Shown one piece after another: positions 1 through 64,000 of a stretch of 64,000 nucleotides of DNA. The notes under the pieces are model-generated. The model saw nothing but the letters and a program-made list of their open reading frames with translations. It was not told the DNA's origin and made no database searches. Within the stretch, counting starts at the first letter, position 1, and each line of letters starts with the position of its first letter. The position numbers and the translations under genes were made by a program. The stretch is from Takakia lepidozioides (Eukaryota; Plantae; Bryophyta), in contig CM060734.1 of the NCBI GenBank assembly GCA_030704615.1, forward strand, positions 19,034,001 to 19,098,000, read 5' to 3'.

Positions 1-558
1 TACGGTTTCGTCAGTTTGAGGTTTGTTGGGACGTTCTTGCCGTTCTGGGAGGTAATAATAAGTCTGTTTCTTGGTCTATTCCTTTCTTGCACTGATGAGA
101 GGAGCTTCTCCTTGAGGGGCTGCTGAAAAGCATTCCAATTTGCACTTCACTGTTGTTTTCTGCAATTTACTCTCCTTCAAAATTCCAGAATACTTGACTG
201 TCTTGTCAACTACCGGAAGTACATTACCCAATAGACTGAATGTTTGAGCTAGTTCAAAGTTCAAACACAACAAAGAGGGATATTATTACTATTCTCATTT
301 TTGCAAGAGGGGACAGAGGCCCTGGACAAGTATGTTTTTATTGTGTGGGACCTTCTAGGGCCTCTCCCAAAAGAAACTATTTACGTCCGATCTATGAAAG
401 AATAGATCCCCTTGACATGTTCACTGAAAAATCATATAGGTCAATCAAAAGAAGAAGATGATCTCTATTGCACATCCAATGCAGCACAACTTGGAGAGCA
501 ACTCCACTGTAAAGCAAAATGCAGACCTCTCGTTTTCACTACTCATTTTAGAAAATTG

Positions 559-786
559 TTATCTCAATAGCTTCGTGTGACTCTTCATCAACTCTTTTCT
601 ATGTTCCTCCGCACTGAACATTCTGGAAACGAATCTCTGATGCAATGGAACACGGGGAGTGGAGAAGTTGTCACTGTCCGGCCTGTGCGAGTCCGCATCC
701 GAACCAGGAGGGGTGTTCAATTTCTGTTTACAAGAGCCGAATCTCTCCTCGCCCTCCAGATGCGGAACTCTGGACACCAGAGGAGT
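559..786 (-). pseudogene. 3' part of an interrupted transposase-like ORF (target of retroelement copy 1)
   Basis: Reads TPLVSRVPHLEGEERFGSCKQKLNTPPGSDADSHRPD. It joins in frame with the ORF at 8742-9162 (...SICAEG-T-PLV...) when 787-8741 and one TSD copy are removed. The transposase identity is inferred. Confidence 0.55.
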
Positions 787-1113
787 TGTCAAGTTATTTC
801 ACCACTAGTGTGAAACTAGCTAGAAAATAGCTAGCTTTTACATATTGACATTTGGGATTGGCCCAAGTGTCAATCCAGGGATCAAGGTAAATTTAGGCCC
901 TGGAGTGGTTATCTTCACGGCAAGCGCGGGAGGCCCATCTTTCTCGAGTTGAGCCTCACCGCGCCTAGCTATGGCGCCGTAGTGTGGATTCCCCATTGAT
1001 TGGGGTGGACTTGGCTTAACTTGTATTTGAGTGATGAGGTTATATATGCATGAGTTTATGCTTCAGCTTTGTGAGCTCGCATGAGCTTGTGCTTGTATTC
1101 TTCTTCTTTATCA
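787..1113 (+). repeat. terminal repeat A1
   Basis: Direct repeat of 8260-8584 (TGTCAAG...TTCTTCTTTATCA); similarity stops at 1113. Confidence 0.9.
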
Positions 1114-2009
1114 CTCGAGAAAGATGAGCTCGTATCTGTGAGTGCCAGATACGAGTTAGTTGTAGCACTTGTGGGAGAGAAACCAGGTTGTTATGCAAAG
1201 AGCACCGTGGAGTTCTTGGTTGTTAGGAGCGGAGGCGATGTGGGTTACAAGGTGGTAGACCTTGGCATTCGAGCTTCAGCTTCAGAGATGAAAGCACCAT
1301 GCTGCAGGTAATTCCAGAGCACCTTGATGGTTTCAGATTGTGTACATGCATGATGAGCAAGCACGATTGGGAAGAGGATCAGTCAAGAGCAGGTTATAGT
1401 GACTTTGGTGGCAAAGCTGAGAACTGGCCTTGGGAATGCGAGCTTTCATTGTGTGAAGGATTGCAAGACCAAGTGCATGTGTGGAGCATGCATTCAGCCT
1501 AGTTAGGCCTCCATCTTTAAGCTTTGGAAAGCTAGAAGAGAAGGTAAGGGGCTGATCTGCTCTTATGTGACAGTCCGACACTTGTAGAGCGTGTTCTGAG
1601 TTGGGGTTTCAACTACAAGCCTAGATAGAGCATGGCTCTTGAAATGGCAGGTGTAGGGGGCTGGAATAGGCTCTAAGACACATTCTATGGCCAAGGAGAG
1701 CGCATGAATAAGTGCTCACAAGGGCTGGAAACCAGCAAGGCTCGGTTGTTTGCCATTGAGTTGAGTGACGGGTTTTGGGATCTAAGTGAGAAAGAGGGCT
1801 TGGATTGTGGCAAACATCTTCCTCATGACTTGGAGCTATTATTGGTAGTGTGTGGGAGCCGAAGAGAGAAAGAATACCTTGCTGATTTCCTCACAGCCGC
1901 CATAGCTCGGTGCAAAAAAAGCTTAGAATTCAAGGAAATACTAACCCTAGCTTGGTGTGGCTAAACCCCTTTGGAGAAATGGCTAAACTGCCATGAGCAG
2001 CCATGGATG

Positions 2010-2780
2010 CAGCTGTGATGGGCTGTGTGGCCTTTGGGACTCTGACGGGCTGTGACGGCTGTGGCATGTGGGGCTGTGACAGGCTGTGATGGCTGTGGCC
2101 TGTGGGGCTGTGATAGGCTGTGATGGGCTGTGGCCTGTGGGGTTGTGATGGGCTGTGACCCTGTGACCTGTGTAGGCTGTGACCTGTGGCCTGAGGGGCT
2201 GTGATGGGCTGTGACAGGTGGCCCGTGGGGCTGTGACTGGCTGTGATAGGCTGTGACGGGCTGTGATCTGTGGCCTGTGGGGCTGTGACAGGCTGTGGCC
2301 TGTGATGTTGTGACCCTGTCACCTGTGTAGGGCTGTGACAGACTGTGATCTGTGGCCTGTGGGGACGGGCTGTGACCCTGTGACCTGTGTAGGGCTGTGA
2401 TGGGCTGTGATGGGTTGTGACGGACTGTGACAGGTTGTGATGGGCTGTGACAGGCTGTGCCCTGTGGCCTTTGGGCTGTGACAGGCTGTGACAGGCTGTG
2501 ACCTGTGGCCTATGGGGCTGTGATGGGCTGTGATAAGCTGTGCCCTATGGCCTTTGGGGCTGTGACAGGCTGTGGCCTGAGGGGCTGTGATGTGCTGTGA
2601 CCTGTGGCCTATGGGGCTATGACGGGTTGTGACAGGCTGTGGCCTGTGGGGCTGTGATGGCCTGTGTGGGGCTGTGACGGACTATGACAGGCTGTGGCCT
2701 GTGGGGCTGTGGGGCTGTGACGGGCAGTGACCGGTTGTGATGGGTGTTGGGCTGTGGGGCTGTGATGGCTGTGACCTGTG
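2010..2780 (+). repeat. GGCTGTGA/GGCCTGTG degenerate minisatellite in the element's 5' leader
   Basis: Dozens of ~9-10 bp units; a homologous array is at 11615-12145. Confidence 0.9.
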
Positions 2781-3727
2781 ATCTGTGTGGGCCTGTGCTG
2801 GTTTGTGGTGGCCCGTGTTGACCTGTGGATGGCCTGTGCTGACTCGTGGAGGCACTGGTGGACTGCCTGGGGACTAGCATGTGGTCTTGAAGGCCAAATT
2901 TCGAAGCTCGTGGAGGGCGGTTTGAGGAGTATCTTCATGATATTCCCATGGTCATGCAAGTGAGGGAAGAGAGGAGAGGAAGAGTGTTGGGATGAGGGCA
3001 TGTTGGGGTTAGGCATTGCTTTAGCTTCTCTTCCTCGTAGTTTTCCACCCTCTCATTAGGCCAAGACCTTTCCGTAGGTGGAGGCAAGAGTCAGTCCGGG
3101 TTTGGGCTGGGGTGTCCTTGCAGGAGCAACACCGTGGAGTTGTTTTTAGTGTGGGGGAGTTGTCGTTCTGATTTCTTGTGTTTGGATCCTCCCATACCTG
3201 CATGCTTGATTGTGCGCCATGTTAGTTTTGTGTGGGCGCTTGTTTTTATAGGTGATTGGTCCGGATTTGATCACCGGCCAGTCCTAGAGCATGCTGTCGA
3301 TGGTGAGGCTAGGGTGATGACCAGTCAGACCATCTTTTTTTATCATATGGTGAGGTTGGAGGTGGTGACCAGCCAACCATAGGAGTGCTTGCGGTGGATG
3401 CAGGTACAGGTGCAGGCTTTGTTAGGAACCTAGCATTCCAAACCATAAGCCGCAACAGGTTCTCTACCCGGTTACCTTGTGGAGAGGGGGTTAGGGACAT
3501 GTTCATGACCGGTTGAGTGTCAGTTTGTCAACACGGAGGTGCCACTAATTGCTGGGGAGAGTGTCGGTTCGAGCACTAGCGATATTAGTGGGTACACGAG
3601 ATGAGGTGTGCGGTTTAGGCCACCTCCACCTCCTGTGTCTTCTACGGAAGGTTCTGATTCCGATTGTGAATCAGGAGGACTCACACCAGCGGTGCAAGTT
3701 GTTTCCTTGCCATTGTTGTGGGACACA

Positions 3728-5450
3728 ATGGAGGAGATGCATGGAGCTACCAAGGGGCTACGTAGGTACTCTGGAGCAGTGGGCACCATTGAGCTGGATG
3801 ATTTTATCCAAGAGTTTGATAGTTGGTAGCAAATGCGCAATCCACAACTATTTACGTCTTTCATGGCATGGAAGGGGTTGTTTCAGTACCTTGAAGGGCC
3901 GCCCATGGATGATTACCATGAGTTCAGGCGGGGGCATGAGGTTGAGATCGATGAGTGAAAGATGTACTGGTCACCCGACTATGTCTCCATCACTAGGGAC
4001 ACTAGAGCCACGAGGGCAGTGGCTACACCTGCAGCTGCACCGTCAGCTTCAACAAGCAGTAGTGGGACTAGTGGGACTAGTGGTACCGTAGCTACAACGT
4101 CGACCCAAGCCACTGCCGCACAAACACCAGTACCCGTGCCTGCCTTCAACCCTGTTGTGGAATTCTTCGAAGAGTTGAGAGGGAACTACCAAGGGGTGAG
4201 GACAGAGAAGTTGCGGAGCTTGCAAGAGTTCAAACGGAAGCCGACTGAGAGCTTGAGGGAGGCTTTCACTCGCATGAGGCGCTTGATAAATGTAACCCAA
4301 GGGGTTACGGAAGCTCAGGCAGTCCAATTCTGGTATGGGATATTGGACAAGGAGCTGAGGAGAAGGGTGCAGGATGCAACTCTCCTACAAGCGGCCCAAC
4401 CCACCTTAGCAAATGTGTTTTTGCTGGCAGAGCGGATAGAGCTCAACATGGTGGAGGAACGAATGGTCATGGTGGGATTTGCTAAGGAGACACCACGGGG
4501 TAGTGGTGCTCCTAGCCAACCACTACCTCAACGTGCTCAAGGCAACAAGGGGACTCATGTGAAGCCCAAGGAAGGACAGAGAGGACCTCAGATGCAGGGG
4601 TCTCTCCCTTCATTTGCAGGCCAACAACGGCGGAGGTGGTGTGTTGGACATGTGGAGGACCCCATGTCCAGAAGGATTGCCCAGAAGGAGGCAAAAGGCT
4701 GGCACATGCACAGCCTGCACAGTTGCAGTGTGGACATTGTGGCAAGCATGGGCATGGAGAGGCCCAGTGTTATGGTTTTGCATCCTGAGTTGCGCCCAGG
4801 CCAGTTCTAAGGGAACAATGGTGGCTGGGGGCGAGGTGGAGCAGCCCAGAGAGGACGAGGTGCAGGCCAAGGGCAAGCTCAACATGGCCAAGGACGCTGA
4901 GGTCAAGGTGTTGACCAAGGCATGGCCAACCGGCTTCAGCAGCTAGAGCAGAGGCTCGCTGCCATGGCTACAGCTCAAGTGGTACCGGCTCCAAGGCCGG
5001 ATGGTCCACCTCCGGTTCCTGAGGGAGGAGATATGGGAGGCATGGGATTCATGTGCGGGGCAGCACTACCACTAGTGCAAGTGGCGGCGGCGGCAGTGAC
5101 CCGAGGAGCAGCACGAGTTCCTGAGCCATAAGGTGCAGAGGTGGAGTTGGATCCACAGCATGGGGAGGCAAGCCGTCAAGCTAGGCTGCCTCAATCATTC
5201 ACATTGGCGGAGACAGTATCGACGCCATCCATGGTACCTAGTTCTCGCCTGACTGCTACCGAGGCGGAGATTACTGTGCCATTGGGGAGAGCCACACGGG
5301 CAGCACCACTACCTGCTGCCTTGGCTACGGCAGCTAGTGTGCTGATGGGGGCGGCAACATCTATGTGCCAGGCTCCATTGTTCTCGGCTACCATGATTGC
5401 GATGTCGGGGGTACAAAACTAGCTGAGGTGTTCAGACTGGCAGCTACACT
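3728..5450 (+). pseudogene. gag: gag with two zinc knuckles (copy 1), disrupted
   Basis: MEEMHGATKG...DFIQEFDSW; capsid-like EFKRKPTESLREAFTRMRRL; knuckles WTCGGPHVQKDC and CGHCGKHGHGEAQC at ~4640-4770; stops and frameshifts. Confidence 0.8.
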
Positions 5451-5580
5451 CTATATCTTGAGTCCTCATCTGAATCAAAGACCTCTCCATGTTACTGTAT
5501 CGGTAGCTGAGACCTGGGCGTGCAACAGGTGCAGGTTTGGGGGGCACGACAATGTCAGATTTCAGTATCAGAGAAGCTGT

Positions 5581-7819
5581 AGGTAGAGCCATTACACAAA
5601 TTCCACGCCCCACGGATGTGAGCCGAGTTTGAGCTTTCATGGGGTTAGCAAACTACTATAGATGGTTTGTCAAGGGATTTAGTGCTATCGCAAAGGCTCT
5701 AACCAAGCTGACTTGGAAGGTGGACCAGGAGTGGCAGTGGGAAGATGAGCAGGAACGAGTTTTTCAAGAGCTCAAGGCGAGGTTGACCTCGGCGCCTATC
5801 CTGAGACGACCCATCAGGGGGCGTCCCTTTCAGCTGCATACAGATTGGAGCATGCTGGGGCTTGGAGCGGTGCTCACACAGGTGGATGATGAGGGAAGAG
5901 AGTTCGTAGTGGCTTATGCTAGCCGCTCGAACAACGCTGCAGAGGCTAAGTACAGCTCATATGAGGGAGAGTGCTTAGCTGCAGTGTGAGCCGTGGCACA
6001 CTTCAGGTGCTATCTATATGGCAATCTCTTCACCCTTGTCACGGATCACCAGCCACTCAAGTGGTTGATGGAGTCAGACAAGCTTACGGGGAAGCTTGCA
6101 CGGTAGGCACTCATACTCCAGGAGTATGTCTTTCAGGTTGTGCATCAACCGGGTTTGGTCAATCGGGATGCGGATGGATTGAGTCACAATCCATGCATGA
6201 GCCAGCAGGATGACACTGGAGCTCGGTGGCATGGTGAGACGGACGAGGAGATGGTGCCGAGATGGCACGCATCTACATTTTTGTGTATTTTGGCAGCGGA
6301 ATGTCAGATTGAACCTACAATAAGGATGACTATAGACGGAGTGTCTGAGGACCCTGAGGTTAGTGACAAGCCATGTGGTGCCAGAGATATACATGAGGAT
6401 TCGGCTGTGTTGGACTACCTCCGTACTGGAGATACGGCAGCCACTGTGACTGCCAAGGAGAGGGATCGGATCCTTCAACGAGCCAAGAGGTTCAAGTGGG
6501 AGGGGATACACCTGCTCCGAGTGTGGGAGGATGGTCGGGTGAGGATTGTGCCTCACCCAACACAACGTGCACGGTTAGTGCGGCATGCCCATGTGGAGTT
6601 AGGGCATTTTGGAGTGCGACACACACACAATTTACTGCAGGGGCAGTATTGGTGGCATGGTATGCATATAGAGGTGCAACGGTTCGTGGCTAGGTGCATG
6701 GTGTGTGACAAGGTGCGTGTTTCATTCAACACCCTACACCACAGTTGAATCCTTTACCAATCATGGGATTGGGCTACAGGTGGAGTCTTGACTTCGCAGG
6801 ACCGTTGCCATTGACTATGCGTCACCACAGATATGTGTTGGTGATGGTGGAGCACTTCCCCAAGTGGATTGAGTTGGTTCCATTGCCTAACAAGGCTAGT
6901 GAGGGGGTTGCGTATGCATTCTTGGATCATGTGCTTAGCCGATTCGGTGCTCCAGCTGAGGTACTCACGGACCAAGGGAGAGAGTTCTTAGGGGAGTTTC
7001 AAGCTTTGTGTGATAAAGCCTTGATAGACCACCGCACCACTTCTCGGGATCATCCTGAGGCCAATGGCTTGGCAGAGAGAGTTGTTCAGACGGTGAAGAG
7101 GGGTTTGCGCAATTATGGCTTGCAGAAGGGACACCTAGGAGATTGGGATCTTTAGGTACCTTGGTTAGCCATGGGCTACCGGTTCAGCAAGCAAGCATCA
7201 CTTGCCTCCTTCTCACCATATTTTCTTCTTTTTGGCCCAAAGCCGGATTTGCCTGCAGCCATTCCTAGGGACACTGCTCAAGTTTTTAACCTTGACGATC
7301 CAGACGTGTGGGTACGTGCATGTGATCAGCGTGTGCAGAGTTGTTCAAGAAAGTCATGCCCATGGCTTTTGAGAACATTGCCATTGCACAGCACCGTGAT
7401 ACGTTGAGGTATGCCACTATATGTGGTGGAGGATATCGTCTTGGGGTTCGGAGGTTTAGCCCAGGTGACTATGTTTATTTGCAACAGACTGCTCCTACAA
7501 CCCTGAATGTCACTGCAGGGCAGGTTATTCTGAGGGTTCGAGAGGTGTTCCCCTCAGGAATCCTGATCTTGGAGGGTCGAGATGGCATGATTTGGAAAGA
7601 CCATGTGCGTAATTGTGCGCCATGTCACCTTCCCAATGTCGATGGCAAAGTTGACCCAAACTTGGCAGTGGTATCTACAGGTTTGAGGTGCATGCTCTGT
7701 GGGTCTGCCAAAGGGGCAGCCACCATGCTGGTGTGTGATCGATGCTCAAGAGGTTGGCACATGGGATGCTTGACACCACCTCTTGAGGAGATTGGTTGTG
7801 TCCACACTGCTTGGGATAG
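5581..7819 (+). pseudogene. pol: RT C-terminus, RNase H, integrase and PHD finger (copy 1), disrupted
   Basis: FMGLANYY; LHTDWSMLGLGAVL; HHCC (HAHVELGH...CMVC); WSLDFAG / LTDQGREF / GLAERVVQ; CMLC...VCDRC...WHMGC. Confidence 0.9.
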
Positions 7820-8078
7820 TGGCAGTGGACTTGATTAGAGGCAGCTAACAAGACATGGGAGGCCAAGCTCATATGAGTCAATACATGAGAACCCAGGCTC
7901 AAGTTCACAGGTTGCAAGATGGCGACTAACGATGGGGCAACTCTTGCACCTGGCCTCTTGATCTATCGAGTTTGAGTGTAGTAGGGACAATGGTGGAGGA
8001 CTTAGTGAGGCTACGGTCACTATCACATCTTGTGGCTACCTGGACTTAGAGGGACCTAAGCACCAGCCAGAAGGGCGA

Positions 8079-8257
8079 TTGTGGTGGACTAGCGACTGCC
8101 ATAGTGGGCAGCCTAGCGACTGACTAGTGGCAGCCTAGTGGTTGGACTAGAGGCTGGTCTAGTGGTGGACTAGTGGTATACTAGTGTGTAGTGTGTACAT
8201 GTGTTGTGTGGTTTTGGATAGCGATGTAGTTGTGTAGCGATATGTATGCGCACGACA
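8079..8257 (+). repeat. terminal repeat B1 (internal copy)
   Basis: TTGTGGTGGACTAG...GCACGACA; repeated at 8585-8741; rich in GGACTAGT units. Confidence 0.9.
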
Positions 8258-8259
8258 GC

Positions 8260-8584
8260 TGTCAAGTTTCACCACTAGTGTGAAACTAGCTAGGAAATAG
8301 CTAGCTTTTACATATTGACATTTGGGATTGGCCCAAGTGTCAAATCCAGGGGTCAATGCAGATATAGTCCCTGGAGTGGTTATCTTCACGGCAAGCGCAT
8401 GAGGCTCATCTTTCTCGAGTTGAGCCTCACCGCGCCTAGCTATGGCGCCGTCGTGTGGATTCCCCATGGTGTGGGGTGCACTTGGCTTGACTTGCATTTG
8501 AGTGATGAGGTTATATATGCATGAGTTTATGCTTCAGCTTTGTAAGCTCGCATGAGCTTGTGCTTGTATTCTTCTTCTTTATCA
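8260..8584 (+). repeat. terminal repeat A2
   Basis: Copy of 787-1113, separated from B1 by only GC. Confidence 0.9.
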
Positions 8585-8741
8585 TTGTGGTGGACTAGTG
8601 ACTGCCATAGTGGGCAGCCTAGTGGTTGGACTAGTGGCTGGACTAGTGGTGGACTAGTGGTATACTAGTGTGTGGTGTGCACATGTGTTGTGTGGTTTTG
8701 GACAGCGATGTAGTTATGTAGCAATATGTATACGCACGGCA
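8585..8741 (+). repeat. terminal repeat B2 (element 3' end)
   Basis: Copy of 8079-8257, ends in CA, followed by the TSD. Confidence 0.9.
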
Positions 8742-9162
8742 AAGTTCCCTCCGCACATATGCTGACAGCCCTGGCTATCTTGTTGGGATCCCCCGATCTT
8801 CTTGTAGCTTGTAACATCAACTCAGACTTGTCGGGACCATTGCCACCAACGCCACCCCGCAAGAACTCCCGGTATCTCATTTGTTGTTGTAGAGCTCGTA
8901 TTTGATCAACTCCCCGTCGATACCGTAAACCTCTTTTGAGGAAGACAGTGCCAATCTGGTACTCGAAACGTGTTGCTAGGAGATGTTCCTCCGCAATTGC
9001 AAAACCATTGTCATCGGCATCCTTCAAGAAATGGACAGGTTTCTCGACAGAGTAAAACTCCGCTTCAGAGGAACCCATGCTGGTGCACGAGAAATTCTGA
9101 GCCACTGGAAGCCTCAAAGTGCATAGTCCCACGACTTGTGTGTGGATTCTTGTTACAAACAA
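8742..9162 (-). pseudogene. 5' part of the interrupted transposase-like ORF
   Basis: QIRALQQQMRYREFLRGGVGGNGPDKSELMLQATRRSGDPNKIARAVSICAEGT; continues at 786. Confidence 0.5.
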
Positions 9163-9332
9163 CAGTGGGGATTACATTTCTACGCCGTTAGAGTTCGCAC
9201 CGATACTAACAAGGCCCTCATATCATCGTCTCTATGTCCCAAACCGTTAATATGGAAGGTTGAGCCTAAACCCAGATATTGGAAAAGCTGACATATCATT
9301 AAAGAGTCTTCCAAAAACAGTTTTTAAGCAGT

Positions 9333-10824
9333 TGTCGTGCGCTTACATATCGCTACACAACTACATTGCTATCCAAAACCACATAACACATGTGCATACC
9401 ACACACTAGTATACCACTAGTCCACCACTAGTCCAGCCACTAGTCCAACCACTAGGCTACAACTAGTCAGTCACTAGGCTGCCACTATGCTGCCCACTAT
9501 GGCAGTCACTAGTCCACACAATGATAAAGAAGATGAATACAAACATAATCTCATGCATATATAACCTCATCACTCAAATACAAGTCAAGCCAAGTGCACC
9601 CCACGCCATGGGGAATCCACACTACGGCTCCATAGCTAGGCACGGTGAGGCTCAACTCGAGAAAGATGAGCCTCCCGCGCTTGCCGTGAAGATAACCACT
9701 CCAGGGCCTAAATCTGAGTGTAGTAGGGACAATGGTGGAGGACTTAGTGAGGCTATGATCACTATCACATCTTGTGGCTACCTGGACTTAGAGGGACCTA
9801 AGCACCAGCTAGGGTGGCGATTGTGTGGACTAGTGACTGCCATAGTGGGCAGCATAGTGGCAGCCTAGTGACTGACTAGTTGTAGCCTAGTGGTTGGACT
9901 AGCGGTTGGACTAGTGGTGGACAAGTGGTATACTAGTGTGTGGTGTGCACATGTGTTGTGTGGTTTTGGACAGCGATGTAGTTGTGTAGCAATATGTATG
10001 CGCACGACAGCTGTCAAGTTATTTTACCACTAAGGTATTCTTGCTCTTTCGGCTCCCACACACCACCAATAGTAGCCTTAAGCCATGAGGGAGACGGTTG
10101 CCACAAACCAAGCCTTCTTTCTCACTTAGACTCCCCAAACCCGCCACTAAATTCAATGGCAAACAACCAAGCCTTGCTGGTTTCCAGCCCTTGTGAGCAC
10201 TCATTCAAGCATTTTCCTTGGCCATAGCATCTGTCTTAGAGCCTATTCTAGCCTTCTACATCTGTCACTTCAAGAGCCATGCTTTATCTAAAACCATCAA
10301 GGTGCTCTAGAATTACCTGCAGCATGGTGCTTTCATCTCTGAAGCTGAAATCGAATGCCAAGGTCTACTACCACCTCTAACCCACCCATCGCCTCCGCTT
10401 CTAACAACCAAGGGCTCCATGGTGCTCCTTGCATAACAACCTGGTTTCTCTCATTCTCAAACAAAAACCACAAGTGCTACAACTAACTCGTATCTGGCAC
10501 TCACAGATACGAGCTCATCTTTCTCGAGTGATAAAGAAGATGAATACAAACATAATCTCATGCATATATAACCTCATCACTCAAATACAAGTCAAGCCAA
10601 GTGCACCCCACGCCATGGGGAATCCACACTACGGCGCCATAGCTAGGCGCAGTGAGGCTCAACTCGAGAAAAATGAGCCTCCCGCGCTTGCCATGAAGAT
10701 AAACACTCCAGGGCCTAAATCTGCCTTGACCCCTGGATTGACACTTGGGCCAATACCAAATGTCAATATGTAAAAGCTAGCTATTTCCTAGCTAGTTTCA
10801 CACTAGTGGTAAAATAACTTGACA
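9333..10824 (-). mobile_element. ends-only piece of retroelement copy 2 (A1, 5' leader, inverted B1/A2 junction segment, A2, B2)
   Basis: TGTCGTGC at 9333 and CTTGACA at 10824, flanked by a perfect CAGT TSD (9329-9332, 10825-10828). A1' 10529-10824, A2' 9522-9716, B2' 9333-9521; 9713-10032 is inverted. Confidence 0.9.
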
Positions 10825-11614
10825 CAGTTATATGCCTGTACCGACCCAAGTGAAAAGACGGTGGAGACGAAAGTATTGGAATCCAATGTCATCCCAACTT
10901 GTTGAGGCACGTGGAACCCGACAATGCCGCTACCAACCAAGGGATTGCCCTGTGCCTTCCTGGCCTAGCCAACATCCTTCGTGCCGAACTCAAGGCCATA
11001 TGCAATATTGAGTGCAGGGTTGCAAAAAATTCGGCGGAAAACCAATGATACATGGCATGTTGTGCCACATAGGAAGATTTCGAACCGGGAAAAAACGGCA
11101 AAAGCTAGCCTAATAACTCATCCATCCAAATCAAATCTATCACCAAACAATAGTACTACTAATGGCCATACCTAACTAGTTCAAGACGGCGGCCACTTCC
11201 AAAAGGACAAATGTGCCTTTGCGAGGTGGACACGTATGCCGTGAACACATGCATAACCACTGAGATTGAGGCCCCCGCTGGTACTAATCGCACGATGTCT
11301 CGCAGCCCCGTAGTTCGTGATTTTCAAGCTGGAGAAGTGCAGGAGACTGAGTTCCCCCAGCAACGAGTGGAAACGTAGAAGATAGTCTTTCTTTTTCACT
11401 TCAGCGAGAGACAAGAAGAAGGTGAGAGAGAGAATGAGAGGTCGCAAGCTCAACATGACGCTAAAGGAGATAACAGAGAAGAGTGCGGCTTTCTTCACAG
11501 CCGCCATAGCTCGGTGCAAAGAAGCCTAGAGTCCAAGAGACACAAACCCTAGCCCTGCTGCATGGCTAAACCTTGGAGAACTTGCTAAACTGCCATGAGT
11601 GGCCATGGATGGGT

Positions 11615-12145
11615 GACTGAGGGCTGTGACAGGCTGTGCCAGGCTGTGCCCTGTGGCCTGTGGGGCTGTGACGGGTTGTGAGGGGCTGTGACAGGCTGTG
11701 CCCTATGGCCTATGGGGCTGTGACGGGCTGTGAGGGTCTGTGACAGGCTTTGGCCCATGGGGCTGTGACCTTTGTGACCTGTGTAGTGCTGTGACAGGCT
11801 GTGCCATGTGGCCTGTGGAGCTGTGACGGGCTGTGATGGGCTGTGACAAGCTGTGCCCAGTGGCATGTGGGGCTGTGATGGGCTGTGGACAGGCTGTGTC
11901 CTATGGCCTGTGGAGCTTGAGGGGTTGTGCAGACTGTGCTTGTGGCCTTTGGGTTTGTGATGGGCTGTGACAGGCTGTGACATGTGGCCTTGGGGGTTGT
12001 GATGGGCTGTGACAGGCTGTGGCCTGTGGGGCTGTGATCCTGTGGCCTGTGTAGGGCTGAGATAGGCTGTGACCTGTGGCCTTTGGGGCTGTGATGGGCT
12101 GTGGGGCTGTGGCCTGTGTGGGGCTGTGATGGCTGTGACCAGTGA
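11615..12145 (+). repeat. GGCTGTGA minisatellite (5' leader)
   Basis: Same units as 2010-2780, shorter array. Confidence 0.9.
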
Positions 12146-13086
12146 TCTGTGTGGGCTTGTGCTGGTCTGTGGTGGCCCGTGTTGACTTGTGGACGGCCTG
12201 TGCTGACTCGTGGAGGTACTGTGGACTGCCTAAGGACTGGCATGGGGTCTTGAAGGCCGAATTGAAAGCTCATGGAGGGCGGTTTGAGGAGTATCTTCAT
12301 GTGATATTCCCATGGTCATGCAAGTGAGGGAAGAGAGGAGAGGAAGAATGTTGGGATGAGGGCATGCTAAGGTTAGGCATTGCTTTAGCTTCTCTTCCTC
12401 GTAGTTTTCCACCCTCTCATTAGGCCAAGGCCTTTCCGTAGGTGGAGGCAAGAGTCAGTCCGGGTTTGGGTTTCCTTCAGGAGCAACACCGTGGAGTTGT
12501 TTTTGGTGTGGGGGAGTTGTCTTGCTGATTTCTTTGTGGTTTGAATCCCTTTCCATACCTGCATGCTTGACTGTGCGCCATGTTCGGTTTGTGTGGGCGC
12601 TTGTTTTATGGTGATTGGTCCGGATTGGATCACGGCCAGTCCTAGAGCATGCTGTCGATGGTGAGGCTGGGTTGATGACCAGTCAGACCATCATTGTTTC
12701 TCCTGTGGTGAGGTTGGAGGTGATGACCAGCCAACCGTAGGAGTGCTTGCGGTGGATGCAGGTGCGGGTGTAGGTTATGTTAGGAACCTAGTAGTCCAAA
12801 CCATAAGCTGCAACAGGTTCTCTACCCGGTTACCTTGTGGAGAGGGGGTTAGGGACATGCTCATGACCGGTTGAGTGACAGTTTGTCAACACAGAGGTGC
12901 CACTAGTTGCTGGGGACAGTGCCGGTTCGAGCATTAGCGATACTAGTGGGTACACGAGACGAGGTGTGCGGTTTAGGCCACCTTCACCTCCTATGTCTTC
13001 TACGGAAGGTTCTGATTCGCATTGTGAATCAGGAGGACTCACACCGGCGGTGCAAGTTATTTTCCTTGCCATTGTTGTGGGACACA

Positions 13087-14850
13087 ATGGAGGAGATGTA
13101 TGGAGCTACCAAGGGGCCACGAAGGTACTCAGGGGCGGTGGCACCCATCGAGTTGCATGATTTTATCCAAGAGTTTGATAGTTGGTGTGATTTGCAGCAA
13201 ATGCGCAATCCACAACTATTTACGTCTTTCATGGCATGGAAGGGGCTATTTCAGCACCTTGAGGGGCTGCCTATGGATGATTACCATCAGTTCAGGCGGG
13301 GGCATGAGGTTGAGATCGAGGAGTGAAAGATGTACTGGTCACCCAACTATGTCTCCATCACTAGGGGCACTAGAGCCACGAGGGCAGTGGCTACACCTGC
13401 CGCTGCACCGGCAGCTTCAGCAAGCAGTAATGAGACTGGTGATACCATAGCTACGACGTCCACTCAAGCTACTACGCTGCCCTAGCACCAATGGCGGGGC
13501 CTGCTTCAACCCTGTTGTGGAGTTCTTCGAAGAGTTAAGAGGGAACTACCAAGGGGTGAGGACAGAGAAGTTACGGAGCTTGCAAGAGTTCCAACGGAAG
13601 CCTACTGAGAGCTTGAGGGAGGCTTTCACTCGCATGAGGCGCTTGATAAATGTAACCCAAGGGTTTCAGAAGCTCAGGAAGTCCAATTCTGGTATGGGAT
13701 ATTGGACAAGGAGCTGAGGAGAAGGGTGCGGGATGCAACTCTCCTACGAGCGGCCCAACCCACCTTAGTAAAATGTGTTTTTTGCTAGCAGAGCGGATAG
13801 AGCTCAACATGTTGGAGGAACGAGTGGTCATGTAGGAATTTGCTAAAGAGACACCACGGGGTAGTGGTGCTCCTAGCCACCCACTATCTCAACGTGCTCA
13901 AGGCAATAAGGGGGCTCAAGTGAAGCTCAGGGAAGGACAGAGGAACCTCAGATGCAGGGGTCCTCTCCCTTCATTTGCAGCCAACAACGGGCGGAGGTTG
14001 TGTGTGTTGGACATGTGGAGGATCCCATGTCAAGAAGGATTTCCCCCAGAGGGAGGCAAAGGGCCGGCACATGCACAGCCTCACAGTTGCAGTGTGGGAT
14101 TGTGGCAAGCACGGGCATGGAGAGGCCCAGTGTTATGTTTGCATCCTGATTGCGCCCAGGCCAGTTCCAAGGGAAACAATGGTTGGCCGGGGCGAGGTGG
14201 AGCAAGCCCAGAGAGGACGAGGTGGCTAGGCATGAAATGCAGGCCCAAGGCAACACTCAACATGGCCCAATGATGCGAAGGTCAGGTTGTTGACCAAGGC
14301 ATGGCCAACCGTCTTCAATCAGCTAGAGCAGAGGCTCGCTGCCATGGCTACAGCTCAGTGGTACTTACTGATCCAGGCCGGATGGTCCCCCTCCTGCTCC
14401 TGAGGGAGGATATGGGAGGCATGGATTCCTGTGAGCGGAGCAGCACTACCACTAGTGCAGTGGTTTTGCTGCACCGTAACTCGAGGACAGCACACGAGTT
14501 CCTGAGCCACGAGTGCGAGGTGGATTTTGATACCACAGTGTGGGGTAGGCAATCCGTCAGGCTAGGCTTCCCTCAGTCATTCACGTTGGGGAGACAGTGG
14601 TCGATGCCATCCATGGCACCTAGTTCTCGCCCGCCTGTTACCGAGGCGGAGGGTTTATTATGCCATTGGAGAAGCTTACACACAACAACGGGTAGCACCA
14701 CTACCCAGTGTTGCCAAGGCTACGGCAGCTAGTGTGCTGCTGGGAAACGGCCACATCTGTGTGCCAGGCTCCATTGTTCTCGGCTACCATGATTGCGACG
14801 CCGGGGGTAAGACCAGTTGAGGTGTTCAGGCTGGCAGCTACACTCTGTGA
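13087..14850 (+). pseudogene. gag: gag with two zinc knuckles, frameshifted
   Basis: MEEMYGATKG...; CVCWTCGGSHVKKD and CGKHGHGEAQCY at ~14000-14140. Confidence 0.8.
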
Positions 14851-15029
14851 GAGTGTGGGAGGTTACTTCAATTCATCTTTTGCGGGATAGGTGTAGTGCC
14901 GGAGGATCCTCGGATTTGAGGGTCAAGACTGCCACGTCGGCCCCGCCATGACAAAGCTGCATCTGCCAGGTTGATGGAGCTAACCAGCTGCCAGCCATTG
15001 AGCGCGCCATGGTGACACGTGGAGTTTGT

Positions 15030-15500
15030 CATGTTAGACAACCATGATGGCATTTTCTGTTTGAGTGGACCGGGCAGGCAAGAGGTACCGCCACTTGGCG
15101 TGTCTTGTTGGACTCGGACTCAGCCATTGAATACTGGGCAGACTTTTTATTGTTAGGCTTGGGCTCACGGAGGCATATGGAAGCCTTGTCCTTTCCAGAT
15201 ACCGACGTCTCTGGGATGATCGGAGCAGGCTCGGGGCATGACACGACGTGAGTTGGCTATCAGACTACGGCCGGACACCACCTATAAATGGCTCAATGAT
15301 GCGAGCCAAGGCATTGTGACAGACGTCGGTCTTATACGATGTCCTAGTTGGTGGGCACAGTGTTGTTACCCAATGGGCTTCACACCCTGGATTTCTTGGG
15401 ATGAGTTCAGCTTCCTATAGGTCTGGATGGTATTAGGGGGAGGCCCCCTGTGACGTTCATAGGAGAGTTGCGGTTGCCTAGAGGGCAAGATGCCGACACT
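15030..15500 (+). pseudogene. retroviral-type aspartic protease, heavily frameshifted
   Basis: RVLLDS(G)...QPL at 15099-15130, located between gag and the methyltransferase; boundaries approximate. Confidence 0.55.
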
Positions 15501-15829
15501 AGCAGCATCATATTTCACAGCTGTAGTGACTTGGCCTGGAGAGTTGCTAGAAGGGCAACGCTCATTTTCAGAGGATACACACCTCAGGAGAGCAGGTGAC
15601 AGTATGTGTAATGGCGGAGTTGCCTACCATGGTTGCTCAGACTCTATTTGGGGGCACGGGCAAGGATTTGTAGTGGGGTTTGCTGATCAAACGGGGGCAA
15701 CCAGCCTGGGTAGAGGCTTTTTGTACCATCAGGGACGAGGGAGAGTGCGAGGATTGCACCAGGCCACCCAACTCAGTTGTCTCCATTGGACACCACACCT
15801 ATTGTGTGGCAGTATCCGGATGAAAGCAT

Positions 15830-16790
15830 TTGTCTTCTGGACTTGTTTGGCCGGGATCGCACCGGATTGGTGCTGTGGTATCAGACAGGTGTACGAGTTT
15901 GGGCGTTACCTGTATTTGGAGCGGGATGAGACTGCACGACATGTTTCACTTCGTCATGTTGCTCAGTTGGTGCAGCAGTACCATGAGTTGTTGCCGATGT
16001 CTGCAGTTCGTGGATATCAGCAGGCCTTGCCAGCAGACATTTTGTTGTTGGGGACGCAGGATTTGGAGCGGGTTCGCTCCATTGATCTGGTAGTGGCAGG
16101 TTGGCCCTACCAAGGGCATTCATCAGCTGGGCATGGCAATGGATTGTGAGACTCGAGTCGGGTCTGTTTTGGGAGATGGTGCGGGTTTTGCGCCACTTGC
16201 AGCTTCATCAAGCTGTATCTCCAACATACATATTGGAGAATGTGCCACTGATGGGCAATTCTTGGGCTAGGGTGATGGCCAGTGTGCATCAAGTCCGGGT
16301 CGTGGCTTGGGTCAGCAGTGTTGCTAGATGCAGCTATAGTGGGGTCACGGGCTCATCGTCCACGGCTATGGTGGACTAACTTGATGCCACTTGCACTGCT
16401 CAAGCGTGCATTTGATGGGGTGCAGCGGCCAGCATACCTCACAGTGGATAGCATTTTGGACACAGGGAGGCAGTCTCAGAGTGTGAGACATGATGACTGT
16501 TCGCCTTTGGCAGTGGTCAACAAGGTGGGTCAACCACGAGCAGCATTACCTACACTGCTCAGCTTCCCAGGATCGCATGCTTTCCGGGATAGTGGACCTG
16601 GCCTCCTGTGGGATGCTCAGTTGCAGCAGTTAGTGGAGCCTAATGCTGACGAGCGTGAGCGGGCAATGGATTTTACCACTGGTACCACGGCGGTGCCGTC
16701 TCTTTCTGAGGCATCATGTCGTCAAGTGTTGGGGCAAGCAATGGATCTCAATTGCTTGACTTGGATTATCAGCTTGGCTATGGCTGAGCA
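15830..16790 (+). pseudogene. C5 cytosine DNA methyltransferase domain, DNMT3-like, embedded in pol
   Basis: Motifs in canonical order: I LDLFG (~15838); II YLYLERD; IV IDLVVAGWPYQG (16081-16116, PC changed to PY); SGLFWEMVRVL; VI YILENV (ENV 16236-16244); VIII DAAIVGSRAHRPRLWWTNL; IX ERERAMDFTTGTT; X RQVLGQAMD. Confidence 0.9.
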
Positions 16791-17169
16791 ACGCAGAGTG
16801 CATAGTACACTTCCCTCGATGGTCTCTCTACCTACCGAGACGGTACAGGCAGTGAGTGGGGGCAAGCATGAGAGGACCACGTGGTGCAGACATCCATGGC
16901 ACACGTGGGAGGTGCTCGAGGTTCAGATGGAGTTGGCAGCCAGGGCGGCGGTGATGGATGAGGTTGGGGATTTTTCTCGAGTTGAGGAAGTCCTTGAGGA
17001 TGAGATGATGGGGCAAGATGAGGCCTTGTCATTGACTAAGCAGGCAGGGAGTATTGCTCAAGAGGTTGCAACATAGCAACCACTGGACGCGTCCTCTACC
17101 TCTAAGCCCACTGGACTTAAGGTGCAGTTACGGAGGACAATTGGGAGCCTGACATTGGACCCATTGTCA

Positions 17170-18575
17170 CCGGAGGAGAGAGACGACGTATACGGCGGTT
17201 CCTGAGGGCTTACAGGAATTGCTTTGCCTTCAGCTTGAAGGACTTGGGAGCACTGAAGGGTCAAGAGATTCGTATTGAGTTGGCCACTGACACGCCAATC
17301 TTTCGGAGACTCTATAGGTACAGTGACATGGAAAGATCTTTGATTCAGATGAGGACTCAAGATCTTTGGGAGGCTGGTTTGGTGGAGCTCTCTGGTGGAG
17401 AGTATGCTTCAGCCACAGTGATGCCAGCCAAGAAGGATGTCTATGGCAATTGGACGGAGAGACGTATGTGCGGTGATTATCGGCCTGTAAATCGTCAGAC
17501 CAAGTCCGATAAGTATGCCATGCCAACACCGGAGGAGATTTTTGATGCCATTCGGCATGCTAAGGTCTTTAGCACTTTGGATTTATGATCCGGATATCAC
17601 CAGTTGCCGATCAAGGAGGCGGACAAGCAGAAGACGACATTCTGGGGGATCAATGAGCATGGCAAGGATTGCCTATATCAGTGGCGGTTCTTACCATTTG
17701 GGCTTAAGAATGCTCCTGCAGAGTTTCAGAGAGTCATGGATAGGATTCTAGTAGGGGTGGACTTTGCTCGGTGCTACATAGATGATATCATCATCTTTAA
17801 TGCTACGGTAGAGGAGCATGAGAGACACCTTCAGGTGATATTGGAGTGCTTGAGAGCGCACGAATTAAAGTTGCATCCGGGGAAATGCAAGTTTTTCCAC
17901 AACCAGATTGAGTATCTGGGTCACATGATATATCCTGGAGGATTGGGGGTACAACAGACTAAGGTAGAGGCCATTGCACAAATTCCACGCCCCACGGATG
18001 TGAGCCGAGTTCGAGCTTTCATGGGGTTGGCAAACTATTATAGACGGTTTGTCAAGGGATTTAGTGCCATTGCAAAGGCTCTAACCAAGCTGACCAAGGT
18101 GGACCAGGAGTGGCAGTGGGAAGATGAGCAGGAACGAGCTTTTCAAGAGCTCAAGGCGAGGATGATCTCGGCGCCTATCCTGAGACGACCTATCAGGGGG
18201 CGTCCCTTTCAGCTGCATACGGATTGGAGCATGCTGGGGCTTGGAGCGGTGCTCACACAGGTGGATGATGAGGGAAGAGAGTTCGTAGTGGCTTATGCTA
18301 GCCGCTCGAACAACGCTGTAGAGGCTAAGTACAGCTCATATGAGGGAGAGTGCTTAGCTACGGTGTGGGCCGTGGCATACTTTAGGTGCTATCTATACGA
18401 CAATCTCTTCACCCTTGTCACGGATCACCAGCCACTCAAGTGGTTGATGGAGTCAGACAAGCTTACGGGGAAGCTTGCACGGTGGGCACTCATACTCCAT
18501 GAGTATGACTTTCAGGTTGTGCATCGACCGGGTTTGGTCAATCGGGATGCGGATGGATTGAGTCGCAATCCATGC
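17170..18575 (+). pseudogene. pol: Ty3/Gypsy reverse transcriptase and RNase H
   Basis: RMCGDYRPVN; KVFSTLDL*SGYHQ; LPFGLKNAPAEFQRVM; YIDD (17775-17786); KCKFF...YLGH; TDWS...GAVL; TDHQPL; DADGLSR. Confidence 0.95.
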
Positions 18576-18899
18576 ACGAGCCAACATGATGACACTGGAG
18601 CTTGGTGGCATGAGACGGACGAGGAGATGGTGCCGAGATGGCATGCATCTGCATTTTTGTGTATCTTGGCATCGGGAGGTCACGTTGGACCTACAACAGG
18701 GATGTCTGTAGACGGAGTGTCTGAGGACCCTGAGGCTAGTGATGAGCCAGGTGGTACCCGAGATATACATGAGGATTCGGCTGTGTTGGACTACCTCCGT
18801 ACTGGAGACACGGCAGCCACTATGACTGCCAAGGAGAGGGATCGGATCCTGCAACGAGCCAAGAGGTTCAAGTGGGAGGGGATACACCTACTCAAGTAT

Positions 18900-20206
18900 G
18901 GGAGGATGGTCGGGTGAGGATTGTGCCTCACCCCACACAACGTGCACGGTTAGTGCGGCATGCCCATGAGGAGTTGGGGCATTTTGGAGTGCGACGCACT
19001 CATAGTTTACTGCAGGGGCAGTATTGGTGGCGTGGTATGCATACAGAGATGCAACAGTTCGTGGCTAGGTGCATGGTGTGTGATAGGGTGTGTGCTTCAT
19101 TCAATGCCTCTACACCACAGTTGCATCCTTTACCAATCATGGGATTGGGCTACAGGTGGAGTCTTGACTTCGCAAGATCGTTGCCACTGACTATGCGCCA
19201 CCACAGATATGTGTTGGTGATGGTGGAGCACTTCTTCAAGTGGATTGAGTTGGTTCCATTGCCTGATAAGGCTAGTGAGGGGGCTGCGTATGCATTCTTG
19301 GATCGTGTGCTTAGCCGATTCGGTGCTCCAGCTGAGGTACTCACGGACCAAGGGAGAGAGTTCTTGGGGGAGTTTCAGGCTTTGTGTGATAAAACCTTGA
19401 TAGACCACCGCACCACTTCTCGGGATCATCCTGAGGCCAATGGCTTGGCAGAGAGAGTTGTTCAGACGGTGAAGAGGGGTTTGCGCAATTATGGCTTGCA
19501 GAAGGGACACCTAGGAGATTGGGATATTCAGGTGCATTGGTTAGCCATGGGCTACAGGTTCAGCAAGCAAGCATCACTTGCCTCCTTCTCACCGTATTTC
19601 CTTCTCTTTGGCCGAGAGCCGGATTTGTCTGCAGCCATTCGTAGGGACACTGCTCAAGTCCTTAACCTTGACGATCCGGACGTGTGGGTACGTGCATGTG
19701 ATCAGCGTGCAGAGTTGTTCAAGAAAGTCATGCCCATGGCTTTTGAGAACCTTGCCATTGCACAACAGCGTGATACGTTGAGGTATGCCACTATACGTGG
19801 TGGAGGATATCGTCCTGGGGTTCAGAGGTTTAGCCCTGGTGACTATGTTTATTTGAAGCAGACTGCTCCTACGACCCTGGATGTTACTGCAGGGCGTGTT
19901 ATTCTGAGGGTTCGAGAGGTGTTGCCCTCAAGGGTCCTGATCTTGGAGGGTCGGGATGGCATGACTTGGAAGGACCATGTGCGTAATTGTGCGCCATGTC
20001 ACCTTCCCAATGTCGATGGCAGAGTTGACCCAAACTTGGCAGTGGTACCTGCAGGTTTGAGGTGCATGCTCTCTGGGTCTGCCAAAGGGGCAGCCACCAT
20101 GCTGGTGTGTGATCGATGCTCAAGAGGTTGGCAAATGGGATGTTTGACACCACCTCTTGAGAGGGTTCCTGATGGAGATTGGTTATGTCCACACTACTTG
20201 GGATAG
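18900..20206 (+). CDS. DDE integrase with C-terminal PHD finger (open frame within a pseudogenised pol)
   Basis: HHCC zinc domain; D (WSLDFA), D (LTDQGREF), E (GLAERVVQ); C-terminal CMLS..VCDRC..WQMGC..DWLCPHY, a decayed C4HC3 PHD that is better preserved in copy 1. Confidence 0.9.
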
Positions 20207-20773
20207 TGGCAGTGGACATGACTAGAGGCAGCTAACACGACATGGGAGGCCAAGCTCATAGGAGTCAATACACGAGAACCCAGGCTCAAGTTCACAGGTT
20301 GCTAGAAACAGAGCACATGGCGGAGGAGGACCAGCCGCGCGGAGAAGCTGGTGAACAAAGGGAGGAAACAGCAACAGAGGGCGACCCTGACAACATGGAC
20401 ATAGAGAAGCCCGACACCCTTGTTGAGGAAGCGACGCCGAAGGGGAAGAAGGCTGTGTAGATGGGGAGGATGGCTGCGATTGTGGCTCAAGCAGAGGCAT
20501 CTAGGGGTGCTCCTCCCAAAGGACCGAAGGTGATTCTCTCATTTCTCTTGATTGTGGGCAGTGGAGAAGGCATGAAAATTGCGTTCGTTGATCCACGCAG
20601 TTTTTATGCCCTCTTTACTTCTGTTTTCTGTGTCATCATTATGTGTTAGCATATTCGGATCTGTATGAGGGCTCATGGAAGTGTAGACGACAGAGAAAAC
20701 AGGGTGCTCTCAATTCAAACATGTCCTTTTGCTAGACCTTTCATTCTGCACATAGTTGGACATTTCCTGAACC

Positions 20774-20979
20774 GCAGAGACTGAAGGATGAGAGAAGGGC
20801 AATGCGAGCATCCCCAAAAATTGCGTGTTCTCACATTGTCATACCCTGCACTTCTCTCAGTGTATTATCAAGGGAGGTGAATGAAGGGGAGAAAGAGAAC
20901 CCCCTCAAAATTGGGTACGTTGACGCACGCAATTTCTGAGGGTTCTCTCAATGCCCTTCTCTCATCCTTCGGTCTCTGC
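20774..20979. mobile_element. MITE-like element with ~28-bp terminal inverted repeats
   Basis: GCAGAGACTGAAGGATGAGAGAAGGGCA ... TGCCCTTCTCTCATCCTTCGGTCTCTGC; no clear TSD. Confidence 0.65.
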
Positions 20980-21656
20980 TTTCCCTAATATATGAAGAAA
21001 GGTCTGGGAAGTCTGAGCAGTGAGAGATGTCTTTCAAACTTCAAAAATTGAATGTGTTTACGGAGCTCTTTTATGAGTGAAGAAATTGGGTGCGTTGTCG
21101 TACTCAGTTCTAGGCAGGAAAGGAGGGAGAACCATTTATTTATTTATTTATTTTGGGCACTTGTGGCCCTCCAAAATTGAGTGCGTTGACGCACACAGTT
21201 TCAGAGGGCCACAAACGCAGCTGTGGTTCGTCCCCCTTGAGTCATGCTTCTGGTTTTGGAGGGTAGTTCATGTTTGTTGCTTGTCTGGGCACGCTTACTT
21301 CCATTGGGCAAATCAAAACCCTTCAGAACTGAGTGCGTTGACGCGCTCAGTTTCAGAGGGTCTGGTAGCTGATATTTTGTATGTCCTTCCATTGAGATTA
21401 GCTTCCGGTTTTTTTTTTGGGGGGGGGGAGATTCCTCTTTTGGTGTCTGTATGGACATGTTTGTTGGCAGCCAAGAATGGTGTCAATAGCTTATACCTGA
21501 CGAAAGGGGACTGTTCGGGACAAATGGTAATCCTCCACTCCGATAAAGGATAGCATTCTTCTCTTATCTGCTTCATTTCATTTTTCTGTTCACCCCTGTT
21601 CTTTTTCCCTTTTGCATGCATTCGCTCATTTGTGCTTCGTGTTGTCTTCAATGCAG

Positions 21657-22500
21657 ACCCGCCTTTTTGAAGCCATCTGTCTCGTCAGGGTGCACCATTC
21701 TTCGACTCTTGTTGCAGTGAACGAGAAGTTTGATCCAGTGGTCGACGATATGCACTACAATTACGTGGATTCGAATGTCTGTTTGAGAAAGTCGAATGGA
21801 ACACCATGGAGAGGGGCCAAGGAGAAGAGTCCAACTTTTATTCAAATTGTTATTGAGTCACGTTCCCATCCGGGGGCGTGCATCATCGACCTGACTCTTG
21901 GAACAGGTTTGACATCTCTCCTTCTGTGGTCTTTTTTCCCTTAATACACAATTTGTAACATCTTACAACTGTGTCTTGCAGGAGCTTCGTACCATACTTG
22001 CAAGGCAGCGGGCCGGCATTTGTTGGGTATGGAAGGGGATGCAGCCATTTTTACTGAGCCTCCAAGAGTTGCAAGGGCCAATGCCTGCCGCCAAAGAGCA
22101 GGAGACTGAAGTGCATGTCGATATCAATGAGGGAGACGACAAGGACCTCGACGACGATTTCACATGTGAGTAAGTTCGTTTGGTGTTCGCTTCCCAGTTA
22201 TAGCATGTGCCCCCCCCCCATGCCTTTCACATTAGCTAATGCAATACATGTAATTTGGGTGGCAGGATATTGGAAGCTATTCCTTTGCACGACGTCTCTG
22301 TTCTTCAGAGTAACTTGTGGTGTAGCCCTCCTCGTTCATACATCCTCCCCGACTACGCGGAGGCCATTGCTCGTCAGCAGAGTGTCACGATGTCTCCCCC
22401 AACTGCCCGTTGGCCTGTTCGGAAGCCCAATAGGCACCTCGGAGCTCGGGTTTTTGTTGATGACATTGACCAAGTTTCGGGGGATAGTTGTAGTGATTAA
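21657..22500 (+). pseudogene. intron-containing gene fragment similar to N6-adenine/N4-cytosine DNA methyltransferases (SAM-binding C-terminal half)
   Basis: Splicing 21657-21906 to 21982-~22165 across a GT..AG intron (21907-21981) gives PWRGAKEKSPTFIQIVIESRSHPGACIIDLTLGTG/ASYHTCKAAGRHLLGMEGD. A further likely exon runs to a stop at 22500; one frameshift. Confidence 0.65.
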
Positions 22501-22859
22501 AATGCAAACTTTTCCTTTTTTTATGGCATGTGACTGAAATGCAAACTTCATTTTTTTTTTAAATTGTGGTGCCGTGGCGAGCCGTGAGTGTGACACATTT
22601 TGTGTCCTTACGCAACTTTAGAATACCATGGCTGCATTGGAAAGTGGGTTCATGGTAATGTAGTTATAGGATGATATCACATTTTGCTTGTTCTCAATTG
22701 TTAATCATGATTGCCTGCTTATTGGCTGTCAATGCACAGTTCATGGCTTGTATGCATTGACAACAATGTACTCCAAGCAGTTGTTCATTACAGTCTGGAT
22801 TTCACATCATTCTAGAAAGCTGCATGAGCAAAGTTAACATACATGCTCAGCCTCATATG

Positions 22860-23281
22860 TTCAAGGGCACCACACGAATGCCTAACATTGGTTATGGGTC
22901 AAACAAGAAAAAAAAACATGTGTTGCCTAGTGGTTTCGTCAAATTTTTGGTGCACAATGTGAAAGACCTAGAACTCCTCATTATGCACAACCGGTAGTCA
23001 AATTCATCTTCTAATATGTTGTTACAACTAATGGATATGCTTACAACTAATGAATAAGCTTGAAAATTTCAGTAATCTCACAGGAGAGATGAGCAGATTG
23101 TACCTCACTGGCAAGGTGACTAGGTCGCATTTTCAGTCCAGTGCCAGTTTAGGGTAGTGGTGTGGTGTGGTGCAGGAAGTATGGTGCTGAAATGGCTCAC
23201 AATGTGTCGACACTGAAGACGAAAGCGAAAGTGGAGCGTGCTGCACAGTGGAATGTTGCAGTAACCAGTGGGAGAAAATAA
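22860..23281 (+). pseudogene. RPL32: 60S ribosomal protein L32 (eL32) fragment with intron
   Basis: [45 protein letters not shown] / intron 22994-23175 / KYGAEMAHNVSTLKTKAKVERAAQ; N-terminus missing, diverged. Confidence 0.85.
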
Positions 23282-23879
23282 AAAAATAAAATATTTGTCT
23301 CACATCTGTTGCACGTTGTCTTATTCTACATTGCTTTCATCAATCTACCTTTCCCCAAATGACAGACATCATGGATTAAATCTTATCATGTGCTTCATGA
23401 GGGATTTTCTCCAATTTGTGATGTTTGTGCAAACGACATTGATTGTTGTGCTTGGTTCAAATAAATGTTAGAATGACATCCTCATTCAACATTCATCCAC
23501 AACTTTTCATCCATATTCATCCATATTCGGAGCGTGCTGACTCTCCTTCATCCTCATTAATTCATCCACAACCATTTTTCTATATTCGGTCTCTGTAAAC
23601 ACAATCATTCAGCAACATTCAGTATAAGCTCTCTTCTGCACTTCGCCTCGTCGCCCACATATGGTTCCCTATGTGCCGAATGCGCAAGTCCGCGGCTAGA
23701 GGCCCCCTTCTGCCTATTCGGTCCACGGTTATAGGCCCGTGCCTATGGAAATGATGTGGCTTCACGTGACGTGGCGTCAACCACGCTGGCAAGGTCTGCT
23801 GACATGGCGTCAGACCCGTGAGCCAACGTGGCGTGAGCCTGGCTGCTCTCACATGCTCACGCTCACACTTTCAGGGGGG

Positions 23880-24650
23880 AGCATCCCCCCTTTATGATCG
23901 GCAGCGGTTGTCACAACCGTTTTACCTTTAGGAGCTGCAGACATGGGGTGGTCCAAGAAATTCATACCTGTCCTTCGACACCAATTTCTTATGTGCAGAG
24001 TGGAAACAATGTGTTTTTTTTCCAAAATTTGCAAACAAGTTGTGGAGCATAGTTTTACTGTGGTTCCCGCTGCTGCCACCAAAGTCCTTGATGCACTCAC
24101 CACAAAATAGTTTCACAATCCCAACGCCATTATGATCCCACGACTTCAAGTACCAAATGTGGTCATCCATAGCATTTGTTTTCATCTCTTCTCTCAATTT
24201 CTCGGTAGCTTAGAGGTATTCCTCCATTACCTCTTTCGACACCAACACAAACTTCAAATCAGGTTCACCTAATTCATCGCAACACCACTTGTCCTAGAAG
24301 AAGCACCTGGCGGTGGCAGTGTGCATAGGGAGTCCAAATCTACGTAAGCTTCATACGGTTGGGACAGACATGGATCAAGTGTTGATCCGTGTGCCTCTAC
24401 TAGTCGTTTTCGTTTTGAACTGTCTAAGGACACATCACATAATATAGGGATTACACTTCCGCCCCGACCATGTTAAACCTCTTCAGTTTCATTTTGATCC
24501 TACAGTTTGTGTCACGATCCCAGAACTCATCCTCAAGAACAAACCTAAATGTGGCAAACGAATCACCTTCCCGACATGTAAACGGACCTATCAACTTTGG
24601 CTTGGAAGCCTCAGTCTCAAGACTGAAAAGCTTTAGCTTGATCGACATGT
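23880..24650 (-). pseudogene. degraded ORF with zinc-finger-like motif, probably TE-derived
   Basis: KLFCGECIKDF...LHNLFANF..KTH..S..H; frameshifts and stops. Confidence 0.35.
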
Positions 24651-24754
24651 CTACTTTCTTGTTATCTTTCTATCTCTCTGTTTCCAACCTCTCATCCCTG
24701 GCACTAGACCCAGACAGATATGAAACTTGGTAAGAGACGCAAAAGTGCTCCCAC

Positions 24755-25270
24755 CTGCGATGTGATGATAAGGAAGAGGCACGCAGCGAAGGCTATCTCC
24801 TTTTTGTAGAAGGCCTTGATTATATTGACCACGTAGATCCCATACGAATTCCCAGACCCAAAACTAGTGCCCGCATTGGCAAAGATAGTGATGAGTACGT
24901 GCTCCTTCATGTTGAAAGGTCCTGGATTCATTGAAAATTCAAAGCCTGTTCAATTCACCCGCACCAAATTACTGGGCGACACCTTTGCCAGAATATGTCC
25001 TATTGGCAGGACCGCCACCTGCGCCGAGACAGCTGAGATCACCATCGGCTCCGTGCGATACGAGAAGAACATGTTGAGAAATGAGAGAAGGGCGCAGGAT
25101 GCGATACCCAGTGTCCACATCCTGAATGTCCAAAGGGGCAGGCTGCGACCGTAGTAGGAACTGTAAGGGCCACTTCTTCAACCGGAGATTGATCTTCAGG
25201 GGAGTCTTCGTCTTTTTCCTCTTCATCCTCTCTCGCTTTGAACGGACCCACTTCCTCTGCCAATTCCAAA
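24755..25270 (-). pseudogene. OPT: oligopeptide transporter (OPT family) first-exon fragment
   Basis: QSPVEEVALTVPT...WTFRMWTLG...NPGPFNMKEHVLITIFANAG...FYKKEI...ITSQ followed by a GT donor; frameshifted; no downstream exons. Confidence 0.85.
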
Positions 25271-28200
25271 GCATACAACTGTTCTTCAAAGCCAACTCGC
25301 CCTTCAAGCTAAGACAGACTAGCAACACTGTCAGATTGTAGGATACACGGCAGCAGCATCAGACATCCGCATGGAGTTCCTGCCAAGGATAGAAGACTTC
25401 CCGCATAAGTGCACAGAAAACAGACAAACCTCTGTCGCACACATTGCTCACCAGAAGTGGGCAATGGGTGATAGGCCCAGCATTAGAGATCTCGGTTTCA
25501 GAAAAGGCGCTGTTGCTGCTACTTCCCCATGCCTTCTCAGACATTGTTCGCCCATCCATGAAAATAAAGGCAAGAGTTAACACAAAACACATACATGAAG
25601 AACACTCAACTTTACAGACGTAACACTCTGTAACAGCTTAGAGGAAGAAGCGCCGCAACGCAATGGACATGCAAGGTAACGACCATCAAACTCGACCTCA
25701 ATCTCGATCGCACACATGCATTCACAAATCCAATACTCATCCAAAGCCCCAAACCATGTGGCACTATCGCATAGCCAGATCTCAATCCACCTATATCACA
25801 CAAAGGTGCCACATATGTATGCTTTGATCCTAATCCTAGTTCCAAACTAGCTGTTAGAGTAAGACAAATCGCCACCTCCCCATAACTATTCCATCCAGCT
25901 CATATTTCATCCATAGATGTTACCTACTTACATTCATCTACCCAGGGGAATCATAATGGCGAAGGGAATACTAGCTCCACAACCCCCCCCCCTTTTTTTT
26001 TCTTCTTTTAAAAAAAAATGTAACACAAAGGCAACGATTTTTTTTTAATAAATATAATTTTCATAATACCACAACTCTTTGTTAAAATTAAACTTTTAGA
26101 ATTTTTATTTCTTAAAAATTTGTTGGACCCTATGTTTTATCGCACAAGGTTTGGAATTCATGCCGAGTGACTTTCCCTAGCCCAATCCGGGGTCCGTGTA
26201 CTTCTCCTTCAAGACTAGTAGGAGGAGGAAGTGTGTTGAGTGCGGTGTTCGGCCAAAGGTATTTTTGTGCAATGTGTTGAGCCACAACCTTATTTGAATG
26301 TAATTAGTTGTATGTTCCCCAATTTAATTGGTGACTTTCTTACTGTAGAAAAGTGGAGATCTTTGATGCCAAAGAAGTGGTATCCTCTTTATGGCATTTT
26401 TTCTATGTAGTTGTCCATGTCTAGATTGTCACTTGACAAGTCCAGGTGAGTGTAGGCTTAGTACAACTACTGCAAAAATAATAGGTGTCAAAGTTATTTC
26501 TGAAACAAGCGCTTTTGGAGTGTGACATTAGTTTGTCATGCTGCAGATTTTGATGATGCAATTTTGTTGCTCTCTAGTAAATGTTTTGATGTTCTTCTTT
26601 TGTGTAGTGTACAGCTCCGAGGCAACTTAAAGCTATAAAATATTGGAAAATTTTGAGTTGATCTCATCACCCAAACATCTAGGACTCTACATCCAATTTG
26701 TATATTTTGTGAGTGAGGCCCAAAAATGGATGGGCCCACTTTCAACGGTGGGGTTTTCTTTTGTTAGCCATAATATCAGTAAAACAATGGCAGGGCCTCC
26801 GTGTATCTCACGCCTTGTTTGTTTTGTTTTGTACGTTGAGATGTCCCAAACCACGGGCCGAGCCCCACCCCGGTGCTTGGTACTGTTGGAAAACCCTCAA
26901 TGATGAGGGGTGCACCGGCTTGGTCTCATGATTTTTGATCTAGGATGTGGGAGATATGGAATTTCAAGTACTTTTGGTTGTTGGAAATTCATGAAAAATA
27001 GCAGAGTGGGCTTTCCTGGGACAATGATTGGAGCCTCGACCGGAGATATATCAATAATGATCAATTGGATATATTACTGCTAAATTCATGGAAAAGAATA
27101 AATTGGGCCTTGACATAGGAGATGCATGGACATAGAAGACGCACATGGGAAATGCCCTTGGATACATAGGAGACGCATTTGGACACATAGGAGATTACAC
27201 ATGGGCTTAGATGACACTTGGGCCAACGACCGACCCACTTGGTTTCACAAAATTTGGACATACAGGCGGAGAATTATGGAAATATGAACAATTTTGGTCG
27301 CTAAAAATTCAACTAAATTACAAAATTAAGTGTGCACTTTGGGCCTCTACATGGGAGAAGTACTTGGATACAAATGCACTTGGTCTTAGAGTACAATTCT
27401 TCACACATGGGCCAATGGCACAAGCTACCCTAGTATAAAATCTGATTGTAGGGGGGGGCAAAAGTTGGACAAGCATAAACCCTAAAAGAAAATTAACCCG
27501 TAAATGCCCAGTGCTATCATCTTTGATTTTTTCCAAACATCCAACCCTGCGGCGTAAAATCATAATATTTATGTGAAAAAATTCAAAAAATTTACCCGAC
27601 ATTAGGTTCCTATCTAACTGCTGTTGGGCCTGCTAATTTCCAAGTCAATCAGGATAGCGTGACGTACACTTAAGCCCTGTTGTTGACTAATTTGGTATTT
27701 AATAGCAGTGCATATACCATGCACATATCAGTCTTTCACCTTGTACCAATACAACACTGGTCTCTATTTTTAAAAGCAAAAGAAAAAATGATTAAAAATG
27801 ATTAAAATGATTAAAATGATTAAAAATAATAATAAAATGTACAATTTATTATAAAATACTATATGTATATCTTCATATTATACTATGTCCTCCTCATTCA
27901 TAACTTATCACCTGCCTTTTTGGCAATGAGGTAAAAAAACAAATGGCATTGTGGGCTTGAGTAGAACACATAAAGAACACGAAGAACCTCTGATCACTTG
28001 GGATATAAACACATATTCTCATTTGATCTATGAATAGATGAAAATACATAGACAATCAGCCATGAATAGAACACATTAAAAACATAAGGAGCATGTGCCC
28101 AACTGGGACCCACTCGAGGTATAAGGTACTTCATGCTGCATATGGGATGCATATCAATGCTCAAAGGCCAACAAAAAAATGAAAAAATGAGTGTAACATG

Positions 28201-29734
28201 TGCCCAATTGGGAACTAAAAACTTTCATATTCCCATTAAGTCTCATGGGAACAACCCATAATATAAGGTTAAGGGCTCTTAAAGAGTGAAGTCGAGTTGA
28301 TTATTGGTTTGCCAGAAGCTTGTTATGCTTTGGTTAGGGTACAGAAAGCCTTCGCCCCAAAAAAGAGATCTTCGTTCCCTCATAGTAACAGGGATGGCAA
28401 AGTGCCCTCTCATGTGTGCGTGGGGGGAGGCCATACACATGGCACCGTCTTTTGTTTGTTGTTGCCGGTCGTGTAGGCTCACATCAGGCAGGAGACTAAC
28501 ATTTCAGGTTGTGCAGCTGCAATCGGCACCCACTTTGACTTCGCCTGGCCCAAGCCCAGTGATGGGTATCACCATCCTTGGGGGATACCCATGAAAGGTA
28601 GAGACATGAAGCCTTTTGTAAAAAATTTGGTCTAAAGTGTGTGTGTTGGAGGGATCCTGGTGCTGCAACTGCAGATATAACTCGTCCTTCTTCCAGCGGC
28701 TCCTTCAGTGTACTCAATATCCGAGGCTCCTGGAAGTTTCTCCTGTCCATTCATTGTATTGGGGACAACAAAATTTATTTGTATGGGGAGTCTTCGGCTA
28801 CAACCATGTGAGATACTACCCTGGTTTATTGGGGTTAAAAACACCCACCAAGTTTCTCCTGGCTCAGAGCTAGGATAGAGCTTGCACATAACCACTGAAA
28901 TCCCTTGAAAATTTCGAAGAGATGCAAGCAAGTAGTTGAAGGTCACTTGATCGTGTGGAAGTACTTTACCATAGATGTGACACACGTAGCAGGGTACCAC
29001 ATTTAAGAGACATATGGAACATCCCAATGCACTACATGGATGTGGGGACTAATTTATCTCTCGTTTTCTGGGACAGGTCGCCTGCAGCAAAGGGCCGCAA
29101 GAGTGAGTGCAAGTGATGGAACTCAAGGTACTAGGGGAGAGGGCCCTGAGACATTTTTAATATGGAAGAAGTAGGCCATTTCTCGAAATGCATGAGCGAT
29201 TTCTTGTCTGCCTGACAGTAATTTCCTTTTCCCCTTGGCCCACACTCTCTCTTTGTTTATAGCGAAATGAGTGTATCGATGTTTGGTCTTCACTCAATCT
29301 TCGTACTTGATCCAGGTCTATTGACACGCCATGCTCCTTCTATGTGTTCTTTGGGGGGTTTAGGTTATGGCCAAAACATGGAGTTTCTAACATTGTCCCA
29401 CCCACAAAAAAAAAAAAAAGTATGCACAAATCCAAGTTTTTTCCGATCCACGCGGTGAGACCATGAGTTTCTATGAACCTCATGACACGTCCAAATTTTA
29501 TAGACATCCAACGGTAAAATTTCCAAAATTTGAGGGTTGAGTGGGCCAGGTGTTTTGGAGCCCATCTGCCTACAAATTGCCTACACCGATAGACATATCC
29601 GGGAACAAAAAATGGGCCACTTAGTCATTTCCTGGCGTTTCTACATGGAGCCCCTTGATGAGGGGCCCGCATGGCAAACGCCAAAGCTGGGGTACTTTCA
29701 TGTCAATTAATATTTAATATTTGACACCTCCTGA

Positions 29735-29886
29735 AAGAAGCGTAAATTATGGTGTCTCTTCACCCCGAAGGGTTACTACCTTATGCTAGGAAGGTGGACA
29801 CCTTTGTGACACCAAGGGTGGATTGAACCCACAACCACTTCTGAGGTGGTATGTGCCCATTACCATTGGGCTACAACTTGGTTGTT
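29735..29886 (-). mobile_element. tRNA-derived SINE, family 1
   Basis: A box TAGCCCAATGG, B box GGTTCAATCC; second copy at 59344-59485. Confidence 0.7.
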
Positions 29887-30299
29887 GCTTTCATGTCACA
29901 TAGGGTGAACAACCTTCTTCGCCACCGATGGCTCATTCACGCCGTACATACAACCGCTGCATCCCCCAATAGAAATTGGCCATGCAGGTGGTCAACCCTG
30001 CATGGCCCTTCTCTTGCCATATGTTTTTAAGCATGGAGGTTTTTGCTAAAATCTGCAGGTCGGAGTTTTGCTCCAACTACATGCTTTCAATGCAGGGGTG
30101 TGGGCCATGTTGTTAGCAATTTTTTTGCTTCAGGAACCATGTCATTTGGATGTGACTCTATAGAAGCCACGTGCACCTCCACCTTTGAGGAGGAGACCAA
30201 AGAGTTTTACGATGTAAAGTTGTACAGCTTTAAATTTTACAGGAAACATGAGGTATTTGAACATATGATAGAAAAACCCCAAAACCTGGGAAAAAGGGA

Positions 30300-32570
30300 A
30301 GAAAGGGAAGCAAGCTAAACTAAACTATTCAAACTTATCAGTCATCCCAACCTACTGCTTGAAGTAGGTCGGAGGGCAACATGGGTGTAACGTTTGGGAG
30401 AGTTGGGAGGGGGGATGAAGCCGATCCAGCTACGTCCGCCGATGTAAAATGGCCATTGCTTGAGCTCTTTGTAATGCAACGGCCACTTTTTGTCTATAAA
30501 AGGCCAAAAGAATAGAGGCATAAGGAATGCCCGGTCTTGTTTTGGGCCGCTTGATGGGCACATGAACGGAGTAGGTCGTCAAACCGGCGATGGAGACAGT
30601 CGAATACCTCTACAGCCAAGAGGATGAAAGTGTCGGTAGGATGTATGTCTCGATAGTCGCATTCCTTGGCTTGAGCAGCAACCAAAGCCATGGAGCCCTG
30701 GGGGACTTGAAAGTAGGTCGGATCGGGTAGGGTCGGTAATGACAAAGTCCGCTAGGGTGCGAAGACCATCTTTAGACAAGATGATATCGATACGTCGTCG
30801 TGTGGACTAAAGAGTGTGAGAAGGGAAGACGTGAGATTGCTCTCGCAGGACATGAAAACCAGCCTCTCGCGTATTCAATGCGACGGCTTCTCGGGACGTC
30901 ATGGGTGGCGGTGCGATCTCCCCCACATGGACATCGAATGAGGTGGACAGCAAGTGCGTCGATAGGTTGGTGGCAAACACAATGTCGCAGACCTAACACA
31001 TAAGCATGCGGTAGCCCAAGTCGCAAATAAAGAGCCGTGGCAAAGATAGGTGATGACAAACGAAAGGGAATGATGGTGGGTCGAGCTGTCAGCACTGCAC
31101 CTGGCCCTGCACAAGATAGAAGCCTGGCACGATGCACATCAGATGAAGAGCTACTGGAAAGCATGCCGGAGAATGAGTGTTGGTGCACGCGGTCCATGAC
31201 AGTCTCCTGTAGGTAATCGATGCCTTGGGCAAACAACTGCTCGAATGGATGAAGATGCGCTCGTGCTGGTGCCGGAAGAAGATCTCGTGCAGAACAAATA
31301 TGTTGTTGGAAAGTAAAGAATGCCAGTGTCGACGTGAGCAATGGGGTCCATGAACATGGGTCGTTGACTGCATAGAAATGCAAAGGCAGGGGCAATCAAT
31401 GCCTAGCTGCCCAAGAACGCAGAGGGGGAAGTGTTGACTGTGGAGAGCAAGCCTACACCTCCAAAAGAGATGGGAATGACAGCTTGTTGGCGAGCTAAAG
31501 CACCCTCGGATCCATCCAAAGCCCCCGGTTCCAGACGACGACCAAAGATATTCATGATGGTAGCATCAAACCTTGACAATAACCACAAAAACTCAGGGGT
31601 AGGGGGGGGGGAAGTCCCGAGAAGATAGGATGACCATTAGATATAGCATTTTGTGAGGATGCCGTACGCTACCTGTAGGTTCCTGTGGCGAGGAAGGAGG
31701 TCGGAATGAATGACATCTTGATCAAGGGCATTCTCCAAGAAAGAGGAAATAAAAGAGGTGGTACCGAGGGGGACGCCCAAGACGCGAATGCCATCAGACA
31801 GTGTGATGAAGTGTGTAGGAGGTACAAAGTATGGGGGCAAGCCGGCTGGAGACCATGTAACACACTTGCGAGGTTAAACTGATAGTCCCACATCCTGAAG
31901 CTGAGCGGCAAAGTGGTTGTACGCAGAAGCACCTCGGAGGCCGGACCAATGATGTGAGTGTCGTCAGCAACTGAGGAGAACTGGCATGACGGGAATGCTG
32001 TTGCAGATGACATAACTGTGCACAAATGTGCCATGGCAAACAACGGTCCCCCCAAAGCATCGCCCTATCGGGTGCCAACCTCAGACCGGATGACAATGTA
32101 GTTGCCTGTACGAGAACAGTGACTGTAGAAAAGGGGGGCGGCAGAAGCATAGAACAGTCCGACAAAAAGGATGAGTTGGTGAAAATCTCCTCCAGCCGAG
32201 CGAAGTTCTTGGAAGATGGCGCTGCAGGAGACGGAGGTGAAAGCATTTGCTACATCGACCTGAAACACAACCAATTCGGGTGAAGGTTGAGAATAGCCCA
32301 AATCCCATGTATCACAGCCTCACAACCGCCTGGAGTGGCAACGCCAAACTGATGTGGGAAGAGGTGGGTAGAGAATGCATCACGTACTGCATGACAAAGG
32401 AACGACTGACAAGACGATACAAAACTTCCCTGATGGGAATGGAATGGATGCCATTTCCAGAGTGCTTGGTCATGGCTAGTAGTCGGGAGCTCAGAATCTG
32501 TGGACCGAGAATGCATCGTGAGGATCTAAAGCCATCTCTTACATATAGCGAGCCATGAATCAACTATGAG
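30300..32570 (-). mobile_element. 5'-truncated, degraded non-LTR retrotransposon with RT, zinc knuckle and restriction-like endonuclease (CRE-like)
   Basis: HQFGVATPGGCE; VFQVDVANAF; GTR..GD.LG; SVADDTHIIG; GIRVLGVPLG; GGVGL; CVC...HLIRC...RTATHD; LADFVITDP...AAQAK...LAVEVF. Confidence 0.8.
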
Positions 32571-34195
32571 GCGGGCTTTGGCTTTGCCATATTCCGTAAA
32601 TTTGGCTGTTTCGAACATAGTGCCATCAGCCAGAGCTCTCACCACTTGAGTGGCAGAATCAATGTCCTGCTCTCACTTTTATCTGTCTTTTCTAAACCAG
32701 TCACACAATTTGCCAGCATTCAAATCCTCCATGGTGACACTTTCTTGCTCTGCTAATGTATGACGCGTAGTAAGTTCACTGATGAACCTGTGCCCACAAA
32801 CCCCAGCAATTTGGCATGTATTTTGCATGTCCCCATACCTTAGAATGGATCTGGCTATGAGGGGGGCTAGCAAAAATGAACCCGATATTGGAAATTCTTG
32901 GTCAAACCTAACATTGTAGGTTTTTCAAATTCCCAAAAACAAAAGAGATCCCACCAAAGCACTATAATCTTGAAGAGTTTGTGGTGAAATTCTTCGAGAT
33001 TTGGTATGTGGATGTACGTGCTAGGTAGCAATAGGTTTGTAAGGTTCAAATTTATGGATGTAGTATGGTAGGTGGGGTAGCCTTGATTTTACTGTCTAGG
33101 GATAAGAAATTTAAAGGGCAAAAAACTCTATCTGTAGGAAGTTAAGGGTTAATCACGAGCCAAAAACAGAGCAACGACCCACCACAAGAAAAATATCCAA
33201 ACCAGAATACAAAGCAACAATGCCAGACAATCTTTCTAGTTCTTTCTAGTTCTTGCTTTCTCGTAGCTCCATCAGGCTTAGGTGTCCTTGCTTCATGCAG
33301 ACAACTTTACAACCCCAGAGATCAAGTGACATGGTAAACGCTCCCATGCAAGGACCCATGCCCATGGTTTACACAGATTTCAGGTGGTTGGAAAGGGTCC
33401 ACACCTCAAGTTATGCATGAATAAGTTCCAGGAGAAAGTGAACACTAGATACAGTCTCTCTCTTCCACTGTGGCAATTGCAGCCTGAAAGCATCAAGGAT
33501 GGCATTTTCATTTCATTGAATTCACAAGACCATGTAGTTACTTGGGTGAATCCGCCATAAGCTATAGCTCTTCGCTGTTAATCCTGTAAAGAATGTGATA
33601 ATCCGTCATACCGTAATACTTTCGAATAAGTCCTCAGCTCAATTGAACTTCTCTACCTGATCCATGAACGCCCACCTGGATTCAATAGAACAGTGACAAT
33701 GCCAGGGTGTGGAGCTTCAGAGAGAGACACAGAGAGATAGGTACATGTTGACCTTTTCAAGGGCACAAACCCCACAGGCTACTAACCCTACACCCACCAA
33801 GGATGCCACTCAGTTTGGTATGGCGTTTATGCATAATAGCCAGGGTAAGCTGGTTATAGTGCTATTCGAGAGCTGGCATTGACATCTTTGTCAAAATGCA
33901 CAATTTGATTTCAGCATTCTGAAGTGGCCCTCGACCCACACACAACACAAGGCCGCGACTGTGGTTCCATTGCCAGTAACTGAAGGAAGGGTCCAGAGGG
34001 GAAAAGACAGCGAAAGGATGGTGCACAGGTTTGCTGTCTGTAGACAAATAGCCTTTGTTTGCTCAAGGAAGTTGGGCCAAGAACTTCCCACCACCGAAGG
34101 AAAAGTGTTCGGTCTTGACCCACAAGCCCCTTGCAATCAACTAGAAAGATTGCAGATACTGGTACAAAGAAGCCATTTCCCAGCAAGATGAAGGC

Positions 34196-37100
34196 CTAAG
34201 TGTTTGTGAAGTTTAAGGCTGCCAGGTCGCTGAAAAAATCATAACTCTTACTCCTCCCTTTTGTGCGAGGTGGTTCCTCAAACCATGACCTACATCCACC
34301 ACCAGTTGGCAAAAATGTCAGAGAACAACCCATAAAATTGAAAAGGAATTGAATTTTGAGTCCAAACACTCCGCGGTTCACCTCCACAACGTCTATACTG
34401 AGCACAAATGATCAGATGTGAGATCTCTGGCAAGATATGAGTAAGATTGAGGCATCAGATCCACCTATAACGTAACAAAACATGCAGTTGTGGTCACGAG
34501 TCATATCTGTTGTACAGATTTATGTTAGTGATTTATCAGCAAGTCACCAAGAAATATTACAAGTAGCGTATATTGTGCCTTGTCAGGGTGACATGGTTTT
34601 GATGTTTCCCATGATTACAATACAACATTCATGTCACATCTTAAAGTACAGGAGAGAATACCTACATGTCAAGAGGGGGCTTGCTCGGGAGTACTTCAGG
34701 TTGTTGCGATAACAGTGGGAGTGGAGGAGGGGGAGGAGGAAGAGCCTCGTTTGACACAAAATCACAGAAGTCATCCTCACTATAATATGCCAGCTGTCCA
34801 ATAGTATTTGCAGGTTGCAGCCAAGAAGCATTGTTACCATTGACAAAGGCTTGTGTGGTGGCAGGGAGTCTTTGTGGCAGCAATTGACTAGCATCTTCAC
34901 CATGGATTACACCCTGCTCATGGACTTGTACCTGTGGTCCGAATCCAGCTAAGGATTGAAACGAATCCCTGTATACAGCTGCAGCTTGGCCCAGATTTGT
35001 GGATGAGGTCCTGTGCTGTGAGTCACACAAGTCGGAGAAATTCCTGGGCATTGACTCTGACAAATCTATAGCAATGCTTCTGGCCTGCCTCTGTGTAGAA
35101 GGTACGGTCTCTGCGAGTAGCCCACCTGCAAGAGGAACAAGTCCTAATAGCAAACCACTGGAAGACTTGGCCTGACTGGACAATGTGCCACCTGCTGCAG
35201 GTAAGGGTGCCCAATGTGATAAACCGTTCTCACTAGTTGCTGTCTGTGAATGGCCAGTGGACTGAATCTTAGATTCTGAGATGCTAACAGTTGGCAATCG
35301 GGCAGGTCCCCAAAGAAATAGATCGTCATCATTTGTTGTGTCCTGCCTGTCATTATTGAGGGGACTTGGAGCCTCTGCAATATCTGCAGGTAACCACTGG
35401 AAAAGATCTTCACCACTGGTCACAACTGATCCGTTATTTATGGGCAGGGTCTGAACCTGTGAAACTTCCACAGCTGGTGCCTGTCCAGACATCTCCTGAT
35501 GAAAAGAATTTGCATCACTGTTTACAGCCAGAACTTCATTTGTAGGAAAGCTCTGATTTTCCCCACTTGTCGCCGAAAGTTGAGTGGGTGGCCACTGAGA
35601 GAGATCTTCACTACTATTAGATGTCTGACCCCCATCAGCAGGCAGGGTCATAGTCTGTGGTGTACCAACAGAGCGAGACCGAACATGCAGGGATTTGAAT
35701 AAACGATCACTCTCATCATCAGGGAATGTCTTGGTCTCTGATCTGTCCACAGATTGAGATCGTGTATGCAGGGATCTAAGCAAATCCTCACCCACGGTCG
35801 ATGAATAAAGTTTTGCACCCATGCCAGCAGACTTCCCTTGATGGGAGGGCAGGCTCTCTCCCCATAGATCCCCCAAAGCTGGAAGTAGAGGTCCAGATGG
35901 TGGCTGAGAAAATTCTTCCCCGTCTGTAGCAACCTGTGTTCCAGAAAGCGTTTGGAGTACATTTTCACCACTGGAAACAGTTTGAAGCTGTGTGATAGGC
36001 TCGGCTTGTGACCAAACAAATTCATCATCACTCCACTCAGACTCATCAACGAAGGCATTTGTAACAGGCTCTTTAGACACAATCTCTTTGCCATTTGCAG
36101 AAACCTGCCCAAAAACAGGAGTGAGCAGGTCAATTAAGTTCACTAGCCAAAATAGTCTGGCTATTGAACACCCCCCTTGTAATGTCCCTCATATATATCT
36201 TGCTACTTTGGCTACACAATTGTATCATCTCGGTGCCCCTTGGAAAGACAAACATATTTCAGCACCAACTATCTCCTTGTCCCCTTCAGTCGATTACTCC
36301 CATGGCCCCTATTCCTGTAGACTGAAAAGTAAGAGAGTCAACATACAAAAACGTTATATTATTTCGGCGTCAAACATACCGTCTGTGACAGGATTGTTAG
36401 TTGATTAAAGCTTTCAAGCGGCCATGGAAAAGGATCATCTTCACTCCTTGCATGCAACCCAACTGGATCCAAAGTCAACTTTGCTGCTGTCTTAGTGGCC
36501 ACAGGCCACTCTGGAAGCGCATCAGTACATGGACCATTTGGAGTCTGCTGAAGGTTTCTTGATGGCATGGCTATCACCTTCTGATGATCATCCCGCACAG
36601 ACATTGAAGTTCAGTGTTCATGAGAATAAGAGTGCATGCACGTTATCAGAAAGTGGAAGTGCAGATAGTGTCAGAAAACTATGTGGTATAAAGCGTAATT
36701 ATCCAAGGGTATGCACGAATGTAGTTCCTCTCTTCCCTCCTCCCTGTTGTGAAGTTCGGATTTGACTAGAACATTCCCAGCAGAAAATATTACTTGTGAA
36801 GGAAGAGTTGTTGATTGGTCGATGTTATCCAGGGGCCATGAAAGGTTGTCAATGGTGGATGAATTGTCAGCCAAGCCAGATTTAGTTCCAGTTGTGGTGA
36901 ATGAAAGCAGTGGCGATGGCCACTCTAAAAACAGATTCGGGTTGCTGGTTGGGCCACTGGTTGGGCCAGTCTGTTGACGGTTGCTTGCTGAAAGGGCTGT
37001 CACCTTCTGGAGATCACCCTGCAAGGCAAACTTATGAGATTTTTGACCTGCTTTCTGTCTAATCTACATATCCAAATCAATCCCTTGATGGAATTTCCAA

Positions 37101-39428
37101 CACATACACACTCGCACTGAAGCAACGACATCCACACATGTGCAAGTCCCCATAGTCTAACCCAAACAGATTCCAGGCACAGGGTTGGAGTGGCCTTACT
37201 CCTAAGGTCTCAAAGAAGCTCAGATCCAACTCAGAAGCACTGATCATGCCTTCTGGGCTTATACTGGTAACCTTCTCTCGTTGACCCTGGCCATTTTGCA
37301 GGCTTCCATTTTTCTGTTTCTTGTCAGGTGGCACAATTTCTTTGCCAATTGGATCCCAGTACTTTCCGCCTGTGATGATGTCATTGGCCCTTGCTTCCTT
37401 CTTACCATCACTCACCTGTGTGGAACTCGCATATTAGTGCTTCCACTTTAGGAAAGGAAAAGATGAGAAGAAACGACGTTCCTTACTTTGAGTTTGTTCT
37501 CAACAAGGGTGAAACTGGAGGCAACTGCACATGATTGACAACATCCGCAGAGAATGGAAATTTGCAATAGCCTACAACCAGGTGAGCACAACTTCAATCG
37601 ACACGAAAGTAGCTCAACCTTCTAAGATATCATCCAAACTGTATGGTCAACACTAAAACATGCATCTTGCAGGGAGTAGCTATGACTTACTCCTAGGGTT
37701 TCAAAGAAGCTCAAATCATATTGAGGAACATGATTAGGGGCTGATGATGCTGCCATGCCAACTTCCTCATGGCTTTGATATAATGCATCACCCTCACTTC
37801 TATCAGCTGGTACAACATGGAGGGTCATGGGAAAATCCCAATCACTGCCAGCTTGCAAGGCACCATTACCTGTCGACCTGCTTGTATGGTTGCCAGTCTG
37901 AAATCATCACCACCCACTTTAGCATATGGCCACATGCTAGGGCCCTGTGAAGATCAGTACAACCCCTCATCATTGAAAGGCCAAAAGCAGAGGGAGAAAA
38001 GAAAGAGAGAGAAAGAAGTTAGATGAAAAAATCCTAGAACATGTCCTTGACACTTTCTAGGAGCCAGGAGGCAAGAACCTAGGAACACCCTGCAAAACCT
38101 AACCCCACTTAATCAACTTGAATGATGGTCACACATAGATATATTTGAATACCACCACCAGGGCAGAGTATAGATGCCTCTTACTCCTATGGTTTCCAAG
38201 AAGCTCAGATCCAACTCGATTGCCTGATTGACTGGTGATGATGCTTCTGTGGCAATCTGCACCTGATGCTTATTCTCCTGATTGGCAATGCCCAGAGTTA
38301 TGTTGTTAGGTGAGACTTCATCTGTTTTTTGAGCCTCACAGGATACATTGGCTGCCAATACTCCAGTGGATTCTTGAGTAAATCCATTCTGAGAAACTGG
38401 CGAGTTTCCCATGAATTTCAGAGAGGCTGAATTGCCCAGTGGCAATGGTTCCTTGGAAGTTGGTGTATCCCCCTTCCTGCCGACTGACAATGTGTCAGGA
38501 GAGTTTTCGCTTGCCCAATTCCTCCCAGCTGCCAAGTTGACAGTGATCCCCTTTCTGCACTCACCCACCTGCCAAATATGCACACATTACTACTCCTAGC
38601 AGACGGTTTCACTCCTCTATAAACCATCTCATGCCAAACACCTTTCTTAAGAGTCTCCAAACCCGTGTTCACTCCGTGACTTGCAATGACTCTCCAGCCA
38701 CCGGAGGGATGAGGGGAGGACTAATTTTATTTCTATTATGGTGGGCAGAGCCTTCAGTGAGTAGGACAGCAACACCACAACAAACTTCTTTGTCCAGGGA
38801 ATCAAGAACGGCTGGCCACCAAACCTGACTTCCTGCATGCCCAGTAATTGGGTTATGTAACTGGTGGAGGTTGCTGAGGGGATGAGAAAGGGGAGAACAG
38901 AGTGAGAGAAACAATGACAGGAGGAAAACCCTGCTTGACACAAAGAAGGGTCGCTAGAGGTTGGGGACTGGCAGGAATAGAGGGGTGAAAATCCACCAGG
39001 TATATCAAGTCCCAGGCAGGGTATAGCCAACAGTCCAAGAGAAGATGCATCTCTACAGACTCATGCAGCAGACACTACCTCCATTTGTCCAACAGCATTA
39101 AGAGGTCAGCAAAACCAACCTTGATGGGGGGGTGAATAGTTTCCAGGAATTGCAGAAACGCGAGGGAGTACTTGAAAAAGAAACCGGAGGCACTGGACGG
39201 TGGTGGACCCTCCCAGCCACATGCTATACACACAGAGGATTCAGATGCCCTCAGCAATTGCGCGCCACATTGCCCACACTTCACATCACCCGCCTCCTTA
39301 GCTATCCATTCTTGCAATGTCTGCAGTGTGATGTCGTCCACCGGTTCCAGTGATTCCACCAATGTGGTTGCAGCGCTTGTCGCTGCCGCTAGGTGAGCCC
39401 TAATTTGCTCCATGGCATCTTCATCCAT
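34196..39428 (-). CDS. multi-exon uncharacterised protein with N-terminal CxxC...CxxC domain and long disordered Ser/Asp-rich region
   Basis: Exons with GT-AG borders at 39428-39120, 38568-38185, 37897-37691, 37415-37200, from 37018, a large exon ~36150-34666 and a last exon ~34289-34196; middle exon borders uncertain. N-terminus KCGQCGAQLLRASESSVCIACG. Confidence 0.7.
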
Positions 39429-42170
39429 TTGGGAAAATCCAGTATCTGTGTAATCTTCTTCTTTAACAGGGCAGATAAAAAGCCAAACAGTCTAAATCAC
39501 CTATTGTGCACTTCATGGTGTGATCTTGTCAAAGGGGAGGTTTGAAAACGGAAAGTGAACTTAAATGACGATGGAGAGGAAAGGACTCGTGTTGTCCGGG
39601 GAACCCCCACAAAAAAAAGTATGGAAAAAAGCAGAGGAAAGTAGAAATGTCACATCATATGTAAATGCCCGCTTCACAAACCTACTAAACCATAGATCAC
39701 AACTTGTAAGACAGAGATCACATTAAGACACGCACACATTCGTTAAAAAAACTAATCCACCAGTTTTCACAGCACACGCGGTTTGGCGAAGAAGGGGAGC
39801 AAGAAACCCTAGCGAGAAGGGGGCCAAAACTTGCAGCCATGACAGATCCTGCTCATCACTCATTCCAGCGCTCCAAATGCTCCAGAAAAAATGCATCCAC
39901 CTTCTACATACACCACAATCGCAAATCCACAACTTGTGCACAGGTGCGTGCGTGCTGATTCCCAAAACCAGACCCTGCAATCCGACATCTACTCCAAATT
40001 GTGCGCAAACACAATCTAGCCCAGACTGCGAGAGACCACGTGAGGCTGGCCCGCGGGTTTCGCCAGGTGGTTCTGCGCGCAGGCGCTCGGTCGCCGGCTT
40101 GTGCGTGGCTGCCGCGCCAACTTCCGCCGAGTTTCGCCGGGGTGGTTCCCCTCCGGCAACTGGTTTCGCCGGCCGCAGAGGTGACAGGTGTGCGCAGCGC
40201 AGATGGCAGCATCATTCCACCAACCCTGTCACTCATTCATATCCCCCATGGGTCTATCTACCTACCTGCCTTCCATCCTACAACGACTTGACCTTGGGTT
40301 CAACTCCCGAACCACACTACACTCGACACTCTAGAATGGCTGCTGTTTTTCTTCATAGAGAGATCTACTTTCATCCATAACTAACTATTGAAACACTCAT
40401 AAAATGATGCACTTATGCCACCTTATTAAATTTCATTGTCATCCATAGTCACGTTTTCATCCAATGTTTTTCATCTGTAATGGTTCACAACCAAGGAGGT
40501 GATACTTGAGGAAGGTAGAACAGGACCAAAGGTATAATAAAAGGTATAAATTAAAAGGTATAAACTGGTTGGTAGATTGACTACTGAGGCTGTAAAGCTG
40601 AAATTTGTCAGAGGAGAATGTTCTCTCAAATTTTATTTTTATTTTTATTTATTTCCAAGAATATGAGGAGAAGGCTGTGGCCGGCTTGTGGTGAGACTCT
40701 GTGTGCATTGGCATGTGGGTCTGGGTCTCAAACGCTATGCCTTTGGGCTGGGGCTCTCCGCCCTTGTAATGCCTCCATGGCTACCTTGTAAAGGGTTTTG
40801 AGGCTTAGCACCAATACTTGGGATTAAGTTTGGAGTCAGATCAAGACAGGTGTAATGGGAATACTTCATCCATGTCTATAAATGAACGAAATCCCTGGAT
40901 GAATAGTTTGATGCATGCTCGCAGGCCGATATTCTCTCCCCAAGACAATGGCATGTACTTTCCTCCTATTTGCTCTCATTGACATTTCTGATCCTCATAA
41001 TAGAAGATTTATGTGAGAGATTGGGCTTCATGGAAGAGACAGTTATCTCACAAGTTAGTAAAGAGGGCAGGAAAAGAAGAGAAAAAAACAGAGAAAGAGA
41101 GAATGAAGGTACTGTTTTTGGGGCAATTTCTGCATTAAGTGACTCGAAAGAATATGAAGGCTCCATAACCTCAACTCAACCATCCGGACTTGCGTCACAA
41201 CTCACAACCTATATGGCAGGGCTTGCATGTATTACATGTATTTGTTTTCTCCCTCAAGGCCCAATTGAGGTGTTTCCTTGGGAAAAAAATTGCAGATGAA
41301 AAATATCAGGCACCGTTCCTTTATGTTTTAAAATAAACAAACATTCTAAAAGAGGTTATTTTTTCCTCTCACTATAACTAGCTATCGCTCCCAGGTGTTT
41401 CTCTTTATAAAAAGAAAATGAAAAAAAACAAACGCACGGAATACATGCAAGCCTTGCCCTAATTATGAATAGGCTGTAAAAATCTGGAAGATCACACACT
41501 TACTCATTCTAGGAACATTCCATGACCTAGATCTGCAAGTTTTTTGCAACAAGTCTCATTTGTGCATTTGACTAGTCTACTTACTCATGAACTACATCAT
41601 GTTTACATATTTTATCCCTCTATAAATATGGATGAAAATTTTCACCTTGAACTAATTCGAAACTTAATCAAGAGTATCGGTGTTAAAAATCAAAACTTTT
41701 GCGTAGTCTTGTCTCTGAAAGGCAAGGCCAATAAATTGTTTTACTCATGAATGGATTGGGAATGAGAAAATAAACCTCTAAAACAACTGCTATCTATGGT
41801 CAGCATGAGCATGTGATTGTAAACTGAAAAAAAAAAAAATCATCCAAAAACTTCATCCAATATCTGTCAACATTGAATGGCTCCGTGAAAATTTCTCTAG
41901 CCTCACGACTCCTAAAACTTTTGCATAGTTTTGCTTTGAGAAGGCAGGGCCAATAAAGAAAACCAGCTCGACAATTCAAGCCCTTTACAGAGAAAATGGG
42001 GAATTAATCTCCTAGAAGCCCTGTACAGCATATATGAGACACCATCCCTAGATTGACCGGGCATGAAACCATACAACATAGAACAACGTAGAAGGATTTG
42101 AGCTCCAAACTCCAAACCAATGGAGTGATATAAAGTGCACTATCCAAGTGAGATAGTTCATCCAGAATAG

Positions 42171-43309
42171 AACTCGTGAATACTTTTGTCTAGTGAGTGA
42201 GGAGTCCAACATAAAATTTATTGTTCTGCATTCAACTATTGACCTTCATGACAAGAGCAATCCACCGACTCACCAATTCATAGACAGGCATGTGTAGACC
42301 GCTTTCATGAAAATTCAATAAGAATGAGCATCCATTGACAAGGACTTGCAGAACTCCCATTAAGTCTAACACGGTTACAATAACAACTAGAAGGTTAAGT
42401 GAGACTGTTGTTGTGTGTCCCAAAGTTAAGATTTATAGAGCTTCTTCAAAGACTTTAAAGAGGATGTTCAGGGCAGCGAAAGTTCCACAATCTTCTTAAA
42501 GCAATTTTGAAAAAAGAAATGACTGAGTACCTTCCAAATCCCATTGAAAAGAGAGCAAGAATCAGCAATTAGTTTGCACTAGCAAGCATAAGATCAAAGA
42601 ACATCAAGAACTACTTCTTCGTCAAGAGTTGCTCGAATCTCTGCCCTGTTCTGGTAAGTAGAAGCTCCATCTTTAGATCCAAATTCACAACCCACTTCAT
42701 CCCAAAAGACCATGGAGGTGCAACTGGAGTCGCAATTTGCCCAAATAGAAGCCATATTTGTGGCAAGAACCGAAGCAAAAAACAGACGCACTCGCCAAGA
42801 GAGTCGAAGACATGGGATCTGAGATGATGAAGCGGGTTGTGGATTTGGATCTAAAAATGGAGCTTCTACTTAATGAAACAAGGTAGGGGTTTGAGCGACT
42901 CTTGACGAAGAAATAGTAGTTCTTGATGTTATTTGATTCTATGCTTATTAGTGCAAAACTAATTGCTGATTCTTGCTCTCCTTTTAATGGGATTTGGAAG
43001 GTACTCAGTCATTTCTTTTTTCAAAATTGCTTTGAAGCAGCTCTATAAATCCTAACTTTTAGACACAAGACAACAGTCTCACTTTACCTCCTGGTTGTTA
43101 TTGTAACCGTGTTAGACTTAATGGGAGTTCTACAAGTCCTTGTCAAAGGGATGCTGATTTTTATGGAATTTGAAAGTAGTCTACACCTGTCTGTCTTTGA
43201 ATTGGTGAATCGGTGGATTGCTCTTGTTAGGAAGGTCAATAGTTGAATGCAAAACAATAATTTTTATGTTGGGTGCTCCTCATTCACCAGACAAGAGCAT
43301 TCATGAGTT
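42171..43309. repeat. long inverted repeat (foldback), arms ~500 bp
   Basis: 42171-~42701 is the diverged reverse complement of ~42826-43309. Confidence 0.85.
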
Positions 43310-43884
43310 ATATATCTGCATGTCTAGGTGAACAGCATTGAAACGCACATAAACATTTCTCAAGGTAAGAGTCGTCATCAATTCTCGTCCACCTCCACTA
43401 GAAAACGATATTTGCATAGAACCTTTGATGCCTAATATGAACATACCCGGTACACCAATCAAAGATTTAATCTTATAGATACTGATATTTGAATGGTTCA
43501 CTCTACTTGTCTAATGTAAGTGTCTTCACAAATTATGAACCTCACAACACCTTGTCTGAGTTATTTGACTTCCCTTAAAAATTGAAAGACATGAATGCCT
43601 CAAAACTTTATGACAACAATCACAAAGACCTCATTGTCTCAATATCTGACGTTGTCCTGGAACATGTGATGCCACAAACTTTACTCACTCATGACCACTT
43701 CCATCTTACATTGTAACCTACAATTGATTGTACAATTCTCAATTGAACCATGTATGGATTAACTCATATATGCAACATTGTTTGTATGGAACAAAAAGAT
43801 TAAGCATATTGGAATGACCACATGCCAACTTAGCAATTTGAACTCCCATATTATGTCAATCATTTCACAACCTGTTCATGATTA

Positions 43885-44098
43885 CAGCAAGACAAACCTC
43901 ACATGTATTCCATGCATTTGCCAGTTGTAAGACAAGAGTACGATTGTTTGGAGGAACAGCAAGACATGCATCATATGTATTCCATGCATTTGCCGGTTGT
44001 AAGACAAGAGTACGATTTTTTGGAGGAGCAGCAAGACAGGCCTCATATGTATTCCATACATTTGCCAACTGTAAGACAAGAGTACGATTTTTTGGAGA
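43885..44098. repeat. 72-bp tandem repeat, ~3 copies
   Basis: CAGCAAGACA...GTAAGACAAGAGTACGATT..TTGGAG repeated three times. Confidence 0.9.
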
Positions 44099-44144
44099 TT
44101 TTTTAGAGGAGGAGCTAGAGGGCTGTTGATCCTTGCAGGCTTTC

Positions 44145-44820
44145 TATGGTAGCTGCCCAATGGTTGGGTATTTGTGCCTTGCCTGTGCATAAGCTGGGTG
44201 ATCTTCGGGTCAATACTTCAATATGTGCCTCAACCGTCATTGGTCCCTTGATGGGTTGTATGGTGAGGCTCCGTAAATTCACTGGTTGCTAAACTACCTT
44301 TATTTTATTTTACTTTATCAGCTTGTTAAATGCTTCTAATGGCCCCATGATTTGGCACGTAAAGCACTCCTGCATAATTCCTATTGTAAATAATTAGTGA
44401 ATTTCCCGAGCAGAACTTGCCCCATACAAGATTACAGCCCTCACCCCCAGATTTTTTTAGCAAATGGGCCAGCACAGCTACACATTTATAACATTAGGCA
44501 CAAATCCGTCAGGATACCATCACATGGATATAGGATGGACTGGGAAAGTCCTCTAGTGAGAATTTTACCTCTAATTTTTCCCTCAACCATTTTTTTTTTT
44601 TTTCCCTCAACCATGTTTTGGAAAATAAAACAAGTAACCACACAGAGTAAAAAAAGATAATAAAAAATAAAGTTTCCTTAACGTCCAGTGAATTTACAGA
44701 GCCTACTGCTCAACACACAGGCCATCGAGGGCCCAATGGACGGTCTGAAGGCACATGTTGAAGGATTGAACCCAGGATCACCTAGGTTATGCACAGGCAA
44801 GGCACAAACACCAACCATCT
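44145..44820. mobile_element. inverted pair of short SINE-like repeats, family 2 (~44145-44285 plus; ~44685-44820 minus)
   Basis: Shared TTTGTGCCTTGCCTGTGCATAA...GTAAATTCACTGG; B-box-like GGTTCAATCC in the minus copy. Confidence 0.55.
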
Positions 44821-47082
44821 ACCGAGTGGATGATGGGATTAGCTAGATGACAGGTTTTCGGATGTGGTGCGTTCATCCGTCGTCCTGGAATCCATGAGGA
44901 AGACGGGGAAGGCAGCAACGGGTGGAGCAGCGATGGCGTGGTGGCTAGGCCTCGCAACCAACCTAGTCATGTTGCCTCTGCACCTGGCCTGACTTCAAAC
45001 CTCCGCCAAAATTGGGTTGCACCCCAGAAGGGGGAGCTCAAGCTTTTTCCAAAGGCTCCCTTCCCGTGTTCCTATATTTGGGCTCGTTGTTTTAAGGATC
45101 TGTGCTTGTTTTGTGGGAGGTCAGCCATGTGAATTCTATGCAGGTCGCAAGATTGATACGGTCTCGCTTTTCTTCCTCCGTCGGTTCTTCTTTTCGTGTA
45201 TTTCATCCTTCATCTCCAAGTTCGCGTTTCTCAGGTATTGATAGGTGAAAATGTGGCCTTTGGGTTCCATTTATTTTCTTATTCCACTTAAACGAGATGC
45301 TTTCTATCGTTATTTTCAGGAGGATGGTCGGCATCAATGTGCAGAGTCGGGTTTGTAAAGGAGATGCTGTGGGCTTAATTAAGCATGTGTTCACATATTT
45401 AAGAAAGGAGTTCGGTAGCAATTTGTTTCGCATCTTCTGTGCTTGCCTAGCAGACAAAGCCAAAGCCTGCCCTGCCCAACTTTGCATTTAGCATGTTTCC
45501 CGTGCTGTCTGTAGAGCACATTAAGACACATAGGTGTAGCGAAGAGATTGTTTCGAAGAACATAACGACGGAATTACAGCTGCACAAACTCCTATCACGA
45601 TCGCGTACTATTGCTATGTGGTGATAGTTAGCAGCTAATTGGACGGGACATTGACCCTTAGCTTTAGGTGCGTGAGAGGGTCTGAGAGGGTCTACGGTAG
45701 CTATTTAGGGTAATTCATGCATGAGCACAGAGCATTTTCTGCGGTGTTTTTTGGGCATCATTTGGTATTGACTGACGCGCTACTGCCACTGGAATAGAGA
45801 GCGAGGAACTTCGAATTGCGGTAGTAAGCTACAGGAGCGACTGTAGCGTCTTTCCAGCCCCAGAAGAGGAGATTCAACCTAGACTCTGCTACATTGTTCC
45901 GCCCAAATTGGGCGCGGGTCTATGACCACAAGGCTATGCCAGACAACGTACATTCTCTCTTTCATTTCTGGGGGCTGGGTAAAACGTGGAGGGGAGGAGC
46001 AGAATTTTAGGTTTTCATGTAACTGAGTTTCACACTTAAATCTCTATCGTTATGCCTTGTTGCAGGTATAGCAAATCACAGTCATTTAAAACAAAACAGG
46101 CCATCAGAGCCTTTATTACACCGTCTTTTTTCGACAAATGGTCAATTGAGATCTCTGAAGCCCTTATACCCAGCAGTACAATCTTTTGGTACGTGTTACT
46201 GGCACAGATTTAAATCTACACTTCATCCTACAAAGTTTCTTAGGGTTCTAATCAGTGCTGGCAAAAAGCATTTTCCTCTCATGCCACTAGATTTTCCTGC
46301 TATCAATTTAGAAAGGTCTGCTTTGATTGTTTGGAGCTGTTTTTCTTGTAGGGACTAACAGTTGTTCCGTCAGCCAAAAGATGTAACCCCAGGGGTACCA
46401 AGGTGGTGAGGTTCCACCTAGTTTAAACGGATCTTAGTGCAATTACAGGTTTCTTCAATGAGAGGAAGAGTAGATGTTTGCAATTGCTTGCATCTTTCTT
46501 TTGCAGCTATGGCAATTAATTCTATGCAAGGAACGCCCGTTTTGTTTCCTCAACACTATGAAGGAAGACTTGCGCTACGTGCATTGGATTTTCAGTTCCT
46601 TGAGAATGTTATTCCCTCAACACATTTCAGTCAAATTACCAACCTGATGGCCTGATGTAAACATTGTCATATTTTCTTTGGCAGGGAGAAAATATCAAAC
46701 AGGAACAATTTTGGGATTGATAATTGCCACCAGCTGCCCATCAAAATGGCATGGACTCTCAGAAGCACCTCAATGCGAGAGCGGTAGGTCTCCTCATCGG
46801 CATTCATCTGATTCGAATGGTCTGAGGACCTAGCTCTGTGAATGATCAATAAGTAGATTCTCTCTCAAGCACAGTATGCATGACCAGGCCATCAGAACCA
46901 CAGGTGTCATATCTGATTCTGATTGTCGAGGAGAGAGCCGCAGTGCTGGAATCACCATTTTGTTGTGAAGCATGATATCAGTACCATCTCTTAGATCAAA
47001 GACCTTCTAATCTATCTGTTCTCATGTTCCTCTTCTATTTGGTTGCCATTCTAATGTCAGTTGGAGTTTTACTCTGCAGTAT

Positions 47083-49326
47083 ATGGATATATGCTACTCC
47101 AAGGAGATAGATGTATCTAGCTTGCAACAGCCTGGTAGCTTGGACCATCTGTATGGCTGCTGTAGGCACATTTAGCAACTAACTGCTACTGTAGTCCGGT
47201 CTTTATGCAATGTGGAAGATATGAATCAGCAGTCAAGGAACACTATTACCCTTCATTCTTTTAAACATCTAAGAAAGTGTTTCTTTAACATTTTCCTTGG
47301 CCAAGATAACAACCCACTCTTCCAGAGTCGAATGCAGCAAAAGTTATCTGTGCATTTCCTGAAGGTGACTCTTGATGGAGATGACATATAATAGATACTA
47401 TGTGGACCTTTTTAGGCAGTCTAGCAGCAAAGCCAGCCACCTATTACAGCAGCCGAGTTTTTTTTGCAGATCAACAGGGAAAGGTTACAGCTTACTCTGT
47501 GACAGAGAATGCCCTTGGCACAGAGGAAAGGCAGGAAGCCTGGGTAGTGCGGTGGGTAAAGCAGCTCATCGTGCCAGCACTTGTGGTTATGACAGTGGCT
47601 TCTGGATGGCACTGCCCTGTGTCTCTGATTGTGAATCTTGCCATCCTTATGTGGATCACCAAGCCATCACCAGCCTCCATCTATGATTGGGTTGAGAAGG
47701 TCTGACTTCTTACTCCTAGTGTGGTTCTACTTTTGGAATGTACTGAGATGGGAGATTCGCAATTTTAGAGCTCAATATATATGTGGCCACACAGAAGGTT
47801 TTAATGTGTTAATTTGGGGAGTTTGTATCAGGGAGGGACAAACAATCTCAAATCTTTTGATGTTGTCTGTAAATTGGCAGAGGAGGTTGAAGCAAGCTAG
47901 TGAGAGGCGTAGCTTGGATCGTCTCAAGGACAAGGTGAATCTCTCGATCTTTATCTCTCCCCTTGACACTAGTTTATATCAAGGTAAGTCACACTAGTGG
48001 AGTGAGCCCCTCACAAAGGTAGTGCCTATTCCCTATGTTTCTGTCCAATCTGGGCACGGGGTCTATGGCCACAAGGCTACGGCAAACAAAGTCTTCTGAT
48101 TACATTCTCTCCACTTGACACCCTAATTTCCTACATATGGTCCATTTTCTTCTTTTAGTAACCAATGCATCTCAAAAGCTCCTTTTCTTCATAAGAAAAT
48201 CCTTCAATCTACTGGCCAGAGGTCTATCTGTTGACTGTTGACTCTGTAGTGAGTTGGCTACCGATTCCTTGAGGACATAGTTCATGAGGGATACCATCCT
48301 TGTGGAGCTGATTGTGGGATTTCAATCCAGAATGGTTTGAAAGATTCAGGGTTTGAGGACTCTCATTGACAATTAGGAATCTAAAACAAGAAGCAGCATA
48401 AAAAGTGCACTCAGCTGATATCAAATACTCCAATGCCATGAGAGGACTTGTGTTTCCTTATTACAGTATTGTGTCATATCCGTTGCGTCACTGACTACTA
48501 TAGATGTGTGTCGTTGCCCAAGTCCGACTCTGAAATATCAAGAGCAAAGCTTATGTTAAATGTCACAGCTTATATTTATTAATTGTATGGGGGTTGCTGG
48601 GGAATAGCCAGGTGGTACTTTAGATGTCTGATGGAGTCAACTGCAGATGGAAGTCCTAGTCATAAAAAGCAGTTTGGCATTTCTCAGAGTTAACGTATTA
48701 TATAGCAGAAGTCTTTTATCACTGTACGCTCTCTTATCAGACTGCAGATGTGAGATAGAATTACAATGACTTCGGTATTAGGAGAAGTAAAGATTATCAG
48801 CTTTTCTGGGGGTCGAATCAGTGTGGACTCTGGTTGTTGAAGTTTTGAGTGTGTTGTTAACAATCTATAAACTAACAGCTGCATGTTAAAGCTGATTGGT
48901 TATTATGGAATTGTGCAGTCAGAAGAGTCTGGAGGGATTAGAGAAAATCTTTCCTCGGTCCTCTCACTCCCAACCCTCAGCTATCTGTGGGCCTGGCAGC
49001 TCAATCCAAGTGCAACGGTCATGCACGTAGAAGTGCGCGACCACATGTTTTTCTGCCTGGCCAGAGTGACATCTCTCACGCAGAATTCTACCATGGTGGG
49101 GCTTTTGGGAGACTGGTGGGTCATCTACTCGTCATCATCAACAATAACTACGCTCGGTCTGTGCCCACTTCCCCTCCTGAATTGGCATAAAACATGTGAA
49201 CAACCAGAAATGATGGTTGAGCTTAGCACTACCTCAAAAGTGGATTTTTGGATGATATTGAACAAGCAATTCTTATTAACGGAGTTCATTTTCTCAGAAG
49301 GCCTATGCAACTGCAGGGTTAAGTAG
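47083..49326 (+). CDS. uncharacterised small membrane-associated plant protein, 4 coding exons
   Basis: Phase-consistent GT-AG model 47083-47150, 47420-47699, 47881-47934, 49000-49326; hydrophobic stretch, then TKPSPASIYDWVEK...VEVRDHMFFCLA...GLLGDWW. Confidence 0.65.
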
Positions 49327-50587
49327 TTTTTTTTGTCGCAAGGTCCTTTTTCCTCTTAAGCTCTTACAAAAATCAGCTTGTTTTTGGAAGATGAACTGTG
49401 TGGCATAATGATCTTCTAACACCCGGAAAAAAATCTCAACTGAGTCTGTCCTACTACACATGAAATGGGGCCTCCTACTGGAAAAATGCAAGATTGTGGA
49501 GACAAGGATTGGTGTGATCCTACCATTATATTTAATCTTATCTAACCATCTCAAATGAAGGAATGAAGTCTCTTCTTGTTGATGGTGCAGGCCTTGAAAA
49601 ATTTAAAAAGGATTTTGAGCAGAAAAAAGAGGAGCTGGAACTGGAGGGCAAAAGAGTTGCAGAAGAAGGTATTGGCAAGTTATGGGCCTGGCTGGATAAG
49701 CTGTAAAGCTTAGTTTGTGCACTGTTGTTTCTGTTTGAATGAAGCACACACCACCATACAGGTGATTTGGCCTAGTGCCAAAGTAAGAGGCTACATTGTC
49801 AAGGCACCAAGGCAATGGCAACTCTGGTCTTGGTTATCCAAAAGTGTACAGACTATGAGTGTTGAATTGATGGGGAGGATCGCAATGAAAGAAAGGAAGG
49901 AAGCCCAATGAACCTGTGGGAGAAGAACACATGATAACCAGTAGAACACCAGGCCCAAATCGCTGCTGGAACATGATAAATTCTGCCATGATTGGAGGAA
50001 TGCATTGCCTCATCAAGCACGCAAGGCAATGTCCATGAGTCACATGTTTTTGCTTGTGATCAACAGGAAGTTGCTTGCCAGACTGCACACCAGACTGCCA
50101 GGAAGCTTCTTAAGCTATGGAGGCTGCAAATGCTTGTTCTCATGGCTACCCTGACATTATTATTTTTGTGTCAATCCTGCAATCCAAACCATGAAGAGGC
50201 GGTTGTATGATACTTGGTGCTGGTCGATCTTTGTGCACAAGTGTGATTTAGAAGGAACAATCTCATTTCAACATTTAATTTTTGGTGGTATGGTGTGGCA
50301 ACACAACAATAACTCAGTGAGCCCATATCATTGACACATGCTTGCACTCTCCACTCTCATTGCATGTTCAACATCCCATCATTTCAAAGAAGCTCACAAG
50401 AGAAGTTCCTTGAAAGCCTGCATATATCTGTCCCCAATTTTTAACTTTCTTTATTAAATCAGAAGGTGCATTAGATTTATCCACCTGTTAGCACCGAGAG
50501 TTGCACAAAAATTGAAAAAGATGGCAGCCTACAAAGAGATTTCTTACAAAGCCAGACCCAGGCATCTCCCACTGTCAGTGCAATGGG

Positions 50588-51418
50588 GTGCAAGAGTCGA
50601 ACGTCCTCCCCAATGTGGTGGAGTCCATGTGCCCTGACGAAGTCTGGCACATAGAACGCACCAGTGTTGGGTCTACGTGCACGGCAATCAGAGCCACCAA
50701 TCGTGAAAAGTGCAAGTCTTCCATATCTAGAGGCAAGGTCCGCACTCCGGCTCCGACCTTCACTGGTTTGTTCCAGCCTTACGGGCAAGCAGAGGCGAAG
50801 AACCACAAATTCTGGTTCTGCCCTGACGATTGTGGTAGGTGCGTGCGTGGGACTGTGCGACCATTGGTGGTCATGAAGCCTCCTCCACCAAGCATTTGGC
50901 CTGTGAAGGTGGGGACACATCTCACAACTCAGGAGATTGCCATGTTGGAGGAGGCAGGCTTCTCCCTTCAGCGAGAACCCTCTGTACATGCAGGTGCTTC
51001 TACTTCAGCCAATTCTCGAGTGCCACCACCCAACGCTGATGCATGGCCAACTAAACGAAATGGAAAGCTGGTTCGTCGTTTCCCTCCGACTGCCGAACAC
51101 TTCGGCAAGATAGAATCCGCTCGAATGCTTCAAGGTCGTGTTACAGGCACTACGGAAGTTTCACATCCTAGGTATGGTCGGATCTACACTATGATGACCT
51201 CCACATCTGCTATGCATGACAGATTGTACGACATCACAGTTTCAAATTTCCCCAACTGCACATGTCATGATTTTGTTGGCATGCTTTCAACAAGTTTGGG
51301 AAAGACAAGAAAATTTATACCCTGCAAGCATCTGTATTTTATCTTCCTGAACATAATGGTTTGTGATCCCAGACGCGACATCTTCATTCACCAGGCCACT
51401 ATAAGTTCAACGAGATGA
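50588..51418 (+). pseudogene. SWIM zinc-finger protein, probably a Mutator-like transposase C-terminal fragment
   Basis: YDITVSNFPNCTCHDF...FIPCKHLY matches SWIM CxC...CxH; Cys-rich FWFCPDDCGRC; no 5' part. Confidence 0.65.
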
Positions 51419-51937
51419 ATACACTTATGCAGCGGGATAGCAGCACATAACATCCTCTTCACTTTGGTCATCTGCAATTTCCATTACTGGGTTTCACAAG
51501 AGTTGAAACTTGAAATTGATGTCCCTTCGTATATTTAGTGCCAATGCAGTCTCCAATTATGTTGTGCAATGTGTGTCATTTCTTTCTTGTGTGTAGTCGT
51601 TCGAAAATAAATGGAATGGATGCGAATGCTTTCACAAGTCATTCCTACAGTTTAATTTTTGGTGTTTTGGATGGATGAATGAATGCCATGGCTATAGGCC
51701 CCTCGGCTATAGGTGCTATATGTTTATGATGACATGGCATCTGGCAAGTTGTCCAGATGCCACATCATTCTAACGACTGCCACGTCAGCTGGATAACGAC
51801 ATGTCAGCAGGCCCTCGCCACGTTAGCCTCACGCTCACGCCACGTCACCATCGCGTGAGCATACGCTCTCACGCTCATGCGGAAGTCACGTCTATCATAA
51901 AGCAGCCATATCTAAGGGTGTTTCCATTCTGGAATGT

Positions 51938-52860
51938 GTGGATGACAGAGTGAAAGAAGGAGAGAAGCTGTTCATTGTGATTGGAGACCTTGAGTCCGAA
52001 GACCCTCGCTCGTTTTGGTTCAAGGTGAAGTGCAAGTACTGTGGTGATTTCTTTCTACTATGCCCTCCAAAGAAGAACCTTGAAGCCAATCTGATGAATA
52101 ATTTAGAGGGTACTAAGCATAGTAAGATTGTTGAGGATATGTTGAGAGGAGAACGAGGGGCTTCAGCGTTATCAACAGTTCTAAGGGGGAGACCCTCTTT
52201 GCCAAAACCTGGAATGAATCAACCATATCTCCACGGCTGGTTCAGATGACCATCACCAATAACATCAGAGGACGTGTCGCCTTCAATAGAGATCAGCGAT
52301 TCCTACTCTTCTTTGCTCTGTTGGGGTTTATGGTCTACGTCATGTCTTATGGCCATAAAACCTATGAGGTGAAATCTTTGCTGCAAGATGTTAAAACAAG
52401 GGGATCGTGGGTTGTTGAACCCCATACCGAGGCTGATGTTAGTATAGGTGGTTCTATGTTGAATATCAAAGGATGTTTCAGGCATAAACAGTACAAGAGG
52501 ATGTCAAGTGATGTACACCATTTATTAATCTGACTTGCCCACCTTGTTCTCAAATTCCACATGAGACTGATTTCAGACTAAGAGTACTCCGTGAGGAAGC
52601 TTCTCTTAAAAAAAGAGGGTTAAGAGGCATTCAAGTTGGTAGAGGAATAGATTATCTGTCGTTTTCAGAACTAGCTTTGTATGCCAAGAAGATGACCCAA
52701 AAATATAAGTAGGAAAGATTTCTACATTGTGTACAAAGAGCCGAAAGTGGTTCACAGAACCTTGGACCGTAGAGGTTGCCGATCCAAGGTACCTAGTATA
52801 TGTTCCTCCAAAAACGTTGTGCCATGAGAAAATGGTGATGCAGAAGTGTTGCGAGACAAT
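51938..52860 (+). pseudogene. degraded zinc-finger ORF, probably TE-derived
   Basis: KVKCKYCGDFFLLC...NLMNNLEGTKH; frameshifts. Confidence 0.35.
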
Positions 52861-53724
52861 CTGCAAGCACCTCCAGATTTAAAGAATCCTTCTAGGGATG
52901 CTGAAGTGCCTCCGGTTCTTCCTTTAGAAGTTGAAGGCAATGTTCCAGTTGAGGATGAGGTTTTGATGATGGATTAGATGCCCTTGTAGTTGTAGAAACT
53001 AAAGTCAGGGATGCTATCAGTGATGTTTTGGATGTTGAGGAAGAACGGCAATTTGTCTTTACATGAGATCCTGTAGTCCCTGACACCAAGATTTCGGCAA
53101 CTGTAGAATATGGCGGCAACACAATATATAAATCTACTAACGTCAGTTGAATACTAACCCCTTCTTGTCGAAAGACCGTTTGACAAGGGTGTAAAACTCT
53201 TTGTTTTTCAACAACTCGGAGGACTACTTGACTGCCGCTAATTCTACCAGTACATGCTTGTTAGGGCTCGGTGGTGACTGTTGTGTATATTTTGTTCAAC
53301 GCTCCAGTATAGCTGTCTCCTCCACTGTAAAAGAAACGAGGGCAAGCATCAACTTCCAAACATGTTCCTACTAACATTACTAATACAGTTGATGAGGATC
53401 GATGTTGGTGGCTGGGTAGAGTCCAGAAGATAAGGAGGAAGGTGGGCACAAAATGGGGGATGTCAAGGCACCCCATTGAACTCATGAACAAGTCACCAAC
53501 AAGCAAGAAGAAGACTAATACTGCGGGCCAACTATCATGGTCTTGCTGAATTGGTTTACTAAGGCCCGGGGGAATCTTAAGTTCAAATATGATGGTACTG
53601 ATTCTAAATGAGATAGATATAGATACCATTATCTCTATTGTCACTTTAAGTTATCAGCCAGAGAACAACTTGTATGTGTTAGATAGTAATGATGCGGACT
53701 CATTAAATGAGTTTGTTAGTGAGC

Positions 53725-54061
53725 CAGGCCCACACGTTGACATTTTGAATACAAAACAACGATCTGCCTCAGCCCCTTGTCCAGGAAACCTACTTCCATG
53801 AATGTAGTCATATCCACATCGTCGCTTCACCTCCAGAATGGAGTGCATATCCGAGCCACGCCCAATTTTTTGTTTGCAGGAGACAATGTGGTTTCGGACA
53901 TTCGGTGAACAAACGTGGGACACTGACTCCAACAATGCCTCCATTTCCTTCTCATCGAGAGGAACTCTGTTGGAGCCATCTTCCGACATAATTATGACCA
54001 ATGTCATCTTATGGTGGGTTTCTCCCCATAGAATAGTAATGTCAGGGTCAGATGTACCCAA
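53725..54061 (-). pseudogene. transposase-like N-terminal fragment
   Basis: SILEVKRRCGYDYIHGSRFPGQG...FVFKMSTCGPGS; abruptly truncated; family assignment is inference. Confidence 0.35.
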
Positions 54062-54499
54062 TCCCCCGGGGAGATCACTCCTTGTAAAACTTTGTTACCA
54101 TTTGCGAACAAATGGTATATAGTTGGGGGATATTATTTGGGGTGTCTTTTTTTTTGTACCCTTGCATTACATAATTTTATAGTATGGGTTTTTTGTAGAC
54201 ACCCTATTTCGGAATTATACAAAATACTAGATTCTTTTATTAGCACCCAAATTTACTTTAAAATATTATATAAAGTTCAATTTGAATGAGGAAAAAAAAA
54301 CAGTAGCAGCATATACACAGTAAACAACAAAATACATGAACTTTATTCAGGCGAATATGGCCTACTGTCAGTTAGTCCCTTTTGCAACCTCCAAATTTTA
54401 AAAGCATGTGGCTACAAGAAGTCCGGCTTTTTACTGCCATAAAACCTAGGTACAATATGTAAGCATTCACTAAAGACGTGTCAACTCCATGAAAGTATA

Positions 54500-55305
54500 A
54501 GCGGTGCCACCATTTATGGTCCATTGTCTGAACAGAGTAGTACCCCATTTGACAGATGTAGTTGATTTTTTCAATTTGTTCTGGCCAGTGTCGGTTATGC
54601 GCAAAATTTGCAGCATGACCAACTTATATGCAAAGATAGAAAACAAATTTCTTGGAAATTTGAAAGGAGGTAGTGATACTAGTATCCTGTCACAGTCCGA
54701 GAATTGAAGGCTTGACTTGCTATCCACATCTTAATGGGTATATATTAAAAAACTATTTAGTACTAGATTGTACTTGAGAGCCAACAATGCATTTTTTCAG
54801 TTGCCCTTCTATAGTGCGTATTTTGTTGCGCAACCGGTAGGAGGCAATTTTGAGAACCTTGTTGACAACAGGGATGTGTGCACAGATGACACTGATTCTG
54901 CATTTGACAAGTTAGCTAAAACTAAGTAGCTGTTGGATGCACTAAATGGTTTGTATGCCACCTTCATGAGTCCCGAGCAACATTTGAATGTGGATGAGCA
55001 AATGGTGAACTATAAGTATGTTAGAATCCAACAATACCTTAGTAAAAAGCCCGTAAAGTGAGGTATGAAAGTGTGGTGTTTGTTTGGTGCATCTTCAAAA
55101 TATGTCCAAAAGTTAGAGGTTTATCTTAGGAAAGAGGAATGATATCACCCATCACAACGCCGGATATGAAGTGCGACAAGGTTGCTAGAAAGGTTTGGTG
55201 GCAAGGCCATACATATTGTAACAATGGAGAATTTCTTTAGTAGTTATATCTTGTTCTGTGATTTTGCAGCAAAACATGTTTATGCCACTGGTACTGTAAA
55301 AACAA
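54500..55305 (+). pseudogene. piggyBac-like transposase remnant
   Basis: FFNLFW...TNLYA; ELKA.LAI.ILMG; EQHLNVDEQMV; QQYLSKKPVK*GMKVW; VTMENFFSS; YATGTVK; many stops. Confidence 0.75.
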
Positions 55306-55545
55306 TGCGTCAATGTGACGAGTGTTCGGGGAATCATGCTTGCCTCAAACGATAAAAAAAAATAGAAGTTGTGATATCATGCTCGAGTCCTATTACAAGA
55401 TTAAAACCCTCTTAGGCAGGATCTGTTGATGGGGAAGCCTTTCAAATCCTCTTTGGAAACTCTCTCCAAGTGCAGCCTTACGTTCACTAGTAGATGTGGA
55501 ACAACTCTTTCTTTCACAGCACTGATGAGTCTAAGTTTCATCGTG

Positions 55546-55548
<3 letters not shown>

Positions 55549-55580
<32 letters not shown>
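55549..55580. repeat. (GA)n microsatellite
   Basis: About 16 GA units. Confidence 0.95.
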
Positions 55581-55584
<4 letters not shown>

Positions 55585-58500
55585 GAGACCGTCAAGACAA
55601 TTCCAACTTGGTTGTATGAAGCAAAAAAGATCCAAGGAGAAATGGCTATCAAAATGGTTGTCGAAATTATTTGTCACCAACTTAGCATCCATCCAAGAAC
55701 AACATCCACTTTGCCACTTATGTGAACACGAAACTCCAGCCTACCTCTCTCATCTTTTTTACCCAAATCAAGGCAAGAAAGAAAGCCATACAAAGGGGAA
55801 AAACGTGTTGTGCCCACCTCCCCTATTGTGGTTCATTACCAGTAGCACATGATGGGAGGGGATGTCTAGGATCAGTTGCCCTTAAAGGTAGACCAGGACT
55901 GGACTCCCTACTTGACCATGTAATCTTAGGCAATTCAGTAGCTGCAGAGTTCCCCATGTCATCACTGACCATATCAGAAGGACTCCACTACTCCCAAATT
56001 TCAGACATATATAGTCCTACCTCATACTGTGGACCCTGATTGTCCACATCGAATTCTATCAAGTGATGATTGTCAACGTCTAAGGTCATCCTCTTCTGGA
56101 TCATAATCACAATCAGAATCTGACTCGGAGTCATCTAATTGACAGTCATGCATCTCGACAGAAGGAAAATTCGCGGAAGCAAACAAAAACCGCCGCAAAC
56201 CCGACCCCACTCCCTACCCAATCAAAATTCAAAATCCTAACAAAAAAGAAAACCTAATCGCTCTGTGGAATCCTAAGCGCCATGTGGCTGATATCCCACA
56301 GTAAAAAATGGGGGTCAATCGACTAAATTTTGCAAAAAATAAAGCAAGGGAAAATGGAGGCCTAAAATGGCCCAAATGGGCGCTTACGGTTAAAGATCAA
56401 AACTGCATAAATGCCGAATGACAAAGACAAAAATAAAAGTAAAAAATGTTAGCTAGGCTGTCACACATGCTTACAGTACATTGAAATGAAAAGATGGAGG
56501 TAAAAGAAATTTATCAACCGTTATTCTTAGCATTGTTCTAGAACAATCCAATTCTATTTTGAGGCACATGAAACATAACTTGCGTACCTTGTTGCTAAAT
56601 AAGCGTCAATAACACTCTGGTTATGGGAGCTGAAAGCAAAACACACTTCTGTATAATCTAGGCCTCCATGGTTTGGATCGTGGTGAAAGGAAGGGTCAAA
56701 CTCGTTATATTGTCGTGAAACCAGAATGGCACACATAACATGTTAGGAATAGGCCAGCCAAGGGCCCCACATTCAAACAAATATCCAAATAGTTGAATTC
56801 AATTTTCATCAGTGAGTGGGCTAGCTGGCCCATTATAAGGCGTTGTGGATGCCACATTGATATATGCGCTCTTAAAACTGTTCATATGCTAATGGAGTAA
56901 TAAGGCTCGTATAGGGAGCACCGCTGTCGATTATCATAGCTCCTAGGCCATTTGTGTCGATGTCAAATATGCTAGGAGGCATAAGCACCATAAGCACCAG
57001 TAGCTCATTCACTAGAATTCCCGCGAGAGGAGTAAATGGAATAGGCTCCCAAACTAGAGTTGGTGATCAGTGGGTTATTAAGGGCCAATTGGTCTGACAT
57101 GAAGAAATCAGATTTCCATGGCCCAAGATGAGGCCCTGAGATTGATTGGCACTCTTTGTTGTATCCTTAGACAAATCATTACGTCCGCAAAATAAACAAC
57201 ATTATAAATATATCAATTGGGAATATCAACCTCACAATCGGTAAAAAGATTATATGCCCAAAAGCATTTCAAAACAAGAAGTTTGACTATACTCGATATA
57301 ATAGCGGCAATAGTAGAGGACATCATTTGACCAAAGCTTAACCCCCTTGAGTTATATATCAATCTGACACCTTCGCAAAATGACTTCATAAGAAAGAGAT
57401 AAGAGATTGACTATCTTGTGACGTCAACCGCCTAGACTTGTCAAATCAACAAGCTAAATGACTGCATGCATACTATCCTAACATCACCGAGCTCACAAAA
57501 CCATTGCTTTCCAAGTCCAATCTAGACCACACAAGAAGGAGTACCAAGAGGGCAAGAGAGAGAGAGACTCGAATGACAACCTCATCTTCATTTTTGAGGA
57601 GTAACATTGGAGGTAATAATGGGGAGGATGACATAGGTAAATGCTTGTGGATTAAATGAGAGATGCTCCCCCTTAAGAAGAACTTTGAGACTCCACCAAA
57701 TATCATACCAAATACCATTGCTGATGTTGTTCCATATATGCAACATGCATTAGACCATTGCAGTCGAAAAAAACCCTAAAATTTATCTAAGACTTGCCTC
57801 AAGTTTTTGGGAGGTCTTATAGAAAGAAGGGGGATCGGCCATTGGGTCAAGACGCCAAATTTAAAGTGTGGCTTAAAAATACATTTGGTCAAAAGATGGG
57901 GATGCAGGAAATGAAGGGATCTTCATTCTTGCATCTCAAAATTGATGGACTGGAATCCTACTTCTTTGTAGCTCGGGAGGATTATAATCCAAGAGAATAT
58001 ACCTTGATTACCTTCGCAAGAGAATATGATCCCTGCATCTCTAAGGCAAATTTTAACTCATATACGTAGATGTAGGGTTTATATAAATAATTAGTTTACT
58101 ATGCAATCACTGATAGTCCCCTTGTCCCTTACAAAGTGGCAATTGAATCAAAATGTCCTAGAGGTGCCCAATGGCATCCACAACGCACACAAACATAGAA
58201 AAGAAAATTATGGCGTGTTATATGAGAGAGACACTCATCCCATAGAGAGTCTCCCCCGGAGGGTACTAATTCATCTTCCTTCTTAGCTACTAATAAAAAA
58301 CCTGACCAACAAAATACCCCCACCAGATTGATTTGGGAAATAGATGAAAAGAACTTTTTGGTGAGGTAGTTTGGGAAATAGATGAAAGGAACTTTTTGGT
58401 GAGGTAGTTGACCGTGAGCTGGTCACAGCATAAAGAAACAACACTCCAATGTTGTCATCATGTCTTGAGGTCCTCCCATCCCCTCACTTCCTCTCAGCTG

Positions 58501-59343
58501 CTTTAGATTTGCTCTCCACTCCAACTTTGCCACTGTTCCAACGCAACTTGGGAATCAGTCCTTTGTAACCTTCAAGGTTTTTTATGAATAATAATCTCCA
58601 TGAAGGTTATCCCACAACAAAATTAAATATTTCTCAACCAATTATAGCAATAATATAATAATTTAATGCAAGCGTGTGGTCAATGACAAACGTAATAGGC
58701 CATTTTTTGGCCTGCAAAATCTTCCCCACCCCATCTTGAAAGTGACATAGAGACACCAAAACAGTGGAGCAACACTTTATATGGTGACAACATTGGAGTG
58801 ACAATAGGGTTACCACCACCATCACGTTATCAACATTTTTTTATATATTTCTTAAGAAAAGGGATAGACCTAGGAGCCATTGTTCAAATCAGGTCCCCTA
58901 ATTACAGTGAGAGGAAAAACTAACCTGTTTCCAAGTAACCTCGCCAAACACTAGGCTCAAGGGCACTATCCACGGAAGGGGGAGAATACAATACTACCCA
59001 ACAAAGTAGCAATATTCGAGCACAGAATCACCTGGATGGCATACAATGAACTATCCAACTAAGCCACCATTTGGTACTGATTACCAGCAATAATATACTC
59101 ATCGCAACACAATACGACAACATGTAGCATTCTAAAATATTTAATAGTAAGACAGGGTAACAGGGATGAGAAAGATTTGGCATGGGCTTCCAGAAGAGCC
59201 AACCTTGCCGAAACTCTCAGATCACACGCTTGCATTAAGTTCTTATATTATTCCTATTGTTTTCCCTAAATAATTTTTTTCTAAATCATCAGGGTTGCAA
59301 ACAACAGCTCTATAGTGGGAACAAATACTATGAAAGAGGTTGA

Positions 59344-59485
59344 CAACCCAGTTGTAGCCAGTGGTAATGGGCAAATACCACCTCGGAAGTGGTTATGGGT
59401 TCAATCCACCTTTTGGTGTCACAAAGGTGTCCACCTTCCTAGCAGAAGCCAGTAAGTCTTGGGGGTAAGAGACAATTTATGCTTC
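59344..59485 (+). mobile_element. tRNA-derived SINE, family 1
   Basis: TAGCCAGTGG...GGTTCAATCC; homologous to 29735-29886. Confidence 0.7.
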
Positions 59486-62400
59486 CCTGGGTACACGTCA
59501 TATATATATATATATCTGAAAGAGGTTATTTTCTCCTCTCACTATATTTAATGGCCTGATTTGTGAGCTGTCACCGCTCCCAGGTGTTAGAAATAGCGGC
59601 AGTGTGAAACGGACAACAGCTAGGATCTGGATGGGAATTGATAGGATTCCATTCACACAGGGTTGGATGGTCAAAGCAAGCATGCATTCCCCACACGCCA
59701 AACCCTACCCTCGACAGCCGTCAGTCCCTGAATCTGGGAACATGAAACTGGGTTTGACTACAAAAAATCTTCTATTCTGCTTGTAGTTTTCAAAGATAAA
59801 TGCTGTTTGAGGAAAACTCTTCACTGCTGATTTTCAACTTTGCTTATATTATGCAGCCCCCTTGGTTTTTAACCCCTTGGTTGCCGGGACTGACCCATTT
59901 TGGTTTACTTAACTGCAGGTAAGCCTATCTGTGCACTCAAAAGACTTCTGCCAAGCGCAGGGCACAATGATAGTAAAACACTGCTTCAACATTCCCTTGG
60001 TAACTTTAGTAAATCAAATGGCCTGCGGCGGCATTAATGCCAGTTTTGATCTGCCACACACACACACAAAGCCGCCCTTGTGCTTTCCAATGAACTTTGA
60101 GTGGATGAGATATGTTAAGAAATTCATCCTATAAGGATGAAACCGTCATTAAGTGTAGGGTCATTCATAGGTCAGCATGTTTTTTTTCTTGGCAAAGTTT
60201 CGTCGAATTTCGACCTCAAGAAATAAAATGGAATATTCTGTCACAAATTCCCTGTACTTTCATGGATGAAATTTCCAAACTTCTCCAAATAAAGAATAAC
60301 TTATGGATGAAATCGCCAATTAAGGATGATAAATGGATGAAAGTACAGAGGAAAATGATTGTATCCAAATTTCAATGGGTGAACGAAAGATACCGCCTAT
60401 TTCTCGGAGCCACTTGTGCTGTTCTCCAAATTTCGAGAAGAAATCTGAGGCTAAGACATTCCAAATATCCCAAAGTTTATGGACGCTTGGATTGACTTTG
60501 TCCCTTGATAACATCTTTTACACAATCTTCCCAAGCTCAAGGCACTTTTTGTGGATCATATGAGGTTGACTTTTACCAAGGTAATTTATGATGTCATCAT
60601 TTCATCCTCAAGGACTGCGGTCTTCTGTTTGGAAAGTGGAAGTAGAATCTTGGACGGCGCTTTGACCGTGCACCAACCCCACACTTATCAACGATCGGGG
60701 AAAACATATAACTGCGGCAAATAGGAAATGTTTGGAAATGATCGGCTAAGAGCCTGCCAAAGAACTCGATTATGTGATGAAAGTCATTGGTATCTGCTAG
60801 TAACCGGAACATGAGATAAATCACATCGATCTATACATACACTGTAAGAGCCAGAACCGAATTTTATTCTTAAGGGTCATGAGCTCTTTGGGTGATCTGG
60901 CGAAATGCCATTGCTTATGAGGATGAGCGCTATTTTTACGAGTGAGGGGAGCCACATTTTTTTGGATGCAATGTGACATATGTGGATGTAAAGTGTACTC
61001 CTCTTGACAGACTATGTCTGATAGAGTTCATACTCCCCCTCCTCTTGAACGCATATCTATTCCGTTTCCACAAGTTATGAGAAAAAATCAAATAACCGGC
61101 CAACACGAATGTCGCTAATAATCTCAGTTTTCGGGTTTTTGTTTTTTGGTTATTGCAATTTTTGTGGCTACATTTATAACCTTGTTCCGGTTATTAGCAA
61201 AACCTTAATAACCAGTGATTTTCACAAAATAATTGGGGATGTCCGGTTGACTCCCCAATGACCCCTTTCCTTCTTATGTTTGGGGTAATTGTAATGGAAT
61301 ATAATTGATTAAGTATTAGGTAAAGTAGCTAGGCTGGCAACAACTATTTAATGTGAATTTTGAGCTTGTGTTTTCATCCATGAGGAGCAGCATCTGGTCA
61401 TGTTCATTCACTATTCATCCATGTGGAGTTATTTTAAGTTTGGTGCCAGGAGATGGACGACAAGCCGCGTTAGTAGGATCCAGTAGGATACGGGTTGCAA
61501 TATTTTACCTCACATAAAAACTGAACTTTTTCATAGGAATCTTTGGGAATTCCAAATAAAGCCTCCCTCGTGGATCCCCTGAGTCAGCCCTCAGGCAACC
61601 ATCACTTCCAATATATACATATGTAAATATAATTTAATGTTGTATAGATGTCAGTATATGTTTTTTTTTCTTTTTTTCTTTTTCTTACAAAGGAAACCTG
61701 GGAGCGACAGGTCAGTATCTGTTTATGGTAAGAATAATGGAAGGTTAGAGCTTTTATCTCGCAGTAAAAACGCAAAGACAGGTTACAGGGAAGGTGGCGG
61801 ATCCAGAGATGGTGCTGTCGGTTTCTGAAGAGGGAGAAGGGGTGGTGGGGGGGGGAAAGTGGGCGGCTGAGCAGTGTATATAGAGATTCTGGCCTGCCTT
61901 GCTGCTTATCGGTGGGTTTGTTTCTTGGTGAGTTTGTTTCTCTCTTTTTCTCGGGAGGGGATACAGCTATGGCGGCTTTGCACTTCGATGAATCTGCTCC
62001 TGGCACTTTGCCCACAGTTGCCCCCGATCCAGAGAATCGTACCGTCCCACCGTCAGACCTGCCTTCGGCTTTGCCCAATTCTTCAAAGGGGACGCCTTTG
62101 AAAAGTTCTCTGGTGTGCATTTCTGGCTCACAACCACCCGTTGATGATTTCGCCATTGCTCCTTTCTTCCTGCTGTCAGAGATCACTCCCTGCCCCACAG
62201 AGATTTTTCCTTCTCGTGTAGAAGCAAGCCTGGGAATCCTCCTCGAGGATGGGTGTAATTTGTGTGAGATTGCTTGAAAACGAATAGTGTGTTAAACACG
62301 AAAAAACCTCATATTTCTTTTTGCTCTTCTTCAGTTTTGGGGTAAAACATCAGCCCTTGGCTTTAGGGTAGTTTCTTTCCCCTGCTTTCGATGAAAAGGG

Positions 62401-63024
62401 AGGTTGGTCACTAAAATGTGCTTCATGTAATCTTTCCGGCGCGTTGCACGTCAGGTTGCAAGTGGGATTAGATTGATTGGGGCAGAATCAGAACGCACAG
62501 TTTTTAAAGAAATCACATCGGCTATTGTGCCAAGAAATTCATTGCAAAAAGCTTCCTTTCTCCCTAGGATTCGAGTTATCACGACATTTTTTGGACTCAA
62601 AGCTTTGATAAGCATAGTGTGATGATTTCCCTCTCTCTTGTTAGCTCTTGTTGCTCATAGAAGATGCGCTTCTGGGACGTTCGATACTGAGTAATTCATG
62701 TCAGCCGAATGGCGGCCCTATCTTTCGGTCACAGATAGCTGTCTGAGTTCCTATCGGCAGTTGCAAAGTCCAGCTGCCCGTAATGATCAGTATGGCATGC
62801 ACTCTAAAGGAGTGTGTATTCAGCTGTAGCTTTTGGACTTTGCAGGTGCTTCGCTTGAGAGGTCTTACAATTAAGGAGTTTCAACAAGCTTCCTCACTTT
62901 CTCTTGAAACGAACGAAAGTTTGCACACTCACGTCAAGTTGCGAAGCGCCTGAGCTGTCATAAGCTTTTTCAGAAATGTAGGATGTGGGTGATCTCTAAC
63001 GAATTGTCGGATGAGTGTGTTCAG

Positions 63025-64000
63025 GCAGAGGAGACTGGGCTTGACGGGAAAAAGGGTACTGGCAAAGGAACCTCAACGGACTTGGTTGCAGCAGGGGATG
63101 ATGATTACACAGAAGATGGCACTGTCGATCTTAGTGGGCGTCCAGTTCTCAAGTCAAAGACAGGAGGATGGAGGAGCTGCCCTTACATTCTAGGTACAGG
63201 GCATTTCATCTTTGACAATATGACATTGATTTGACATCCAAACCACAAACAAGGGATCAACCCTAAGTTCAAGTGCATCTGCTGTTGTTGAACTCCAGAA
63301 ACGTTTATCATAGTGTTGCAATCATTTACAAATGTTTTGGTAATGGCTTACTTCAGAGACATGGCTGCATGGCTGTGTGTGCCGTTGCAAGCCAACATAA
63401 GCAGGTGCGAGAAAGTGTATGCATGTGAGTGAATATTGAAGACATTGACACCCAGCTTGATGTGTTACTGTTTGATATGACAGGAAACGAGTGTTGTGAG
63501 CGGTTGGCATATTATGGAATCTCAACAAACATGGTACTTTACTTGCAAAATAAGCTTCACCAGAGTCCATCTGTGGCAGCAAACAATGTCACAAATTGGT
63601 CTGGCACATGCTACATCACCCCTCTTATTGGTGCTTTTTTGGCAGATGCCTACTTGGGCCGTTTCTGGACAATTGCAAGCTTTTCTACTATCTACTTCTT
63701 TGTAAGTCAACACTCTCATTTCTTTTTCTACTGTTGCAAACACTACTCATGTTGTATAGTTCAAGGTATTCCTTTCCTCGCCCTCAGAGGCTAGTCTTTT
63801 TGTATGCTATATTTTGTGTTTTTGTGAAGAGCTAGAGTATCATGACCAGATCACATGGACTTTAGGAAATAATGTAAGAGGGAACCCACAGAAGAGATAC
63901 TGCTTGGATAGCTGACGAAATGAATTGTTGTTCATCTTCATGGCAATATGTGAGCTCTATTAAGGAACTGATTTTGTTGCTCTTACAGGGTATGATTCTA
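63025..64000 (+). CDS. NPF8: NRT1/PTR family (NPF8/PTR2-like) peptide or nitrate transporter, 5' exons; runs off the window
   Basis: Exons 63025-63193, 63484-63701 and from 63989: [13 protein letters not shown]...[24 protein letters not shown]...[26 protein letters not shown]. The start codon may be in a mini-exon at 62249. Confidence 0.92.

Follow-up and report, generated by a model that had tools for sequence, protein, structure and literature searches.

A DNMT3-type cytosine methyltransferase in a Ty3/Gypsy retrotransposon family of the moss Takakia lepidozioides and other green plants

Does a retrotransposon in the genome of the moss Takakia lepidozioides belong to a family with its own DNA methyltransferase, and what would such an enzyme act upon? 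The self-marking of cDNA by retrotransposon-borne methyltransferases has been a standing question from 2018 onwards, the known hosts being difficult experimental organisms. In the 64,000-nucleotide stretch of DNA analysed here (the window), an initial annotation had described a Gypsy-like element with an intronless DNMT3-like domain between protease and reverse transcriptase (RT) and a PHD finger on the integrase.

This domain order was recovered (Table 1). The flagged copy (11484-20306) is a dead member of a high-copy Ty3/Gypsy family carrying a DNMT3-type methyltransferase. Its Gag, protease, RT, RNase H and integrase follow the Ty3/Gypsy order, with a DDE-type integrase, and two of its segments (11484-14846 and 17962-20306) align to a second copy in the window at 73-93% (blastn). 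It is dead because the catalytic cysteine codon reads tyrosine (16108-16110), frame breaks are many, and its ends are displaced. Asp_protease_2 matches in its relatives are below the cut-off. The PHD finger, despite the loss of three zinc ligands, scores above the Pfam cut-off at 20063-20203 (PF00628, 25.9 versus 24 bits). An ARAGORN search found no tRNA.

Table 1. Features of the two element copies and of the rearranged ends (window coordinates)
Position	Strand	Feature	Remarks
787..8741	+	Second copy, complete ends	Protease, DNMT and 5' RT lost by internal deletion
787..1113	+	Terminal repeat A1, TG...CA	Predicted self-primer site 934-949
1113..1128	+	Predicted primer-binding site	Pairs with site inside A, not with a tRNA end
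7921..7950	+	Conserved non-coding motif 3' of pol	Found in 6/6 sequences checked
8063..8741	+	3' end	Purine tract 8063-8077, AT, B1 8080-8257, GC, A2 8260-8583, AT, B2 8586-8741
9333..10824	-	Rearranged element ends	A start (TG) 10824, B end (CA) 9333
11484..20306	+	Flagged copy: leader, ORF1, ORF2, part of 3' UTR	Both terminal repeats absent here
11621..12172	+	Leader tandem array, 10-bp-based GGCTGTGACA-like units	Counterpart in second copy at 2012-2774
12945..14130	+	Gag, retaining remnants of two zinc knuckles (14005-14028, 14095-14118)	Interrupted by stops and frame shifts; located by tblastn tiling with relative P0167 and a weak Retrotrans_gag match
15031..15355	+	Aspartic protease, broken	Catalytic LLDS 15105-15116
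15820..16806	+	DNMT3-like C5 cytosine methyltransferase, motifs I-X, canonical order	Several frame breaks, one stop
17074..17082	+	In-frame amber stop closing ORF1	UAG-CAR-YYA (TMV-type) context; predicted readthrough site
17178..18510	+	Reverse transcriptase and RNase H	YIDD 17775-17786; premature stop 17586; PF00078, PF17917 above cut-off
18965..19462	+	Integrase zinc finger and DDE core	D 19160-19174, D 19340-19354, E 19442-19462; PF17921, PF00665 above cut-off
20063..20206	+	PHD finger closing ORF2	Five of eight zinc ligands left

All the C5 methyltransferase motifs named by the annotation were located, in two frames and in the canonical, non-permuted order: LDLFG (15837-15851), YLERD (15913-15927), DLVVAGWPYQG (16084-16116), ILENV (16230-16244), AHRPRLWWTNL (16351-16383), ERERAMDF (16651-16674) and RQVLGQAMD (16720-16746), covering motifs I, IV, VI, VIII, IX and X. 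A profile built from eight relatives matches the six-frame translation at 15883-16791 with 341 bits (E-value = 2e-105), which excludes a chance origin of these motifs. The proposed check against PF00145 had a divided outcome at 15800-16800: three frame pieces of the copy itself, given to Pfam, exhibit no match, whereas 13 of the 14 relatives scanned do (12 above the cut-off, one at the cut-off). When the two largest frame pieces of the copy's DNMT were compared with solved structures by phmmer, no match was returned either. In a profile search of solved structures, DNMT3A/B/C rank first (E-value = 1e-24), followed by DRM2 (3e-11) and bacterial enzymes (5e-11). A Foldseek search with a model of a Marchantia relative (pLDDT 84) also places DNMT3A/B/C at the top (E-value = 1e-17, TM 0.72). 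By profile and by modelled fold, the methyltransferase domain of the family is DNMT3-like, in line with the proposed likeness to DNMT3 over the permuted DRM.

The catalytic cysteine is kept in 77 of 92 relatives; 13 have no motif match, and one serine and one valine account for the others. Among 132 new cluster representatives, 107 conserve the catalytic cysteine, ENV, RxR and motif X (24 without a motif match). Between the window and loci L081, L082 and L084, dN/dS of the DNMT ranges from 0.08 to 0.22 in five finite comparisons, the sixth being saturated, and the RT control gives 0.057. Among the near-identical dead copies L081-L084 the values of 0.51-1.47 (RT control 0.53) reflect decay. The low values point to purifying selection on the DNMT of the family, the ratio itself being rough since dS is near saturation. 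The family enzyme exhibits no PWWP or ADD targeting domain, no UBA and no introns. CpG observed/expected ratios are no different in the element (0.49-0.55) and in the rest of the window (0.47), and thus give no sign of a special substrate.

Judged from sequence comparisons, the DNMT is a trait of the element family, with members in green algae as well as in liverworts and peat mosses. Named matches to DNMT-bearing relatives come from Marchantia, Calypogeia, Sphagnum, Closterium and chlorophytes including volvocine algae, which supports the land-plant occurrence raised by the initial annotation; our literature searches returned no description of such elements in land plants or chlorophytes. The DNMT is collinear with Gag and protease in dozens of relatives. 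The RT tree (a quick tree) and the DNMT tree both join the window with Marchantia and L081/L082, with support of 97 and 100. The latter was built with FastTree from 201 of 292 rows after thinning of near-duplicates, its only non-family members being prokaryotic/phage outgroups and one dinoflagellate protein. As regards the check for open frames proposed by the annotation, uninterrupted frames occur in the family: Marchantia gene models, several of them annotated as hypothetical genes, exhibit open Gag-protease-DNMT frames with PCQ, and locus L161 is likewise open with PCQ. The two findings that would have spoken against the annotation, a lack of PF00145 matches and confinement of the domain to this copy, were not obtained: relatives match, and other members carry the domain in frame. 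In sequencing run X1, the DNMT bins and RT-integrase have similar summed contig depths (0.69-1.09 M and 0.77-1.29 M); over the protease-DNMT linker, where the flagged copy is most broken, depth is much lower (0.07-0.24 M). A metagenome scan (3 of 64 parts) yielded family members at 8 of 80 kept loci, the others being prokaryote-like methyltransferases at 22-39% identity, and the viral contigs searched gave phage-type methyltransferases only, or nothing, with no family member. Two sequencing runs presumed to be RNA contained a few contigs, mostly at 85-95% identity, and are not taken as evidence of expression.

The coding region is divided into two ORFs separated by an in-frame stop: ORF1 encodes Gag, protease and DNMT, and ORF2 encodes RT, RNase H, integrase and PHD. 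As the TAG at 17074-17076 follows the domain, the DNMT closes ORF1 and lies outside the RT ORF; its initial placement inside pol must be revised. The stop is found at the identical place in all six loci read across, including L161, in which both ORFs are open on either side. The six contexts are TAG-CAACCA, TAA-CAACCC, TAG-CAACCC, TAG-CAATCA, TAG-TAATCA and TAA-CAATCA. The readthrough motif UAG-CAR-YYA (PMC2754532) is exact in two of them (window and L161), three deviate by one base, and L081 by two; on the plus strand of the window, 3 of 819 TAGs are followed by the exact motif. Full-length ORF1 models of Marchantia terminate 77-80 residues past the DNMT domain. Proteins with (Gag-)protease-DNMT and no RT make up 37 of 92 relatives, and RT-RNase H-integrase-PHD proteins without DNMT 28 of 112. 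Since the DNMT ends ORF1 before a readthrough-type stop, it would be made at the level of Gag. The main product would then lack the PHD, and the idea of a chromatin writer and reader in one polyprotein survives for the readthrough product only. Gag-level dosage is not a family-wide requirement, since relatives with a single ORF exist (P0123 of 2811 aa; Closterium P0076) and the majority of chlorophyte-type relatives carry the DNMT downstream of RNase H, before the integrase.

The stretch 11490-20302 has no terminal repeats; these lie in the neighbouring pieces 9333-10824 and 787-8741, and TG...CA ends, a 4-bp target duplication and a purine tract (PPT) are seen in neighbouring copies and loci, not in the flagged stretch. 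The rearranged ends exhibit a perfect 4-bp target duplication (ACTG) and contain an inverted inner piece with a PPT-B-GC-A start (9717-10032). The point at which they break off corresponds to the start of the flagged copy (position 1880 of the second copy, within the leader), and they are therefore probably the displaced ends of that flagged copy. In the second copy the duplication agrees at three of four bases, A1 and A2 are identical at 304 of 322 positions, and the internal deletion carries a short inverted RT filler (5455-5580). The split layout A-internal-B-A-B is observed in this copy and at the 3' ends of L086 and L162; with such split repeats, these loci do not exhibit two identical LTRs flanking the coding region. 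The predicted primer-binding site is complementary to the site in A1 at 15 of 16 positions and to that in A2 at 16 of 16 (0 of 2000 shuffles). In three families the pairing persists although the sequences differ (15-16 of 16; 0 of 2000 shuffles in each). Past the CA of B, 39 contigs continue into unlike flanks (agreement 0.35). The palindrome GACAGCTGTC occupies the B1-A2 junction of the second copy, and the dinucleotide lying between purine tract and B1 recurs at each of the four A|B junctions (AT, AT, CT, TT). We infer that a two-LTR circle, opened at the CAGCTG palindrome, would be an integration substrate compatible with the junctions. The second permutation predicted by this route, A-B-A-internal-B, was not confirmed, L083 ending in B alone and being ambiguous.

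Several other accounts of this structure have to be weighed. Absence of the DNMT from the second copy could suggest a single event confined to the flagged copy, either the capture of a host methyltransferase gene or a nested insertion. The internal deletion of the second copy, however, also removed the protease and half of RT, and the collinearity in dozens of relatives together with the agreement of the two trees refutes this account, to which we leave practically no probability. It is very improbable that the DNMT is an ordinary part of a single Gag-Pol polyprotein and the TAG a mere decay mutation. The flagged copy is indeed full of stops, single-ORF relatives exist, and some Marchantia gene models span the DNMT into RT (P0010, P0050, P0005). 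The run-on models have internal gaps, however, and are probably spliced predictions; full-length ORF1 models of Marchantia end shortly past the domain; separate ORF2 proteins are common; and the shared stop position, above all in the intact L161, largely refutes this reading. The ends alone admit a further possibility, which we regard as rather unlikely: the A-internal-B-A-B form would be copied from a transcript reaching B2 by template switches like those of DIRS/PAT elements, with no two-LTR circle. Elements of the DIRS type have the same layout, templating would easily explain the uniformity of the A|B junction (no indel at 5% or more of depth in two runs), and only four A|B junctions were read directly. 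On the other side, an ordinary LTR (B-GC-A) is delimited by the primer site after A1 and the purine tract preceding B1, the two post-purine-tract bases at the junctions are those predicted by cDNA end joining, and TG...CA ends with a 4-bp duplication mark a DDE integrase rather than a tyrosine recombinase.

As for function, we consider it somewhat probable that the family enzyme methylates its own cDNA in the particle before insertion. Transcription would begin within repeat A, and minus-strand synthesis would be primed by the 12-14 bases at the 5' end of the RNA, as in Tf1. Most ribosomes would halt at the amber codon and yield Gag-protease-DNMT; some, by comparison with TMV roughly one in ten, would read through into RT-RNase H-integrase-PHD, so that methyltransferases per particle would roughly equal capsid proteins in number. 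Released by the protease, and having no PWWP or ADD domain, the enzyme would act on co-packaged DNA. The linear cDNA, with B-GC-A as the LTR at both ends, would be joined end to end, and the integrase would open it at the internal CA^GCTG palindrome, giving the A-internal-B-A-B form. The PHD is closest to the fingers of CHD4, KDM5A/B, PHF21A, BAZ2 and AIRE, known readers of unmethylated H3K4, the mark read by the ADD domain of DNMT3A; it would direct insertion away from active promoters. The likely gain is that a new copy would arrive pre-methylated and resemble host chromatin, which may hide it from surveillance or damp its own expression. For an element-borne enzyme there is the precedent of SymbioDIRS-Dnmt3, which methylates CG in yeast (PMC5890265), and for the circle route that of foamy-virus integrase, which is reported to cut a palindromic circle junction. 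Taken as a whole, an ancient Gypsy lineage spread across green plants, with DNMT3 at capsid dosage, a leaky stop, tRNA-free priming and obligate integration of a self-methylated circle, is a tentative reading that we hold to be possible rather than probable. Circle integration would here be obligate, as the right end of a linear molecule made by self-priming would have no usable CA.

The methylation of cDNA has two competitors, each of which we consider improbable. An active enzyme might instead target mainly host chromatin, at the insertion site or at host defence loci, by riding the integration complex or being freed into the nucleus. The likeness of the PHD to readers of the mark recognized by the DNMT3A ADD would suit this role, as would the single-ORF and chlorophyte forms, which hold DNMT, integrase and PHD in one chain; in the clade of the window, however, DNMT and PHD are in separate ORFs across the stop, the enzyme has no targeting domain, and the K. 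nitens methylome exhibits nothing unusual (PMC5890265). With the same low probability, the domain might have been kept for nucleic-acid binding or RNA methylation rather than DNA methylation, serving in packaging, in chaperoning the self-primer or in shielding the internal CAGCTG site. The position of the domain at the end of Gag-protease, with its likely capsid-level dosage, would agree with this, as does the yeast assay of KnitGypsy-Dnmt3 from Klebsormidium, the nearest tested relative. That assay gave no methylation, which also counts against the methylation of cDNA, and its authors call it inconclusive (PMC5890265). Conservation of the catalytic cysteine, ENV, RxR and motif X, and a fold of the DNMT3 rather than the DNMT2 type, argue against mere binding or an RNA substrate.

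Uninterrupted frames in Marchantia polymorpha and the presence of the family in Sphagnum, Calypogeia and volvocine algae make the question of self-marking testable. Inventories of bryophyte DNA methyltransferases omit a mobile source of DNMT3. The gene layout predicts an unusually large enzyme dose per particle, and the end structure offers a concrete route by which a DDE-integrase element would gain DIRS-like split repeats. If the circle route is true, two-LTR circles, commonly viewed as dead ends, would be the normal integration substrate.

The nearest known system, matched by its published description, is KnitGypsy-Dnmt3 of Klebsormidium nitens, the "Gypsy-DNMT3" of streptophytes (de Mendoza et al. 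2018, PMC5890265). Both share Gypsy domains, an intronless non-permuted Dnmt3-related domain with its key residues, purifying selection and a DIRS-like arrangement of the terminal repeats. In contrast, the DNMT of KnitGypsy-Dnmt3 is described as lying inside the Pol ORF, whereas in the clade of the window it ends the Gag-protease ORF before a readthrough-type stop. The domain of KnitGypsy-Dnmt3 was reported to have been acquired in the K. nitens lineage, whereas members of the present family are found in liverworts and mosses and also in other charophytes and in chlorophytes. Neither PHD nor Marchantia is mentioned in the main text of that paper, and none of the relatives found by our searches is labelled Klebsormidium. 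Neither a readthrough stop nor a circle integration route of DNMT elements was described in the literature searched. SymbioDIRS-Dnmt3 of Symbiodinium exhibits a Dnmt3-type domain with de novo CG activity in yeast and A-coding-B-A-B repeats (PMC5890265), but it is a DIRS element with a tyrosine recombinase, whereas the present family has a DDE integrase and a 4-bp duplication. DIRS/PAT identity was rejected, an rve integrase being present and no tyrosine recombinase match being found among the ORFs scanned. In Tf1/sushi and the plant Tcn1 chromoviruses, the CA that closes the 5' repeat is followed by a self-priming signal, a chromovirus trait that the family appears to share, as suggested by complementarity in three families. 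By description they differ in having a chromodomain and ordinary paired LTRs and no methyltransferase; the integrase C-terminus of the present element holds a PHD instead of a chromodomain, and chromovirus identity was rejected. Tj1 and Tosmo elements also have an in-frame gag/pol stop, located between Gag and protease. Gypsy-7a_cRei of Chlamydomonas reinhardtii carries a PHD finger in a Gypsy polyprotein and has an intergenic insertion bias; it has paired LTRs, and the section describing it mentions no methyltransferase. Finally, host DNMT3 enzymes (animal DNMT3A/B, moss PpDNMT3) exhibit the same catalytic fold and motif order, but the element enzyme differs from host DNMT3 and DRM2 in having no PWWP, ADD, UBA or introns, in its identity of about 20%, and in not being permuted as in DRM.

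The flagged copy, a decayed Gypsy retrotransposon in the window (11484-20306, +), exhibits all the cytosine methyltransferase motifs described by the initial annotation, in canonical order. The Pfam cut-offs are exceeded by RT, RNase H, the two integrase domains and the PHD finger. The pieces of its methyltransferase frame have no Pfam match, because the domain is divided between two frames; the PF00145 match that the annotation suggested looking for is found in 13 of 14 relatives (the sole miss, P0016, is a protein with internal gaps) and not in the window's own pieces. A profile built from eight relatives matches the window with 341 bits (E-value = 2e-105). Against solved structures, the family profile exhibits the highest scores with DNMT3A (E-value = 9e-25), DNMT3C and DNMT3B, ahead of DRM2 (3e-11), HaeIII and HhaI. 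The predicted model of a Marchantia relative (P0004, pLDDT 84), compared in place of the window's own broken sequence, matches the folds of DNMT3B/C/A (E-value = 1e-17, TM 0.72). By profile and fold the domain is DNMT3-like rather than DRM-like, as initially proposed.

Features of the flagged copy, repeats of the second copy (787-8741) and conserved 3' motif
Feature	Position	Strand	Remark
Protease LLDS	15105	+	motif in window
Methyltransferase motif I LDLFG	15837	+	motif in window
Methyltransferase motif IV GWPYQG	16099-16116	+	motif in window
Methyltransferase ILENV	16230	+	motif in window
Methyltransferase AHRPRLWWTNL	16351	+	motif in window
Methyltransferase ERERAMDF	16651	+	motif in window
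Methyltransferase RQVLGQAMD	16720	+	motif in window
RT YIDD	17775	+	motif in window; then RNase H, DDE integrase
PHD of flagged copy	end at 20206	+	after DDE integrase
Second copy A1	787-1113	+	repeat comparison
Second copy B1	8080-8257	+	after internal region, purine tract, AT
Second copy A2	8260-8583	+	after GC
Second copy B2	8586-8741	+	after AT
Conserved 3' non-coding motif	window 7921-7950; L081 14368; L083 11597; L086 14151; L161 6752; L162 2122

The flagged copy is dead: the catalytic Cys is replaced by Tyr, tiling against an intact relative reveals many frame changes along ORF1 (Gag-protease-DNMT), a premature stop lies inside RT, and 5 of the 8 PHD zinc ligands are left. Part of the frame breaks are compensating one-base indels, which may be assembly errors. 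The two window copies differ by 92 substitutions over 1580 sites, 72 being transitions. Both are rearranged by inversions (9333-11484 and 5455-5580) whose joints show short deletions, which suggests template-switch repair or an assembly problem. Their leaders contain a G/T-rich tandem array of 550-760 bp (11621-12172 and 2012-2774), absent from the related loci L081 and L161. The best structure matches of the PHD are CHD4, KDM5B/A PHD1, PHF12, PHF21A, ATXR5, DPF3, BAZ2A/B, AIRE and UHRF1. Most of these fingers recognise the H3 tail in its unmethylated state. Each of the 12 relatives checked retains the full set of eight ligands. PHD-bearing Gypsy elements have been published for Chlamydomonas (10.1101/2022.06.16.496473).

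A search with the C-terminal piece returned 28 proteins, 15 of them named (10 Marchantia, 2 Calypogeia, 2 Sphagnum, 1 Monoraphidium). The profile search returned 86 and added the genera Closterium and Chromochloris; an integrase-PHD search further added Pleodorina, Volvox, Tetrabaena and Haematococcus, and a complete RT-RNase H-integrase-PHD frame in a Coleochaete transcriptome. Clusters at 50% identity with E-value <= 1e-30 to the family number 514, the best 150 of which were inspected. The catalytic Cys is kept in 77 of 92 proteins (13 lack a motif match, 2 have another residue). The five full-length Marchantia models checked (Mp_4g09160, Mp_Vg00370, Mp_Vg00540, Mp_5g06330, Mp_5g06860; 1278-1281 aa) all exhibit the protease motif, PCQ, ENV and motif VIII in a single frame, and four match the motif-X pattern. 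The second copy lacks the DNMT and also the protease and half of RT, and is therefore a deletion product. With the DNMT present in Marchantia, Calypogeia, Sphagnum and algal relatives, a one-off capture in the flagged copy is practically out of the question; the methyltransferase-bearing element suspected in a land plant is real, and its DNMT is a family-wide trait. In the sequencing run X1, 61,502 contigs fall on the 7.5 kb stretch of the element, with summed depths (which are no copy numbers) of 0.69-1.09 million in the DNMT bins, near the 0.77-1.29 million of RT-integrase; across the broken linker the sums fall to 0.07-0.24 million. Between the window and L081, L082 and L084, DNMT dN/dS is 0.08-0.22 (five values, the sixth saturated; dS 1.4-2.5) and that of RT 0.057. 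Among these near-identical loci themselves it is 0.51-1.47, like RT (0.53), which is the pattern of post-insertion decay.

Relatives fall into two layouts, with the DNMT either before RT or between RNase H and integrase; the named members are streptophytes in the former and chlorophytes in the latter. In a quick RT tree (112 rows) the layouts are opposite sides of one branch (SH-aLRT 97), the DNMT-less P0289 falls among the rows of the second layout, and the window belongs to a group with Marchantia, L081 and L082 (97). A FastTree of 201 of 292 DNMT rows, comprising neither host DNMT3 nor Klebsormidium sequences, places the 18 before-RT rows in one clade (99) and the window with Calypogeia, Marchantia, L081 and L082 (100); supports are local values, not bootstraps. 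This pattern fits a single old capture with the domain moved later, with two captures as the alternative. A G-patch domain (PF01585, precomputed) also occurs in the chlorophyte-layout P0044, P0045, P0068, P0072, P0260 and P0269. L085 has this layout in a 2027-codon frame (1400-7483, RT-RNase H-DNMT-integrase-PHD); it contains a GACAGCTGTC junction at 9310 with a repeated block ahead; split repeats may thus be a feature of both layouts.

The ORF1 frame of the flagged copy ends at a TAG (17074) about 90 codons past motif X, followed by CAA CCA. The stop occurs at the same point in all six loci readable across it: TAG-CAACCA (window), TAA-CAACCC (L081), TAG-CAACCC (L082), TAG-CAATCA (L161), TAG-TAATCA (L086) and TAA-CAATCA (L087). 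In L161, from the P0020 clade (DNMT ~49% identical to Marchantia), ORF1 is open and contains PCQ, and ORF2, likewise open and 1047 codons long, is in the same frame. L161 and L162 are young and intact (the B1 and B2 of L162 do not differ over 106 bases); the genome bin that contains them bears the title of an uncultured Synechococcales cyanobacterium, so that they are most likely eukaryotic contamination, and L161 was assembled as a circle. In TMV readthrough, CAR YYA after UAG is essential, gives ~10% in vivo and is effective after UAA too (PMC2754532); in-frame gag/pol stops are known in fission-yeast elements (10.1101/2022.12.06.519325). (Gag-)protease-DNMT proteins without RT make up 37 of 92 relatives, some shortened by contig ends, and RT-RNase H-integrase-PHD proteins without DNMT 28 of 112. 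Contrary to the initial annotation, the DNMT of the window clade does not lie inside pol but closes ORF1, and the stop separates this writer from the PHD reader. The single-frame relatives P0123 (2811 aa) and Closterium P0076 count against the generality of the stop. For the flagged copy, a DNMT that is part of a plain single polyprotein is highly improbable. With predicted readthrough, the main product would be Gag-protease-DNMT, and the enzyme would be packed near capsid dosage. It most likely methylates the element's cDNA inside the particle; action on host chromatin, or retention of the domain for binding or an RNA role, each appears improbable. Its sequence context might be CG, as for SymbioDIRS-Dnmt3 (PMC5890265), or CHH, as for moss DNMT3 (PMC9516144).

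The terminal segments of the second copy are 304/322 (A1/A2) and 146/156 (B1/B2) identical, and its target duplication matches at 3 of 4 bases. A third, rearranged piece on the minus strand (10824 to 9333) shares these ends and shows a perfect ACTG duplication; it stops at the point of the leader from which the flagged copy continues, and therefore probably represents that copy's own ends. Among the X1 contigs listed, 39 pass beyond the CA of B into unlike sequence (agreement 0.35), and in 40 the sequence ahead of the start of A is mixed (0.6). A non-coding motif ~100-150 bases past the pol stop, possibly a packaging or dimerisation signal, is kept although the 3' regions cannot otherwise be aligned; the break at 20306 truncates the flagged copy exactly ahead of it.

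At the B-A junction the window, L081, L085, L161 and L162 share the palindrome ACAGCTGT, which L086 has with two transitions. Since a primer site follows A and a purine tract precedes B, reverse transcription of the standard kind would produce a B-GC-A LTR at both ends. End-to-end joining predicts that the junction of A with B carries the two bases lying between the purine tract and B1, as do all four junctions read (AT, AT, CT, TT; two in the window, one each in L162 and L086). A staggered cut at CA^GCTG would leave two CA ends whose 2-base overhangs resemble those of processed retroviral ends, and a circle opened in the left LTR would yield A-internal-B-A-B. Foamy-virus integrase is reported to cleave a palindromic circle junction (PMC1180852). 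We consider this circle route probable. Against it, the junction is uniform (in two runs no indel reached 5%), which transcript-templated copying, in our view rather unlikely, also explains, and the second permutation predicted by the circle route was not confirmed. One element end (L083 11700-11840) reads purine tract-B-CA-flank and lacks the GC-A-B that should come next, through either the second permutation or B1/B2 recombination.

Elsewhere in the window, to the right of the element, a 42-base motif occurs in six dispersed copies (20569-21360) along with an inverted repeat of 54 bases (20774-20979); they probably represent another repeat family. Decayed frames at 30772-32249 (-) look by eye like the RT and zinc-binding region of a non-LTR retrotransposon, with no Pfam match. 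A probable host gene (34662-39491, -) exhibits a DUF7815 (PF25122) exon (39078-39491) and a long low-complexity exon. An imperfect inverted repeat of ~1 kb (42206-43272, several arms 81-97%) is foldback or MITE-like, and a 300-codon frame (50516-51418, +) ending in a below-cut-off SWIM zinc finger possibly derives from a DNA transposon.

Our literature search, with subscription papers and Repbase entries outside its scope, found neither land-plant or chlorophyte members nor a readthrough stop or circle route of these elements. The accessible text of PMC12344493 and of the preprint 10.64898/2026.05.21.726589 ascribes them to 'streptophytes' without naming land plants, which the figures of either or the preprint's supplements may include; that of 10.1101/363937, PMC11982613, PMC9516144, PMC6317226 and 10.1101/2021.11.30.470311 does not mention DNMT elements in land plants. 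Tentatively, circle-opening at CAGCTG, a leaky stop, self-priming and self-methylated cDNA might be united in one ancient green-plant-wide lineage. The 16 bases from A's last base onward are complementary to a site within A in the window (15/16 and 16/16) and at the same place in L081 and L161 (both 15/16), with letters differing per family; none of 2000 shuffles reached this self-complementarity. A TATA-like word precedes the A-internal site by ~28 bases in L081 and L161. This pairing is the self-priming layout of Tf1 (10.1101/2022.12.06.519325). KnitGypsy-Dnmt3, for which cDNA self-methylation was proposed, is described with DIRS-like repeats (PMC5890265); the second copy, arranged as A-internal-B-A-B, shares this kind of layout.
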